Shown here piece by piece: positions 1 through 32,000 of a stretch of 32,000 nucleotides of DNA (positions are counted from its first letter, which is position 1; each line of letters starts with the position of its first letter). The notes below the pieces were generated by a model. It ran no database searches and was not told where the DNA came from. It saw only the letters and a list, made by a program, of their open reading frames with translations. The stretch is from assembly GCA_965224465.1 (NCBI GenBank), contig OZ245049.1, positions 4,710,001 to 4,742,000 of the forward strand, read 5' to 3'. This stretch comes from Flavobacteriaceae bacterium (GTDB taxonomy: Bacteria > Bacteroidota > Bacteroidia > Flavobacteriales > Flavobacteriaceae). A program made the position numbers and the translations under genes.

Positions 1-936
1 CCGTTTGCGGATGCGAGATTGGTGAATTTTTCTGAAAAATTATTGACAGGTACCATCGGAAGTGCCTCTTCGAGAATTTTGATTTCTACGGTGGTTAAAG
101 AAGAGGAAATAAGTTTGTCTGAGGTGCTAAATATTTTAGATGAAACACAAAAAACAAAGGCGTCCAATAAGGAGTTGCGAGAGAAGTCTAAAGAGTTAAA
201 ACAAATGGCAGATACCATTAAAAACTCCAATATAGAACTCAAGCAAAAAGACAAGCAGAAAGACGATTTTTTGGATACTGTGGCGCACGAGTTAAAAACG
301 CCAATCACCTCTATCAGAGCTTTTTCAGAAATTTTACTCGACAATGAAGATATAGATCCAGTGATGCGTAAGAAGTTTTTGAGTTCTGTATTGAGTGAAA
401 GTGAGCGCGTAAGCAGATTGATTAATAATTTGTTAGATATAGAAAAATTGGCAAAAGGAAATCAAGAATTAGAGGTGCGTTCTCATCAAATTGATAGAAC
501 TGTAAAAATATCTATCGATAAAGTAAAACAATTTGCTCAGAAAAATAAGGTGAACATTGAGAATAAAAACACACTTGATCGGGTTTTAAATTACGATGAA
601 GATCGCATTATTCAAGTGTTGATTAATTTATTGACCAATGCTATTAAGTTTGCTGAAAAGGAGCATGGAAAAGTAATCGTAAGTTTGGAAGTAGTCGCTA
701 ATTTTATTCATATTTCTATTCGAGATAATGGAAAAGGAATTCCAACAGACGAATTGGAACTTATTTTTGATAAGTTTTATCAATCCAAGAATCAAAATAT
801 ATTGAAACCTATTGGAAGCGGTCTTGGATTGGCAATAAGTAAGCAGATTATTGAAAGTCATAAGGGAAAAATTTGGGCAGAAAATAACATAGAAAAAGGA
901 GCGAAAGTTTCGTTTTCACTAATATTAAATGAATAA
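1..936 (+). CDS. Sensor histidine kinase, C-terminal part (5' end lies upstream of window)
   Basis: Reading frame is open from nt 1; the track ORF 19..936 starts at an internal GTG. Lys/Glu-rich coiled coil, then H-box VAHELKTPITSI, N-box LINLLTNAIKF, G1 IRDNGKGIP, F-box IFDKFYQ, G2 GSGLGLAISKQI. Confidence 0.9.
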   Translation, partial: PFADARLVNFSEKLLTGTIGSASSRILISTVVKEEEISLSEVLNILDETQKTKASNKELREKSKELKQMADTIKNSNIELKQKDKQKDDFLDTVAHELKTPITSIRAFSEILLDNEDIDPVMRKKFLSSVLSESERVSRLINNLLDIEKLAKGNQELEVRSHQIDRTVKISIDKVKQFAQKNKVNIENKNTLDRVLNYDEDRIIQVLINLLTNAIKFAEKEHGKVIVSLEVVANFIHISIRDNGKGIPTDELELIFDKFYQSKNQNILKPIGSGLGLAISKQIIESHKGKIWAENNIEKGAKVSFSLILNE

Positions 937-1305
937 ATGAAAAAGATATTAATTGTAGATGATGAACCTAATATTGTGATGTCACTCGAATACTTATTTA
1001 AAAAGGAAGGGTTCGAAGTGTTTATAGCAAGAGATGGAGAGGAAGCATTAGCAATCCTAGCTCAAGACATACCAGATCTTGTGCTGTTGGATGTGATGAT
1101 GCCTAAAGTAGATGGCTATCAGGTGATAAAATACCTAAAGGCATCTGAAAAATTAAAGAATATAAAAGTGATTTTTTTATCCGCTAAAAGCAAAGCAACG
1201 GACATAGAAAAAGGACTGAGCCTAGGGGCAGATAAATATATAGCCAAACCATTTTCTACAAAGAAACTGGTAAGTGAAGTCAAAAAATTAGTACTTACAA
1301 AGTAA
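937..1305 (+). CDS. Single-domain (receiver-only, CheY-like) response regulator
   Basis: 122 aa. Acidic pocket IVDDEP, phospho-acceptor Asp in LVLLDVMMP, conserved FLSAK and AKPF. No output domain. The ATG directly abuts the kinase stop (TAAATG). Confidence 0.9.
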   Translation: MKKILIVDDEPNIVMSLEYLFKKEGFEVFIARDGEEALAILAQDIPDLVLLDVMMPKVDGYQVIKYLKASEKLKNIKVIFLSAKSKATDIEKGLSLGADKYIAKPFSTKKLVSEVKKLVLTK

Positions 1306-1341
1306 TTCCATTTCTAAACCATCACTTGGAAATGTATTTGG
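1306..1341 (-). repeat. 36-bp intergenic repeat, copy A (inverted relative to copies B and C)
   Basis: The reverse complement ccaaatacatttccaagtgatggtttagaaatggaa matches 5353-5388 at 32/36 positions (hand alignment). It begins at the first base after the response-regulator stop codon. Confidence 0.7.
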
Positions 1342-1525
1342 TATAAAACACGCGTATAAACATAAAAATAATAATAAGTACACAATTTGATATTGGTAAA
1401 TATCAATTGTAATACCAACTAAACTTTTAAACGACTTGATTTATATCGGTTATTTGGAACTGGATTTGGTGTAAATCATACAAGCTTCTTATATGGGGCA
1501 GAAAATACTAACTAAAATATAGAAT

Positions 1526-4500
1526 ATGAAGTATCTAGAGCATTACAAAGAAAGTGTTAGCAATCCAGAAAAATTTTGGAAGGAACAATCCGAAAATATA
1601 GCATGGTATAAAAAACCAACCAAGATTTTGTCTAAAAACGACCAAGGTTTTTACCGATGGTTTGAAGATGGAACGCTAAACATTTGTTATTTGGCTCTTG
1701 ATAAACATATCGAAGATGGTTTTGGAGATCAAATTGCATTTATTTATGATTCGCCAGTTACGCAAAAAGTTGTCAAATACACTTATACTGATGTGAAGCT
1801 TGAAGTAGCGCGTTTGGCAGGTGGATTGAGAGATTTAGGAGTGAGCAAAGGAGATACCGTAATTATTTATATGCCCATGATTCCTCAAGCCGCTTTTAGT
1901 ATGCTTGCTTGTGCTAGAATTGGCGCAATACATTCCGTAGTTTTTGGGGGATTTGCTCCTCATGAATTGGCAATCAGAATCGATGATTGTAAACCTAAAG
2001 TGTTGATTACGGCAACTTCTGGTATAGAAATAGACCGCTTAATTCCGTACAAACCAATGGTAGATGAGGCTATTGAGTTGGCAGCACACAAACCAACTAA
2101 AGTGATTGTGTATCAACGCAGTTTGGGGGCAATAGTGACCAAAACAGCGCGCTTTGTGGACTATAAGGAATTGATAGAGAAATCGGCGCCAGCAGACTGT
2201 GTAGTAATGCATGCTACAGATCCATTGTATATATTGTACACTTCGGGAACTACGGGGAAACCTAAAGGGATTTTAAGAGATACTGGAGGCTATGCGACGG
2301 CTTTAAAATATTCTATGAAAAACGTATATGGAGCTGACGAAGGAACTGTTTTTTGGGGAGCTTCTGATGTAGGTTGGGTTGTAGGGCATAGTTATATTGT
2401 GTACGGACCTTTATTAAATAGGAATACAAGCATCATTTTTGAAGGAAAACCTGTTCGTACTCCTGATGCAGGTACATTTTGGAGGGTAATTAGTGAGCAT
2501 AAAGTAGCTGTTATGTTTACAGCTCCTACCGCTATTCGTGCAATAAAAAAGGAGGATCCTGAGGGAGATTTAATTAAGAAATTTGACCTGTCTAGTTTAA
2601 AGTATCAGTTTTTAGCAGGAGAGCGTTGTGATTCTGCAACCTTAGCATGGACAGAAAAACATTTGGGGGTACCTGTGATTGATCACTGGTGGCAAACAGA
2701 ATCTGGATGGCCTATGCTATCTAACATGGTAGGGGTAGAGCTTTTACCTGTAAAACCAGGGTCTGCAGCCAAAGCAGTTGCGGGGTATGATGTTCGAATC
2801 TTGAATGATGAAGGACAGGAAGTTGGTCCAAATCAAGAAGGATTAGTAGTGGTTAAATTACCATTGCCTCCAGGGAATATGTTAGATATTTGGGGAGATA
2901 CAGATCGATTTGTAAATGGATATTTAAAAAGATTTGAAGGCTATTACCTTTCAGGTGATGGAGGATACAAGGACGATGATGGATACGTGTTTATAACAGG
3001 ACGTGTAGATGATGTGATTAATGTTGCTGGGCATCGATTGTCTACGGCAGAAATGGAAGAAATAGTTGCTTCTCATACATCTGTAGCAGAATGTGCTGTT
3101 TTTGGGATTCATGATGAATTAAAAGGGCAGGTTCCATTGGCATTGACCGTATTAAAATCGGGGGATTATATTTCTTCCTTCGAATTGGAATACAATGTTG
3201 TGCAGATGATACGGAAAGAAATTGGCCCTGTGGCATCGTTAAAACAAGTGTTAATGGTAAAACGCTTGCCTAAAACAAGGTCTGGTAAAATTTTAAGGAA
3301 ATTATTGAGAAATATTGCCGATGGTGTTGATTATACTATCCCTTCAACTATTGACGATCCCGCAGTTGTTGATGAAATAGTACATGTATTTAAATTACAT
3401 AAAATAGGGGTATTTGCAGATGCTACGATCGAAGAACAAGAAACTCTGGACGATCATCAGATAGATTCGTATATCAAATATTATAAGAAATACCAACATA
3501 GTATAAACGATCCAGAAGGGTTTTGGGGAGAAATTGCTGAAACGTTTACATGGCATAAGAAATGGGATAAAGTATTGGAGTTTAATTGGGATGAGCCAAA
3601 GTTTGAATGGTTTAAAGGGGCTAAATTAAATATTACCGAAAACTGTTTAGACCGTCATTTACTAACAAGACCAAACAAACGTGCCATTATTTGGGAACCA
3701 AATAATCCAGAGGAAGCGGTGCGTGAATTTACATATAAGCAGTTACATGCAGAAGTGTGTAAATTTGCCAATGTGTTAAAAAATAGAGGTGTTAAAAAAG
3801 GAGATAGGGTATGTATTTATATGCCTATGATTCCAGAACTAGCCATTGCCACCCTAGCATGTGCGCGTATTGGAGCTGTTCACTCGGTGGTTTTTGCTGG
3901 GTTTTCTGCAATGGCATTATCTACTAGAATTAATGATGCTGAATGTAAAGTGCTATTAACCACAGATGGGGTGAATAGAGGTGCAAAAGCCATTGATTTA
4001 AAAGGAATTGCGGATGAAGCACTTGAAACATGTCCTACAATAGAAACTTCTATTGTGTACAACCGAATCAATTCAAAGGTGATTATGAAGCCTGGACGTG
4101 ATGTTTGGTGGCACAACGAATTAGAGGGGGTTTCTGATGTATGTCCTGCAGAAATTATGGATGCCGAAGATATGCTGTTTATCCTGTATACGTCTGGATC
4201 TACAGGGAAACCTAAAGGGATGGTGCATACCTGTGCTGGATACATGGTGTACACCGCTTATAGTTTTAAAAACGTATTCCAATACGAAGAAAATGACGTG
4301 TACTTCTGTACGGCGGATATTGGTTGGATTACAGGACATTCTTATATCGTATATGGCCCATTAGGTGCTGGTGCAACTACATTGATGTTTGAAGGCGTAC
4401 CGAGTTACCCTGATTATGGTCGTTTTTGGGCGATTGTAGAAAAACACAAGGTCACTCAGTTTTATACTGCACCTACGGCTATTAGAGCTTTAGCAGCGCA

Positions 4501-5350
4501 TCCAACTGCATTAATAGACAAGCATGATATTAGTTCGATTAAAGTACTAGGAACCGTTGGAGAGCCAATTAATGAGGAGGCTTGGCACTGGTATGATGAA
4601 AAAATAGGAAAACAAAAATCACCAATTGTAGATACTTGGTGGCAGACAGAAACGGGTGGAATTATGATTTCTCCTTTGGCAAATGTGACCCCTACAAAAC
4701 CAACATTTGCAACACGTCCTTTGCCTGGGATTCAACCTGTTTTGGTAGATACTGTTGGCACTGAATTGATGCCAAATCCATCTGATGGACGCCTGTGTAT
4801 AAAATATCCTTGGCCTTCCATAGCACGAACCATTTATAACAATCATGAGCGTTATAAAGAAACGTATTTTACCGCTTTTCCAGGGATGTATTTTACCGGT
4901 GATGGTGCTTTTAGAGACTTAGAAGGGAATTACCGAATTACAGGGCGTGTAGATGATGTGATTATTGTATCTGGACATAATCTTGGAACAGCTCCGATCG
5001 AAAATGTAATTAATGAACACAGTAATATAGTAGAGTCTGCCATTGTTGGGTATCCACATGATATCAAAGGAAATGCCTTGTATGCTTATGTAATTGTATA
5101 TGACATTCCAGAAAATGAAGAATTTTTACGAAAGGAAATTAACGATTTGATTGGACGTACCGTTGGACCTATTGCAAAATTAGATAAAATTCAGTTTGTA
5201 CCAGGGTTGCCGAAAACAAGATCTGGAAAAATAATGCGACGTATTTTACGAAAAATAGCAAGCAATGATATGAGTAATTTAGGTGATATCTCTACCCTTT
5301 TAAATCCAGAAGTAGTCGAAGAGATTATCGAAGGATCATTAGTGAAATAA
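1526..5350 (+). CDS. In-frame fusion of two complete AMP-forming acyl-CoA synthetases: N-terminal PrpE-like (propionate-CoA ligase-like) plus C-terminal Acs-like (acetyl-CoA synthetase-like)
   Basis: 1274 aa. First half (about nt 1526-3410): GAIHSVVFGGFA, YTSGTTGKPKG, VIDHWWQTESGWP, GRVDDVINVAGHRLST, LPKTRSGKILRKLL, and a PSTIDDPAVVDEI tail like the PrpE C-terminus. A short acidic linker lies at about 3410-3470. Second half: SINDPEGFWGE (Acs N-terminal signature), YTSGSTGKPKG, VDTWWQTETGG, GRVDDVIIVSGHNLGT, LPKTRSGKIMRRILRKIA. Confidence 0.9.
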   Translation: MKYLEHYKESVSNPEKFWKEQSENIAWYKKPTKILSKNDQGFYRWFEDGTLNICYLALDKHIEDGFGDQIAFIYDSPVTQKVVKYTYTDVKLEVARLAGGLRDLGVSKGDTVIIYMPMIPQAAFSMLACARIGAIHSVVFGGFAPHELAIRIDDCKPKVLITATSGIEIDRLIPYKPMVDEAIELAAHKPTKVIVYQRSLGAIVTKTARFVDYKELIEKSAPADCVVMHATDPLYILYTSGTTGKPKGILRDTGGYATALKYSMKNVYGADEGTVFWGASDVGWVVGHSYIVYGPLLNRNTSIIFEGKPVRTPDAGTFWRVISEHKVAVMFTAPTAIRAIKKEDPEGDLIKKFDLSSLKYQFLAGERCDSATLAWTEKHLGVPVIDHWWQTESGWPMLSNMVGVELLPVKPGSAAKAVAGYDVRILNDEGQEVGPNQEGLVVVKLPLPPGNMLDIWGDTDRFVNGYLKRFEGYYLSGDGGYKDDDGYVFITGRVDDVINVAGHRLSTAEMEEIVASHTSVAECAVFGIHDELKGQVPLALTVLKSGDYISSFELEYNVVQMIRKEIGPVASLKQVLMVKRLPKTRSGKILRKLLRNIADGVDYTIPSTIDDPAVVDEIVHVFKLHKIGVFADATIEEQETLDDHQIDSYIKYYKKYQHSINDPEGFWGEIAETFTWHKKWDKVLEFNWDEPKFEWFKGAKLNITENCLDRHLLTRPNKRAIIWEPNNPEEAVREFTYKQLHAEVCKFANVLKNRGVKKGDRVCIYMPMIPELAIATLACARIGAVHSVVFAGFSAMALSTRINDAECKVLLTTDGVNRGAKAIDLKGIADEALETCPTIETSIVYNRINSKVIMKPGRDVWWHNELEGVSDVCPAEIMDAEDMLFILYTSGSTGKPKGMVHTCAGYMVYTAYSFKNVFQYEENDVYFCTADIGWITGHSYIVYGPLGAGATTLMFEGVPSYPDYGRFWAIVEKHKVTQFYTAPTAIRALAAHPTALIDKHDISSIKVLGTVGEPINEEAWHWYDEKIGKQKSPIVDTWWQTETGGIMISPLANVTPTKPTFATRPLPGIQPVLVDTVGTELMPNPSDGRLCIKYPWPSIARTIYNNHERYKETYFTAFPGMYFTGDGAFRDLEGNYRITGRVDDVIIVSGHNLGTAPIENVINEHSNIVESAIVGYPHDIKGNALYAYVIVYDIPENEEFLRKEINDLIGRTVGPIAKLDKIQFVPGLPKTRSGKIMRRILRKIASNDMSNLGDISTLLNPEVVEEIIEGSLVK

Positions 5351-5352
5351 GA

Positions 5353-5388
5353 CCAATTACATTTCCAAGTGACAGTTTAGAAATAGAA
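5353..5388 (+). repeat. 36-bp intergenic repeat, copy B
   Basis: ccaattacatttccaagtgacagtttagaaatagaa, starting 3 nt after the stop of the fusion gene. Matches copy A (reverse complement) 32/36 and copy C 30/36. Confidence 0.7.
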
Positions 5389-5513
5389 TAAACTATTTGT
5401 ATCGGTTGTTTGGGCTTGTAAATTGGATAAGCTCTTAGCTCCAGTGGATTGCTTCTAAATACGCTGTGTAGTTTTGGAAGCACTTCTCTTGGACTTGGAA
5501 TGAGTTTTAGGTT

Positions 5514-5549
5514 AAAAAAAAGGATAGCTGTGGCTATCCTTTTTTTTTA
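5514..5549. terminator. Bidirectional rho-independent terminator between convergent genes
   Basis: A-run (5514-5520), perfect 8-bp stem aggatagc / gctatcct with loop tgtg (5521-5540), T-run (5541-5549). Confidence 0.8.
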
Positions 5550-5594
5550 ATTCTTATCCTTTATTTGTACGGGATATCTGTAATGATAAATAAT

Positions 5595-5630
5595 ACAATT
5601 ACATTTTTAAGTGACGGTTAAGAAGTAGAA
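5595..5630 (+). repeat. 36-bp intergenic repeat, copy C
   Basis: acaattacatttttaagtgacggttaagaagtagaa. It directly abuts the stop codon (5631-5633, minus strand) of the 245-aa ORF. Confidence 0.65.
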
Positions 5631-6368
5631 TTATTTTTTACGAAGGCTAATAATATTATAAACTGTTATCGTATGCATGCCTACTCTTTTATTGTTTTTT
5701 ATTTTTTTTTCGAAGGAAAGGTTGTACGCTTTATTTTCATAGAGTTCTAGTCCTGTCGAATCTTTCATAATCTTGATGTACCCTAAGTCTGCTAGTTTTT
5801 TATTGAAACCAATACGAAATTTATAACTAGAGGAAATATAGGTGAGTGTTCCTAATTCGTTTTTCGTAAGGTATTCATCTCCGTTAGTATTGTTAAAAAT
5901 TAGCCTTTTCTTTTCGGACACATTTTTATTCCACTTATAGCTGATAGTGTTTAAGTAATTTAAAACACTGTCTTGTTCTTGCTCCTCTACTATTTTTTGT
6001 AAATCTACGATGTTTAGCGCCCTGTTTTTTATTCCTAAGTGTTTTTGGATTGATGCATCCGAAAGAATTAAGTCTAATGTAAGCGGATGTCTTGAGGAAT
6101 ATATAATTGGTATTTCCGCTCCTTTATGTACCTTAGAATACTCACTGTTATTTACTACGATGGAGGTTTTAATTGTTGTTCCTATTTTTGTAGTAAATTG
6201 GATGTCTAATGTATAAGTGCTATGATTTCTTTTTGTTTTTTCTGTCCCGTTTTTAACAATAGCTATGGTTTGAACTCCGAATTCTTTTAATTCTGCCGTG
6301 TTGTCATTACAGCTATAGAAGACGCCACTAATAAAGGCGAGTAAAAATATGTTTTTTAGTTGAATCAT
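5631..6368 (-). CDS. Hypothetical lipoprotein
   Basis: 245-aa ORF. N-terminal signal MIQLKNIFLLAFISGVFYSC with Cys20 as a possible lipidation site. No recognisable catalytic motif. Confidence 0.6.
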   Translation of the reverse strand: MIQLKNIFLLAFISGVFYSCNDNTAELKEFGVQTIAIVKNGTEKTKRNHSTYTLDIQFTTKIGTTIKTSIVVNNSEYSKVHKGAEIPIIYSSRHPLTLDLILSDASIQKHLGIKNRALNIVDLQKIVEEQEQDSVLNYLNTISYKWNKNVSEKKRLIFNNTNGDEYLTKNELGTLTYISSSYKFRIGFNKKLADLGYIKIMKDSTGLELYENKAYNLSFEKKIKNNKRVGMHTITVYNIISLRKK

Positions 6369-6388
6369 TTTTGTTGTTTTATGTTGAA

Positions 6389-7405
6389 TTATTGAACGGT
6401 TATTCTTTTTATTCTCCTGTCAATTCCTTTTCCAGTGATAAGGTATTTGTATTCACTTTTGTCCTGGCTTGTACAGGTAATTTCTAGGGTGTAGATAGGT
6501 AAATCAGAATAGCTTCCTCTGAGTTCGAATTTTTTGTTAGGTGATAATTTTAAAGGGAGAGACAGGTTCCATTGTACGTCTCCTGCAATATTTTTTATAC
6601 TGGTTATGTTTGTTTCAAGTCCTTTGTTTTTTAAGATGATAGAAATTCTGTTTTGATAAGATTTGCCTTCTCCAGTGTCTTTTATATCGGGACCTTGAAA
6701 GTGGTGAATTTTTTTTAAAACGTATGTGTCGTCAAAACTTAAAAAGGGAATTTCTGCTCCTTTATTTTTCTGGTATCCATATTCCTTTTTGATAAGACTG
6801 TCTATTGTTTTTTTCGAGAGCCAAAAACATTCATATTCATCTGCAGGAGAAGAAAAACATGATGCTATATATCCAGCGTTTTTATTGTAGCCTTCTATTT
6901 TTTTATTAGGGACTTGAAACTGTATGGCAGAATCGTTGTACGAAACCACTTTTAAAAAGGTGTCTCCAGAATAACTGGATGTGGGTCTTATTTCATAAAA
7001 ATCATTTAAACTAGGAGTTTTTAAATGAGTGCTGCTTTGTTCTGTTTGAACTTTAAAATTTGACTGCGCTCTTTTACTAGAAGTATATTGCTGTATTTCT
7101 GTTGCTGAAAAATAGAGGATAGCTCCAAATAGAAGGATTAAAGGCAAGGAATATGCGTAAAAAGGTGTTTTGTGTACCAGCTTTTTTTTGTTGAGAATAT
7201 AGATGTATTCTTGAGGTACTTCGTAGAGTTTTCCTTCTCTTCGGATGGCCCATTCTTTTCCGATAGGAAAAAATGGAATCCAGTATAGGTGAAAATACCG
7301 TTGTATTTTTACAATTCTAATAGGAGAAATCTCTTTAGAAATTTCTAATTCTTCTAGGGTATAACTTTTTAATATAAAATGATTTTTTCCAAATACGATT
7401 GACAT
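6389..7405 (-). CDS. Hypothetical membrane-anchored protein
   Basis: 338-aa ORF, 20 nt upstream of the 245-aa ORF on the same strand (likely an operon). One hydrophobic helix, FYAYSLPLILLFGAILYF. No family recognised. Confidence 0.55.
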   Translation of the reverse strand: MSIVFGKNHFILKSYTLEELEISKEISPIRIVKIQRYFHLYWIPFFPIGKEWAIRREGKLYEVPQEYIYILNKKKLVHKTPFYAYSLPLILLFGAILYFSATEIQQYTSSKRAQSNFKVQTEQSSTHLKTPSLNDFYEIRPTSSYSGDTFLKVVSYNDSAIQFQVPNKKIEGYNKNAGYIASCFSSPADEYECFWLSKKTIDSLIKKEYGYQKNKGAEIPFLSFDDTYVLKKIHHFQGPDIKDTGEGKSYQNRISIILKNKGLETNITSIKNIAGDVQWNLSLPLKLSPNKKFELRGSYSDLPIYTLEITCTSQDKSEYKYLITGKGIDRRIKRITVQ

Positions 7406-8021
7406 TTGATTGTTTTAAGGGAAGGTTAGGGACTGGGGATTTTTATACGTTATTGTTGTTTGTTCAGGGGTTTAAGGATACGAATATAGGGAAAATAAAT
7501 GACTAATAACTTTTTGTTTTTTTTATTATTTATATTGATTCTTGATACTGTAGAGCATTTCTTTTGTAGTGAAAAGGTAAAATATAGATCCATTTATTGT
7601 AACTACAATAAACCTCCAATTCCTTCCCTGTACACCTCTAAAAACGAAATAAAACAATCTAGTAAACTACTAAATACACATAAATGCCTCCCGTAAAACA
7701 ACGATTCTATCTAATATTAAAACACCTCGTTTAGCATAAGAACAAGCACTCTTGTTGAGGTTCTGAAAAACAGAGGTTAATGGTTGAAAATTTTTCTGAA
7801 AGATAATTAAAAAGTTAGTATGCGAAAAGGATGTCTTTCGTATACTTGAAGAACGTTGTATACTGTATATATCGGATTTAAAAATAAACAGACAGCTATT
7901 GTAACTATTACGGAAATAACGTCAAGTTTTGGCTTGTTATTGTGGATGTAGAGGTGTTGGCAACAAGACGATCACTCAAACGGCATAACATAACAAAACG
8001 GAAAGAAAAGACTAAAAAACT

Positions 8022-8693
8022 AAGAGTTTTAAAGTAACAGTAATTATTGACGAAGAAGAACTTAATGTTCTAAGGTACAGTGTTAATTTAAGTAAAGGTG
8101 CAGGCATTAATGGAAAACCTACAACCAAAACCGTATTACACAAACTTTTATTACGATTAGAATCTAACAATAAAACAGATTTAATGAGTTGGATGATTTC
8201 TCCTAATCAAACCAAACAATTAGAACTCCATATTCAAGAACGACAAGAAGAAAAAACTAGAATCCTTTACTTTTCAGATGCTAATTTAGTAGGTTTGGAT
8301 ACTACTTTTTCTGCAACAGGAAATATGTCTATGACATATAATTTACAGATTACTGCTGCTGGACTAAAAACAAACGATTCTACTGTTGAATATTCTGCAT
8401 CTTGGAGAACTACTTTTCCTGAACAAGAAGTTGAACCAACATCAAGAAAAAATAGTGAAGAAGAAGATTTAATACCAAAAGTTTTAGACGACTACCTAAC
8501 GGACCTTAATCGAAACAGAATAGATAAAACAAAAATAGGCGAGAACGTTTTTTTGAATATTGAAACCAAAAAATTAATTGGCGAATTGCTAACTATTTCT
8601 TTGAATGATAAAAAGGCTGATTTTAAATATAAAAATAAAAGACTACCAAATGATACGATTAACCTGTCTCGAATTTTTTGGAAATATTATTAA
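8022..8693 (+). pseudogene. Decayed TssD/Hcp-like gene with C-terminal extension (start codon lost)
   Basis: The frame is open from 8016. KSFKVTVIIDEEELNVLRYSVNLSKGAGINGKPTTKTVLHKLLLRLESNNKTDLMSWMISPNQTK aligns with the N-termini of the two intact Hcp genes (MSFKAKLKVGGHEYNVLSCSYEL.., MSFLSQLTIADDTMNVLRCSFNF..). The codon at the Met position is AAG (8022-8024). The first ATG (8184) lies mid-domain. A possible +1 frameshift at a T6 run (8674-8679) extends an alternative frame to 8742. Confidence 0.7.
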
Positions 8694-9002
8694 AGATGTA
8701 GAAATTAAAAATGGATATACAGTAGATAACTCTTTTGAATAAGGGTTTGATTAATTGCATTGAAATAGTCCTAACGGTTACGAACGCGAAGAATATCGAT
8801 AATTTCGAGAGATGTTTTATCTAATACACCTTCTTTTTCACCTAAAAAAGAGTAAAATATCAGTTTTTTTCTTTGTTATTAAAAAACGATAGAGCCCTTT
8901 GTTTTATTGGCGAAATGAGCGCTATTACCAGTGGTGTACTGGGCTTAATATAGATCGAATTAATATTTTTTAATTATTAAAAGGATATATGCTTTTTTTT
9001 AT

Positions 9003-9010
9003 TACTTTTG
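9003..9010 (+). promoter_or_regulatory. Candidate Bacteroidetes-type -7 promoter box (TAnnTTTG) upstream of hcp
   Basis: tacttttg matches TAnnTTTG about 60 nt upstream of the ATG at 9071. No convincing -33 TTG was seen. Confidence 0.3.
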
Positions 9011-9070
9011 ACATGTAAATATTTTTATATATATAAATATCTTATTATTAATTACTAATATTTTTTTATT

Positions 9071-9457
9071 ATGTCTTTTAAAGCAAAATTAAAAGTAGGA
9101 GGACACGAGTACAATGTATTGTCTTGTTCTTATGAATTACATCAAGAAACTGATGCAACTGGAAGACCATCTTCTATTACTAGAGGTGGGAAAATTAGAT
9201 TAACGGTTGAGTCTACAGCAGACACAAGTTTGTCTGATTGGATGTTTAATAACTTTGAGCGTAGAGACGGTTCTATTGTTTTCTTAAAAAGAGATACCGA
9301 AGCTACTGCAAAGGAATTAAAGTTTTCTGAAGGTTATATGGTGAAATATCTAGAGAATTTTGATTCTACAGGTAAAAATCCAATGTCAGAGTCATTTATC
9401 ATTTCAGCAAAATCTGTTGCAATGGGGAATGGTGAACATGTAAATGATTGGGTGTAA
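9071..9457 (+). CDS. tssD: Type VI secretion tube protein TssD/Hcp (Bacteroidetes T6SS-iii type)
   Basis: 128 aa. The pattern MSF..L.V.G.EYNVLSCSYEL....D..GRPSS...GGKIRLTVEST.D is the signature N-terminus of Bacteroidales/Flavobacteria TssD. Confidence 0.85.
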   Translation: MSFKAKLKVGGHEYNVLSCSYELHQETDATGRPSSITRGGKIRLTVESTADTSLSDWMFNNFERRDGSIVFLKRDTEATAKELKFSEGYMVKYLENFDSTGKNPMSESFIISAKSVAMGNGEHVNDWV

Positions 9458-9498
9458 TACCGTTTTAGCTATAGTGTAACATATCTAAGAAAATAAAA

Positions 9499-9527
9499 AG
9501 GAAGTGTTACATAACACTTCCTTTTTT
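9499..9527 (+). terminator. Rho-independent terminator after first hcp
   Basis: Perfect 10-bp stem aggaagtgtt / aacacttcct (9499-9508, 9513-9522), 4-nt loop, then a T-run to 9527. Confidence 0.8.
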
Positions 9528-9568
9528 GCGTTTAATTTAATTAGTTTAACAAAAATAAATACTATAAA

Positions 9569-9964
9569 ATGTCGTTTTTATCACAATTAACAATAGCCGA
9601 TGATACCATGAATGTATTGCGATGTTCTTTTAACTTTGAACAAGGTGCAGATGCTGCTGGTAAACCATCACAAAGACCAAGTGGAGGGAAACTCATAATT
9701 TTAATAGAATCTACTAGTAAAACAGATTTTTTAGAATGGATGATCTCTCCCAATATGACCAAAAACGGAGAGGTTGTTTTTTATAAAAGAGATAATATGT
9801 CTAGTTTAAAAACCATTACTTTTAAAAATGCCTATTGTTTGAGCTATCAAGAAGATTTTGATGCAGAAGGAAACCAACCTTTAAAAACACGGATTGTTGT
9901 GTCTGCAAAAGAAATTACAGTAAAGAATACTACCTTTTCCAATAACTGGTTTGATAGAGAATAA
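9569..9964 (+). CDS. tssD: Type VI secretion tube protein TssD/Hcp, second paralog
   Basis: 131 aa. MSFLSQLTIADDTMNVLRCSFNFEQGADAAGKPSQRPSGGKLIILIESTSKTDFLEWMISP is paralogous to 9071..9457 and to the decayed copy at 8022. Confidence 0.85.
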   Translation: MSFLSQLTIADDTMNVLRCSFNFEQGADAAGKPSQRPSGGKLIILIESTSKTDFLEWMISPNMTKNGEVVFYKRDNMSSLKTITFKNAYCLSYQEDFDAEGNQPLKTRIVVSAKEITVKNTTFSNNWFDRE

Positions 9965-10049
9965 AAAAGTAGAAGCATCCCTGATGCAATCAATTAAAAT
10001 GAATTTATTATTGTAATTTTTTTTAGAGAACACTATTAATTTAGAAAAT

Positions 10050-11819
10050 ATGGCGCTACAAAGCAACACAACTATAATTATTAAGAGACAAGAATTTTCA
10101 AGTTTTCAAAGCCTTAACTTACATCAGGAAATTGATGCATCCCATTTGTTAACACTTACGTTTAGAATGGACACACTTGAAGATCTAGAAGAAGAACTTG
10201 CAACCAACAGTAAGGAGTTTTTGGGGGAAACAATTTCCTTGCAAACGATTCCTGCAAATGGTTTTGAAGACCGTTATGGCGAATTGACGTTTAAAGGTAT
10301 TATTACCGAAATAAAAATCATAAAAGGGCATGAGGTAAGTGATGGTGATAAAGTAGTTATAGTGGCAAAAAGCCCCGATTTTTTAACAAATGATGGTCCG
10401 CATTTTGCGTCTTACAACGATGTTTCCCTCTCAGAAATTATTGATAGTTCGTTTGAAGGCTATGATACTTCAAAATTAGAAGTAGACATACGCCCTCAAA
10501 ACAACCCTAGTTTGCATTATTCGGTACAGCATAACGAAAGTGCTTTTACGTATGTAAGTAGACTTGCAGCACAATACGGAGAGTGGTTCTATTACGATGG
10601 CGCGAAATTAGTATTTGGAATGCCTGGTACCGAAGACTTAGAACTCACCTATGGATTTGATTTAGTAGAGTATCAGATACGTTTGATACCTCAATCCAAC
10701 AATTACAAAATATTTGCAAATGATTATCTAACCGATGAGGTACAAGAAAAATCAACAAGCGAAACCAATGCCGGTTTAAGAGGTTTTGGAGGCTTTGTTT
10801 CTGAAAAATCAAATGCTATTTACAGAAAAGAAACAAAAATTTGGCACAATTTATACAGCAATACAGAAGTGCAACAGCGTTTAGATACAGCGGTGGAATT
10901 GCAGAAAAAAGCGATTGATGTAAAACAAGTAAAAGTACAGGGTGTTTGTGATAATCCAGGAGTAAAAATTGGGAGCGTAGTTGTAATAGAAGGCAATAGA
11001 TACAGAATTATAGAGGTTACACATAGCAATAATGAAATTGGCGATTATACAAATAAATTTGAAGGAATTACCGCAGATATAAACGCATATCCATACACCA
11101 ACATAAACGCATTTCCAAAAAGCGAAACACAGGTAGCTACCGTAAAAGAAAATGCAGATCCCGATGGATTGGGGCGCATAAGAGTGCAATTTCCATGGCA
11201 AGTGGAGTATAGCGAGTTAACCCCATGGGTGCGCATTGTAACACCACATGGAGGAGCCAATAAAGGATTCCATTTTATACCAGAAATTGACGAAGAGGTA
11301 TTGGTGGGCTTTGAAGGAGGGAATGCAGAACATCCTTATATATTGGGGAGTTTGTACACGGGAAATGCCAAACCCGAAGCGTTTAAAACCGACACCAACG
11401 ATGTTAAAATTATAAGAACCCGCAGCGGACACACCATTGAACTAAATGATAAAGATGGTGAAGAAAAAATAAATATCTACGATAACGAAGGAAGTATCAT
11501 CACTTTTGATACCCAAGCAAAATCCTTGTATATACAAGCTACGGAGAATATTGAATTCCAAGCAAAGAATATTAAATTAAAAGCGAGCGAGAATATAGAT
11601 ATGGTTGCTGGGAAAGATTTCACTACAAGTATATCAGAAAATTATAATGTTATGACTAAAAATATTACTGTAATTGCAGAACAAAATATGTCGACAGATT
11701 CTAAGAAACAAGTTAATGTAGCCGATGAAATTACAATAAGTAGTAATAAAGAAAACTTAACGCTATCGTCTGGAAAAATAATAGATATACAAAGTAAGGA
11801 AAAGGTAAAGCTATTTTAA
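10050..11819 (+). CDS. tssI: VgrG/TssI spike protein (gpD-like plus gp5 OB-fold plus short beta-helix)
   Basis: 589 aa. DPDGLGRIRVQFPWQ, TPWVRIVTPHGGANKGFHFIPEIDEEVLVGFEGGNAEHPYILGSLY (gp5/VgrG core), followed by a repetitive beta-helix-like tail. Confidence 0.9.
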   Translation: MALQSNTTIIIKRQEFSSFQSLNLHQEIDASHLLTLTFRMDTLEDLEEELATNSKEFLGETISLQTIPANGFEDRYGELTFKGIITEIKIIKGHEVSDGDKVVIVAKSPDFLTNDGPHFASYNDVSLSEIIDSSFEGYDTSKLEVDIRPQNNPSLHYSVQHNESAFTYVSRLAAQYGEWFYYDGAKLVFGMPGTEDLELTYGFDLVEYQIRLIPQSNNYKIFANDYLTDEVQEKSTSETNAGLRGFGGFVSEKSNAIYRKETKIWHNLYSNTEVQQRLDTAVELQKKAIDVKQVKVQGVCDNPGVKIGSVVVIEGNRYRIIEVTHSNNEIGDYTNKFEGITADINAYPYTNINAFPKSETQVATVKENADPDGLGRIRVQFPWQVEYSELTPWVRIVTPHGGANKGFHFIPEIDEEVLVGFEGGNAEHPYILGSLYTGNAKPEAFKTDTNDVKIIRTRSGHTIELNDKDGEEKINIYDNEGSIITFDTQAKSLYIQATENIEFQAKNIKLKASENIDMVAGKDFTTSISENYNVMTKNITVIAEQNMSTDSKKQVNVADEITISSNKENLTLSSGKIIDIQSKEKVKLF

Positions 11820-11851
11820 TTACAATATAAAACAGAGATAAATTATCTTAT

Positions 11852-12817
11852 ATGATAAAAGATATAGACAATGCTTATAGCCTTGGTGTTTTTGAAAATT
11901 ATAACCTTAGGCATAATTTGGAAGGTTTTTATGGTAATTATGGGTGCTCAGTTCTTTATGATGATGGCGCATCTAAAAATGAAATTAGACATAAATTAAA
12001 AATTAAATTTATAGGTAATGTATCTGAATTTGAAAATTGGTATAGAATAGAAAGAGATTCTAAGATTTATATTAATGATATTCTTTTAGATAGTTTTATG
12101 GATACGTTGGCTTTTGAAGTAGGTCAGGTACTATATCCTTTAGAGATTAATACAACATATAATGGTGTTTTGTCTAAAATTCTAAATTATACCGAAATAG
12201 TAAATAGATGGGAAAAAGAAAAAGTACTTATACATAAAAAATATAAAGGAAAAATAGTTGATGACTATGTTGCATTAGCTGATAAAACATTAAAATCAGA
12301 AGATATTTTGTTTAAAAAAATAACTTCTGATTGGTTTTTAAATTTATATTTTTCTGATTTATATAAATTCTATTCACCAGATTTATATGTTGATGATAAA
12401 ATGTACTATCCTTTATTAGGAGATACAAACCATGTAAGGTATGAAACGGTTAGTAAAATAGAAATTGAAAAAGAAGTAGGACGAACGGATGTAAGAGTTA
12501 ATATAAAAGGAACTATAAACGATGAGCGTTGTGCTCTTGATTTGGAACAAAAGCTTGACGAGCCTTATTATGGTTTGCTAAATAAAGAAGAGAAAGTACT
12601 TAAAGGAACGTGTGATATAACGTATTTATTAGATGAAAAAACGGGTGTTATTGAGGGGGTAGAAGCTGTTTTTTACACAAAATTTAAAAACCCTAAAAAA
12701 GTTTTAGTAAAAATGTTTTTAGTAGAACAACTTAAAGGAAATGAAATAGAAGAAGAGGGAAATCCAAATTTAAAAAAAGGGTTTTGGTCAAAGTTATTTA
12801 AAGGATTTAAAATATGA
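11852..12817 (+). CDS. Hypothetical protein between vgrG and PAAR-like gene (adaptor/chaperone candidate)
   Basis: 321-aa ORF with no signal peptide and no recognised motif. Its stop overlaps the next ATG (ATGA at 12814-12817). Confidence 0.6.
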   Translation: MIKDIDNAYSLGVFENYNLRHNLEGFYGNYGCSVLYDDGASKNEIRHKLKIKFIGNVSEFENWYRIERDSKIYINDILLDSFMDTLAFEVGQVLYPLEINTTYNGVLSKILNYTEIVNRWEKEKVLIHKKYKGKIVDDYVALADKTLKSEDILFKKITSDWFLNLYFSDLYKFYSPDLYVDDKMYYPLLGDTNHVRYETVSKIEIEKEVGRTDVRVNIKGTINDERCALDLEQKLDEPYYGLLNKEEKVLKGTCDITYLLDEKTGVIEGVEAVFYTKFKNPKKVLVKMFLVEQLKGNEIEEEGNPNLKKGFWSKLFKGFKI

Positions 12818-13305
12818 GTCAAAAATATATTCTTATACAGGGAGCTATGTGTAAATGTGAGTTTGGAGATTTCCCTGATAAATTAAAAGTACTTTCACAT
12901 AAAAAATATTTTGCAAATGATCCTGATGGTTCAGAAAAGTTAATAGCTACTACTATGGAAATAGGAAGTAGTACTTTTGAAAAAAACACATTTGGACAAT
13001 GTAAACTACAACCAACGGGTAGTAGTTTTAAACCCTGTCAAATTTTAGTTACGAAATGGAATGATCCTTATGAAAATTTACAACTAGGTAGTGGAGGGAA
13101 AGTTATTTTAGAAGACAGTAAGGCTATATGTCCTATATCTGGCAGCCCATGCATAAGTGTAATAGCCCATGGTCAAACTGTAGAAGGGAGTTCTAGTAGT
13201 AGTAAGGAAGCTAATTCAGATGTTCAACAACAATTAAATCCAATGGTTAATTTAGAAGAGATGAATGCCGAAAATTCTGAAATAAAAGAAATAATAATCA
13301 GTTAG
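12814..13305 (+). CDS. DUF4280-type PAAR-like protein
   Basis: 163 aa. GAMCKCEFGDFPDKLKV...FGQCKLQP...FKPCQILVTKW...AICPISGSPCISVIAHGQ matches the conserved Cys spacing and terminal GQ of DUF4280. Ser-rich acidic tail. Confidence 0.8.
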   Translation: MSQKYILIQGAMCKCEFGDFPDKLKVLSHKKYFANDPDGSEKLIATTMEIGSSTFEKNTFGQCKLQPTGSSFKPCQILVTKWNDPYENLQLGSGGKVILEDSKAICPISGSPCISVIAHGQTVEGSSSSSKEANSDVQQQLNPMVNLEEMNAENSEIKEIIIS

Positions 13306-13306
13306 T

Positions 13307-16000
13307 ATGGCAGTAGGGATAAAAAAAACAGTAGTAGTATACAATGGAATAGAAATGTCACAGAAGGTATTTCGTATAATTGCGAATAAAAAAATAAAAA
13401 TAAGAGCAATATATCACCCAAATACTCCAGAGAATCAAAAAGGGCATGCAAAATGGATTGTAGCACCTAAAAAGGATGGTCCTTTTACTAAGGGACACCA
13501 AAGTGGAAATATTGGAGACTCTAGAAGTATATCTCTAGAAGCAAAATATTGCGGACCAAAAAAGTATGTAATTGAAGCTTTTATGACAAAACCGGAAAAT
13601 AAATACCCAGCTCAATTAGTGTTTTTAGGGGTCGCTCCAGAAAAAATTATTAACACAAGATGGAGTCTTACAAATGGAGGTAAAGATATAGGAGGGTCAA
13701 CTGTTAAATATGGTCAAGAAGTTTGGTTAAATGTACAGACAGAGGGATTAAATGGTGCAGTTTTAGAGATAGATGTGTATAATAAGCAATCGGGAGATGA
13801 CAAAAAGGTATGTACAATTCCTTATGTACAATGTATGTCTGGGGAAGTTAACCATATAATTAATACCTCTTTGTGGAGAGCAACAACTGGTTGGTTTGTT
13901 ACTAATGATGAAAAGTTTTATATTAAAATAAGAAAAAGAGGAAGTTCAAGTGTTATAAAGGCGAATAAAAAAGACAACTACTTACTGATTGAAGATAAGC
14001 TTGTTAGAAGGGTGGTGGTCGAGCAAAAAAGTGCCAAGCCTGTTAAAGTAGGAAAGAGTGAAGTAAATGTAGAACGATATGACCTCTGCCGTTTTACAAA
14101 AATAGCAATTACGGAAAAAGGAAAAAATTCAATATCACTTTTTGAAGAAGGTAGAATACTTTCTGATAAACAAAAGAGAACAGAATTTCAAGCTTCTCAA
14201 ACAATTTATTTTGATTTTGATAAATGGAATGTTAAAAATGAGACCAAAAAAGTGCTAAATGGTTTAATAGACTTGTTGTTAGATAATCCATATGTGCCGT
14301 CAGAATTAGGGGCGCATTGCGATAGTAGAGGTGATGACTATTATAATGACAATTTGTCAAAGAAGCGTGCTATAGCTGTTGTCGATTATTTAGTGACAAA
14401 AGGAATATCTAGAAATAATATTAGATGGAAAGGCTATGGAAAAAGAAGACCTGTTATCCCTGGAGATCCAAATGAATTGTCAGAAGCTGAACATAAAGAG
14501 AACAGACGTGTAACCATAAAGTTTCTAATATCTGGAGGCGATGCTGAAAGTATTGTTTATGAAACTATTGCGGGAGGTGAAACAAAACCATTAGATATAA
14601 AAATAGACATTACAGATTATGTAACAGAACAGTGTCTTAGAAAAAATGATACTGCAAGAAAACATGAAGCCAATAACTTAAAAATAATAGAATTAACTTC
14701 AGACGGAAAAAATGGACCATACACTAAAGATGGTTCCAAACCAGTAAACTACAAAGTGTATTCTAGCCTTTCAAAATCTAGATTTATTCCTTTTGATTAT
14801 ATTTTACCACATAAAAGTAAAACAAATTTATTTAAGTTTTACATTAATAGTTGTAGGTATTATGCGAATAAAACAAAAGCTGCTATACTTATTAAAGTAT
14901 ATCCAGATATTAAATGGGATTTTCATTTTTACGCAAAACTAAGTAACCCTTTAGCTGTAAAATGGCAAGGATTGAGTAAAGCCAATGACACTAAAATGAG
15001 AAAAGTCAACGGGAAGATTGCAGCTCAAGAAAGATGGAAACAAACAGAAGCTGCATTTGGAGCTGTGTTAAAAGCTAGTTGGAATAAAATAGATGAATTA
15101 AACTATGATGAAACCAAAGAAATTACTGCTAAATATGAGGATAAATTTAAAACATTATATAATTTATTCTCTTCTCTAAAAAATATTTCCAAGGGAATAA
15201 CAGCTCAGACTAAAGGTAAAGCAACAAAAGTATTAGGAAGCAAACAACCTTTTGAAGTAGAGATAATCCCTCCAAATATATGCTTTGGAGCAGAATGGAT
15301 GCTCGCAAGAGGTAGTCTAAAACAAAAGGCTATAAAGGAAATAGGTACTGAGATAAAAGTTTATTTAAAGGCAGAACCACTAATCGGGCTAAAGCTTATA
15401 ATTGACCTTTTAGATATTGCTTTAAAAGGTGCATCAATGATGGCAACTGGTAATACAGTTGCAGCAGATATATTTATTCGTGTTAAAAAATGGGCTTCAA
15501 AAGGCTATGAATCCGAAAACGTTGAAATATCGTTTGACATGTGGATAGATTTAATTCTAAAAGGTACTATTAGTGGAGGTGTTGATTTTACATTAATTAC
15601 CGCCTCAGACAAGAAAGCTGTTAATGCGAACATAGATGCTAAAATAAGTGCAGAACTTAGTGCAGGTCTTAAACTGAAGGCAAAAGTGCTTATACTAAAA
15701 GCGAGTGCATGGGTAGAAGGAGAAGCTAGTGTCTCGGCTAAAATGGGAATAACCTCAGGACACACGTTTAAATATGAAACTTACAAAGGTTTATTTTATA
15801 CGCCAACATTAAAGTTAGATGCATGTATTGCCCAAGTAGTATTAATGGTAGAAGTCGGTTTGTCGTACAAAGTAATAAGTGCTGATTGGCAACCAATAAA
15901 TTATAATAAAAAAAGAGAATTCTGGGAAGAATTTGATATTATTAAAAAATTAGAACAAATATCTGGGATAAGCCCTGTAATTCAAATAATAAAACCATAA
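13307..16000 (+). CDS. Large T6SS cargo effector candidate with internal OmpA-like peptidoglycan-binding domain
   Basis: 897 aa, starting 1 nt after the PAAR-like stop. OmpA_C-like block at about nt 14200-14530: FDFDKWNV...LGAHCDSRGDDYYNDNLSKKRAIAVVDYLVTKGI...GYGKRRPV...NRRVTIKF. The C-terminal ~260 aa are rich in amphipathic/hydrophobic Ala-Gly-Leu-Lys segments (EPLIGLKLIIDLLDIALKGASMMATGNTVAADIFI; ELSAGLKLKAKVLILKASAWVEGEASVSAKMG). Confidence 0.75.
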   Translation: MAVGIKKTVVVYNGIEMSQKVFRIIANKKIKIRAIYHPNTPENQKGHAKWIVAPKKDGPFTKGHQSGNIGDSRSISLEAKYCGPKKYVIEAFMTKPENKYPAQLVFLGVAPEKIINTRWSLTNGGKDIGGSTVKYGQEVWLNVQTEGLNGAVLEIDVYNKQSGDDKKVCTIPYVQCMSGEVNHIINTSLWRATTGWFVTNDEKFYIKIRKRGSSSVIKANKKDNYLLIEDKLVRRVVVEQKSAKPVKVGKSEVNVERYDLCRFTKIAITEKGKNSISLFEEGRILSDKQKRTEFQASQTIYFDFDKWNVKNETKKVLNGLIDLLLDNPYVPSELGAHCDSRGDDYYNDNLSKKRAIAVVDYLVTKGISRNNIRWKGYGKRRPVIPGDPNELSEAEHKENRRVTIKFLISGGDAESIVYETIAGGETKPLDIKIDITDYVTEQCLRKNDTARKHEANNLKIIELTSDGKNGPYTKDGSKPVNYKVYSSLSKSRFIPFDYILPHKSKTNLFKFYINSCRYYANKTKAAILIKVYPDIKWDFHFYAKLSNPLAVKWQGLSKANDTKMRKVNGKIAAQERWKQTEAAFGAVLKASWNKIDELNYDETKEITAKYEDKFKTLYNLFSSLKNISKGITAQTKGKATKVLGSKQPFEVEIIPPNICFGAEWMLARGSLKQKAIKEIGTEIKVYLKAEPLIGLKLIIDLLDIALKGASMMATGNTVAADIFIRVKKWASKGYESENVEISFDMWIDLILKGTISGGVDFTLITASDKKAVNANIDAKISAELSAGLKLKAKVLILKASAWVEGEASVSAKMGITSGHTFKYETYKGLFYTPTLKLDACIAQVVLMVEVGLSYKVISADWQPINYNKKREFWEEFDIIKKLEQISGISPVIQIIKP

Positions 16001-16005
16001 ATATA

Positions 16006-16716
16006 ATGAAAAAAATAGCATTAATTACTGTAATAATCTTACTCATGACTTCATGCAGCTCACAAAAAACGATTGATTTAGCGGAAATAGAAATACCATA
16101 TCCAAGTAATAAATTACTAAATGAAACGGTTACCTATAAGAGGAGTCCCGCAGGTCTTTTTATTCACCTAGAATCGTATAGAACATACGATTCTAATCTT
16201 TTAAATTTTAATGATACGGACTTATCTGGTAGGCTAACCACTTCTAAAAATAAATTTCTAAATGATAATTTTTTAGTATTTCATGTTGACCCCATAAAAA
16301 AAACAATCCCTTTTTTTGAAATAGAAATACTTACAACTAAACAGAGCCAGAATCTTTTCAAAGCACTTTTAAAAAAACTAGGAGAGCCTGTATACTATAG
16401 AAAAGACGATGAGATTTTTTATGGAGTATGGGAGAAAGACACTATAACATATTTGTTTGCACATAATTACCAAAGTAGTATTAATGGGATTGATACAGAA
16501 CTAAGTGACTTACGTATAATTGACAATACTGATAAGCAATTAATAGATAGGTTTTATAGTGCAGGTTTTCAGTATTTTGGAGACTATGTATATGAAAGGG
16601 CAAAAAGAAATGACCCTAATTACACTTATTTACAATTTGCTAAATACCAAGCTAAAGAAAGATGGGATGAAAATTATTTAAAGGAAATTAAGAGCAACAA
16701 ACCATTAGAAGATTAA
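16006..16716 (+). CDS. Lipoprotein, immunity candidate for the 897-aa effector
   Basis: 236 aa. MKKIALITVIILLMTSCSSQ lipobox. Starts 5 nt after the effector stop. Confidence 0.65.
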   Translation: MKKIALITVIILLMTSCSSQKTIDLAEIEIPYPSNKLLNETVTYKRSPAGLFIHLESYRTYDSNLLNFNDTDLSGRLTTSKNKFLNDNFLVFHVDPIKKTIPFFEIEILTTKQSQNLFKALLKKLGEPVYYRKDDEIFYGVWEKDTITYLFAHNYQSSINGIDTELSDLRIIDNTDKQLIDRFYSAGFQYFGDYVYERAKRNDPNYTYLQFAKYQAKERWDENYLKEIKSNKPLED

Positions 16717-16727
16717 AAGTATTTACT

Positions 16728-17504
16728 ATGACGAAACCATATTATATGATAAAATTTAGTGGATTTGCATGTATGTTTGAAATACGTGTGAATGATATTC
16801 CTGTAATAACATTAAATTTAGACGGTCAAGCAGCGACTAATATCCCTATAAATTATGCTATTTTTAAAAGCGGTTTACAAGAAATAACGGTAAAGGTGCT
16901 TCCAAACTCTGGTAATAGCATATTTAATGAAGGAGCTGAATTTAAATATGATATTCTACTTTATGATGTATCAAATGGTTTTGAATTTAAAGAAGAATTT
17001 TCAGGCTATAAAACACCTAAAGTTAATAAAAACAAAATGATACCTGCATTTATAAATAAAATACCTTTTCAAGCTACTGTTCCTTTTTCTTTAAAAACCT
17101 TATGGTTAAATGGGGAGGATATTAGTGAAATAAATGATTTACAAGCGAAATTAAGAAGAGCTTATTATAAAATAGGAAACCTTATAATAACTAAAAATTA
17201 TGATGCTTTTAAAAAAGAAATAGCTAATAGAGAATTTAATATGGCTAACTCAATGTATTTAGAGCCTGTGGATTCTAGAGCACGTTTAAATGGACTCATT
17301 AAAGATTTTGAAAGCGGTTTCGATGAGATGGTATTAAACAAAGAAGCATTAGTAGTGATTTCAGCAAATAATAAGAAAGTGTCCCTTAAAACTTTTTATG
17401 GAGAACCTGCTTTAAAATTTTTAAACCGCAAAACAAAAGAAGAAATACAATTAGATATAGAATTCTATTTTAATAAAGAAACCAATACATTTGAAATCAT
17501 TTAA
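16728..17504 (+). CDS. Hypothetical cytoplasmic protein, last gene of the vgrG operon
   Basis: 258-aa ORF, 11 nt after the previous stop. No signal peptide and no recognised motif. Confidence 0.55.
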   Translation: MTKPYYMIKFSGFACMFEIRVNDIPVITLNLDGQAATNIPINYAIFKSGLQEITVKVLPNSGNSIFNEGAEFKYDILLYDVSNGFEFKEEFSGYKTPKVNKNKMIPAFINKIPFQATVPFSLKTLWLNGEDISEINDLQAKLRRAYYKIGNLIITKNYDAFKKEIANREFNMANSMYLEPVDSRARLNGLIKDFESGFDEMVLNKEALVVISANNKKVSLKTFYGEPALKFLNRKTKEEIQLDIEFYFNKETNTFEII

Positions 17505-17818
17505 AAGATCAGTACAAAAAGAATAGGTGTAGATAAGCTGAATTCAGTCGTACTTATAATACAGCTTCATATACTGCTGGTTCTGGTGAAAAGATACGTT
17601 TGATGCAAAAGAAACTATTGGTTTGAAGATAGAAGCAGGTATAATCATCAAAGCTAAAACGGTCGTTATTATTGTAGAGTTTTATGCAGAAGCTTACTTT
17701 TATTTGCCATCGATTCCGATGCTAGACCTACCAACTATGTGATCGCATTGATTTCAAATTCGTGCGATTGCGTCTTTAGTGACTATATGTTTTTAAATAA
17801 TTACAACAAAGCTCTTGC

Positions 17819-18220
17819 GTGAAATTATGTTGTTTATCGGCTACTTGTATTTGTATTGCTGTTTTTTTCTTGAGGATGGGTTTTGGAAAGGAAGCAGAAG
17901 AGGTAACTACTTTTTTATGCCAAAGTAATATTACCATAAGTACTCTCAAAAGCCAAGTGCCAAAAGCACATTGGTCTATTGATTTAGAGTATCTTTATGA
18001 TGTTAATAAATATTCTCAGATTATTATTATGTGTCGTTTAAATATAAATAACAATCAATTTTTTCCAATTCCCAAAAAAACAATTCCACGTTATATTGCG
18101 GTAACAATACCTGTGATTCGAAATGATTCGCAGTCAGGGTTTGTTTATAGAGATGGTCTCAATGATCGTGTTTATGTAGGGACACAACAAGAATTACTAA
18201 ACAAAAAAATATGGAAATAG
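17819..18220 (+). CDS. Hypothetical protein (weak call; alternative ATG at 17876)
   Basis: 133-aa ORF with a GTG start. Overlaps the next ORF by 10 nt. No motif recognised. Confidence 0.35.
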   Translation: MKLCCLSATCICIAVFFLRMGFGKEAEEVTTFLCQSNITISTLKSQVPKAHWSIDLEYLYDVNKYSQIIIMCRLNINNNQFFPIPKKTIPRYIAVTIPVIRNDSQSGFVYRDGLNDRVYVGTQQELLNKKIWK

Positions 18221-19047
18221 ATTTAGAATACCAACATGCACAAAAATTTAAGAGTAAATACTTGCGGCCTTTGCCTTTTGTAATTCGTACAGATTCACTT
18301 CAAATTGATATTAAAACCAAACAGAATAAAAAATTATACCCTGTTTTTAATAACAATTGTATCAAAGAATATTTAGCATCGAATAAGGCGCCTGCAAAAA
18401 TGGATATTTATATGCATATAGGGATTTGTTCTTTTTTTTGGATACTATTACCTGTTTTATCTTGTATAAGAAACGGAGAATTATTGAGTTTTAGTATTTA
18501 TTTGATCTTCTTTTTTTTAGGCTTGCCTTTTCCTTTTATGGCTTACAGGTCTTTTAAACAGTATAACATAGCTCCTGAGCAAACTTATGTTACTTTTGAT
18601 CGGCTTAATAGCTTATTAATAATGCCTACATCAGATGAACAAAGTTATTTTACCATACCTTTTTCTCATTTAATCGCGGGAGAGGTTGTAACAGGAACCA
18701 AACATACTTATGGAGGTAAGTCTTTAGCTTTTATAAATGATACCAAACCTGTAATGTTCCGACCATGGAGACCAAAGGATCATATAAGTTTGCACCATGC
18801 AGCGACTACCCCAAAAGAGATATGGTCATATTACGTTTGGTATATGGATAAAAACCGTCCCTTACCTGAGTGTGAAGCTTTTGATAAGTTTAGAGAAAAA
18901 GATTTTGAGCGTCGTAAATCAGCAGGGTTTCCGCCTCCGTTATTTAAGAGTAGGGTTCCAACCCTAGAGGCAAGCCTGGAGCAACAATTACTACGTGAAA
19001 CTTTTTGGAAAGACCAAAAGAGAAATAGAGTGCTGTTTTTAAGTTGA
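18211..19047 (+). CDS. Hypothetical membrane protein
   Basis: 278 aa. Two adjacent hydrophobic helices (IYMHIGICSFFWILLPVLSCI; FSIYLIFFFLGLPFPFMAY). No family recognised. Confidence 0.55.
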   Translation: MEIDLEYQHAQKFKSKYLRPLPFVIRTDSLQIDIKTKQNKKLYPVFNNNCIKEYLASNKAPAKMDIYMHIGICSFFWILLPVLSCIRNGELLSFSIYLIFFFLGLPFPFMAYRSFKQYNIAPEQTYVTFDRLNSLLIMPTSDEQSYFTIPFSHLIAGEVVTGTKHTYGGKSLAFINDTKPVMFRPWRPKDHISLHHAATTPKEIWSYYVWYMDKNRPLPECEAFDKFREKDFERRKSAGFPPPLFKSRVPTLEASLEQQLLRETFWKDQKRNRVLFLS

Positions 19048-19097
19048 ATTCTAACAACTAAAAATCCTGTTAGCACAAATCTACAAGCAATGTATTC

Positions 19098-19118
19098 GCG
19101 CGGATTTTAAATCCGCGC
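19098..19118. other. GC-rich perfect palindrome (possible terminator or recombination/protein-binding site)
   Basis: gcgcggattt t aaatccgcgc: 10-bp arms in an otherwise AT-rich region, 50 nt after the stop at 19047. No T-run follows. Confidence 0.5.
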
Positions 19119-19608
19119 CAGTAACTGTGTGTCTGCTAGGAATGTTTCACGGAAAGGTTTACGGAAAAAGGTGATTTAGGTATCATTAGAAAATACATTA
19201 GATGTTTGTGAGTTTTTAAGTAATGAAAAAAAAGATGGAAAAGAAGAACAATATTTTACAAATATTATAGCAGGCACAAAATTAAAAACAAGCCTATTTT
19301 ACAAAGTAGATATTAAAGCAAACTTAAATACCCCTATAAAAGTACTTAAAATTGAAGGAGATTATGCACAAATAAAAGTAACATCTATTACTGCAACCTT
19401 AGTTAGAGATACAGATATTAATGATAACGTAAAACCATTTAATAGCAATAAACTTTATACTATCAAAAATCTTACTACGGTTAATAAAGCATTTAATGGT
19501 CTTGCAACTAAAGATGCCACATTCAATACAAAACAAGTAAAAGCACCAAGAAATTGGAGAACAAATTTAAACAGAACTGTTACCTTTTACCCAAATGGCT
19601 ATGGTAAA

Positions 19609-21954
19609 GTGTTTTGGGTAGAAAAAACATTTATTTCCAAAATAACAGAAAAAATAAAAAAAGAAGCAGGTATAATTACCTCAATTATTCCTGACTATTT
19701 TTTAACAGAAGAACAAAAATACGAAACAGTTGAAAGAGAAGCCAAAACAGGAGAAAAAACTACATTATATGTAGATGTATGTAAGGCATATATCGAAGTC
19801 CCTTTTAGAACCGATGTAGAAGAAGTAACTGTAGAAAAAGAAAAAGTAGTTGACTTACGTAAATTTAAAAAAGTAAAAGACGATAAAAAAGACCTTTGGT
19901 ATAAAGTAGTATTAGATGATACAACTAGTAGCCAATGTGTAGCAGTAAAAGGCTGGGTAAAAGAAAAGGATCTTGACAAATTTAGCGCTTACGATTGGCA
20001 AAAATTTGGTTTTAAAGATCTAGACGCAGGTAATGAATACATATACTCTGTAAAAGACTTACGTGAGGCAACAGATAGTGCCGATTTTGTAACCGAAATT
20101 TGGGATAAAACAATAGATACAGATGGCAATAAAGTATTAGATATACTAGAGCTTATTAGAGCGTTTAGTAAACCAGAAATAGCACAAAAACTATCTCGTT
20201 TGGTATGTAAGCACAAAAATGAATGGTCTTATACTATGGACGAAATAAAACCAGAAGTAAAAGAACTCTATGATTTTGGTATACAATTAGAAGAAGTTAC
20301 AGCCGAAAAACAAAAACTAGAAACCGAAAGGGATGATAGTTTAGCCAAAATGGAAACCAAAATAGAAAATTTAATGTGGTGGGATGAGGCAAGTAAAAAA
20401 CCCTACACAGCACCCATAAAAGAAGAAGATAAAACAAAAACGAGTAGCACCAAAAGACCTTCTATGTTGCCAGAAGGTACAGTGGTAGAAGAAATACCAC
20501 AAAAAGATGTTGTACCTTTAGACAATAAAACAACAGCAGCTAAACCAGATGCTAAACCAACGAAAGATAGTATACCAACGACAAGTACAACCGCTGCTCC
20601 AGCACCAGAAACTAAAGTAGAAGAAAAAGAAGTGCCGCCAAAACGTATGTTTCCAAGTACCAATATAGTACATCACTTTCATCCAATTGCTTTTATTAGG
20701 CAAATGATGTTGTTGCAGGATAATAGTACTGATGAGTGTCCAGAACTTGTATGGGGTAAAAAAGTTTCTTGTGAATTTAGAAAACGAGTAATCCAAATAA
20801 GTAAACGTTTAGAATGTGACCCTAATCACTTAATGACAGCAATGGCATTGGAAACTGGTGGTAAATTTGATTCAGCAATTAAAAATTCAAAAGGTTATGT
20901 TGGTTTAATCCAATTTGGTGATGATGCAGTAAAAGATATAAATAAAAACTTTTTTCTTTATAGAGTAAAAATTACAAAGAGTTATTTACAAAAACTCACA
21001 GCTGAAGACCAATTGCTTTACGTGGAATATTTTTTACATCGACAAAAAGGAAAATTAAAAACTTTAGCAGATTTTTATCTAGCTGTATTAATGCCTATCG
21101 ATGTTGGTAAAGGGAATCAAAAAGATTATGTTGTCTTTGATAGTTCATTAGCACTAAATTATAAACCTAATGGTAAAGTAAAAAAAGATGTTACTTGGAT
21201 TAGAAAAAAAGGGTATAAAGCTAATCCGACTTTCCATAGAGAGGGAGATGAATACAAAAAAAACAGTAAAGGAGTTGTTTACGAGCGTCATGGGGAAGAA
21301 GGAGGTAAAACGTATGTTTGGGAAATAGCTGAAGCCATACAAGAATGGTATGATAAGGGAGTTACTGAAACTAATAATTCTAACACTTGCACTTGTAATA
21401 AAGATTGTTCTTGTGGTAAAGATTGTGTTGATTTGACCAATAAGGTCGTCTGGATAACACAGTACAATAAAAGTGAAATTAAAAACGGTATAATGAATAC
21501 TGGAGGGTGTTGGAGAACATCACAAAAACTGTTGATAAGTTCTGGTTTGGGTAAAACTTCTGGTTATCCAAAAGGTATGATTACTACAGCAAAAGAAAAT
21601 GACACTCATACTTCTATTGCTGTCACAACTGATGCAAAAGCAGGTGTAGAGTATATAAATACAGAATTAGAAAAAGGTAACCCTATATTAGTTGGTTTAA
21701 ATCATACGCTTAATTATAGGTTTAAAGGGGAAGTGATAAACGAAGGTACTACAGATCATTACGTTGTAATTGTTGGTAGAGGTTGTAAAGACAATAAACA
21801 GTATTATAGGTTTTATGAAGTAGGTACTAGTTACCCTGAAAAAGGTCAGCACTTAAATAATAAGTTATTTTTGGAAAGTAATTTTTCATTAAAAGGGAAT
21901 CCTGCAAGTAATACAAGTAAAGAATATTTTGTAAGCCAAGTAAGAAAAAATTAA
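19609..21954 (+). CDS. Toxin module 1: long N-terminal scaffold plus lytic-transglycosylase-like plus papain-fold Cys peptidase/amidase-like domains
   Basis: Frame open from 19180 but with no ATG/GTG/TTG before the GTG at 19609. N-terminal region: SH3-like pattern (KVLKIEGDYAQIKV; WYKVVLDD...VAVKGWVKEKDL), EF-hand loop DTDGNKVLDILE, coiled coil, Pro/Thr/Lys linker, junction RMFPSTNIVHHFHPIAF. Then AMALETGGKFD...GYVGLIQFG (GH23-like E...GLxQ signature), a Cys-rich linker CTCNKDCSCGKDC, then GGCWRTSQ ... TTDHYVVIVGRG (Cys/His peptidase-like). Confidence 0.75.
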   Translation: MFWVEKTFISKITEKIKKEAGIITSIIPDYFLTEEQKYETVEREAKTGEKTTLYVDVCKAYIEVPFRTDVEEVTVEKEKVVDLRKFKKVKDDKKDLWYKVVLDDTTSSQCVAVKGWVKEKDLDKFSAYDWQKFGFKDLDAGNEYIYSVKDLREATDSADFVTEIWDKTIDTDGNKVLDILELIRAFSKPEIAQKLSRLVCKHKNEWSYTMDEIKPEVKELYDFGIQLEEVTAEKQKLETERDDSLAKMETKIENLMWWDEASKKPYTAPIKEEDKTKTSSTKRPSMLPEGTVVEEIPQKDVVPLDNKTTAAKPDAKPTKDSIPTTSTTAAPAPETKVEEKEVPPKRMFPSTNIVHHFHPIAFIRQMMLLQDNSTDECPELVWGKKVSCEFRKRVIQISKRLECDPNHLMTAMALETGGKFDSAIKNSKGYVGLIQFGDDAVKDINKNFFLYRVKITKSYLQKLTAEDQLLYVEYFLHRQKGKLKTLADFYLAVLMPIDVGKGNQKDYVVFDSSLALNYKPNGKVKKDVTWIRKKGYKANPTFHREGDEYKKNSKGVVYERHGEEGGKTYVWEIAEAIQEWYDKGVTETNNSNTCTCNKDCSCGKDCVDLTNKVVWITQYNKSEIKNGIMNTGGCWRTSQKLLISSGLGKTSGYPKGMITTAKENDTHTSIAVTTDAKAGVEYINTELEKGNPILVGLNHTLNYRFKGEVINEGTTDHYVVIVGRGCKDNKQYYRFYEVGTSYPEKGQHLNNKLFLESNFSLKGNPASNTSKEYFVSQVRKN
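20603..20692 (+). repeat. Cassette junction repeat, copy 1
   Basis: 90 nt with only 4 mismatches to 22853-22942 (hand alignment, constant offset 2250 nt). Flanks diverge on both sides. Confidence 0.9.
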
Positions 21955-21959
21955 AAGGA

Positions 21960-22772
21960 ATGAAAAAAATATTAATTTTATTATTTATAAGTTTTATTTT
22001 AGTTTCTTGTTTCAAAACTAAGAAATCAAATAATACAAAAGAATTAAAAAAGGAAGTAAATAAAGAGTTAAATAAACCAAACTTAAAAAAGGAATATTTT
22101 TCTAATATTAAAGATTTTAAGGAGTTTATAAACAAAAAATGGGTAAATACAGAAATTGAAACACCTTGTGACCCTGAAAATAGAAGTATAGAGATAAACG
22201 GTGATTATCTTATTGATGAAACAGGAATGGAAGCCTTTAAATGTGAAATACTAAATATAAAAAAAATAAATTCATCTACTTTTGAATTTGAAATTATACA
22301 TGATTGCTCGTATGGAGATACTTTTAAGGTAGAAATTCTTGATTATAATAATAGATTGGTTAAATGGTCTTTTTACAACGGTATATATTATGAAGCTAGA
22401 CCTAATGATTTAGTTTGCAAAGAATATGAAGATTTACAAATTTATAAAAAACCAAAAGATGTGAAAACTCCCTTAAAATGGATAGGTAAATATTATTTTG
22501 AAGAAGAAGGAATAGGTCATACAATTATAATATCGAAAAAAGAAATGATTTATGAGTCTGTTGGGATTAGGTATTATCATAAATATAAATTAAGTGCAAA
22601 TCAAGTGAAAGATACACTAGCTTTGTATTATCATAAAGGATTGTCAGGAAATGAAGATGCATTAGAAAAATATTTACCACTGATAAGAATGTATAAAAAT
22701 AATGAACATATTTATATTAAATCAGTTTTAACTAAAACCTCATATGCACCTGTGTTAATAGAGAAATACTGA
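21960..22772 (+). CDS. Lipoprotein, immunity candidate 1
   Basis: 270 aa. MKKILILLFISFILVSCFKT lipobox. Starts 5 nt after the stop of toxin module 1. Confidence 0.7.
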   Translation: MKKILILLFISFILVSCFKTKKSNNTKELKKEVNKELNKPNLKKEYFSNIKDFKEFINKKWVNTEIETPCDPENRSIEINGDYLIDETGMEAFKCEILNIKKINSSTFEFEIIHDCSYGDTFKVEILDYNNRLVKWSFYNGIYYEARPNDLVCKEYEDLQIYKKPKDVKTPLKWIGKYYFEEEGIGHTIIISKKEMIYESVGIRYYHKYKLSANQVKDTLALYYHKGLSGNEDALEKYLPLIRMYKNNEHIYIKSVLTKTSYAPVLIEKY

Positions 22773-22852
22773 ATATAGTATATGGAAAAGTTGTAGTAAA
22801 ACAACAGTAGTTAAACCAACGGAAGATAGTACTCCAACAAAAGCACCTGCAA

Positions 22853-22958
22853 CACCAGAAACTAAAGTAGAAGAAAAAGAAGTGCCACCAGAACGTATGT
22901 TTCCAAGTACAGATATAGTACATCACTTTCATCCAATTGCTTGGGTGGAGCAGATGAG
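22853..22958 (+). repeat. Cassette junction repeat, copy 2
   Basis: 22853-22942 matches copy 1 (86/90). 22879-22958 matches copy 3 at 27550-27629 (76/80). Confidence 0.9.
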
Positions 22959-24180
22959 GTTGTTGGAAAAACAAACTGGTGAATGCTATTGTAATAGAGA
23001 TTTTGAAGCTGACGACCTTAAAGCAATGGTAAAAAGAATTAGAGATAATACTTTCTATAAAGGTAAGTCTATTACTAAATTTCATCAAGAAAGATTATTT
23101 CATGGTCGCGGAGGTGTGCCTGAATCAGATCAAAACTTTGAGAAGTTTAAAAATGTACTAAATAAATCGTTTACTAAATACGGTATAACAAATTGTATTC
23201 ATAAAATACATTTTTTAGCCAATATGTATGTAGAGACAATGTACTTTACAGCCACCGAGGAATTACCAGATCCTACTAAAAAAAGATATAATGAATACAA
23301 ACCCTATGTTGGTCGTGGTTTTATGCATTTAACTTGGGATTATCATTACAAAGAATATTCTGAAATATCAGGGAATACAGATGTTAAATCAGGGACTAAC
23401 TATAAAAAAGTAGCAAGTGATTTAGAATTGGCAGCTGACACAGCAGGTTGGTTTTGGGAAAAAAGCAAACTGAATTCTTTATCAGAAACAGATGATATTT
23501 TAAAAACCACAAAAAAAATTAATGGTAGCACTCATGGATATGAAGACCGTAGAATTGCTTGGATTAAACTTAAAGAAATATTTAATTACCCTCATGGTTG
23601 TAGTACCGATAGTAGCAAACACGAAGCACCTGTATATGGTGAAGGTGTTTTAGAAGAAATGCGTGAATGGGCAGATAAGCATGTGCAGTATAAAAAAGAA
23701 CTTGGAAGTAAATATAGAACAGCTGTTACGGAAGAAGCTTTAGGTCGATTAGATTGTTCTGAATTCGTATGCCGTTATCTCCATAAACTGGGTGTAACAA
23801 GTACAATTAAATCTATTGGAACTCAATTTATGACTACTCAAGCAAAATTTAGAACTAGTTTAGGTAATGATAATATTGAGTATATTTTAGGAAGTGAAAA
23901 GTCAGATTTTATTCCTCAAGCAGGTGATGTTTTTGTTTGGCGAACAACTGGAGGTGGACATACAGGTATTGTACATAGCGTAGATGGAGATAAAGTAACA
24001 ATATTAGAATCTATTGGACATAACGGCTCATCAGATGAAAAGTTCAATAATAATAATGGAGGGTATGAAGGTAAAAACTCCACACGTACCTCAGTTTATG
24101 ATCGTACAGGAGGTGCTCTATCAGGACACGCAGGGTGGAAAGGCTATTTCAGACCTAAAAATTACACTAAAAAAATATAA
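22882..24180 (+). CDS. Toxin module 2 (orphan-type): junction plus GH19-like glycosidase plus NlpC/P60-like peptidase
   Basis: Frame open from 22762. It retains about 45 codons homologous to the module 1 linker, and has the track GTG at 22882 and a conserved ATG at 22897. IHFLANMYVETMYF and YVGRGFMHLTWDYHYKEY (GH19 signatures), then LDCSEFVCRYL and GGGHTGIVHSV (NlpC/P60 Cys and His). Confidence 0.8.
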   Translation: MPPERMFPSTDIVHHFHPIAWVEQMRLLEKQTGECYCNRDFEADDLKAMVKRIRDNTFYKGKSITKFHQERLFHGRGGVPESDQNFEKFKNVLNKSFTKYGITNCIHKIHFLANMYVETMYFTATEELPDPTKKRYNEYKPYVGRGFMHLTWDYHYKEYSEISGNTDVKSGTNYKKVASDLELAADTAGWFWEKSKLNSLSETDDILKTTKKINGSTHGYEDRRIAWIKLKEIFNYPHGCSTDSSKHEAPVYGEGVLEEMREWADKHVQYKKELGSKYRTAVTEEALGRLDCSEFVCRYLHKLGVTSTIKSIGTQFMTTQAKFRTSLGNDNIEYILGSEKSDFIPQAGDVFVWRTTGGGHTGIVHSVDGDKVTILESIGHNGSSDEKFNNNNGGYEGKNSTRTSVYDRTGGALSGHAGWKGYFRPKNYTKKI

Positions 24181-24181
24181 A

Positions 24182-24883
24182 ATGAAATATTTAATAATAC
24201 TGGTATCTATTATTTTATTTACTAACTGTAAAGGGCAAACCGAAACGAAATCAAAAGCTATAACTACAAACGTTGAGTATTTATCTGAGCAAGAATTAGA
24301 ACCCAAGTCAAAAGAAGAACTTCGTTTGATTAGAAATGAGATGTTTGCAAGAAAGGGATATATCTTTAAAGGAAAAGACTTGCAAAATTATTTTTCAAAA
24401 CAAAAATGGTATGAGCCAAACTCTAACATTTCAATTTCTTTTACAGATGAAGAACAATTATATATTGATAAAATTAAAAGCTTAGAAAACGGAAAAAGTG
24501 ATATAACTCCAAAAAAAATAAATTGCATTGATTTTTACCATAAAGAAATTGAAAAAATATATCCTTTAACTGGAGAAAAGATTAGGAATGATCAATTACC
24601 AGATAAATTGATTGATATTGAATTACCTCACAAAGGTTTTACGGATAATATAATGGACGTTTTATCTGACGGATCAATTTTTAAATTGGACTGTAATGAG
24701 AATTCAAAATATAAACTAATTATAACTTATTATCCTGATCAAGATTTGCATGTTTACTTAATTATTAGTGACCAACAACAAATCAAAAAATTATATGGAA
24801 CTTATGTTCATGATTTTAAAAATGTAGATAAATATAATTTCATATTGGATCAGTATCCGTCCGACCATCCCCATATTTTTTAG
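24182..24883 (+). CDS. YARHG-domain lipoprotein, immunity candidate 2; 3' end replaced by IS66 insertion
   Basis: True start is likely the ATG at 24182 (MKYLIILVSIILFTNCKGQ), 1 nt after the toxin stop. LRLIRNEMFARKGYIFKGKDLQNYFSKQKWYEP is the YARHG motif. The last 10 codons (YPSDHPHIF, with the Q codon spanning the boundary) are read from the IS66 left end. Confidence 0.75.
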   Translation: MKYLIILVSIILFTNCKGQTETKSKAITTNVEYLSEQELEPKSKEELRLIRNEMFARKGYIFKGKDLQNYFSKQKWYEPNSNISISFTDEEQLYIDKIKSLENGKSDITPKKINCIDFYHKEIEKIYPLTGEKIRNDQLPDKLIDIELPHKGFTDNIMDVLSDGSIFKLDCNENSKYKLIITYYPDQDLHVYLIISDQQQIKKLYGTYVHDFKNVDKYNFILDQYPSDHPHIF

Positions 24884-24910
24884 TGGAAAAATAGCTTCTA
24901 TTTTTGACGC

Positions 24911-25219
24911 ATGAGAAAAAACGAAGAAAAACGAGCCTATATGACAGCTGTTGTTTCCGATTGGAAGTTGAGTGATTTAACCTTGGAAGATTATTGTAAA
25001 AGTCATAAAATTACACTTTGTAAATTTAGGTACTGGAATAAGAAATTGACCTCCAAAAATGCCAGTGGATTTTCAAAGGTTGAACTTATTGATGCTCCTA
25101 TTGAAAACAGCAGAAATTCTATTTTAGATAGTTTTAAAATCGAGTATCCAACAGGTGTAAATTTGGTCATTAACAAAGAGATTACACTTATCGATTTACA
25201 AAATTTAATTCATTTGTAA
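24911..25219 (+). CDS. IS66-family accessory protein (orf1/TnpA-like)
   Basis: 102-aa first ORF of the three-gene IS66 layout. Its stop is 1 nt before the next ATG. Confidence 0.7.
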   Translation: MRKNEEKRAYMTAVVSDWKLSDLTLEDYCKSHKITLCKFRYWNKKLTSKNASGFSKVELIDAPIENSRNSILDSFKIEYPTGVNLVINKEITLIDLQNLIHL

Positions 25220-25220
25220 T

Positions 25221-25562
25221 ATGCTAAATCTTTCAAGTGAACTTGATTTTCATCTGTACCTAGAACCCACAGATATGCGTAAAGGATTTAATGGTTTGTC
25301 AGGTGTTATCCGTAATAATTTAGAAGAGGATCCTAGTAATGGAGCTGTTTTTATCTTCATAAATAAACCTCGAAACAAAATAAAACTATTGCATTGGCAA
25401 GCAGGTGGATTTGTACTGTATTATAAACGATTGGAACGAGGTACTTTTGAACTTCCGGTGTATGATAATCTGAAAGGAAGTATACAAATGAAATACAGCC
25501 AAATGGTGATGCTTCTTGATGGACTGTCTATAAAAAACATCCAACAAAGGAAACGTTATTAA
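25221..25562 (+). CDS. tnpB: IS66 Orf2-like protein (TnpB)
   Basis: 113 aa. PTDMRKGFNGLSGVI and KIKLLHWQAGGFVLYYKRLERGTFELP are typical IS66 orf2 motifs. Confidence 0.9.
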   Translation: MLNLSSELDFHLYLEPTDMRKGFNGLSGVIRNNLEEDPSNGAVFIFINKPRNKIKLLHWQAGGFVLYYKRLERGTFELPVYDNLKGSIQMKYSQMVMLLDGLSIKNIQQRKRY

Positions 25563-25630
25563 TGTCTTTTTACAGGTAAAAAACCTAATAAAACCAGGCT
25601 GTTCATGTATATTTTTCGTATATTTAATGT

Positions 25631-27316
25631 ATGGAAAAAGACTTAGAACAGCTATCAAAAAAAGCACTTATAGCCCTATTACAGGAGGCTAATTCTAAGT
25701 CAGATTTACTTATCAAAAAGACAAATTCTCTTAGCTCAAAGAATGAGTTACTTAATACAAAGACAAGTTCTCTTAGCGCAAAGAATGAGTTACTTACTAT
25801 AAAGACAAAAGACGTTACTTTACAAAAGGCTATCCTAGAAGCTCAATATAAAGAATTAGAGACAAAATACGGATATGGACAATTTCAATTAGAGCAATTA
25901 CGTCGTATGATTTTTGGGACAAAACGTGAGCGTTTTATAATGGCTAATAACCCTTTTCAAATGCAACTCCCTTTCGAAGTTTTAAAAGAGATGCCCCAGG
26001 AAGAAGAAGCTCCTGTAAACATTACATATCAACGTAAAAAGGCTAAAAAAAGAACGATTGGAAGTTTAAATCTCCCCAGTCATTTACCTGTTGAAATTAT
26101 TAATTTAGAGCCTAAAGAGACTATAGAGAACCGAATAAAAATAGGTGAAGAAATTACAGATAAATTAGAACTTGTACCCACAAAGCTATACATAAAACGA
26201 TATGTCAGACCAAAATACGCCTTAAAAAAGAAAGTACAAGACACATTGATTGACAATGGAAACCCTTTAGGTATTAAGACCGTTATTATGGCTGATTTAC
26301 CAAGTTTTGCTATTGAAAAATCTGTAGCATCAAACAGCCTGCTAGCACAGCTATTGATTGATAAATTCTTAGATCACTTACCGTATTATCGACAGATAGA
26401 ACGTTTTAAACGAGAAGGAATCTCTATAAGTTCATCTACAATAAATGGATGGCAAAACAGCTTAGGACACTTACTTAAGCCGCTGTATCAGGCTATGAAA
26501 AACACGGTGCTGTCACAAGGATATGTACAGGCCGATGAATCAACTATTCCAGTGCTAGACAAACAGAAAAAAGGAAAAACTCATACTGGATATCATTGGG
26601 TGTACTATTCACCCATACAAAAAATGGTATTGTTTGATTATCGTCCCTCTAGATCTAAACATGGACCTAGAGAAATGCTTAAAAACTTTAAAGGGTATTT
26701 ACAAACAGATGGCTACGCTGTATATGATGAATTTGCACATAAAAAAGATGTCACTTTAGTAGGGTGTATGGCACATGCACGTCGTTATTTTGAGAAAGCA
26801 CTAGACTATGACAAAGTAAAAGCGAGTCATGCGATGGTACTCATTCAACAATTATATGCCATTGAGCGACATTGTAAAAAACAGGAATTTACTCCTGAGC
26901 AACGGCATGCTTATCGCCTAGATAAAGCACAACCAATAATGGATACATTTATAAAATGGTTGATCCATAACACCCAAGGAAGCTTACCGAAAAGTCCACT
27001 AGGAAAAGCAATTACTTATACATTAAAACGATGGGACTACTTAAAAGCCTACCTGTATGACGGTACTTTAGAACTAGATAATAACCTAGTAGAAGGATCT
27101 ATCAGAACATTAGCTATTGGACGTAAAAATTATTTATTTGCAGGTAGCCATGATGCTGCAAAAAATGCAGCGATGTTCTATTCCTTTTTTGGGACTTGTA
27201 AAAAACACCAAGTAAACCCCTATAAATGGATGAAAAAAATACTGGATATAATCCCTGATTACAATGCTCAAAAATTAAGTGAGCTATTTCCACAAAATTT
27301 AAACCTCGATCAATAA
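25631..27316 (+). CDS. tnpC: IS66-family transposase (TnpC)
   Basis: 561 aa. N-terminal coiled coil, LPYYRQIERFKREGI, QADESTIPVLD, GYLQTDGYAVYD, GCMAHARRYF, LDNNLVEGSIRTLAIGRKNYLFAGS. Confidence 0.95.
   Translation: MEKDLEQLSKKALIALLQEANSKSDLLIKKTNSLSSKNELLNTKTSSLSAKNELLTIKTKDVTLQKAILEAQYKELETKYGYGQFQLEQLRRMIFGTKRERFIMANNPFQMQLPFEVLKEMPQEEEAPVNITYQRKKAKKRTIGSLNLPSHLPVEIINLEPKETIENRIKIGEEITDKLELVPTKLYIKRYVRPKYALKKKVQDTLIDNGNPLGIKTVIMADLPSFAIEKSVASNSLLAQLLIDKFLDHLPYYRQIERFKREGISISSSTINGWQNSLGHLLKPLYQAMKNTVLSQGYVQADESTIPVLDKQKKGKTHTGYHWVYYSPIQKMVLFDYRPSRSKHGPREMLKNFKGYLQTDGYAVYDEFAHKKDVTLVGCMAHARRYFEKALDYDKVKASHAMVLIQQLYAIERHCKKQEFTPEQRHAYRLDKAQPIMDTFIKWLIHNTQGSLPKSPLGKAITYTLKRWDYLKAYLYDGTLELDNNLVEGSIRTLAIGRKNYLFAGSHDAAKNAAMFYSFFGTCKKHQVNPYKWMKKILDIIPDYNAQKLSELFPQNLNLDQ
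25718..25801 (+). repeat. 42-bp tandem duplication inside tnpC coiled-coil region
   Basis: aagacaaattctcttagctcaaagaatgagttacttaataca / aagacaagttctcttagcgcaaagaatgagttacttactata (about 38/42 identical). Encodes KTNSLSSKNELLNT / KTSSLSAKNELLTI. Confidence 0.85.
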
Positions 27317-27330
27317 ATCGAGGTTTTTTT
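27302..27330 (+). terminator. Terminator at end of tnpC (inside IS66)
   Basis: Stem aacctcgat / atcgaggtt, with a loop containing the TAA stop, followed by a T-run. Confidence 0.7.
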
Positions 27331-27371
27331 ATGTATTTTTAATTCCTATACGTACTTCGTCGGACGGATAC

Positions 27372-27497
27372 TTGGATCATGATAGTTTAGAGGTTACTAA
27401 AACCAATTACACTAATACAGATAATTATGAAGAAAAAGAAGTTTCAAGAGAAGTAACTAGCTATAAGTTAAAAGATATAGGTTTAGTACAGCAATAA
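27372..27497 (+). pseudogene. Displaced 3' end of the YARHG immunity gene
   Basis: Reading on from the target duplication in the same frame as 24182.. gives LDHDSLEVTKTNYTNTDNYEEKEVSREVTSYKLKDIGLVQQ, stop at 27495-27497. Confidence 0.7.
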
Positions 27498-27549
27498 ACA
27501 AAAAGTTATTAATTAACAGATCAAGCCACAGCATAGTATACCGTAGAAA

Positions 27550-27699
27550 GAAGTGCCACCAGAACGTATGTTTCCAAGTACCAATATAGTACATCACTTT
27601 TATCCAATTGCTTGGGTGGAGTAGATGAGACTTGTTTTTGGAGAGGGTGGCGGAGATTGTTTTTGTAATAAAGATTTTACAGTTGATGATGTAAAGAAA
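27550..27699 (+). pseudogene. Toxin module 3, 5' fragment (junction copy 3 with in-frame TAG)
   Basis: EVPPERMFPSTNIVHHFYPIAWVE*MRLVFGEGGGDCFCNKDFTVDDVKK. TAG at 27622-27624 where modules 1, 2 and 4 have CAG (Gln). His to Tyr change in the motif. Upstream linker shortened relative to copies 1 and 2. Confidence 0.85.
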
Positions 27700-28821
27700 G
27701 CTGAATTCAAGTCACAAACGCAACTTTTAGTTAAATAATAATTGTTCCATTACAAATATAGGGTTTTGATATTTATGTCTCTTCCTAGGTCTGTTATTTA
27801 ATTTTGTTTCTACCTCTTTGATTCTTTGATCTGTTAGGTTTGTAAAGTCACTTCCTTTGGCAAAATATTGTCTAATCAAACCATTTAAATTTTCGTTAGA
27901 TCCTCTTTCCCAAGAGTGATATGGATGCGCAAAAAAGTAATCAATACATAAATTTTCTGCAACCTGCTCATGGCCTGCAAATTCTTTTCCATTATCAGCT
28001 GTTATAGTATGTAGATAAGGCTTCCAGTCTTCTAATATTTCATTGATAGCTTTAGTGACAACAACTGCTTCTTTAGAGCTTACTTTTTTCATTTTAAGCA
28101 TTCCAGAAGCTCTATCATTTACGGTAAGTATGGCTTGATTATGGTTTTTACCTATGATTAAATCGACCTCTAAATCTCCAAATCGATTTCTTTGTTCAAC
28201 AACTTCAGGGCGTTGTTCTATACTAATACGATTCTTTATAACCCCTCTAGAATCCTTTGATGAGCCACGTTTTCTATATCTCCTTCCCTGTCTGCGAAGG
28301 TGTGTATGTAAATCACCATCATTCCTCTTGTCTTCCCTAATATGCTGATATATACGCTCAATAGACACCGTTTCTTTACCTTGTTTTTTTAGGACACCAA
28401 CTACTTGCTCAGGACTATAATCGTCTCGCAATAACAACTCTATTGCTTGTTGAATATCTTCTGTAAAGCGTTTTCTTTTAGGCTTTTCTTTATGACGTTT
28501 AGCATACTTTTTTTGGGCTAATTCATGCTTGTAAACTCCATTTCTTTTGTCTGAATTACGCTTAATCTCTTTGCTAATAACAGACTTGTCTTTTCCTATA
28601 GCAGCTGCTATCTCAACCTGTTTATAACCTTGTTTTAACATGCAACAAATTGTGTATCTTTGCGCTTGGGTGATGTGTTTCATACAACTTCTTTTTTCGA
28701 GATTTGAGACCGTAAGATACATATCCATCAAGACAAGAAAGGTAGGTTTTCCTACTTTTCTGTTTTGAAAATATAACCATCATAGAATCAAATCGAAAAG
28801 TTGCGTTTATTAGTTGAATTT
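27700..28821 (-). mobile_element. IS30-family insertion sequence (about 1.12 kb) inserted in toxin module 3
   Basis: Imperfect ~26-bp terminal inverted repeats gaattcaagtcacaaacgcaactttt (27703-27728) and aaaagttgcgtttattagttgaattt (28796-28821). Apparent duplication aagaaa (27694-27699 and 28822-28827). Removing the IS plus one repeat restores the frame ..DDVKK IVKTITG.. Exact ends are uncertain by a few nt. Confidence 0.85.
27727..28731 (-). CDS. IS30-family transposase
   Basis: 334-aa ORF; the likely true start is MKHITQAQR at 28683. N-terminal HTH (YKQVEIAAAIGKDKSVISKEIKRN), DDE core with LEVDLIIG, TITADNGKEF, SWERGSNENLNGLIRQYF. Confidence 0.93.
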   Translation of the reverse strand: MMDMYLTVSNLEKRSCMKHITQAQRYTICCMLKQGYKQVEIAAAIGKDKSVISKEIKRNSDKRNGVYKHELAQKKYAKRHKEKPKRKRFTEDIQQAIELLLRDDYSPEQVVGVLKKQGKETVSIERIYQHIREDKRNDGDLHTHLRRQGRRYRKRGSSKDSRGVIKNRISIEQRPEVVEQRNRFGDLEVDLIIGKNHNQAILTVNDRASGMLKMKKVSSKEAVVVTKAINEILEDWKPYLHTITADNGKEFAGHEQVAENLCIDYFFAHPYHSWERGSNENLNGLIRQYFAKGSDFTNLTDQRIKEVETKLNNRPRKRHKYQNPIFVMEQLLFN

Positions 28822-30102
28822 AAGAAAATTGTTAAAACCATTACAGGAAAAGAAGAAATTTGGCAAGGAAAACAAGGTTATCCATGCCCTATAACAGATA
28901 AAAGTTATGACACACTAGTTAATGAATTAAACATAATGTTTGAAAAATATGATATTAATGAGTGTATTCAAAAAATAGCATTTTTAGCCCAAGTAGGAGC
29001 AGAAACAGGAATGTTTAGGCAATCAGTAGAAGAAAAGGGAAATACATCATCTAGCCAAAGTGTTTACAAAGGAAGAGGTATCATACAATTAACTGGAGGT
29101 ATAGTTACTTCAACGGGTTTGTATGATGAACCTGATGTATATCAAAGTTATGCTGATTATATTAAAGATCAGGATATTGTAACTAGCCCTAATACAATTG
29201 CAGAAAATATTCATTATACAATTGATTCTGCAGGATGGTATTTTTCAAAGCATAAAAAAATACCTAAATGGAGTACTACTACTACTACTGGGGCAAATGC
29301 AAGCGTTTATAAAAAGAAAAGGAAGCATTTTAGTAAAGCTTTGGGCAAATCTTTAAATGAAACATCTTTATTAATTAAAGAAGGTGCTAAGTATTTCTGG
29401 TTACAATCTAAGGTTATAAATGGGTATGGAAGAAGTCAATATTTGAAACCAGATCCAAATGGTTGGTCTCATAGGCTTAAGGTATTTAATAAATTGAATC
29501 CTATTTTTAAATTTAATACAGCTTGTATAAATAATCCTAATATTTATAAATTAAAGGATCGTGCATCATGGATACAGATAGCATATGGTGAATTATGGAC
29601 AGAAGAAATTTCTGGTTCAAAACATAATCCTAGAATACTTGAATATCATGCATCCGCAGGTCATACAGGTAGTAATATAACTGATGATAGTAATTGGCCA
29701 TGGTGTTCTTCTTTTGTATGTTGGGTATTTACTCAATCAAAAGAATATACAGGGGAAATAACGGCAAAAGCAACTAATTGGAATAATTGGGGCAAGGAAG
29801 ATTCTAAAGATAAACCTATGTATGGGTCATTAGCTGTTATAGATTGGGACGAAAATGATGATGGTGCAGGACATGTTGGATTTGTTGTTAATGTAGATGG
29901 AGACAATGTTTATTTACTAGGAGGTAATCAAACAGGTGGTGATAAAAGTACTTATGGTAAAGTATGTGTATCTCGCTATGACAAATCTGTAATTGATTAT
30001 TTTAGAATACCTGAAAACTATACTCCAGAACAAAAAGATTATAAATATGATGAATTTAAAAATACAAACCTCAGTGTTGAAACCTTATCTAGTACTCGTT
30101 AA
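28822..30102 (+). pseudogene. Toxin module 3, 3' part: GH19-like glycosidase plus TIGR02594/NlpC-P60-like domain
   Basis: The track ORF 28801..30102 starts at a TTG inside the IS30 inverted repeat. IAFLAQVGAETGMF and YKGRGIIQLTGG (GH19 signatures). WIQIAYGEL...NPRILEYHASAG, WPWCSSFVCWVF, AGHVGFVV...LLGGNQ (NlpC/P60-superfamily, TIGR02594-like). Confidence 0.8.
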
Positions 30103-31045
30103 AATAAGTATACTTGCTTTTTGTTTAATTTCGTGTAAAAATGAGAAAAAAGAAAATCTAATTTCTTCTCAGAATAGCATAAATAAAACTTACAAAGGAA
30201 GAAAAGTTATTAAAGAAGTTATGTTTAAATATAATAAACAAAACTTAAAATCTATATTTTTATTAAAAGAGGAAGGAGAACTCGGTACTAAAGGTTTTAC
30301 TAAAGAGTTAGAAGTTTTAATTTTAAATAAAGATATTTTAATTGATAGCTTTTCTTTTAAAAATAAAAGTATCCTTTGTGACTTAAAGATTTTAATTGAT
30401 GAAATTAAGGTTATAAATGAGGATAATCATCAAATTTTATTCTTTCCTATTATACATAGCTGTGATGGTGAAGAACCTAAATTGCTAAAAATAAATATTT
30501 GGGATGATAAGAAATCAAGTTATGAAATAGGTATTCCTGTATATTTTCAAAATTCAGAAAGTAAAAGAGAGTTTGCAGAAAGTGTTTCTTTAATTAATTT
30601 TAAATCAAATCAAATTAGAAATAACGCATATATTACAATAGGTAAAGAGACAAAAATTAATCTATTTAAAATTAAGGGTGAAAAATCTAATAAGATAGAT
30701 AGAGAAAATCCTAAATGTTTTACAGAATCTGATATTTCTAAAATCAAAGATTTTTTTGCTGTACCAACAAAAGATAATTTTTTTAATAATTTTGATAAAA
30801 AAGAAAATATAAGTGTAGAGTATATAGTTAGTTACTTGAAGAGTACAGATTGTTTAAATCAAAATATATCTATAACTAAAATTAATGATTGTACAGATGA
30901 ATTGAAATGTGAGATCTATTGTTCTTTCAATTTAACACAAGATGAAAAAGATGACGGAGAGCTAAGTGAGGAAACTTTATATATTTATTTTAATAAAATT
31001 AATGGCAAAATCTACTTAAATAAATTAGAGTCTGAAGGTAGATAA
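30047..31045 (+). CDS. Lipoprotein, immunity candidate 3
   Basis: Track ORF 29993..31045. The plausible start is the ATG at 30047, giving MMNLKIQTSVLKPYLVLVKISILAFCLISCKNE (lipobox LISC). Overlaps the toxin 3' end. Start uncertain. Confidence 0.65.
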   Translation: MMNLKIQTSVLKPYLVLVKISILAFCLISCKNEKKENLISSQNSINKTYKGRKVIKEVMFKYNKQNLKSIFLLKEEGELGTKGFTKELEVLILNKDILIDSFSFKNKSILCDLKILIDEIKVINEDNHQILFFPIIHSCDGEEPKLLKINIWDDKKSSYEIGIPVYFQNSESKREFAESVSLINFKSNQIRNNAYITIGKETKINLFKIKGEKSNKIDRENPKCFTESDISKIKDFFAVPTKDNFFNNFDKKENISVEYIVSYLKSTDCLNQNISITKINDCTDELKCEIYCSFNLTQDEKDDGELSEETLYIYFNKINGKIYLNKLESEGR

Positions 31046-31067
31046 GTGTTTTTCCACCTCTTCTGAT

Positions 31068-32000
31068 GTGAGCGTCACGCTCGTAACAACTCCAACACCA
31101 AAAACTAAAGTATATGAAAAAGAACCAAAAGAAACCGATAATGATATTGTGACTACAGAAGCGTTTTCTGTACGAAAAGTAACAGCTACTAAGGATAAAG
31201 ATGGTACAGAATGGTTACAAGTAAAAGGTAAAAGAAAACATAAAGATAAACAAGGTTGGATAAAATTAAGTGAACTAACAGAGATAAACCCATATGAATG
31301 GCAAATCCTTAATGATACCGGATCACAATACTTTTATCAATTTGGAGATTCTGTAGAAAATACCGAGCCTCATAATTTTGTTACTACATTATGGGAGCAA
31401 TTAAAGCAATACGATAGCGATAATGATAAAGTGTTAAGCGTATATGAGTTACAAAAAGCAAGAAGTTCAGAAGCAGGAGCTAAAATACTAAGTAAATTTA
31501 TATGTAAGCATTTTAGTGAGTGGGATACTAATAGCAAAATAAGAGATTTTAAAACTGAGGTAGAAAATATTTATAAAAAAGGAATAGAGCAAGAAACAGT
31601 TAAAGCTGAGATAACAGCTTTAGAAGAGGCAAGAGATAATAAAATAGCACTCTTAGAAGATAAAATTAATAACCTTTGTTTTTGGGATAAAATCCAAACA
31701 GGAGATCTTGTACCTACCAGTAAACGTAAACAAGATTATATTGACAAACATAAACCTGTGCGTACAAGTATGTTACCGAAAGGCACAAGTAAAGAAGAGA
31801 TACGTTTAGCAAAAGAGTTTGATGACTTAGAGAAAGAAAGAACACCTAGAAAATTCCCTACGGATTCTAATGTGTATCACTTCCATCCTATTGCATTTGT
31901 TGAGCAGATGAAGATGATATGTGCTACTACACCACCTTGGATGGAGGTGGCTTTAGCAGAAGCTAAAAAAGCTAAGTTTATTAGAGAAACTTTGAGTCCA
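31068..32000 (+). CDS. Toxin module 4 (partial, continues past window): N-terminal scaffold paralog plus junction plus start of a TIGR02594-like domain
   Basis: Not in the ORF track because there is no stop inside the window. Frame open from 31029; the first start is GTG at 31068. Paralogous to module 1: TEWLQVKGKRKHKDKQGWIKLSEL, EF-hand DSDNDKVLSVYE, FICKHFSEWD, coiled coil, junction KFPTDSNVYHFHPIAFVEQM (31854-31910), then PPWMEVALAEAKKAKFIRE. Confidence 0.75.
   Translation, partial: MSVTLVTTPTPKTKVYEKEPKETDNDIVTTEAFSVRKVTATKDKDGTEWLQVKGKRKHKDKQGWIKLSELTEINPYEWQILNDTGSQYFYQFGDSVENTEPHNFVTTLWEQLKQYDSDNDKVLSVYELQKARSSEAGAKILSKFICKHFSEWDTNSKIRDFKTEVENIYKKGIEQETVKAEITALEEARDNKIALLEDKINNLCFWDKIQTGDLVPTSKRKQDYIDKHKPVRTSMLPKGTSKEEIRLAKEFDDLEKERTPRKFPTDSNVYHFHPIAFVEQMKMICATTPPWMEVALAEAKKAKFIRETLSP

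Follow-up and report, generated by a model that had tools for sequence, protein, structure and literature searches.

The window analyzed here, a 32-kb stretch of DNA from a marine flavobacterium, carries on its plus strand one decayed and two intact hcp genes followed by an operon for a VgrG spike, an adaptor, a PAAR-like protein, a predicted 897-aa effector, a lipoprotein and a 258-aa protein. An ORF check with Pfam and NCBIfam scans found all nine genes of the initial annotation in place, and confirmed its tight plus-strand operon at positions 10050 to 17504, where the intergenic spacings from vgrG to the 258-aa gene are 32, −4 (an overlap), 1, 5 and 11 nt. Both intact hcp genes ahead of the operon encode Hcp/TssD tube proteins: a 128-aa protein (positions 9071–9457; PF17642, E 3.2e-52, full length), which is 92% identical to a Tenacibaculum geojense copy adjoining a core cluster (L005), and a 131-aa paralog (positions 9569–9964; PF17642, E 2.8e-47) with 35% identity to the first. 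Each finds matches in 34 related loci, and in most loci bearing hcp the two again stand ahead of vgrG as a pair. Between them, at positions 9495–9526, a palindrome whose 14-bp stem is bordered by A5/T5 runs resembles a bidirectional terminator, but it is weak evidence for one because terminator-like sites in the region are no commoner than in shuffled sequence.

The third hcp gene (positions 8016–8693) was recognized by tblastn with the 131-aa Hcp, residues 2–127 of which align at positions 8025–8405 (E 6e-19). Its frame is open from 8016 and has lost its start codon, the expected ATG at 8022–8024 reading AAG to give KSFK in place of MSFK; on the ORF that begins at ATG 8184, Pfam TssD covers profile positions 55–127 only. 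The description of this gene as decayed is right, since its C-terminal end diverges from intact relatives. It also bears an extra C-terminal domain of ∼90 aa, missed in the initial annotation, that is common to an intact 239-aa Hcp (L030) and a DUF4280 protein (L022).

VgrG (589 aa; positions 10050–11819) matches Phage_base_V (E 1e-23), Phage_GPD (E 1.5e-10) and TIGR01646 (E 3e-34). It shares at least 99% identity with two paralogs over residues 1–445 and diverges thereafter, and its C-terminal tail thus appears to be cargo-specific; the genome would thus have a choice of three or more VgrG spikes, this module being one. The adjoining 321-aa gene product (positions 11852–12817), previously listed as unknown, can now be assigned to the Ate3/BtapC adaptor family: it has no match among Pfam and NCBIfam families, but phmmer aligns it with ‘Bacteroides T6SS Adapter Protein C’ (PDB ID: 9jg8_A, E 5.9e-8) and a 13-sequence profile does so at E 3.3e-20. 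The stand-alone 163-aa protein that follows (positions 12814–13305) is a DUF4280 PAAR-like tip (PF14107, E 1.3e-15), similar to residues 3–136 of BtpeA, annotated as ‘DUF3289 family protein’ (PDB ID: 9jg8_B and 9jg9, E 3.6e-14).

The 897-aa effector gene occupies positions 13307–16000. Residues 1–292 (positions 13307–14182) form an all-β putative loading domain, with pLDDT 80 to 90 over residues 1–230 of the AF2 model. Foldseek places this domain with 9jg8_C (E 1.6e-9, TM-target 0.61 over 242 columns) and with 9jdh, ‘BtaeB-NTD’ (E 2.5e-9); in a sequence profile search of the PDB, 9jdh_A and 9jg8_C also come out on top, at weak scores (E 0.006 and 0.01). Residues 296–406 (positions 14192–14524) are a Pal/OmpA-like peptidoglycan-binding domain (PF00691, E 3.5e-15, 56.6 bits; cut-off 27.2), with the C-domain of PorE as best sequence match in the PDB (PDB ID: 6top, E 3e-22), further matches to Pal and to the NCBIfam OmpA model of long-form TssL, and TagL among the Foldseek matches of the effector. 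The peptidoglycan-binding motif is kept, with N347, L350, S351 and R354 invariant and D339 present in 24 of 29 sequences. OmpA-like domains, such as that of TagL, anchor T6SS-i machinery. The domain here has the fold and motif of its counterparts in TagL, long-form TssL and the T9SS protein PorE; unlike them, it lies in the middle of a putative secreted cargo protein that has no membrane anchor and, on inspection of its sequence, no signal peptide, outside the envelope machinery of the producer. Relatives of ∼770 aa align to family profile positions 1–295 and 420–909, skipping the OmpA stretch, and the domain (∼125 aa) therefore appears as a clean insertion. Among the relatives found, the form with the insertion occurs only in marine Flavobacteriaceae.

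The remainder of the effector, residues 411–897 (positions 14537–16000), is a β-rich putative toxin module. Relatives of this C-terminal region of ∼490 aa occur across Bacteroidota, in a family of at least 541 clusters (E ≤ 1e-3) whose members are mostly ∼770 aa long. The family includes the ∼770-aa OmpA-less effectors of Capnocytophaga, Flavobacterium and Porphyromonas, and the OmpA-less relatives found measure 745 to 790 aa. The AF2 model shows strands of 25 to 27 residues in long hairpins over residues 649–873 (pLDDT 40–88), with a pTM of 0.45 for the whole effector and several C-terminal segments below pLDDT 50, and sequence and Foldseek searches found no relative of the domain in the PDB. 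Any toxic mechanism is a guess, because the model is only moderately confident and has no solved relative. Residues 649–897 split into discrete types. Two loci (L001/L002) hold orphan C-terminal fragments that all have immunity-type genes behind them, and additional C-terminal fragments lie downstream in L063.

Two partner genes complete the operon. The first (positions 16006–16716) encodes a 236-aa lipoprotein and putative periplasmic immunity protein, whose N-terminus (MKKIALITVIILLMTSC) comprises a signal peptide and a lipobox Cys with a weak LPAM_1 match; no gene of the module evolves faster (mean pairwise identity 0.30). The second (positions 16728–17504) encodes a 258-aa protein that has no signal peptide and whose AF2 model (pLDDT 93) combines a β-sandwich, four helices and a β-sheet, with no fold match in the PDB (best E 0.1). 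Its family profile matches a 325-aa protein of P. macacae and a 317-aa protein of Flavobacterium (E 2e-21 and 5e-18), both encoded directly 3′ of the effector gene and both with N-terminal signal sequences and a lipobox Cys; by this profile relationship, the 258-aa protein belongs to the family that fills the place of the immunity gene next to the OmpA-less relatives examined in Porphyromonas and Flavobacterium. A cytoplasmic location of the 258-aa protein is at odds with a simple model of periplasmic immunity. Members of the family also turn up in orphan arrays, in which a chaperone serving the producer's own effector would have no client: orphan copies of the lipoprotein are found in L001 and in Flavobacterium L080, after orphan C-terminal fragments and together with 258-aa homologs in the former, and as orphan pairs with a 258-aa-type protein in the latter.

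Exact Mantel tests over eight loci divide the operon into two covarying sets. Divergence of the adaptor follows that of the effector N-domain (r 0.80, p 0.004) but shows no such relation to the C-terminus (r 0.13), and the DUF4280 protein behaves in the same way (r 0.81, p 0.0015, vs r 0.26). For effector residues 649–897, the covarying partners are the lipoprotein (r 0.83, p 0.0002), which does not track the N-domain (r 0.24), and the 258-aa protein (r 0.84, p 0.0008). We infer that the effector C-terminus is a toxin and that the two downstream genes encode its partners.

The initial annotation closed the island at 17504, but T6SS-type effector and immunity cassettes run on to the end of the window. 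Relatives of a 278-aa protein (positions 18211–19047, plus strand) are lined up in tandem behind vgrG in other genomes, as immunity genes are (L009, L010, L038 and L041 by tblastn). A second T6SS effector of 781 aa (positions 19609–21954, plus strand) comprises a delivery-type N-domain, with homologs ∼2 kb downstream of vgrG in four loci (L005, L018, L057 and L072), a lytic transglycosylase (residues 381–532; PDB ID: 9udh_A, E 4.6e-20) and a peptidase-C39-like domain similar to the C-domain of BtaeB (residues 601–781; PDB ID: 9jdd_A, E 1.2e-30). An orphan C-terminal toxin cassette (positions 22882–24180, plus strand) with GH19-like and CHAP domains (Glyco_hydro_19, E 8e-4; CHAP, E 1.5e-9) starts at a junction motif common to the 781-aa effector, its residues 1–35 being 67% identical to residues 342–377 of that protein. 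In L057 the same toxin follows an N-domain like that of the 781-aa protein, with overlapping tblastn matches that fit one fused gene. A split CHAP gene and IS66 and IS30 insertions, the latter two at a distance of 7 to 11 kb, also lie downstream; with one hcp a pseudogene and these IS elements nearby, some decay of the island is visible.

The reported absence of core machinery from the 32 kb was upheld: when the candidate ORFs of at least 80 aa (the long plus-strand series and the two long minus-strand ORFs) were scanned with Pfam and NCBIfam, none matched TssB/C/E/F/G/K, ClpV or TssN-R, and tblastn of the window with TssB, TssC, TssE, TssF, TssN, TssO and ClpV from related loci gave no match. 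The gene order vgrG, adaptor, DUF4280, effector, (lipoprotein), 258-aa protein recurs in 12 related loci; in seven of them the module is embedded in a cluster that has core genes of T6SS-iii within 10 kb (subsets of TssB/C, ClpV, TssE/F and TssN/O). Although no core is nearby in the window, the module is not intrinsically ‘auxiliary’.

The closest solved counterpart is the BtpeA-BtaeB-BtapC assembly on VgrG of Bacteroides fragilis GA3 (PDB IDs: 9jg8, 9jg9, 9jdh and 9jdd; Li et al. 2025, Cell Host Microbe 33:1901, as cited in PMC13402684), in which the VgrG tip carries the N-domain of BtaeB alongside BtapC and a PAAR-like domain (9jg8). The module resembles it in its BtapC-homologous adaptor, its DUF4280 protein like the BtpeA N-terminus, the BtaeB-NTD fold of its effector and the position of these genes directly 3′ of vgrG. 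It differs in that the PAAR-like protein stands alone, whereas BtpeA is a fusion with a DUF3289 toxin; in having one adaptor-dependent effector as against two; in an effector C-terminus unlike the peptidase-C39-like toxin of BtaeB, a domain found here in the 781-aa protein; in its OmpA-like domain; and in a marine flavobacterial rather than a gut Bacteroides host. Precedent for the operon type, periplasmic toxicity and lipoprotein immunity comes from the B. fragilis operon vgrG-ate3-pte3-bte3-bti3 (PMC13402684, Nat Commun 2026), where Bte3 has N-terminal β-sandwiches and a C-terminal, β-rich ‘open barrel’ of ∼360 aa, with modeled domains that reach residue 768, and immunity is provided by a lipoprotein; orthologs are reported there for free-living Flavobacterium. 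The order of VgrG, adaptor, stand-alone DUF4280 protein, large signal-less effector and immunity-type gene is the same, and the OmpA-less relatives are close to Bte3 in size; this likeness to Bte3/Bti3 is set by the published architecture and operon description, not by sequence. Unlike Bte3, the window effector carries the inserted peptidoglycan-binding domain, and two downstream partners take the place of one lipoprotein. The auxiliary clusters of Proteobacteria (Vibrio cholerae aux, Pseudomonas vgrG islands) likewise hold hcp, vgrG, adaptor, effector and immunity genes away from the core, with several VgrG paralogs with cargo-specific tails and orphan immunity and toxin cassettes downstream, but here the system is T6SS-iii with TssD-type Hcp, the tip is DUF4280 rather than PAAR, the adaptor is of the BtapC type rather than DUF4123, DUF1795 or DUF2169, and many relatives keep the same module within the main cluster.

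We consider it likely that the locus is a T6SS-iii spike-and-cargo module in which loading proteins, an envelope toxin with an OmpA tether and two partner genes are encoded together and the apparatus elsewhere. Homology assigns the two Hcp paralogs to the tube and VgrG to the spike, and the adaptor and PAAR-like tip may load the 897-aa effector via its N-domain onto the divergent C-terminal tail of VgrG. Once fired, the effector would act in the envelope of the target cell, where the inserted Pal/OmpA-like domain could tether it to peptidoglycan while the 490-aa long-β-hairpin domain, probably of the ‘open β-barrel’ type by analogy with B. fragilis Bte3, might damage a membrane or envelope component. 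The 236-aa lipoprotein would neutralize incoming toxin in the periplasm, and the 258-aa protein, as antitoxin or holder, probably engages this toxin domain inside the producer cytoplasm. The firing apparatus would be encoded elsewhere in the 5.24-Mb genome, assuming a core T6SS-iii locus.

The 897-aa protein could instead be mainly a structural or obligatory part of the spike, with peptidoglycan binding that aids wall crossing and downstream genes that encode assembly partners. The module is the main cluster's vgrG set in seven of the 12 relatives, and the TagL fold match recalls domains that anchor secretion machinery. Bte3 is required for T6SS competition in B. fragilis, and deletion of bfe5 (BtpeA) and/or bfe7 (BtaeB) abolishes T6SS function, these proteins being proposed as essential spike components (PMC13402684). 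However, the orphan C-terminal fragments accompanied by immunity-type genes and the discrete C-terminal types that covary with the fast-evolving lipoprotein are what marks out a polymorphic toxin and its immunity protein, and the OmpA-less form is the commoner one, so that peptidoglycan binding is dispensable for the basic role of the family. We regard a mainly structural role as unlikely, although the structural and toxin readings are not mutually exclusive.

That the island is a stranded, non-functional remnant, the right-hand piece of a former core cluster parted from or outliving its apparatus, strikes us as quite improbable. In three relatives (L014–L016) the module genes lie directly 3′ of tssN in the core cluster, where the window has unrelated genes upstream, and the hcp pseudogene, the IS66 and IS30 insertions and the split CHAP gene would agree with such a history. 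Against it, the eight other genes are intact with operon spacings of −4 to 32 nt, and the near-identity of the three VgrG paralogs over 445 residues, with differing tails, argues for ongoing use and gene conversion. The same orphan arrangement, with no core gene in its 10-kb contig flanks, also occurs in an uncultured Marixanthomonas, for which TssC is found on a different contig linked by taxon name only. An origin of the Hcp- and VgrG-like genes in an eCIS or prophage tail deserves almost no credence and was rejected: VgrG does have two domains, Phage_GPD and Phage_base_V, that also occur in phage baseplate hubs, but both intact Hcps belong to the TssD family specific to Bacteroidota T6SS, genes for a sheath, tube, baseplate, tape measure or capsid of such a system are absent from the 32 kb, orthologous modules sit amid TssB/C, ClpV and TssN/O genes, and a solved T6SS cargo complex contains counterparts of the adaptor and the PAAR-like protein. 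The original assignment to T6SS-iii is supported.

For the spike-and-cargo module, the proposal that the genes after vgrG form a new effector, adaptor and immunity set stands as to their roles but not as to their being wholly new. By homology, the adaptor, PAAR-like protein and effector N-domain are members of a system, Ate3/BtapC-Pte3-BtaeB, whose description and structures from B. fragilis date from 2025–2026 (PMC13402684), and the toxin region is a member of the family of at least 541 clusters. What is new here is the insertion of an OmpA domain into the effector, and the presence of a lipoprotein and a signal-less 258-aa protein as a pair.

The interval 8016-17504 is a genuine T6SS-iii cargo island and not a new kind of system. 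Its loading apparatus belongs, judging from sequence and fold matches, to the recently solved BtapC/Ate3 system, and its effector is a member of a widespread uncharacterised family, here carrying an inserted peptidoglycan-binding domain and accompanied by an unusual pair of partner genes. All of the genes that the initial annotation listed for this interval are present on the + strand, including two intact Hcps and one decayed one, and the operon it described as tightly packed, from 10050 to 17504, has gene spacings of 32, -4, 1, 5 and 11 nt. Sigma-70 promoter-like sites (scanned with a model that does not cover Bacteroidota promoters) and terminator-like sites were not commoner than in shuffles, and scans of the window found no tRNA, tmRNA or Rfam families. 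The vgrG gene (10050-11819, +) matches Phage_base_V (E 1e-23), Phage_GPD (E 1.5e-10) and TIGR01646 (E 3e-34), the first two covering the gp5 OB and gp27-like domains, respectively. The encoded spike clusters at 90% identity with two further VgrG proteins of 590 and 606 aa, and these three paralogues, probably all from the source genome (P0078, P0079 and P0080), share at least 99% identity across residues 1-445 before diverging sharply over the last ~140 residues. Spikes that serve as alternatives for different cargoes usually look like this, and the combination of near-identical bodies with divergent tails suggests that the spike body has been gene-converted and the cargo-specific tails kept distinct. 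The three paralogues also lend indirect support to a presumed complete T6SS-iii core locus elsewhere in the same genome.

The two intact Hcp genes (9071-9457 and 9569-9964, both +) match the Bacteroidota TssD family PF17642 over their full length (E 3e-52 and E 3e-47). The third (8016-8693, +) is an open frame that aligns with Hcp residues 2-127 by tblastn (E 6e-19); given that its initiator codon position reads AAG, so that KSFK stands in place of MSFK, and that its final ~15 residues are unlike those of intact relatives, it is probably a pseudogene. It bears a C-terminal extension of about 80-90 aa (8406-8693) with the motif '..DYY(L/I)TD....G..v.LN..T..L.GE.L...L.D...D(Y/F)KY'. The same extension is found on an intact 239-aa Hcp of Spongiivirga citrea (locus L030, 16523-17242) and, in a different flavobacterial MAG (locus L022, 7066-7740), fused to a PAAR-like protein of the DUF4280 type. 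Being common to tube and tip proteins, the domain may serve for cargo docking. Elsewhere in the window, a 1274-aa ORF (1526-5350, +) matches ACAS_N, AMP-binding and AMP-binding_C twice each and comprises two complete tandem acetyl-CoA synthetase units, an unusual fusion or a read-through of adjacent genes.

Pfam and NCBIfam scans of candidate ORFs of at least 80 aa, and tblastn searches with seven core proteins taken as markers from related loci, found no sheath, baseplate, ClpV or membrane-complex genes in the 32-kb window, in agreement with the initial annotation. A VgrG scan of genome contigs gave 73 related loci, each with flanks of 10 kb, and a further seven came from the gene index; the best VgrG match among the scanned contigs was from Tenacibaculum geojense (67% identity). 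Twelve related loci contain a homologue of the effector, and in every one the genes run vgrG, adaptor, DUF4280, effector, (lipoprotein), 258-aa protein. The module lies amid T6SS-iii core genes in seven of the twelve (L003, L004, L006, L014, L015, L016 and L020), where the surrounding genes are subsets of TssB/C, ClpV, TssE/F and TssN/O; at L001/L002, L032, L037 and L063 no core gene occurs within 10 kb, as in the window. The seven core-embedded modules rule out an origin in an extracellular contractile injection system or phage tail, to which the Hcp- and VgrG-like proteins might otherwise have belonged, and the window itself holds no sheath, tube, baseplate wedge or tape-measure genes of such a cluster. 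They also indicate, on synteny, that the cargo module is not intrinsically auxiliary.

The 321-aa protein (11852-12817, +), which begins 32 nt past vgrG and overlaps the DUF4280 gene by 4 nt, is an adaptor of the Ate3/BtapC family, which is characterised by an 11-strand open β-barrel fold with a hydrophobic cavity that the 321-aa protein would share. It has no Pfam match at E <= 10 and no NCBIfam family; phmmer matched it to 'Bacteroides T6SS Adapter Protein C' (BtapC, PDB 9jg8 chain A; E 5.9e-8), and a profile built from 13 orthologues matched BtapC residues 27-152 at E 3.3e-20. The adaptor gene occupies the same position, between vgrG and the PAAR-like and effector genes, in all twelve related loci. 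The 163-aa protein that follows (12814-13305, +) is a DUF4280 PAAR-like protein (58.3 bits against a Pfam cut-off of 26.3) that matches the N-terminal PAAR-like domain of BtpeA (9jg8 chain B; E 3.6e-14). DUF4280 PAAR-like tips include IglG, Fjoh_3275 and Pte3, and IglG has four conserved cysteines; the 163-aa protein, in its own numbering, has Cys at 13, 15, 63, 75, 106 and 113. In some Aquimarina and Capnocytophaga loci, beside a BtapC-type adaptor, DUF4280 is fused to a C-terminal extension in a protein of 650-740 aa (L028 12812-14761, L029 12069-14015 and L078 4047-6260). B. fragilis BtpeA is arranged in this way, and both stand-alone and fused versions of the PAAR-like protein therefore exist in Flavobacteriia.

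The sole recognised domain of the 897-aa effector (13307-16000, +) is OmpA-like (residues 296-406). At E <= 10 its N-domain had no Pfam match and its C-domain had only a sub-threshold, chance-level one (E 0.19). An AlphaFold2 model built with 29 homologues (mean pLDDT 70.7, 80-90 over residues 1-230, parts below 50; pTM 0.45) comprises an all-β N-terminus, the OmpA domain, a β-rich middle and very long β-hairpins at 649-873. When this model was compared with the PDB using Foldseek, the top two matches were 9jg8 chain C (E 1.6e-9), from the 'cargo complex (BtpeA-BtaeB-BtapC) bound to the VgrG spike', and 9jdh, 'BtaeB-NTD' (E 2.5e-9), followed by Pal, OmpA, PorE and TagL domains. Among PDB sequences, the full-length effector and its profile matched nothing but OmpA-like chains, and an N-domain profile run against 177,635 PDB sequences placed the same two BtaeB chains first, weakly (E 0.006 and 0.01). 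The fold-search output gives no query coordinates; we place the BtaeB-NTD fold in residues 1-290 by inference, given how long the alignment is, that the target is itself N-terminal and that the sequences match at profile positions 114-174. The effector differs from BtaeB in having no peptidase-C39-like C-terminal domain, for which PDB sequence searches returned no match in the 897-aa protein. That the 897-aa protein is an ordinary envelope protein encoded here by chance is contradicted by the lack of a signal peptide, by the BtaeB-type loading domain and by the invariable position of the gene after vgrG, adaptor and DUF4280.

The bte3 operon of B. fragilis runs vgrG, adaptor Ate3, DUF4280 protein Pte3, effector Bte3, lipoprotein Bti3; BtapC is an Ate3 orthologue, with orthologues reported in Flavobacterium, and Bte3 is described as toxic when targeted to the periplasm and countered by lipoprotein immunity (PMC13402684). 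The window operon resembles it in its adaptor, its stand-alone DUF4280 protein and its lipoprotein immunity-type gene (PMC13402684), and this resemblance, together with the adaptor, tip and N-domain matches, identifies the loading half of the operon with a described and solved system. The genes downstream of vgrG had been proposed to form a new effector, adaptor and immunity set: this does not hold for the loading parts, which the BtapC, BtpeA and BtaeB matches place among described proteins, and it survives for the OmpA-inserted effector and the unusual partner pair.

The OmpA/Pal-like domain (PF00691) scores 56.6 bits against a cut-off of 27.2. Its peptidoglycan-contact motif (Asp and Arg of the NxxLSxxRA region) is conserved: across 29 sequences N347, L350, S351 and R354 never vary, and 24 of the 29 keep D339. 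A profile of residues 411-897, searched against 1.84 billion representative proteins, recovered 541 clusters at E <= 1e-3 and 314 at E <= 1e-10. Many of these C-domain family members are 745-790 aa long and lack any Pfam domain; the named OmpA-less relatives come from Capnocytophaga canis, Flavobacterium and Porphyromonas macacae. Aligned with the full-length family profile, the shorter relatives match positions 1-295 and about 420-909 with nothing between, so the Pal/OmpA-like domain is a clean ~125-aa insertion that separates two conserved modules. About 31 full-length proteins with the OmpA domain were found, and every named one belongs to the marine Flavobacteriaceae (Marixanthomonas, Lacinutrix, Cellulophaga, Maribacter and Aquimarina). 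The OmpA-less relatives are like Bte3 in size, its modelled domains reaching residue 768 (PMC13402684), and would share the β-sandwich and C-terminal β-barrel layout published for it (PMC13402684). The model of the window protein, with a pTM of 0.45 and parts below pLDDT 50, shows an all-β N-terminal region and long C-terminal hairpins.

Two lines of evidence bear on which part of the effector is the toxin. At L001/L002 the complete module is followed by C-terminal effector fragments (residues ~480-897), each followed in turn by lipoprotein and 258-aa homologues; one of these orphan cassettes is 100% identical to the main copy, whereas a second retains only 31-38% identity. Similar C-terminal fragments occur at L063, and Flavobacterium locus L080 has orphan pairs of lipoprotein and 258-aa-type protein. 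In the Marixanthomonas MAG (L001), 17185-18274 is a 100% duplicate of 12336-13424, ~5 kb downstream, with a diverged cassette between the copies; the duplicated stretch comprises the last 129 effector residues and the whole lipoprotein gene, a sequence pattern showing that the orphan array has recently undergone duplication and recombination.

The second line is co-variation, assessed by exact Mantel tests on pairwise-identity matrices from eight loci. Adaptor divergence follows that of the effector N-domain (r 0.80, p 0.004) but shows no significant correlation with residues 649-897 (r 0.13), and the same is true of the DUF4280 protein (r 0.81, p 0.0015, versus r 0.26, not significant). For the adaptor this is indirect evidence that it would bridge the effector to VgrG and the PAAR-like tip. 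The lipoprotein tracks residues 649-897 (r 0.83, p 0.0002) and not the N-domain (r 0.24, not significant), and the 258-aa protein correlates with both, at r 0.84 (p 0.0008) for residues 649-897 and r 0.50 (p 0.03) for the N-domain. Residues 649-897 also fall into discrete types: those of L015, L016 and L037 are 90-93% alike, and L063 has ~42% identity to them here but 59-64% in the N-domain. The split in co-variation and the discrete C-terminal types are what would be expected if a loading module recombined independently of a toxin-plus-immunity module, and with only eight related loci compared we consider this supportive rather than decisive.

The 236-aa protein (16006-16716, +) has a signal peptide with a lipobox Cys. 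The 258-aa protein (16728-17504, +) has no signal peptide and no Pfam or NCBIfam family (Pfam to E <= 10), and neither protein has a sequence match in the PDB. The 258-aa protein was modelled with confidence (pLDDT 93) as a β-sandwich, four helices and a C-terminal sheet, and this model found no PDB fold match (best E 0.1). A profile of the 258-aa family detected a 325-aa protein (E 2e-21) and its 324-aa second copy (E 1.6e-27) in P. macacae and a 317-aa protein in Flavobacterium (E 5e-18). These proteins are encoded directly downstream of an OmpA-less effector and carry an N-terminal signal sequence, lipobox Cys and linker, the matched domain starting at residue ~52-56. Because of this signal and position, the family appears in the Porphyromonas and Flavobacterium lineages as a lipoprotein in the immunity position. 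The type without signal peptide is found in the window and in Capnocytophaga; in the window an upstream start is impossible, since the ORF opens 11 nt past the preceding stop codon, and the gene is accompanied by an unrelated lipoprotein gene. We favour a reading in which the 258-aa protein would hold the toxin domain in the cytoplasm, or act there as its antitoxin, and the lipoprotein would give periplasmic immunity. This reading accounts only in part for the orphan arrays in which the 258-aa type recurs.

In several relatives the effector partner genes are adjoined by genes for a GIDE-like membrane protein (~355 aa; 180 aa in L078) and LemA (186 aa), at L003 14004-16008, L004 14402-16382, L037 18186-19771 and L078 10500-11927, joined by a ~120-aa protein in L003, L004 and L078. 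This set is present at the OmpA-less Capnocytophaga locus and absent from the window.

Sequence matches downstream place further cargo genes beyond 17504, so that the island extends past the span first noted. A second T6SS effector of 781 aa (19609-21954, +), with no Pfam family, matches a lytic transglycosidase over residues 381-532 (9udh_A, E 4.6e-20) and the peptidase-C39-like C-terminal domain of B. fragilis BtaeB over residues 601-781 (9jdd_A, E 1.2e-30). With the BtaeB-NTD fold on the 897-aa protein, the two domains of BtaeB are thus distributed over two island proteins. The boundary between the N-terminal delivery-type domain and the toxin part of the 781-aa protein is marked by the motif 'FPSTNIVHHFHPIAF' (consensus about 'R/KMFPSTNIVHHFHPIAFxxQM'; 20632-20715). 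The motif recurs at 22882-22986, where it opens a CHAP/GH19-like ORF (22882-24180), at 27553-27696, where it opens a stranded fragment abutting an IS30-like element, and at about 31900-31975, where it opens the toxin part of a partial ORF at the window end. The motif resembles a site at which recombination exchanges C-terminal toxins, and the ORFs it opens look like orphan toxin cassettes. Fused versions occur elsewhere: about 2 kb downstream of vgrG, L005, L018, L057 and L072 have N-domains of the 781-aa type with CHAP toxins after them. Among the cassettes are an IS66 element (tnpA, tnpB, tnpC; 24911-27316, +) and the IS30-like transposase gene (27727-28731, -), and the latter seems to have interrupted a CHAP/TIGR02594 effector gene, leaving a 47-aa N-terminal fragment (27553-27696) and a remainder (28801-30102).

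A 278-aa protein is encoded at 18211-19047 (+). Its relatives form tandem arrays of two to seven full or partial copies downstream of vgrG in other Flavobacteriaceae (L009, L010, L038 and L041), an arrangement that immunity genes typically show.

We propose that the adaptor and PAAR-like tip would mount the effector on the tail of this VgrG, that the effector would be delivered into the target envelope, where its OmpA-like domain would tether it to peptidoglycan, that the long-hairpin C-domain would damage a membrane or envelope component and that the 236-aa lipoprotein would neutralise the toxin. The OmpA insertion suggests that the toxin acts beside the peptidoglycan layer. A joint reading, which we consider rather unlikely, would link gain of the OmpA domain by a widespread Bacteroidota envelope toxin in this marine Flavobacteriaceae subfamily, giving a peptidoglycan-tethered effector, with loss of the export signal from the 258-aa protein and the presence of an unrelated lipoprotein, giving protection in two compartments. 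If this were true, a cytoplasmic holder or antitoxin and a periplasmic immunity protein would both be specific to one toxin domain; we know of no description of such a division of labour for T6SS-iii effectors.

The loading of T6SS-iii cargo was elucidated no earlier than 2025-2026, and for gut Bacteroides alone, and the present locus extends the arrangement of adaptor, PAAR-like tip and effector N-domain to free-living marine Flavobacteriaceae. The system appears modular, in that the loading domain and the toxin-plus-immunity block would recombine independently and the domains of BtaeB occur on two proteins. The effector family has so far been annotated merely as 'OmpA family protein', and its 258-aa partner is conserved and without a solved relative; together, the 541 clusters of the effector family and this partner offer concrete candidates for the mechanism of Bte3-like envelope toxins.

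Follow-up and report, generated by a model that had tools for sequence, protein, structure and literature searches.

A putative archive of 5'-truncated WHIX/TseP-family effector cassettes in a Flavobacteriaceae genome

Several toxin genes standing side by side, most of them next to a candidate immunity gene, raise the question of which system these toxins belong to and why so many are kept together. [quoted passage not shown] The junction motif said to be common to the modules is present in all four: a six-frame search of the whole 32 kb with the pattern [HY]F[HY]P[IL][AG][FW][IV] gave exactly four matches, each on the + strand (positions 20674, 22924, 27595 and 31878). The open reading frames with lipoprotein signals reported behind the first three toxins also stood, at 21960, 24182 and 30047; the first two follow M1 and M2 after gaps of 5 nt and 1 nt, and the third overlaps M3 by 56 nt. 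The true N-terminus of the protein family is absent from every module.

M1 (19180–21954, + strand), delimited by tblastn and a profile HMM, is an open frame of 924 codons. A start at 19180 had been proposed, but this codon is GTA and lies directly 3' of a TAG (19177–19179); the first in-frame ATG, GTG or TTG is the GTG at 19609, giving a 781-aa product identical to database protein P0001. Reading the sequence upstream revealed a remnant leader (19129–19179, +) of GTG plus 16 codons (SARNVSRKGLRKKVI) that ends in this TAG. The leader corresponds to the N-terminus of P0003, an intact headless paralog that shares the 5' breakpoint of M1, possesses its own start codon and carries Tyr where the window has TAG. 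Residues 337–878 of the full-length paralog P0004 aligned to 19195–20799 with 89.5% identity (tblastn), and M1 covers profile HMM positions 335–819. M1 begins at scaffold residue 337, just after a stop codon, and lacks the WHIX head (residues 1–336); the WHxxxH head of P0004 (residues 1–336) had no tblastn match anywhere in the window.

The scaffold features named earlier were confirmed, namely the EF-hand loops in M1 and M4 and the Pro/Thr/Lys-rich linker ahead of the M1 junction. The M1 calcium-binding loop (20116–20151, +; DTDGNKVLDILE), found by pattern match, aligns with the EF-hand region of TseP. For the equivalent parts of P0004, AlphaFold2 predicted β-rich domains, EF-hand helices and long helices, with a disordered linker (pLDDT ~30). 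The conserved region closes with the junction motif HFHPIAFI (20674–20697, +), and ~40 nt beyond it identity drops sharply. Two predicted toxin domains follow: a lytic-transglycosylase-like domain (20749–21204, +; phmmer against PDB 9udh_A, 'lytic transglycosidase', E 1.6e-20) and a papain-like 'peptidase C39-like' domain (21409–21951, +; phmmer against 9jdd_A and 9jg8_C, E 4e-31), the latter with a Cys within GGCWRTS and a His within TDHYVVIVG. The lipoprotein I1 (21960–22772, +; lipobox LVSC; MKKILILLFISFILVSC) is the putative M1-type immunity protein, and its homologs are encoded directly 3' of M1-type toxins in five other loci (L021, L026, L007, L046 and L047).

M2 (22762–24180, +) is an orphan with a 472-codon open frame, and its sole start codon is a GTG encoding the Val of a conserved KEVPPE. 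Its handle spans ~22795–22965 and its junction 22924–22947 (both +). A short scaffold remnant had been noted in M2 and M3 and was found in both (~60 codons in M2 and ~25 in M3). The M2 payload combines a GH19-like domain (~23287–23553, +; Pfam Glyco_hydro_19 8e-4; PDB GH19-type endolysin 9ms7, 4.6e-8) with a CHAP domain (~23752–24012, +; Pfam CHAP 1.5e-9), and M2 shares 74–77% identity with the C-terminal parts of two full-length proteins, Tenacibaculum maritimum P0026 and Aquimarina P0018. I2 (24182–24883, +; MKYLIILVSIILFTNC), a YARHG-domain lipoprotein (Pfam YARHG 8e-22), is the putative M2-type immunity protein; YARHG homologs lie 3' of M2-type toxins in L002, L024, L028, L021 and L046. 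Between cassettes 2 and 3 sits an IS66-family element (24911–27316, +) with a tnpA-like gene (24911–25219), tnpB (25221–25562; Pfam TnpB_IS66 5e-34) and tnpC (25631–27316; DDE_Tnp_IS66 5e-95); a search for its ends located none.

The 5' fragment of M3 (27547–27702, +) retains ~25 codons of handle and the junction HFYPIAWV (27595–27618, +), with a stop directly upstream (27544–27546). The IS30 insertion reported to split M3 is real: an IS30-like element (27703–28820, −) carries a transposase gene (27727–28731; Pfam HTH_38 1.7e-8, weak rve) between inverted repeats that are 88% complementary (27704–27728 and 28796–28820). An in-frame TAG inside the junction (27622–27624) had been overlooked, and M3 is therefore dead on account of both the TAG and the element. 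The 3' part (28822–30102, +) encodes a GH19-like domain homologous to that of M2 (phmmer M2 vs. M3, 1e-11), followed by CHAP (~29686–29928; Pfam CHAP 6e-11), and shares 74% identity with the C-terminal part of T. maritimum P0025. I3 (30047–31045, +; N-terminal signal ...ILAFCLISC, lipobox LISC), the putative M3-type immunity lipoprotein, has homologs with 57–58% identity in the T. maritimum loci L047 and L048, where they follow toxin remnants of the P0025 type. M4 (31068–32000, +) starts at about scaffold residue 515 and contains a canonical EF-hand loop (31413–31448, +; DSDNDKVLSVYE) and a junction (31878–31901, +), and its toxin runs past the window end. It represents a second, diverged subfamily, with 44% identity to Pseudotamlana P0043.

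We then asked what the scaffold is. A profile built from the constant regions of nine full-length proteins (A1) matched Aeromonas dhakensis TseP in hhalign with 99.7% probability (E 7.6e-26, columns 1–664), and among 50–55 family members, Proteobacteria included, conservation of W37, H38, H42, H88 and H106 is 90% or higher. TseP is itself cited as a WHIX-containing secreted protein, and the traits that define the WHIX class are a WHxxxH motif, a bipartite domain, C-termini directed at peptidoglycan and immunity genes with signal peptides downstream, WHIX being the part sufficient for secretion (PMC12135965). The scaffold is hence not new but corresponds to WHIX/TseP^N. That it is neither Rhs, CdiA nor LXG was correct, as Pfam detected none of those domains. 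Judged by homology, the window cassettes belong to the WHIX/TseP class of T6SS effectors.

The window does contain T6SS tube and spike genes (9071–13305, +): two TssD genes (9071–9457 and 9569–9964; Pfam TssD 3e-52 and 3e-47), VgrG (10050–11819, +; Phage_base_V 1e-23) and a DUF4280 PAAR-like gene (12814–13305, +; DUF4280 1e-15). This island does not adjoin the cassettes; a different putative effector (13307–16000) comes next. Because all four modules lack the WHxxxH head, proximity is all that ties them to this island, which lies 1.7 kb upstream; the case for T6SS delivery is made by orthologous loci elsewhere. Among 31 full-length Bacteroidota genes with upstream DNA, 30 lie directly 3' of a PAAR gene, 17 of these also after vgrG, and the remaining one follows tssD; the PAAR/vgrG placement recurs in three T. 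maritimum strains. The earlier inference of T6SS cargo is supported for the family; the window itself holds no complete effector. To our knowledge, WHIX loading onto VgrG has been demonstrated solely in Proteobacteria with a T6SS-i, and since the host is a member of the Bacteroidota its T6SS would be of subtype iii.

Swapping of C-termini was evident among relatives. The first-pass annotation had anticipated that identity would collapse at the junction and that C-termini would vary between homologs, and both were observed. Fourteen same-genome paralogs (91 pairs) showed a median protein identity of 92% over up to 100 aa before the junction, as against 21% in the 150 aa after it. T. maritimum alleles were 99.1–99.8% identical N-terminally and 18–31% C-terminally of the junction, and Aquimarina P0018 and P0022 were 99.4% and 19.5% identical, respectively. 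In the window, M1 and M2 DNA shared 70–93% identity between about −90 and +60 nt relative to the motif, dropping to 23–43% beyond. Orphan ORFs consisting of handle, junction and a new C-terminus were found 3' of the main gene in L002, L007, L013, L014, L016, L025, L028, L031, L034 and L046–L048. In T. maritimum, orphan handles matched the main gene at 97–100% DNA identity over ~120 nt, with flanks at random level; the window handles are 70–93% identical to each other, weaker than those of T. maritimum. The P0025-type payload forms the C-terminus of the main gene in some T. maritimum strains and a 3' remnant in others. Homologs of I1, I2 and I3 follow M1-, M2- and M3-type payloads across genera, and runs of immunity paralogs without toxins occur in some related arrays (e.g., three YARHG genes in L021 and L028). 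Conserved region, sharp junction, variable peptidoglycan-hydrolase C-termini, immunity genes and orphans together uphold the designation as a polymorphic-toxin locus. Homology, synteny, C-terminal swapping, handles and co-inheritance of toxin and immunity genes are all direct outcomes of these computational comparisons.

The published WHIX polymorphic T6SS cargo effectors (Fridman et al., bioRxiv 10.1101/2024.08.21.608442; PLoS Biol 2025, PMC12135965), a class explicitly termed polymorphic, resemble the full-length relatives in the N-terminal bipartite domain with WHxxxH, the adjoining vgrG and PAAR, the diverse peptidoglycan-targeting C-terminal extensions (GH19, lysozyme, NlpC/P60-like) and the downstream signal-peptide proteins taken as immunity. 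Unlike that class, the family described here has the gene order vgrG-PAAR-effector, a long extra β-rich insert and a Pro/Thr/Lys linker, and the window copies are entirely without the WHIX head. The published set covers Enterobacterales, Burkholderiales, Pseudomonadales, Aeromonadales and Vibrionales; no Bacteroidota term was found in its text or in the 33 supplementary files searched, and it describes no downstream arrays in which 5'-truncated orphan cassettes share a conserved handle (PMC12135965). With A. dhakensis TseP, of the 'chimeric amidase-lysozyme' family (Wang et al., eLife 2025, PMC11893102), homology extends across the whole constant region, including the head motifs, a DW..GF segment, the EF-hand also noted for TseP, KHxxEW and a junction-like WHFSPIG. 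A further likeness is that the TseP N-domain binds VgrG with a structural role in T6SS assembly, and that a cell-wall hydrolase, believed to have been joined to it through recombination, forms the separate C-domain (PMC11893102). In contrast, TseP carries one pesticin-like lysozyme and the window payloads are two-domain (SLT + C39-like, or GH19-like + CHAP). In the present family the head is at most a putative amidase; some Bacteroidota members (P0005, T. maritimum) no longer have the His of HLEVF, and Foldseek returned no match to an M23 fold. Neither orphan arrays nor strain-level polymorphism are reported for TseP (PMC11893102). The arrangement itself is that of Rhs, CdiA-CT and MafB arrays (Zhang et al. 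2012, PMC3482391): a main gene, then 5'-truncated cassettes with a short handle and junction motif, an own immunity gene per cassette, a sharp identity drop at the junction and displaced old C-termini persisting downstream. The scaffold is unrelated, however, without YD repeats, DPxGL, FHA, VENN or LXG, and every payload is a peptidoglycan hydrolase acting in the periplasm, as opposed to a predominance of nucleases or other cytoplasmic toxins; the 2012 survey includes no M23 or EF-hand scaffold of the WHIX/TseP kind (PMC3482391).

The region is probably an archive in which 5'-truncated ('orphan') cassettes and immunity genes of a WHIX/TseP-family T6SS effector are stored. With the head missing, WHIX-type loading is unavailable to all four modules. 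Headless forms could nevertheless be expressed, given the long frames of M1 (924 codons) and M2 (472) and the own start of P0003, and it is conceivable, if unlikely, that M1, like P0003, and perhaps M4 are active effectors delivered by the T6SS without a head, for example if the payload, or what remains of the distal scaffold, bound VgrG, PAAR or DUF4280. The product called from GTG 19609, the intact start of P0003 at the same breakpoint and the spike island upstream favour this. In A. dhakensis, moreover, the TseP C-domain alone bound VgrG2 and was weakly secreted (PMC11893102), so headlessness does not strictly exclude delivery. Yet the P0003-type start is cut off in the window by the TAG at 19177, M2 and M3 have no credible start, WHIX was the portion sufficient for secretion, and the PAAR/vgrG/tssD-linked gene is the head-bearing one in all 31 related full-length loci.

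Selection may instead act on I1–I3 alone, as a purely defensive island against neighbours' WHIX payloads, with the toxin fragments as decaying leftovers. I1–I3 are all intact, in contrast to the toxin modules, each of which is truncated and one of which (M3) is also disrupted; the toxin-free immunity runs of L021 and L028 look similar, and orphan immunity islands have a precedent in Bacteroidales (PMC12247911). We regard this as improbable: the payload frames of M1–M3 remain open over 410–426 codons and are 68–77% identical to full-length-gene payloads in other genera, and the 97–100% handle identity in T. maritimum fits continuing recombination rather than decay. It also overlaps with the archive reading rather than excluding it. 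Endolysins typically carry SH3-like, lysozyme, CHAP and GH19 domains, which would suit phage- or housekeeping-derived endolysin/autolysin-type enzymes with a cell-wall-binding scaffold lying near a T6SS by chance. This is highly implausible and already contradicted by synteny (PAAR or vgrG in 30/31 loci) and by homology to TseP, whose secretion by the T6SS has been shown experimentally; signal peptides and T9SS C-terminal domains are absent from the full-length proteins, no phage genes lie nearby, and an immunity-type lipoprotein gene follows each toxin.

A complete effector of the family comprises ~930–1500 aa, is encoded directly 3' of vgrG and PAAR, and begins with an N-terminal WHIX head with a WHGGIH motif, through which it would, as homology suggests, load onto the spike. 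The head leads into β-rich domains, the EF-hand, long helices, the disordered Pro/Thr/Lys linker and a short structured junction (..FPstn.VHHFHPIAw.eQM..), followed by a variable payload of two peptidoglycan-cleaving domains, one directed against the glycan strand and one against the peptide, which would act in the target-cell periplasm. The gene immediately downstream would encode a periplasmic lipoprotein that neutralises this payload. Loading, delivery, toxicity and protection, as well as actual recombination in the source genome with its full-length copies P0004 and P0035, are putative steps inferred from these comparisons. The window cassettes keep only the 3' end of the constant region (~25 to ~500 codons), as a presumed recombination handle, together with junction and payload and, in M1–M3, the matching immunity gene. 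Most likely they are templates from which a full-length gene elsewhere in the genome can acquire a new 3' end by homologous recombination through the handle; they may also be leftovers of payloads displaced in such exchanges, and their intact immunity genes may protect the host against relatives firing those payloads. The apparently novel aspects are the Bacteroidota (T6SS-iii) setting of WHIX/TseP effectors and their Rhs-like orphan arrays.

The window (GC ~32%) carries T6SS tube and spike genes in its first half, namely two TssD/Hcp genes, a TssD fragment, a VgrG gene and a DUF4280 PAAR-like gene, together with small lipoprotein genes and a gene for an OmpA-domain protein of 897 aa. The four plus-strand toxin modules that the first-pass annotation had claimed from 19180 to the window end are present as described: M1 (19180–21954), M2 (22762–24180), M3 (27547–30102) and M4 (31068 to beyond 32000), with the M4 toxin leaving the window after 41 codons. 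The junction, an HFHPIAF-type motif that ends the constant region, gave exactly four matches to the pattern [HY]F[HY]P[IL][AG][FW][IV] in the six-frame translation, one per module (20674, 22924, 27595 and 31878). At the DNA level, M1 and M2 are 70–93% identical within ~90 nt upstream and 60 nt downstream of the motif start, whereas identity on either side of that stretch is at the random level of 23–43%; M2 and M3 share a stretch that is shorter still, at 73–93%. The sharp junction noted at first pass, with its collapse of identity, is therefore real, as is the lipoprotein ORF after each of the first three modules. These putative immunity genes, I1 (21960), I2 (24182) and I3 (30047), have the lipoboxes LVSC, FTNC and LISC, respectively, and are mutually unrelated.

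The gene starts required correction. The codon at 19180, previously given as the M1 start, is a GTA directly after a TAG, and the first in-frame start is the GTG at 19609. The sole start of M2 is a GTG that encodes the Val of a conserved KEVPPE. M3 has a stop just 5' of the handle (the short conserved stretch around the junction) and an in-frame TAG at 27622–27624, besides being split by an IS30-like element bounded by inverted repeats of 25 nt. An IS66 element lies between cassettes 2 and 3; its ends were searched for and not located.

Three further features of the window were observed. One 1274-aa ORF at 1526–5350 (+) comprises two complete acetyl-CoA-synthetase-type units in tandem, with ACAS_N, AMP-binding and AMP-binding_C each matched twice; it is either a natural fusion or the product of a stop codon lost between two paralogs. 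In the ORF at 8184–8693 (+), the first 74 residues match the C-terminal half of TssD/Hcp alone (profile positions 55–127) and are followed by ~95 residues without a family match, so that the ORF encodes an Hcp that is either truncated or extended. Directly after VgrG, at 11852–17504 (+), a separate putative effector module encodes a 321-aa protein of unknown family, the DUF4280 PAAR-like protein, the 897-aa protein, a lipoprotein (16006–16716) and a 258-aa ORF, in that order. In the 897-aa protein, an OmpA-like peptidoglycan-binding domain occupies the centre, and the long C-terminal region matches no family. A1, our profile of nine full-length constant regions, did not match this module.

With M1 as query, the search retrieved 24 proteins, of which at least 14 are encoded on the 5.24-Mb contig that includes the window. 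All have the pre-junction region in common, and the C-termini differ (CHAP, M23, phage lysozyme, PG_binding_1 and others). Complete homologs measure 930–1500 aa and open with a domain of ~340 aa, M[KR]VSYP..NAWHGGIHLEG..ILIQHDY..FYSLYHHLMP..IGYTG..HLEVFT, inside which an SH3_3 domain is inserted. This head is missing from the window. With P0004, a full-length paralog from the source genome, tblastn matched the window only from residue 337 on (19195–20799, 89.5% identity), and residues 1–336 found no match anywhere in it. The A1 profile covers positions 335–819 in M1, 761–819 in M2, approximately the last 25 codons in M3 and 515–820 in M4, which belongs to a diverged subfamily (44% identity to a Pseudotamlana protein). 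The sequence 5' of the M1 frame reads GTG-SARNVSRKGLRKKVI-TAG, which is the N-terminus of P0003, an intact headless paralog, broken by a stop. The unmatched head, the partial profile coverage and the TAG before M1 together indicate that all four window modules are 5'-truncated. At 19091–19179, a perfect hairpin, GCGCGGATTTTAAATCCGCGC, precedes a 17-codon leader common to P0003. Because this leader is shared, the same 5' breakpoint (scaffold residue ~337) occurs in the genome at least twice, and this suggests that a headless unit was duplicated along with its flank. The 5' flank of M1 (19048–19200) had no match among plasmids.

The scaffold, which the first-pass annotation did not recognise, proved to be WHIX/TsePN, the N-terminal module of the effector TseP. 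The constant region matched nothing in Pfam or NCBIfam beyond SH3_3 and a weak EF-hand, which indicates that the family is absent from those libraries, and a profile of the constant region found nothing significant in the PDB. A profile search nevertheless extended into Proteobacteria, where one of the proteins matched was an 835-aa "pesticin C-terminus-like muramidase" from Aeromonas dhakensis; this protein is TseP. Aligned with hhalign, A1 matched TseP over A1 columns 1–664 (probability 99.7%, E 7.6e-26), a span that includes the head motifs, the DW..GF segment, the EF-hand and KHxxEW, and immediately ahead of the published N/C boundary of TseP lies WHFSPIG, which resembles the junction. In alignments of 50–55 family members, conservation reaches at least 90% for W37, H38 and H42 (WHGGIH) and likewise for the Pro of the HFHP junction. 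T6SS assembly requires TsePN, which binds VgrG2 and is a reported Zn-dependent amidase; TsePC is a lysozyme, and an EF-hand was also noted in TseP (PMC11893102). [quoted passage not shown] TseP is cited as a secreted WHIX protein (PMC12135965). The homology to TseP, this literature and the conserved WHGGIH therefore identify the scaffold. The WHxxxH motif is present in the protein family and absent from the window modules.

AlphaFold2 models support the scaffold anatomy named at first pass. The P0004 model comprises beta-rich domains, an EF-hand (helices 631–668), long helices (682–727) and a disordered linker (746–812, pLDDT ~30), followed by a structured junction (strand 825–829 and helix 831–842, pLDDT 73–96). 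Confidence in the head was high, with a pLDDT of 88.6 for that of P0023, another family protein, and above 90 for P0004 residues 1–410. Foldseek searches with the whole P0004 model and the P0023 head returned nothing from the PDB at E ≤ 0.001 and no match to M23/LytM, only local SH3-like matches; on this evidence we refrain from classing the head as an M23 peptidase. The motifs WHGGIH, QH(D/E)Y and Y.HL are conserved in the family, and the His of HLEVF is missing in the family protein P0005 and in the alleles of Tenacibaculum maritimum. Within the main (P0004-type) subfamily, P0004 is the sole paralog with a complete head that we found in the source genome. Its residue 106 is Gln (YSLYHQLMP), a position occupied by His in at least 90% of the family (YSLYHHLMP). 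Should the head be an amidase, catalysis may be altered in this copy while its loading role is kept.

Homologs in related genomes show the same collapse of identity, with C-terminal variation. Five T. maritimum alleles are 99.1–99.8% identical up to the junction and 18–31% beyond it, and two Aquimarina alleles are 99.4% identical before versus 19.5% after. Downstream ORFs that keep only profile positions ~650–820 or 780–820, followed by the junction and a different payload (the variable C-terminus), occur after the main gene at many loci (L002, L007, L013, L014, L016, L025, L028, L031, L034 and L046–L048). In T. maritimum, these orphans share 97–100% DNA identity with the main gene over ~120 nt around the junction, versus 17–43% in the flanks. 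Three T. maritimum strains, L046 (CP137246), L047 (LT634361) and L048 (CP137732), carry three different payloads at one site (~10000–23900 in these loci), each followed by 8–10 kb in which orphan cassettes, remnants of toxins and immunity genes are arrayed. The payload of the P0025 type is the main-gene C-terminus in some T. maritimum strains, and in L047 and L048 it persists as a 98–100% identical 3' remnant followed by an I3-like gene, the same displacement pattern as in Rhs and CdiA loci. We found no published description of this site. Near-identical N-termini with unrelated C-termini, an adjacent immunity gene and standalone cassettes that share the handle were thus all observed, as in the generic definition of a polymorphic toxin system with orphan cassettes (PMC3482391).

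The window payloads also resemble those of other genera. That of M2 is 75–77% identical to its counterparts in T. maritimum and Aquimarina, that of M3 74% and that of M1 68%, while the scaffolds are less alike (34–37% between P0004 and the T. maritimum and Aquimarina scaffolds, and 51% between M1 and P0005). Because payload identity (68–77%) exceeds scaffold identity (~34–51%), the comparison points to cassettes having moved laterally.

As the first-pass annotation had proposed, different peptidoglycan-hydrolase domains follow the junction. The M1 payload (20749–21951) consists of a lytic-transglycosylase-like domain (PDB 9udh_A, 1.6e-20) and a papain-like "peptidase C39-like" domain (9jdd_A and 9jg8_C, 4e-31). 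The M2 payload combines a GH19-like part (Pfam, 8e-4; GH19-type endolysin 9ms7, 4.6e-8) with CHAP (1.5e-9), and M3 has a homolog of the M2 GH19-like part (1e-11) with CHAP (6e-11). By inspection only, the start of the M4 payload resembles the TIGR02594/CHAP-type domains of P0003 and the family protein P0007. Each visible payload thus pairs a glycan-cutting with a peptide-cutting module, and single-linkage clustering of the C-termini was uninformative because such two-domain mosaics chain together. The pairs would fit toxins that act in the periplasm with periplasmic lipoproteins as immunity; from sequence, we infer that the payloads are toxic and that I1–I3 protect. Close homologs of both M1 payload domains have solved structures (PDB 9JDD, 9JG8/9JG9 and 9UDH), for which we found no paper. 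The C39-like homolog is a 617-aa chain whose first 427 residues are unlike the WHIX/TseP scaffold, and the M1 payload types are probably used on other delivery scaffolds as well.

Payload type and immunity type co-vary across genera. M1-type payloads occur with I1 homologs in L021, L026, L007, L046 and L047, M2-type payloads with I2-like YARHG lipoproteins in L002, L024, L028, L021 and L046, and M3-type payloads with I3 homologs (57–58% identity) in L047 and L048. Tandem runs of three or four YARHG paralogs follow a single M2-type payload or fragment in L021 (15651–18136), L028 (17211–19678) and L013 (16519–19368), which suggests that immunity genes are amplified or stacked inside arrays.

We scanned GTDB species genomes, a set that does not contain the source genome, and found 43 loci, chiefly in Flavobacteriaceae (Aquimarina, Cellulophaga, Tamlana, Olleya), and also in Fulvivirga, Saccharicrinis and a Saprospiraceae MAG. 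The T6SS of Bacteroidota is of subtype iii. A PAAR gene lies directly 5' in 30 of the 31 full-length genes with upstream DNA, accompanied by vgrG in 17 of those 30. In the one other case (L001/L005, Flavobacteriaceae MAG JAKISG010000015, 9455–13087), tssD is directly 5' in place of PAAR and vgrG; an eCIS_core gene lies ~8.5 kb upstream of this family member. A Bacteroidota-type tssD was also found further upstream in L023 and L025, and the order vgrG–PAAR–effector recurs at one chromosomal site in the three T. maritimum strains. The earlier view of the modules as T6SS cargo therefore holds for the family, but not as direct adjacency in the window, where the cassettes begin 1.7 kb past the Hcp/VgrG/DUF4280 island. 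Secretion of WHIX proteins with loading on the VgrG tail has been shown for Aeromonas and Vibrio proteins only (PMC11893102, PMC12135965). No Bacteroidota term occurs in either WHIX text, in PMC11893102 or in 33 supplementary files of PMC12135965, a set that is possibly incomplete and whose silence is not proof.

Like other WHIX effectors, M1–M3 join a C-terminal peptidoglycan-targeting domain to a downstream signal-peptide immunity gene (I1–I3). TseP differs in its pesticin-like lysozyme C-domain, whereas the window payloads are SLT/C39-like or GH19-like/CHAP, without a match to PF16754. Other classes were considered and rejected. Pfam finds no RHS/YD domain in M1–M4 or full-length relatives, and the junction is HFHPIAF rather than the DPxGL type of Rhs. 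There is no Pfam or NCBIfam match to FHA repeats with VENN (CdiA), LXG, DUF1020 (MafB) or the TANFOR N-domain, no C-terminal sorting domain of T9SS cargo, and no phage context for an endolysin, the synteny being with PAAR and vgrG.

The window locus is best read as an archive of orphan cassettes and immunity genes of a WHIX-family effector. It is a set of truncated cassettes and not an effector gene in active use on a scaffold of unknown kind. Recombination at the handle with a full-length vgrG–PAAR-linked gene elsewhere (of P0004 type, or of the type of the family protein P0035) would swap that gene's payload, and intact I1–I3 would protect against kin with those payloads. The IS66 and IS30 elements and the stop codons indicate that the archive is partly decaying.

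We consider it unlikely that the headless modules are active on their own, although three observations would allow it: their open frames are long, the paralog P0003 is intact, and TsePC alone is reported to bind VgrG2 and to be weakly secreted (PMC11893102). It is decidedly improbable that the immunity genes alone matter. That the modules are unrelated cell-wall enzymes is hardly credible.

Beyond the archive reading, we tentatively propose a cassette-switching scheme, with a low chance of being right, in which Bacteroidota WHIX archives would re-arm one or two vgrG–PAAR-linked master genes by gene conversion via the ~120-nt HFHPIAF-centred handle. The source genome holds at least 14 such payload–immunity cassettes. 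Under this scheme, genera would exchange cassettes as well. In a stronger version, headless forms with the 17-codon leader (P0003/M1 type) may be a functional, WHIX-independent effector class.

The WHIX/TseP class, polymorphic T6SS cargo effectors and orphan cassettes in Rhs and CdiA are already known. What appears new is that WHIX effectors of Bacteroidota combine a conserved HFHPIAF-type handle with payloads swapped at strain level and long arrays of orphans, the array described here being entirely headless. These results extend the WHIX/TseP class beyond Proteobacteria (T6SS-i) and into marine Bacteroidota, among them the fish pathogen T. maritimum. The HFHPIAF-type junction is a simple marker for mining cell-wall toxins and immunity proteins in Flavobacteriia, and the payload set is one of natural two-enzyme peptidoglycan hydrolases. 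Overall, the WHIX class can act like Rhs and CdiA, with a bounded recombination handle, strain-specific payload swaps, displaced remnants and orphan immunity genes, and it offers a tractable case for how cargo (non-Rhs) T6SS effectors diversify.

Follow-up and report, generated by a model that had tools for sequence, protein, structure and literature searches.

Short conserved sequences that flag type VI secretion (T6SS) effectors with diverse toxin ends are known as MIX, FIX, RIX and WHIX, and in Proteobacteria they mark secretion from an N-terminal or internal position and are not known as points at which toxins are swapped. The Rhs and CdiA proteins are organised differently: their delivery part is constant, and a short conserved peptide connects it to a toxin that varies. 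A third described system is TseP, a chimeric T6SS effector of Aeromonas dhakensis (Wang et al., eLife 2025; PMC11893102). TseP was experimentally split at 603/604, and its N and C parts were proposed by the authors to have been joined through recombination (PMC11893102). Here we describe a locus of a Flavobacteriaceae bacterium that shares features with all of these systems. It lies in a 32,000-nt stretch of DNA, which we refer to as the window. The 104-nt feature at 20603-20706 most likely codes for the C-terminus of a constant region that belongs to a polymorphic type VI secretion effector linked to VgrG, and the peptide motif in it is probably a demarcation and recombination junction that can be compared to VENN or DPxGL. 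The motif junction adds an undescribed case to a design that is well known; neither a Pfam nor an NCBIfam model lies over the motif, and in the literature searched we found no description of the motif string or of a Bacteroidota T6SS effector family of its kind, which agrees with an earlier note on this DNA that had called the motif unfamiliar among described pre-toxin domains.

Truncated cassettes and their shared tract

By its gene content, the segment 9071..13305 (+) of the window is a type VI secretion context (Table 1), and the four copies of the motif follow further downstream in modules A to D. Judging from the sequence, all four are 5'-truncated orphan cassettes in tandem, with about 490 (A), 46 (B), 9 (C) and 256 (D) codons kept upstream of the motif FP in open-frame or construct-based counts, and full-length paralogues (P0015 and P0012+P0002) are present elsewhere in the same genome. 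Module A encodes an SH3/EF-hand/coiled-coil part and, after a low-complexity linker and the motif, a lysozyme-like C-terminus that belongs to the 'ELVWGKKVSCEFR' family (cluster 2); in tblastn, full-length homologues align to it from residue 342 onward only, and there is no in-frame ATG ahead of 19609. The module B motif extends from its R codon at 22894 to 22956. In module C, the motif has acquired two lesions (CAG>TAG and HFHP>HFYP), and the GH19-like and CHAP-like C-terminus is split by the IS30 element and resumes at 28821; with a nonsense codon and this insertion, copy C is dead. The toxin of module D is TIGR02594/NlpC-like and extends past the window end, and the complete product is P0016 (495 aa).

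Table 1. Features of the window that belong to the secretion context, the cassettes and the insertion sequences.
Feature	Position	Strand	Basis or description
Two intact Hcp/TssD genes	9071-9457, 9569-9964	+	Pfam
VgrG	10050-11819	+	Pfam
321-aa ORF between VgrG and the DUF4280 PAAR-like gene		+	No assigned function
DUF4280 PAAR-like gene	12814-13305	+	Pfam
Module A, 5'-truncated effector copy	19180..21954	+	Begins at the equivalent of about residue 342, without M23-like domain
A homology tract common to B and C	20546..20715	+	Motif peptide RMFPSTNIVHHFHPIAFIRQM at 20644-20706
Putative A immunity gene	21960..22772	+	Lipoprotein-like signal MKKILILLFISFILVSC
Module B, orphan cassette	22795..24180	+	About 33-46 linker codons, motif, then GH19-like + CHAP toxin
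Putative B immunity gene	24182..24883	+	YARHG domain, lipoprotein-like signal; 3' end broken by IS66
IS66-family element	24853..27372	+	Three ORFs (24911-27316), 14-nt perfect inverted ends, 8-bp target duplication TTGGATCA
Module C, decayed orphan	27538..30102	+	About 9 codons before motif, R codon at 27565
IS30-family element in module C toxin	27704..28820	-	Transposase 27727-28731, 25-nt inverted ends
Putative C immunity gene	30047..31045	+	Lipoprotein-like signal
Module D, orphan	31086..32000	+	256 constant-region residues (SH3-like, EF-hand, coiled coil), motif 31851-31910

The earlier note had described a sharply bounded, near-identical DNA tract at the motif, and its mismatch counts were exact on recount: copies A and B differ at 4 of 90 nt (20603-20692 versus 22853-22942), and copies B and C at 4 of 80 nt (22879-22958 versus 27550-27629). 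The copies are 95-96% identical within the tract, and a sliding-window comparison (20-nt windows, MAFFT alignment) gave 18-20 identical positions of 20 inside the tract versus 3-10 of 20, the random level, within about 20-40 nt on both sides. An independent repeat search returned the same three-copy family and a weaker fourth copy at 31876-31916. The linkers 5' of the motif, for which indels had been claimed, contain a 9-nt indel between A and B (spacing 2259 versus 2250). The 3' flanks had been called unalignable or similar only as proteins, and indeed the similarity of A and B does not go beyond the first 30 aa, while that of B and C is confined to the protein level, as they are 25% identical over 383 aa. 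A fourth copy with the peptide but without the nucleotide identity had also been noted correctly: copy D keeps the peptide KFPTDSNVYHFHPIAFVEQM (31851-31910), and its DNA is 77-81% identical over a 31-nt core. The sharp 5' edge is, as far as the alignments tell, the place where each orphan cassette is truncated, and even A is without the first approximately 340 residues.

A conserved constant region and its variable toxin ends

The motif has the consensus R-x-FP-x4-V-[YWH]-HFHPIA-[FW]-[VI]-[EN]-[QH]-M-[KR]. The pattern search that had been proposed was carried out in a DNA form, with the degenerate pattern F-P-x4-V-x-HFHPIA, and detected 31 matching stretches in the genome collection, exclusively in Bacteroidota. 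As only about one match is expected by chance in this collection by a hand estimate, the matches are beyond chance, and the invariance of F, P, V and HFHPIA among them is given by construction, since the pattern demanded these positions. About 30 genomes of marine Bacteroidota contain the motif, frequently as two or three tandem copies, with the genera Aquimarina, Tamlana, Tenacibaculum, Olleya, Cellulophaga, Labilibaculum, Saccharicrinis, Marinifilum and Fulvivirga, and with Cytophagales and Saprospiraceae as further motif-bearing groups; it is found in 210 of the 255 gathered family sequences. In the same 5.24-Mb genome, 13 paralogues share ...EKEVPP[KE]RMFP..IVHHFHPIAWVEQM and then diverge, with lysozyme, M23, M15-like, GH19+CHAP and other domains behind the motif.

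Among 50 sequences, the C-termini after the motif form 12 BLAST-unlinked families, and among 184 sequences they form at least 28 BLAST-unlinked clusters, for which Pfam gives lysozyme, M23, CHAP, GH19, PG_binding or VgrG3_C-like domains, or no domain. The view of the motif as a boundary shared by unrelated C-terminal domains was thereby supported. Copies B and C are both followed by related GH19-like + CHAP toxins, as would be the case if one enzyme family alone had the motif as its conserved N-terminal strand, but this reading is refuted by the at least 28 unlinked clusters with their varied Pfam domains and has practically no probability left. The sequence after the motif most likely encodes an exchangeable peptidoglycan-hydrolase toxin. 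Across genomes, 35 of 38 toxin ORFs are followed, at -32 to +24 nt, by an ORF for a protein with a signal peptide or for a lipoprotein (117-337 aa; signal peptide visible by eye in most, lipobox pattern in 24/35), and this lipoprotein-like ORF is probably the cognate immunity gene.

Upstream of the toxin, the constant region of 700-1100 aa consists of a putative, split M23/LytM-like domain marked by WHGGIH, an SH3 domain, an EF-hand, a coiled coil that ends in NLxFWD, a variable linker and the motif. All full-length proteins have one homologous N-region, a finding that motif proteins with another N-region could have escaped, and an exhaustive HMMER search yielded 201 cluster representatives of this N-region family. 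The blocks WHGGIH, YSLYxHL and HLEVF are nearly invariant; the Pfam M23 match is weak (E about 0.005), but several homologues have an M23 assignment, either precomputed or from annotation. The EF-hand is recognised by Pfam EF-hand_1/6/7 in L031 and L022, and copies A and D of the window contain a DxDxDxxL block. In six genomes (L003, L010, L011, L015, L029 and L031), VgrG is encoded directly upstream of the full-length homologue. In the AlphaFold model, the motif (pLDDT 92-95) forms a strand (713-717) and a helix (719-730) at the end of the confident N-region, and strand and helix are also present in the AlphaFold model of the window D fragment. The model and the N-region homology place the motif at the end of the constant region, and it is not a free-standing pre-toxin domain: as modelled, one conserved, TseP-N-like N-region has the motif as its final structural element. 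Judged from pLDDT and secondary-structure assignment only, the strand of the motif may be docked onto the EF-hand/helical subdomain. Neither the full-length homologue nor the Aeromonas homologue had a PDB sequence match, and a Foldseek comparison of the full-length model with the PDB gave no significant match.

Probable exchange at the junction and other possible roles of the motif

Allelic replacement at the motif was observed in another species, Tenacibaculum maritimum, in whose alleles an identity of 99-100% over 863 aa, up to and including the motif, gives way to 14-34% behind it. In seven other genomes, intragenomic homology tracts end +58 to +62 nt after the Phe codon. Both observations support the recombination or gene conversion that the earlier note had suggested, whereas ongoing events in the genome of the window are something that we only infer from the sequence, as no recombinant or switching event was seen in the one assembly that the collections searched contain, and the copies in the window are all truncated. 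We propose that the near-identical DNA would be the remnant of the constant region kept by each orphan cassette, with the motif and a different upstream length retained in A, B, C and D. This remnant could supply homology to a full-length gene elsewhere (P0015; P0012+P0002), which may then swap its toxin end via homologous recombination or gene conversion, as with Rhs and CdiA orphan cassettes.

It could be argued that the motif is a structural element only and that the DNA identity is a passive relic of recent duplication without any role in exchange. The confident strand and helix at the end of the N-region would fit such a relic, as would the degenerate motif kept in proteobacterial homologues, where no orphan arrays were seen, and the state of the window copies, which are all truncated and one of which is dead. 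However, the alleles of one species differ exactly at the motif, the tracts of seven genomes stop at the same place, +58 to +62 nt, and the 3' half of the motif shows a synonymous-site conservation that is not accounted for by protein-only constraint, and we consider the relic rather unlikely. The conservation in question concerns ATTGCTTTTGTGGAGCAG, which keeps rare codons across classes. The G-ending rare and other kept codons are GTG (11/15), GAG (12/14), GCT (20/20) and ATT (19/20), and no other column among the 87 conserved ones of the whole N-region deviates as strongly as these four, with G statistics of 25.7-38.4 versus a maximum of 13.4 among 72 non-motif columns. The G-test against all conserved columns was chosen because two-fold sites are poorly resolved by the same-codon statistic. 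Whereas motif codons 0-11 are at background usage (z = -0.1), codons 12-21 deviate (z = 9.2).

Such a pattern, in which rare codons are conserved across classes and the deviation is limited to the last codons, would speak for the 3' half (ATTGCTTTTGTGGAGCAGATGAAGAGG) as a dedicated nucleotide signal, which could be a Chi-like hotspot or a recombinase site by which crossovers are guided to the constant/variable border. We regard this as doubtful, since no recombinase gene accompanies the arrays and the window holds only the IS66 and IS30 transposases, the Aquimarina clade has the ordinary codons ATT AAT CAA ATG AAA, and horizontal cassette spread could give the same pattern; in 270 kb, core sub-words were neither clearly enriched nor clearly skewed to one strand, a k-mer check that was uninformative. 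The nucleotide core was absent from the viral contigs searched. Equally tentative is the idea that the last 18-27 nt (ATTGCTTTTGTGGAGCAG[ATGAAGAGG]) might be selected as DNA too, as a recombination signal or hotspot across four Bacteroidota classes. If true, the signal would target crossovers to the constant/variable border and let toxin-immunity cassettes move between species, and a polymorphic toxin system would here have a handle at the nucleotide level, more than a by-product of protein conservation. The conserved rare codons in any case raise the testable question of whether nucleotide homology itself is selected for cassette exchange.

The conserved nucleotides could also be thought to drive expression from within the gene, as a start codon, ribosome site or promoter for the orphan toxin end and especially for its immunity gene, as orphan immunity genes are useful only if expressed. 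Motif codon 18 is ATG in 45 of 47 copies and TTG in the other two, and the ATG is flanked by GGAG and AGAGG. But the GGAG is spaced only 3 nt from the ATG, Shine-Dalgarno initiation is largely unused in Bacteroidota, the codon-18 position is also F or L in the wider family, and a promoter consensus was not recognised by eye, which makes an expression signal very improbable. Hardly more probable is a self-cleavage or processing site that frees the toxin end, like the DPxGL aspartyl site in Rhs. There are two invariant histidines at the domain border (H828 and H830, alignment A5), and the N and C halves of Aeromonas TseP, as separate constructs split near the motif point, were each secreted, according to the part of the article used here (PMC11893102); the same part, however, does not mention cleavage of full-length TseP, the AlphaFold segment is an ordered strand and helix, and neither a likeness to known autoproteolytic modules nor a DPxGL, VENN or HINT signature was found. 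Compared with these alternatives, a junction for the exchange of toxin ends remains our preferred reading, and the motif would then be a natural splice point for chimeric effector engineering. As a marker, FP-x4-V-x-HFHPIAFVEQM retrieves the type VI effector family with its orphan toxin-immunity cassettes from marine Bacteroidota, among them the fish pathogen Tenacibaculum maritimum, and current family libraries give no effector annotation to motif-bearing proteins.

Comparison with known systems

The family of the window had no Pfam match to markers of the MIX/FIX/RIX/WHIX type, a similarity that was judged by Pfam absence only; both share the principle of a short conserved sequence on T6SS effectors with diverse toxin ends. 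The constant region resembles Aeromonas TseP-N, and the likeness is drawn via the architecture and via Aeromonas homologues that are not TseP. TseP and the family of the window are alike in an N-region that has an EF-hand and a putative M23/LytM-like zinc site (HxxxH) and is about 600 aa long or longer, in their position downstream of vgrG, and in a C-terminal cell-wall glycosidase. In contrast to TseP, which is described as a fixed two-domain fusion, the family of the window has a highly polymorphic C-terminus, belongs to Bacteroidota and occurs with arrays of truncated cassettes. The text of PMC11893102 contains neither words beginning with Bacteroid nor the words orphan, polymorphic and linker, and it mentions no junction motif. 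Homologues from Aeromonas, Dyella and Burkholderia match the whole-length family profile with E values of 1e-27 to 1e-59, while BLASTP covers only 6-10% of P0015. Among them, 835-aa proteins of A. dhakensis and A. hydrophila have the same architecture (E 1e-57 to 1e-59, with about 10% of P0015 covered in BLASTP) and are not TseP itself; the Aeromonas homologue P0188 is not TseP, as it has no match to PDB 8XCL. By eye, the proteobacterial homologues contain the WHGGIH, EF-hand and KHPSEW blocks and a degenerate motif, e.g. KEVWHFSPIG at residue 601, and in the Aeromonas homologues this degenerate motif occupies residues 601-610, beside the published 603/604 split of TseP.

Membership in the Rhs and CdiA families was rejected. 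In a regular-expression scan, P0001, P0002, P0015, P0016 and P0180 had no YD repeats and no PxxxxDPxGL, and there was no Rhs Pfam match; likewise, the scan found no VENN, and there was no Pfam match to haemagglutinin/FHA repeats. The likeness to Rhs and CdiA lies in the design: a constant region meets a variable toxin at a short conserved peptide, an immunity gene, putative in the family of the window, follows directly downstream, tandem 5'-truncated cassettes keep the junction and some upstream homology, and allele differences start exactly at the junction. The differences are that the constant region is a globular enzyme-like carrier and not a shell or filament, that all recognisable toxins target peptidoglycan, and that the junction is modelled as a folded strand and helix and not as a protease site. 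Our analysis would extend the recently described TseP-type amidase-lysozyme effectors, so far a fixed fusion, to a polymorphic system in which dozens of cell-wall hydrolases can be exchanged, and it pinpoints the likely junction at which they are exchanged.

The repeated tract and its modules

The four motif copies lie in four tandem plus-strand modules (A to D, table). The mismatch counts of the earlier note were correct (20603-20692 versus 22853-22942, 4 of 90 nt; 22879-22958 versus 27550-27629, 4 of 80 nt), and an independent repeat search of the window recovered a three-copy family and a weaker fourth copy. The tract is indeed sharply bounded, as window comparison and alignment gave 18-20/20 identities per 20-nt window inside it and 3-10/20 within 20-40 nt on both sides. 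Counted from the Phe codon, homology ends at +37 for A against B or C and at +54 for B against C. The 5' linkers of A and B differ by a 9-nt indel, and the 3' sequences are, as described, unalignable (A versus B, no similarity past the first 30 residues) or similar only as protein (B versus C, 25% identity over 383 aa). D keeps the peptide, with DNA likeness limited to a 31-nt core of 77-81% identity. The first 38 nt of D (31087-31124) match the pre-motif linker of A and B (20594-20631, 22844-22881) at 87% identity and lead into mid-domain sequence, not into the motif; they could be the remains of an older cassette junction, or a chance likeness of low-complexity sequence. The antisense ORFs across motif copies mirror the E/K-rich linker as F-rich sequence and are probably spurious.

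Features of the window
Feature	Position	Strand	Remarks
Acetyl-CoA-synthetase ORF	1526-5350	+	1274 aa
Truncated Hcp ORF	8184-8693	+	similarity to TssD/Hcp model limited to positions 55-127
DUF4280 PAAR-like gene, OmpA-domain protein	12814-16000	+	directly adjacent; OmpA-domain protein 897 aa
GC-rich hairpin (CGCGCGGATTTTAAATCCGCGC)	~19098-19119		AT-rich spacer; just 5' of module A
Module A	19180-21954	+	open frame
Start region of module A	19180-19609		open from 19180; only nearby ATG (ATGAAAAAAAAG), at 19223 in an A8 run, out of frame
Antisense ORF	20518-20796	-	92 aa
Lipoprotein-like ORF after A	21960-22772	+	
Antisense ORF	22732-23088	-	118 aa
Module B	~22795-24180	+	GH19-like + CHAP
YARHG lipoprotein-like ORF after B	starts 24182	+	
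IS66-family element	24853-27372		8-bp target duplication TTGGATCA at 24845-24852 and 27373-27380
Module C	27538-30102	+	TAG in motif, H-to-Y change
IS30 element	27704-28820		splits toxin of module C
Third lipoprotein-like ORF, after C	30047-31045	+	
Module D	starts 31086	+	runs off window

Full-length homologues align to module A only from their residue ~342, and therefore all four modules, A included, are 5'-truncated. Ahead of the motif FP, A keeps ~490, B ~46 and D ~256 codons (open-frame or construct-based counts), and C ~9 (counted from the homology start). The IS66-family element interrupts the putative immunity gene of B within its 3' end, and the array is decaying via IS66 and IS30 insertions. 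One extra A would put the ATG at the start of module A in frame, and a paralogous full-length gene is likewise split (P0012/P0002) at a K-rich stretch; both frame breaks point to homopolymer sequencing error or slippage. The hairpin may be a terminator or mark the border of the cassette array. Upstream T6SS genes comprise three Hcp/TssD ORFs, the truncated one preceding two intact ones, VgrG, and the DUF4280 PAAR-like and OmpA-domain pair, which seems to form its own effector module within the cluster. Elsewhere, a single ORF holds two complete acetyl-CoA-synthetase units (ACAS_N, AMP-binding and AMP-binding_C, twice each), either a tandem fusion or the result of a lost stop codon.

A constant N-region with divergent ends

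A protein search with the upstream region of A matched 13 proteins, all encoded on a single contig and presumably from the source genome, which have ...EKEVPP[KE]RMFP..IVHHFHPIAWVEQM[KR] in common and then diverge into phage lysozyme, M23, M15-like plus PG_binding, GH19 plus CHAP, or unrecognised domains. A degenerate DNA pattern for F-P-x4-V-x-HFHPIA, with ~1 chance match estimated by hand, occurred in 31 stretches of the genome collection, nine with 2-3 tandem copies and all from marine Bacteroidota (Aquimarina, Tamlana, Pseudotamlana, Tenacibaculum, Olleya, Cellulophaga, Labilibaculum, Saccharicrinis, Marinifilum, Fulvivirga, Cytophagales, Saprospiraceae). Conservation extends to positions left free in the pattern, with R at -2 and a following [FW]-[VI]-[EN]-[QH]-M-[KR]-[RLM]-[IM]. 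All full-length proteins share a single homologous N-terminal region of 650-1100 aa; an exhaustive HMMER search gave 201 cluster representatives, and 210 of the 255 gathered family sequences contain the motif or a close variant. The earlier note had considered that the motif might be a strand of a single enzyme family, but this is ruled out, because the C-termini (184 ends of at least 120 aa) form at least 28 first-domain clusters unlinked by BLAST.

In many lineages, the motif follows only 10-20 residues past the coiled-coil end (NLxWWDxV), and the window clade has thus gained its 90-aa low-complexity linker by insertion. A minimal orphan stub from an unrelated metagenome, P0014 (78 aa; gene 573-809 of L001; metagenome contigs L001/L002), consists of coiled-coil end, linker and motif with a stop ~20 residues later. 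Full-length genes lie directly 3' of VgrG in six genomes, two of which also have Hcp there. Within a few nt downstream, 35 of 38 toxin ORFs are followed by a same-strand ORF of 117-337 aa; 24 of these 35 match the lipobox pattern, most have a signal peptide by eye, and they would fit periplasmic immunity proteins against cell-wall hydrolases.

Codon conservation and probable exchange at the junction

In seven other genomes, tandem copies that carry different toxins share ungapped DNA homology up to +58 to +62 nt from the Phe codon, just past Q-M-K-R. Proteins named Tenacibaculum maritimum by their sources have 99-100% identity up to and including the motif (863 residues) and 14-34% thereafter, with four toxin types; their entries lie on contigs of differing length and so seem to come from different assemblies. 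Within this one species, then, alleles have been replaced at the junction. Both comparisons support recombination at the motif; no event was directly seen in the window genome.

Across 28 genomes, motif codons 0-11 follow background codon usage (z = -0.1) and codons 12-21 depart from it (z = 9.2). When all 87 conserved degenerate columns of the N-region in 20 full-length genes were ranked by G statistic, the top four all fell into the 3' half of the motif (G 25.7-38.4: GCT 20/20; ATT 19/20; GTG 11/15 versus 13% background; GAG 12/14 versus 21%), with a maximum of 13.4 among the 72 non-motif columns. ATTGCTTTTGTGGAGCAG is therefore conserved as nucleotides across classes; the Aquimarina clade lacks this codon pattern. 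The conservation could stem from selection or filtering for recombination competence, from horizontal cassette spread, or from an expression signal. A k-mer check gave no informative signal of Chi-like behaviour of the core words.

Predicted structure and relation to known effectors

AlphaFold2 modelled the N-region of a 964-aa short-linker homologue (42-sequence alignment, toxin end left unmodelled) mostly with pLDDT >90, the motif forming a strand (713-717, NVYHF) and a helix (719-730, PIAFVEQMKMIV) at pLDDT 92-95. The model of the D fragment (304 aa, without the M23 domain) repeats this strand and helix at pLDDT 65-82; apart from them and the SH3-like part, it has a single strand, the KFICKH block (138-143). 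We infer that both strands pair, and the motif would therefore close the EF-hand/helical subdomain.

The earlier note did not recognise the motif from described pre-toxin domains, and no Pfam or NCBIfam model covers it or the N-region; the family gave only weak M23, SH3_3 and EF-hand matches. In a 32-sequence alignment, WHGGIH, YSLYxHL and HxEVF, which by their sequence appear to be a split LytM-like domain, are invariant or nearly so, as are the KLVCKHxSEW block, the W of NLxFW, and V826, H828, H830 and P831 of the motif. Homologues from Aeromonas, Metapseudomonas, Burkholderia and Dyella came from a profile search, with E-values of 1e-27 to 1e-59 for the whole-length profile; aligned by BLASTP to the first query, the full-length paralogue P0015, they cover just 6-10% of it. 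The WHGGIH, EF-hand and KHPSEW blocks can be made out in them by eye, together with a degenerate motif (KEVWHFSPIG at residues 601-610; FPxSPxVYHIHPIALVGNF).

In the published TseP family, TseP-N (1-603) is described as a zinc-dependent amidase that superimposes on a LytM protein; this part interacts with VgrG2, and the T6SS requires it to assemble. TseP-C (604-845) is described as a lysozyme; the authors noted an EF-hand and proposed an N/C fusion by recombination (PMC11893102). A junction motif, orphans, polymorphism and Bacteroidota are not mentioned in that paper. By its shared architecture, the window family would belong to the TseP family; the Aeromonas homologue compared is a protein other than TseP.

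In conclusion, the feature is real, and its best interpretation is as the junction in a TseP-like family of polymorphic T6SS cell-wall effectors that has arrays of orphan cassettes. The literature searched appears to describe neither the motif, nor the polymorphism of the family, nor the Bacteroidota arrays; the junction principle is already well known. A signature scan of five family proteins rejected membership in Rhs or CdiA, but the junction role is alike, and the analogy drawn in the earlier note holds: like DPxGL and VENN, the motif is a demarcation and homology handle that is followed by unrelated C-termini.
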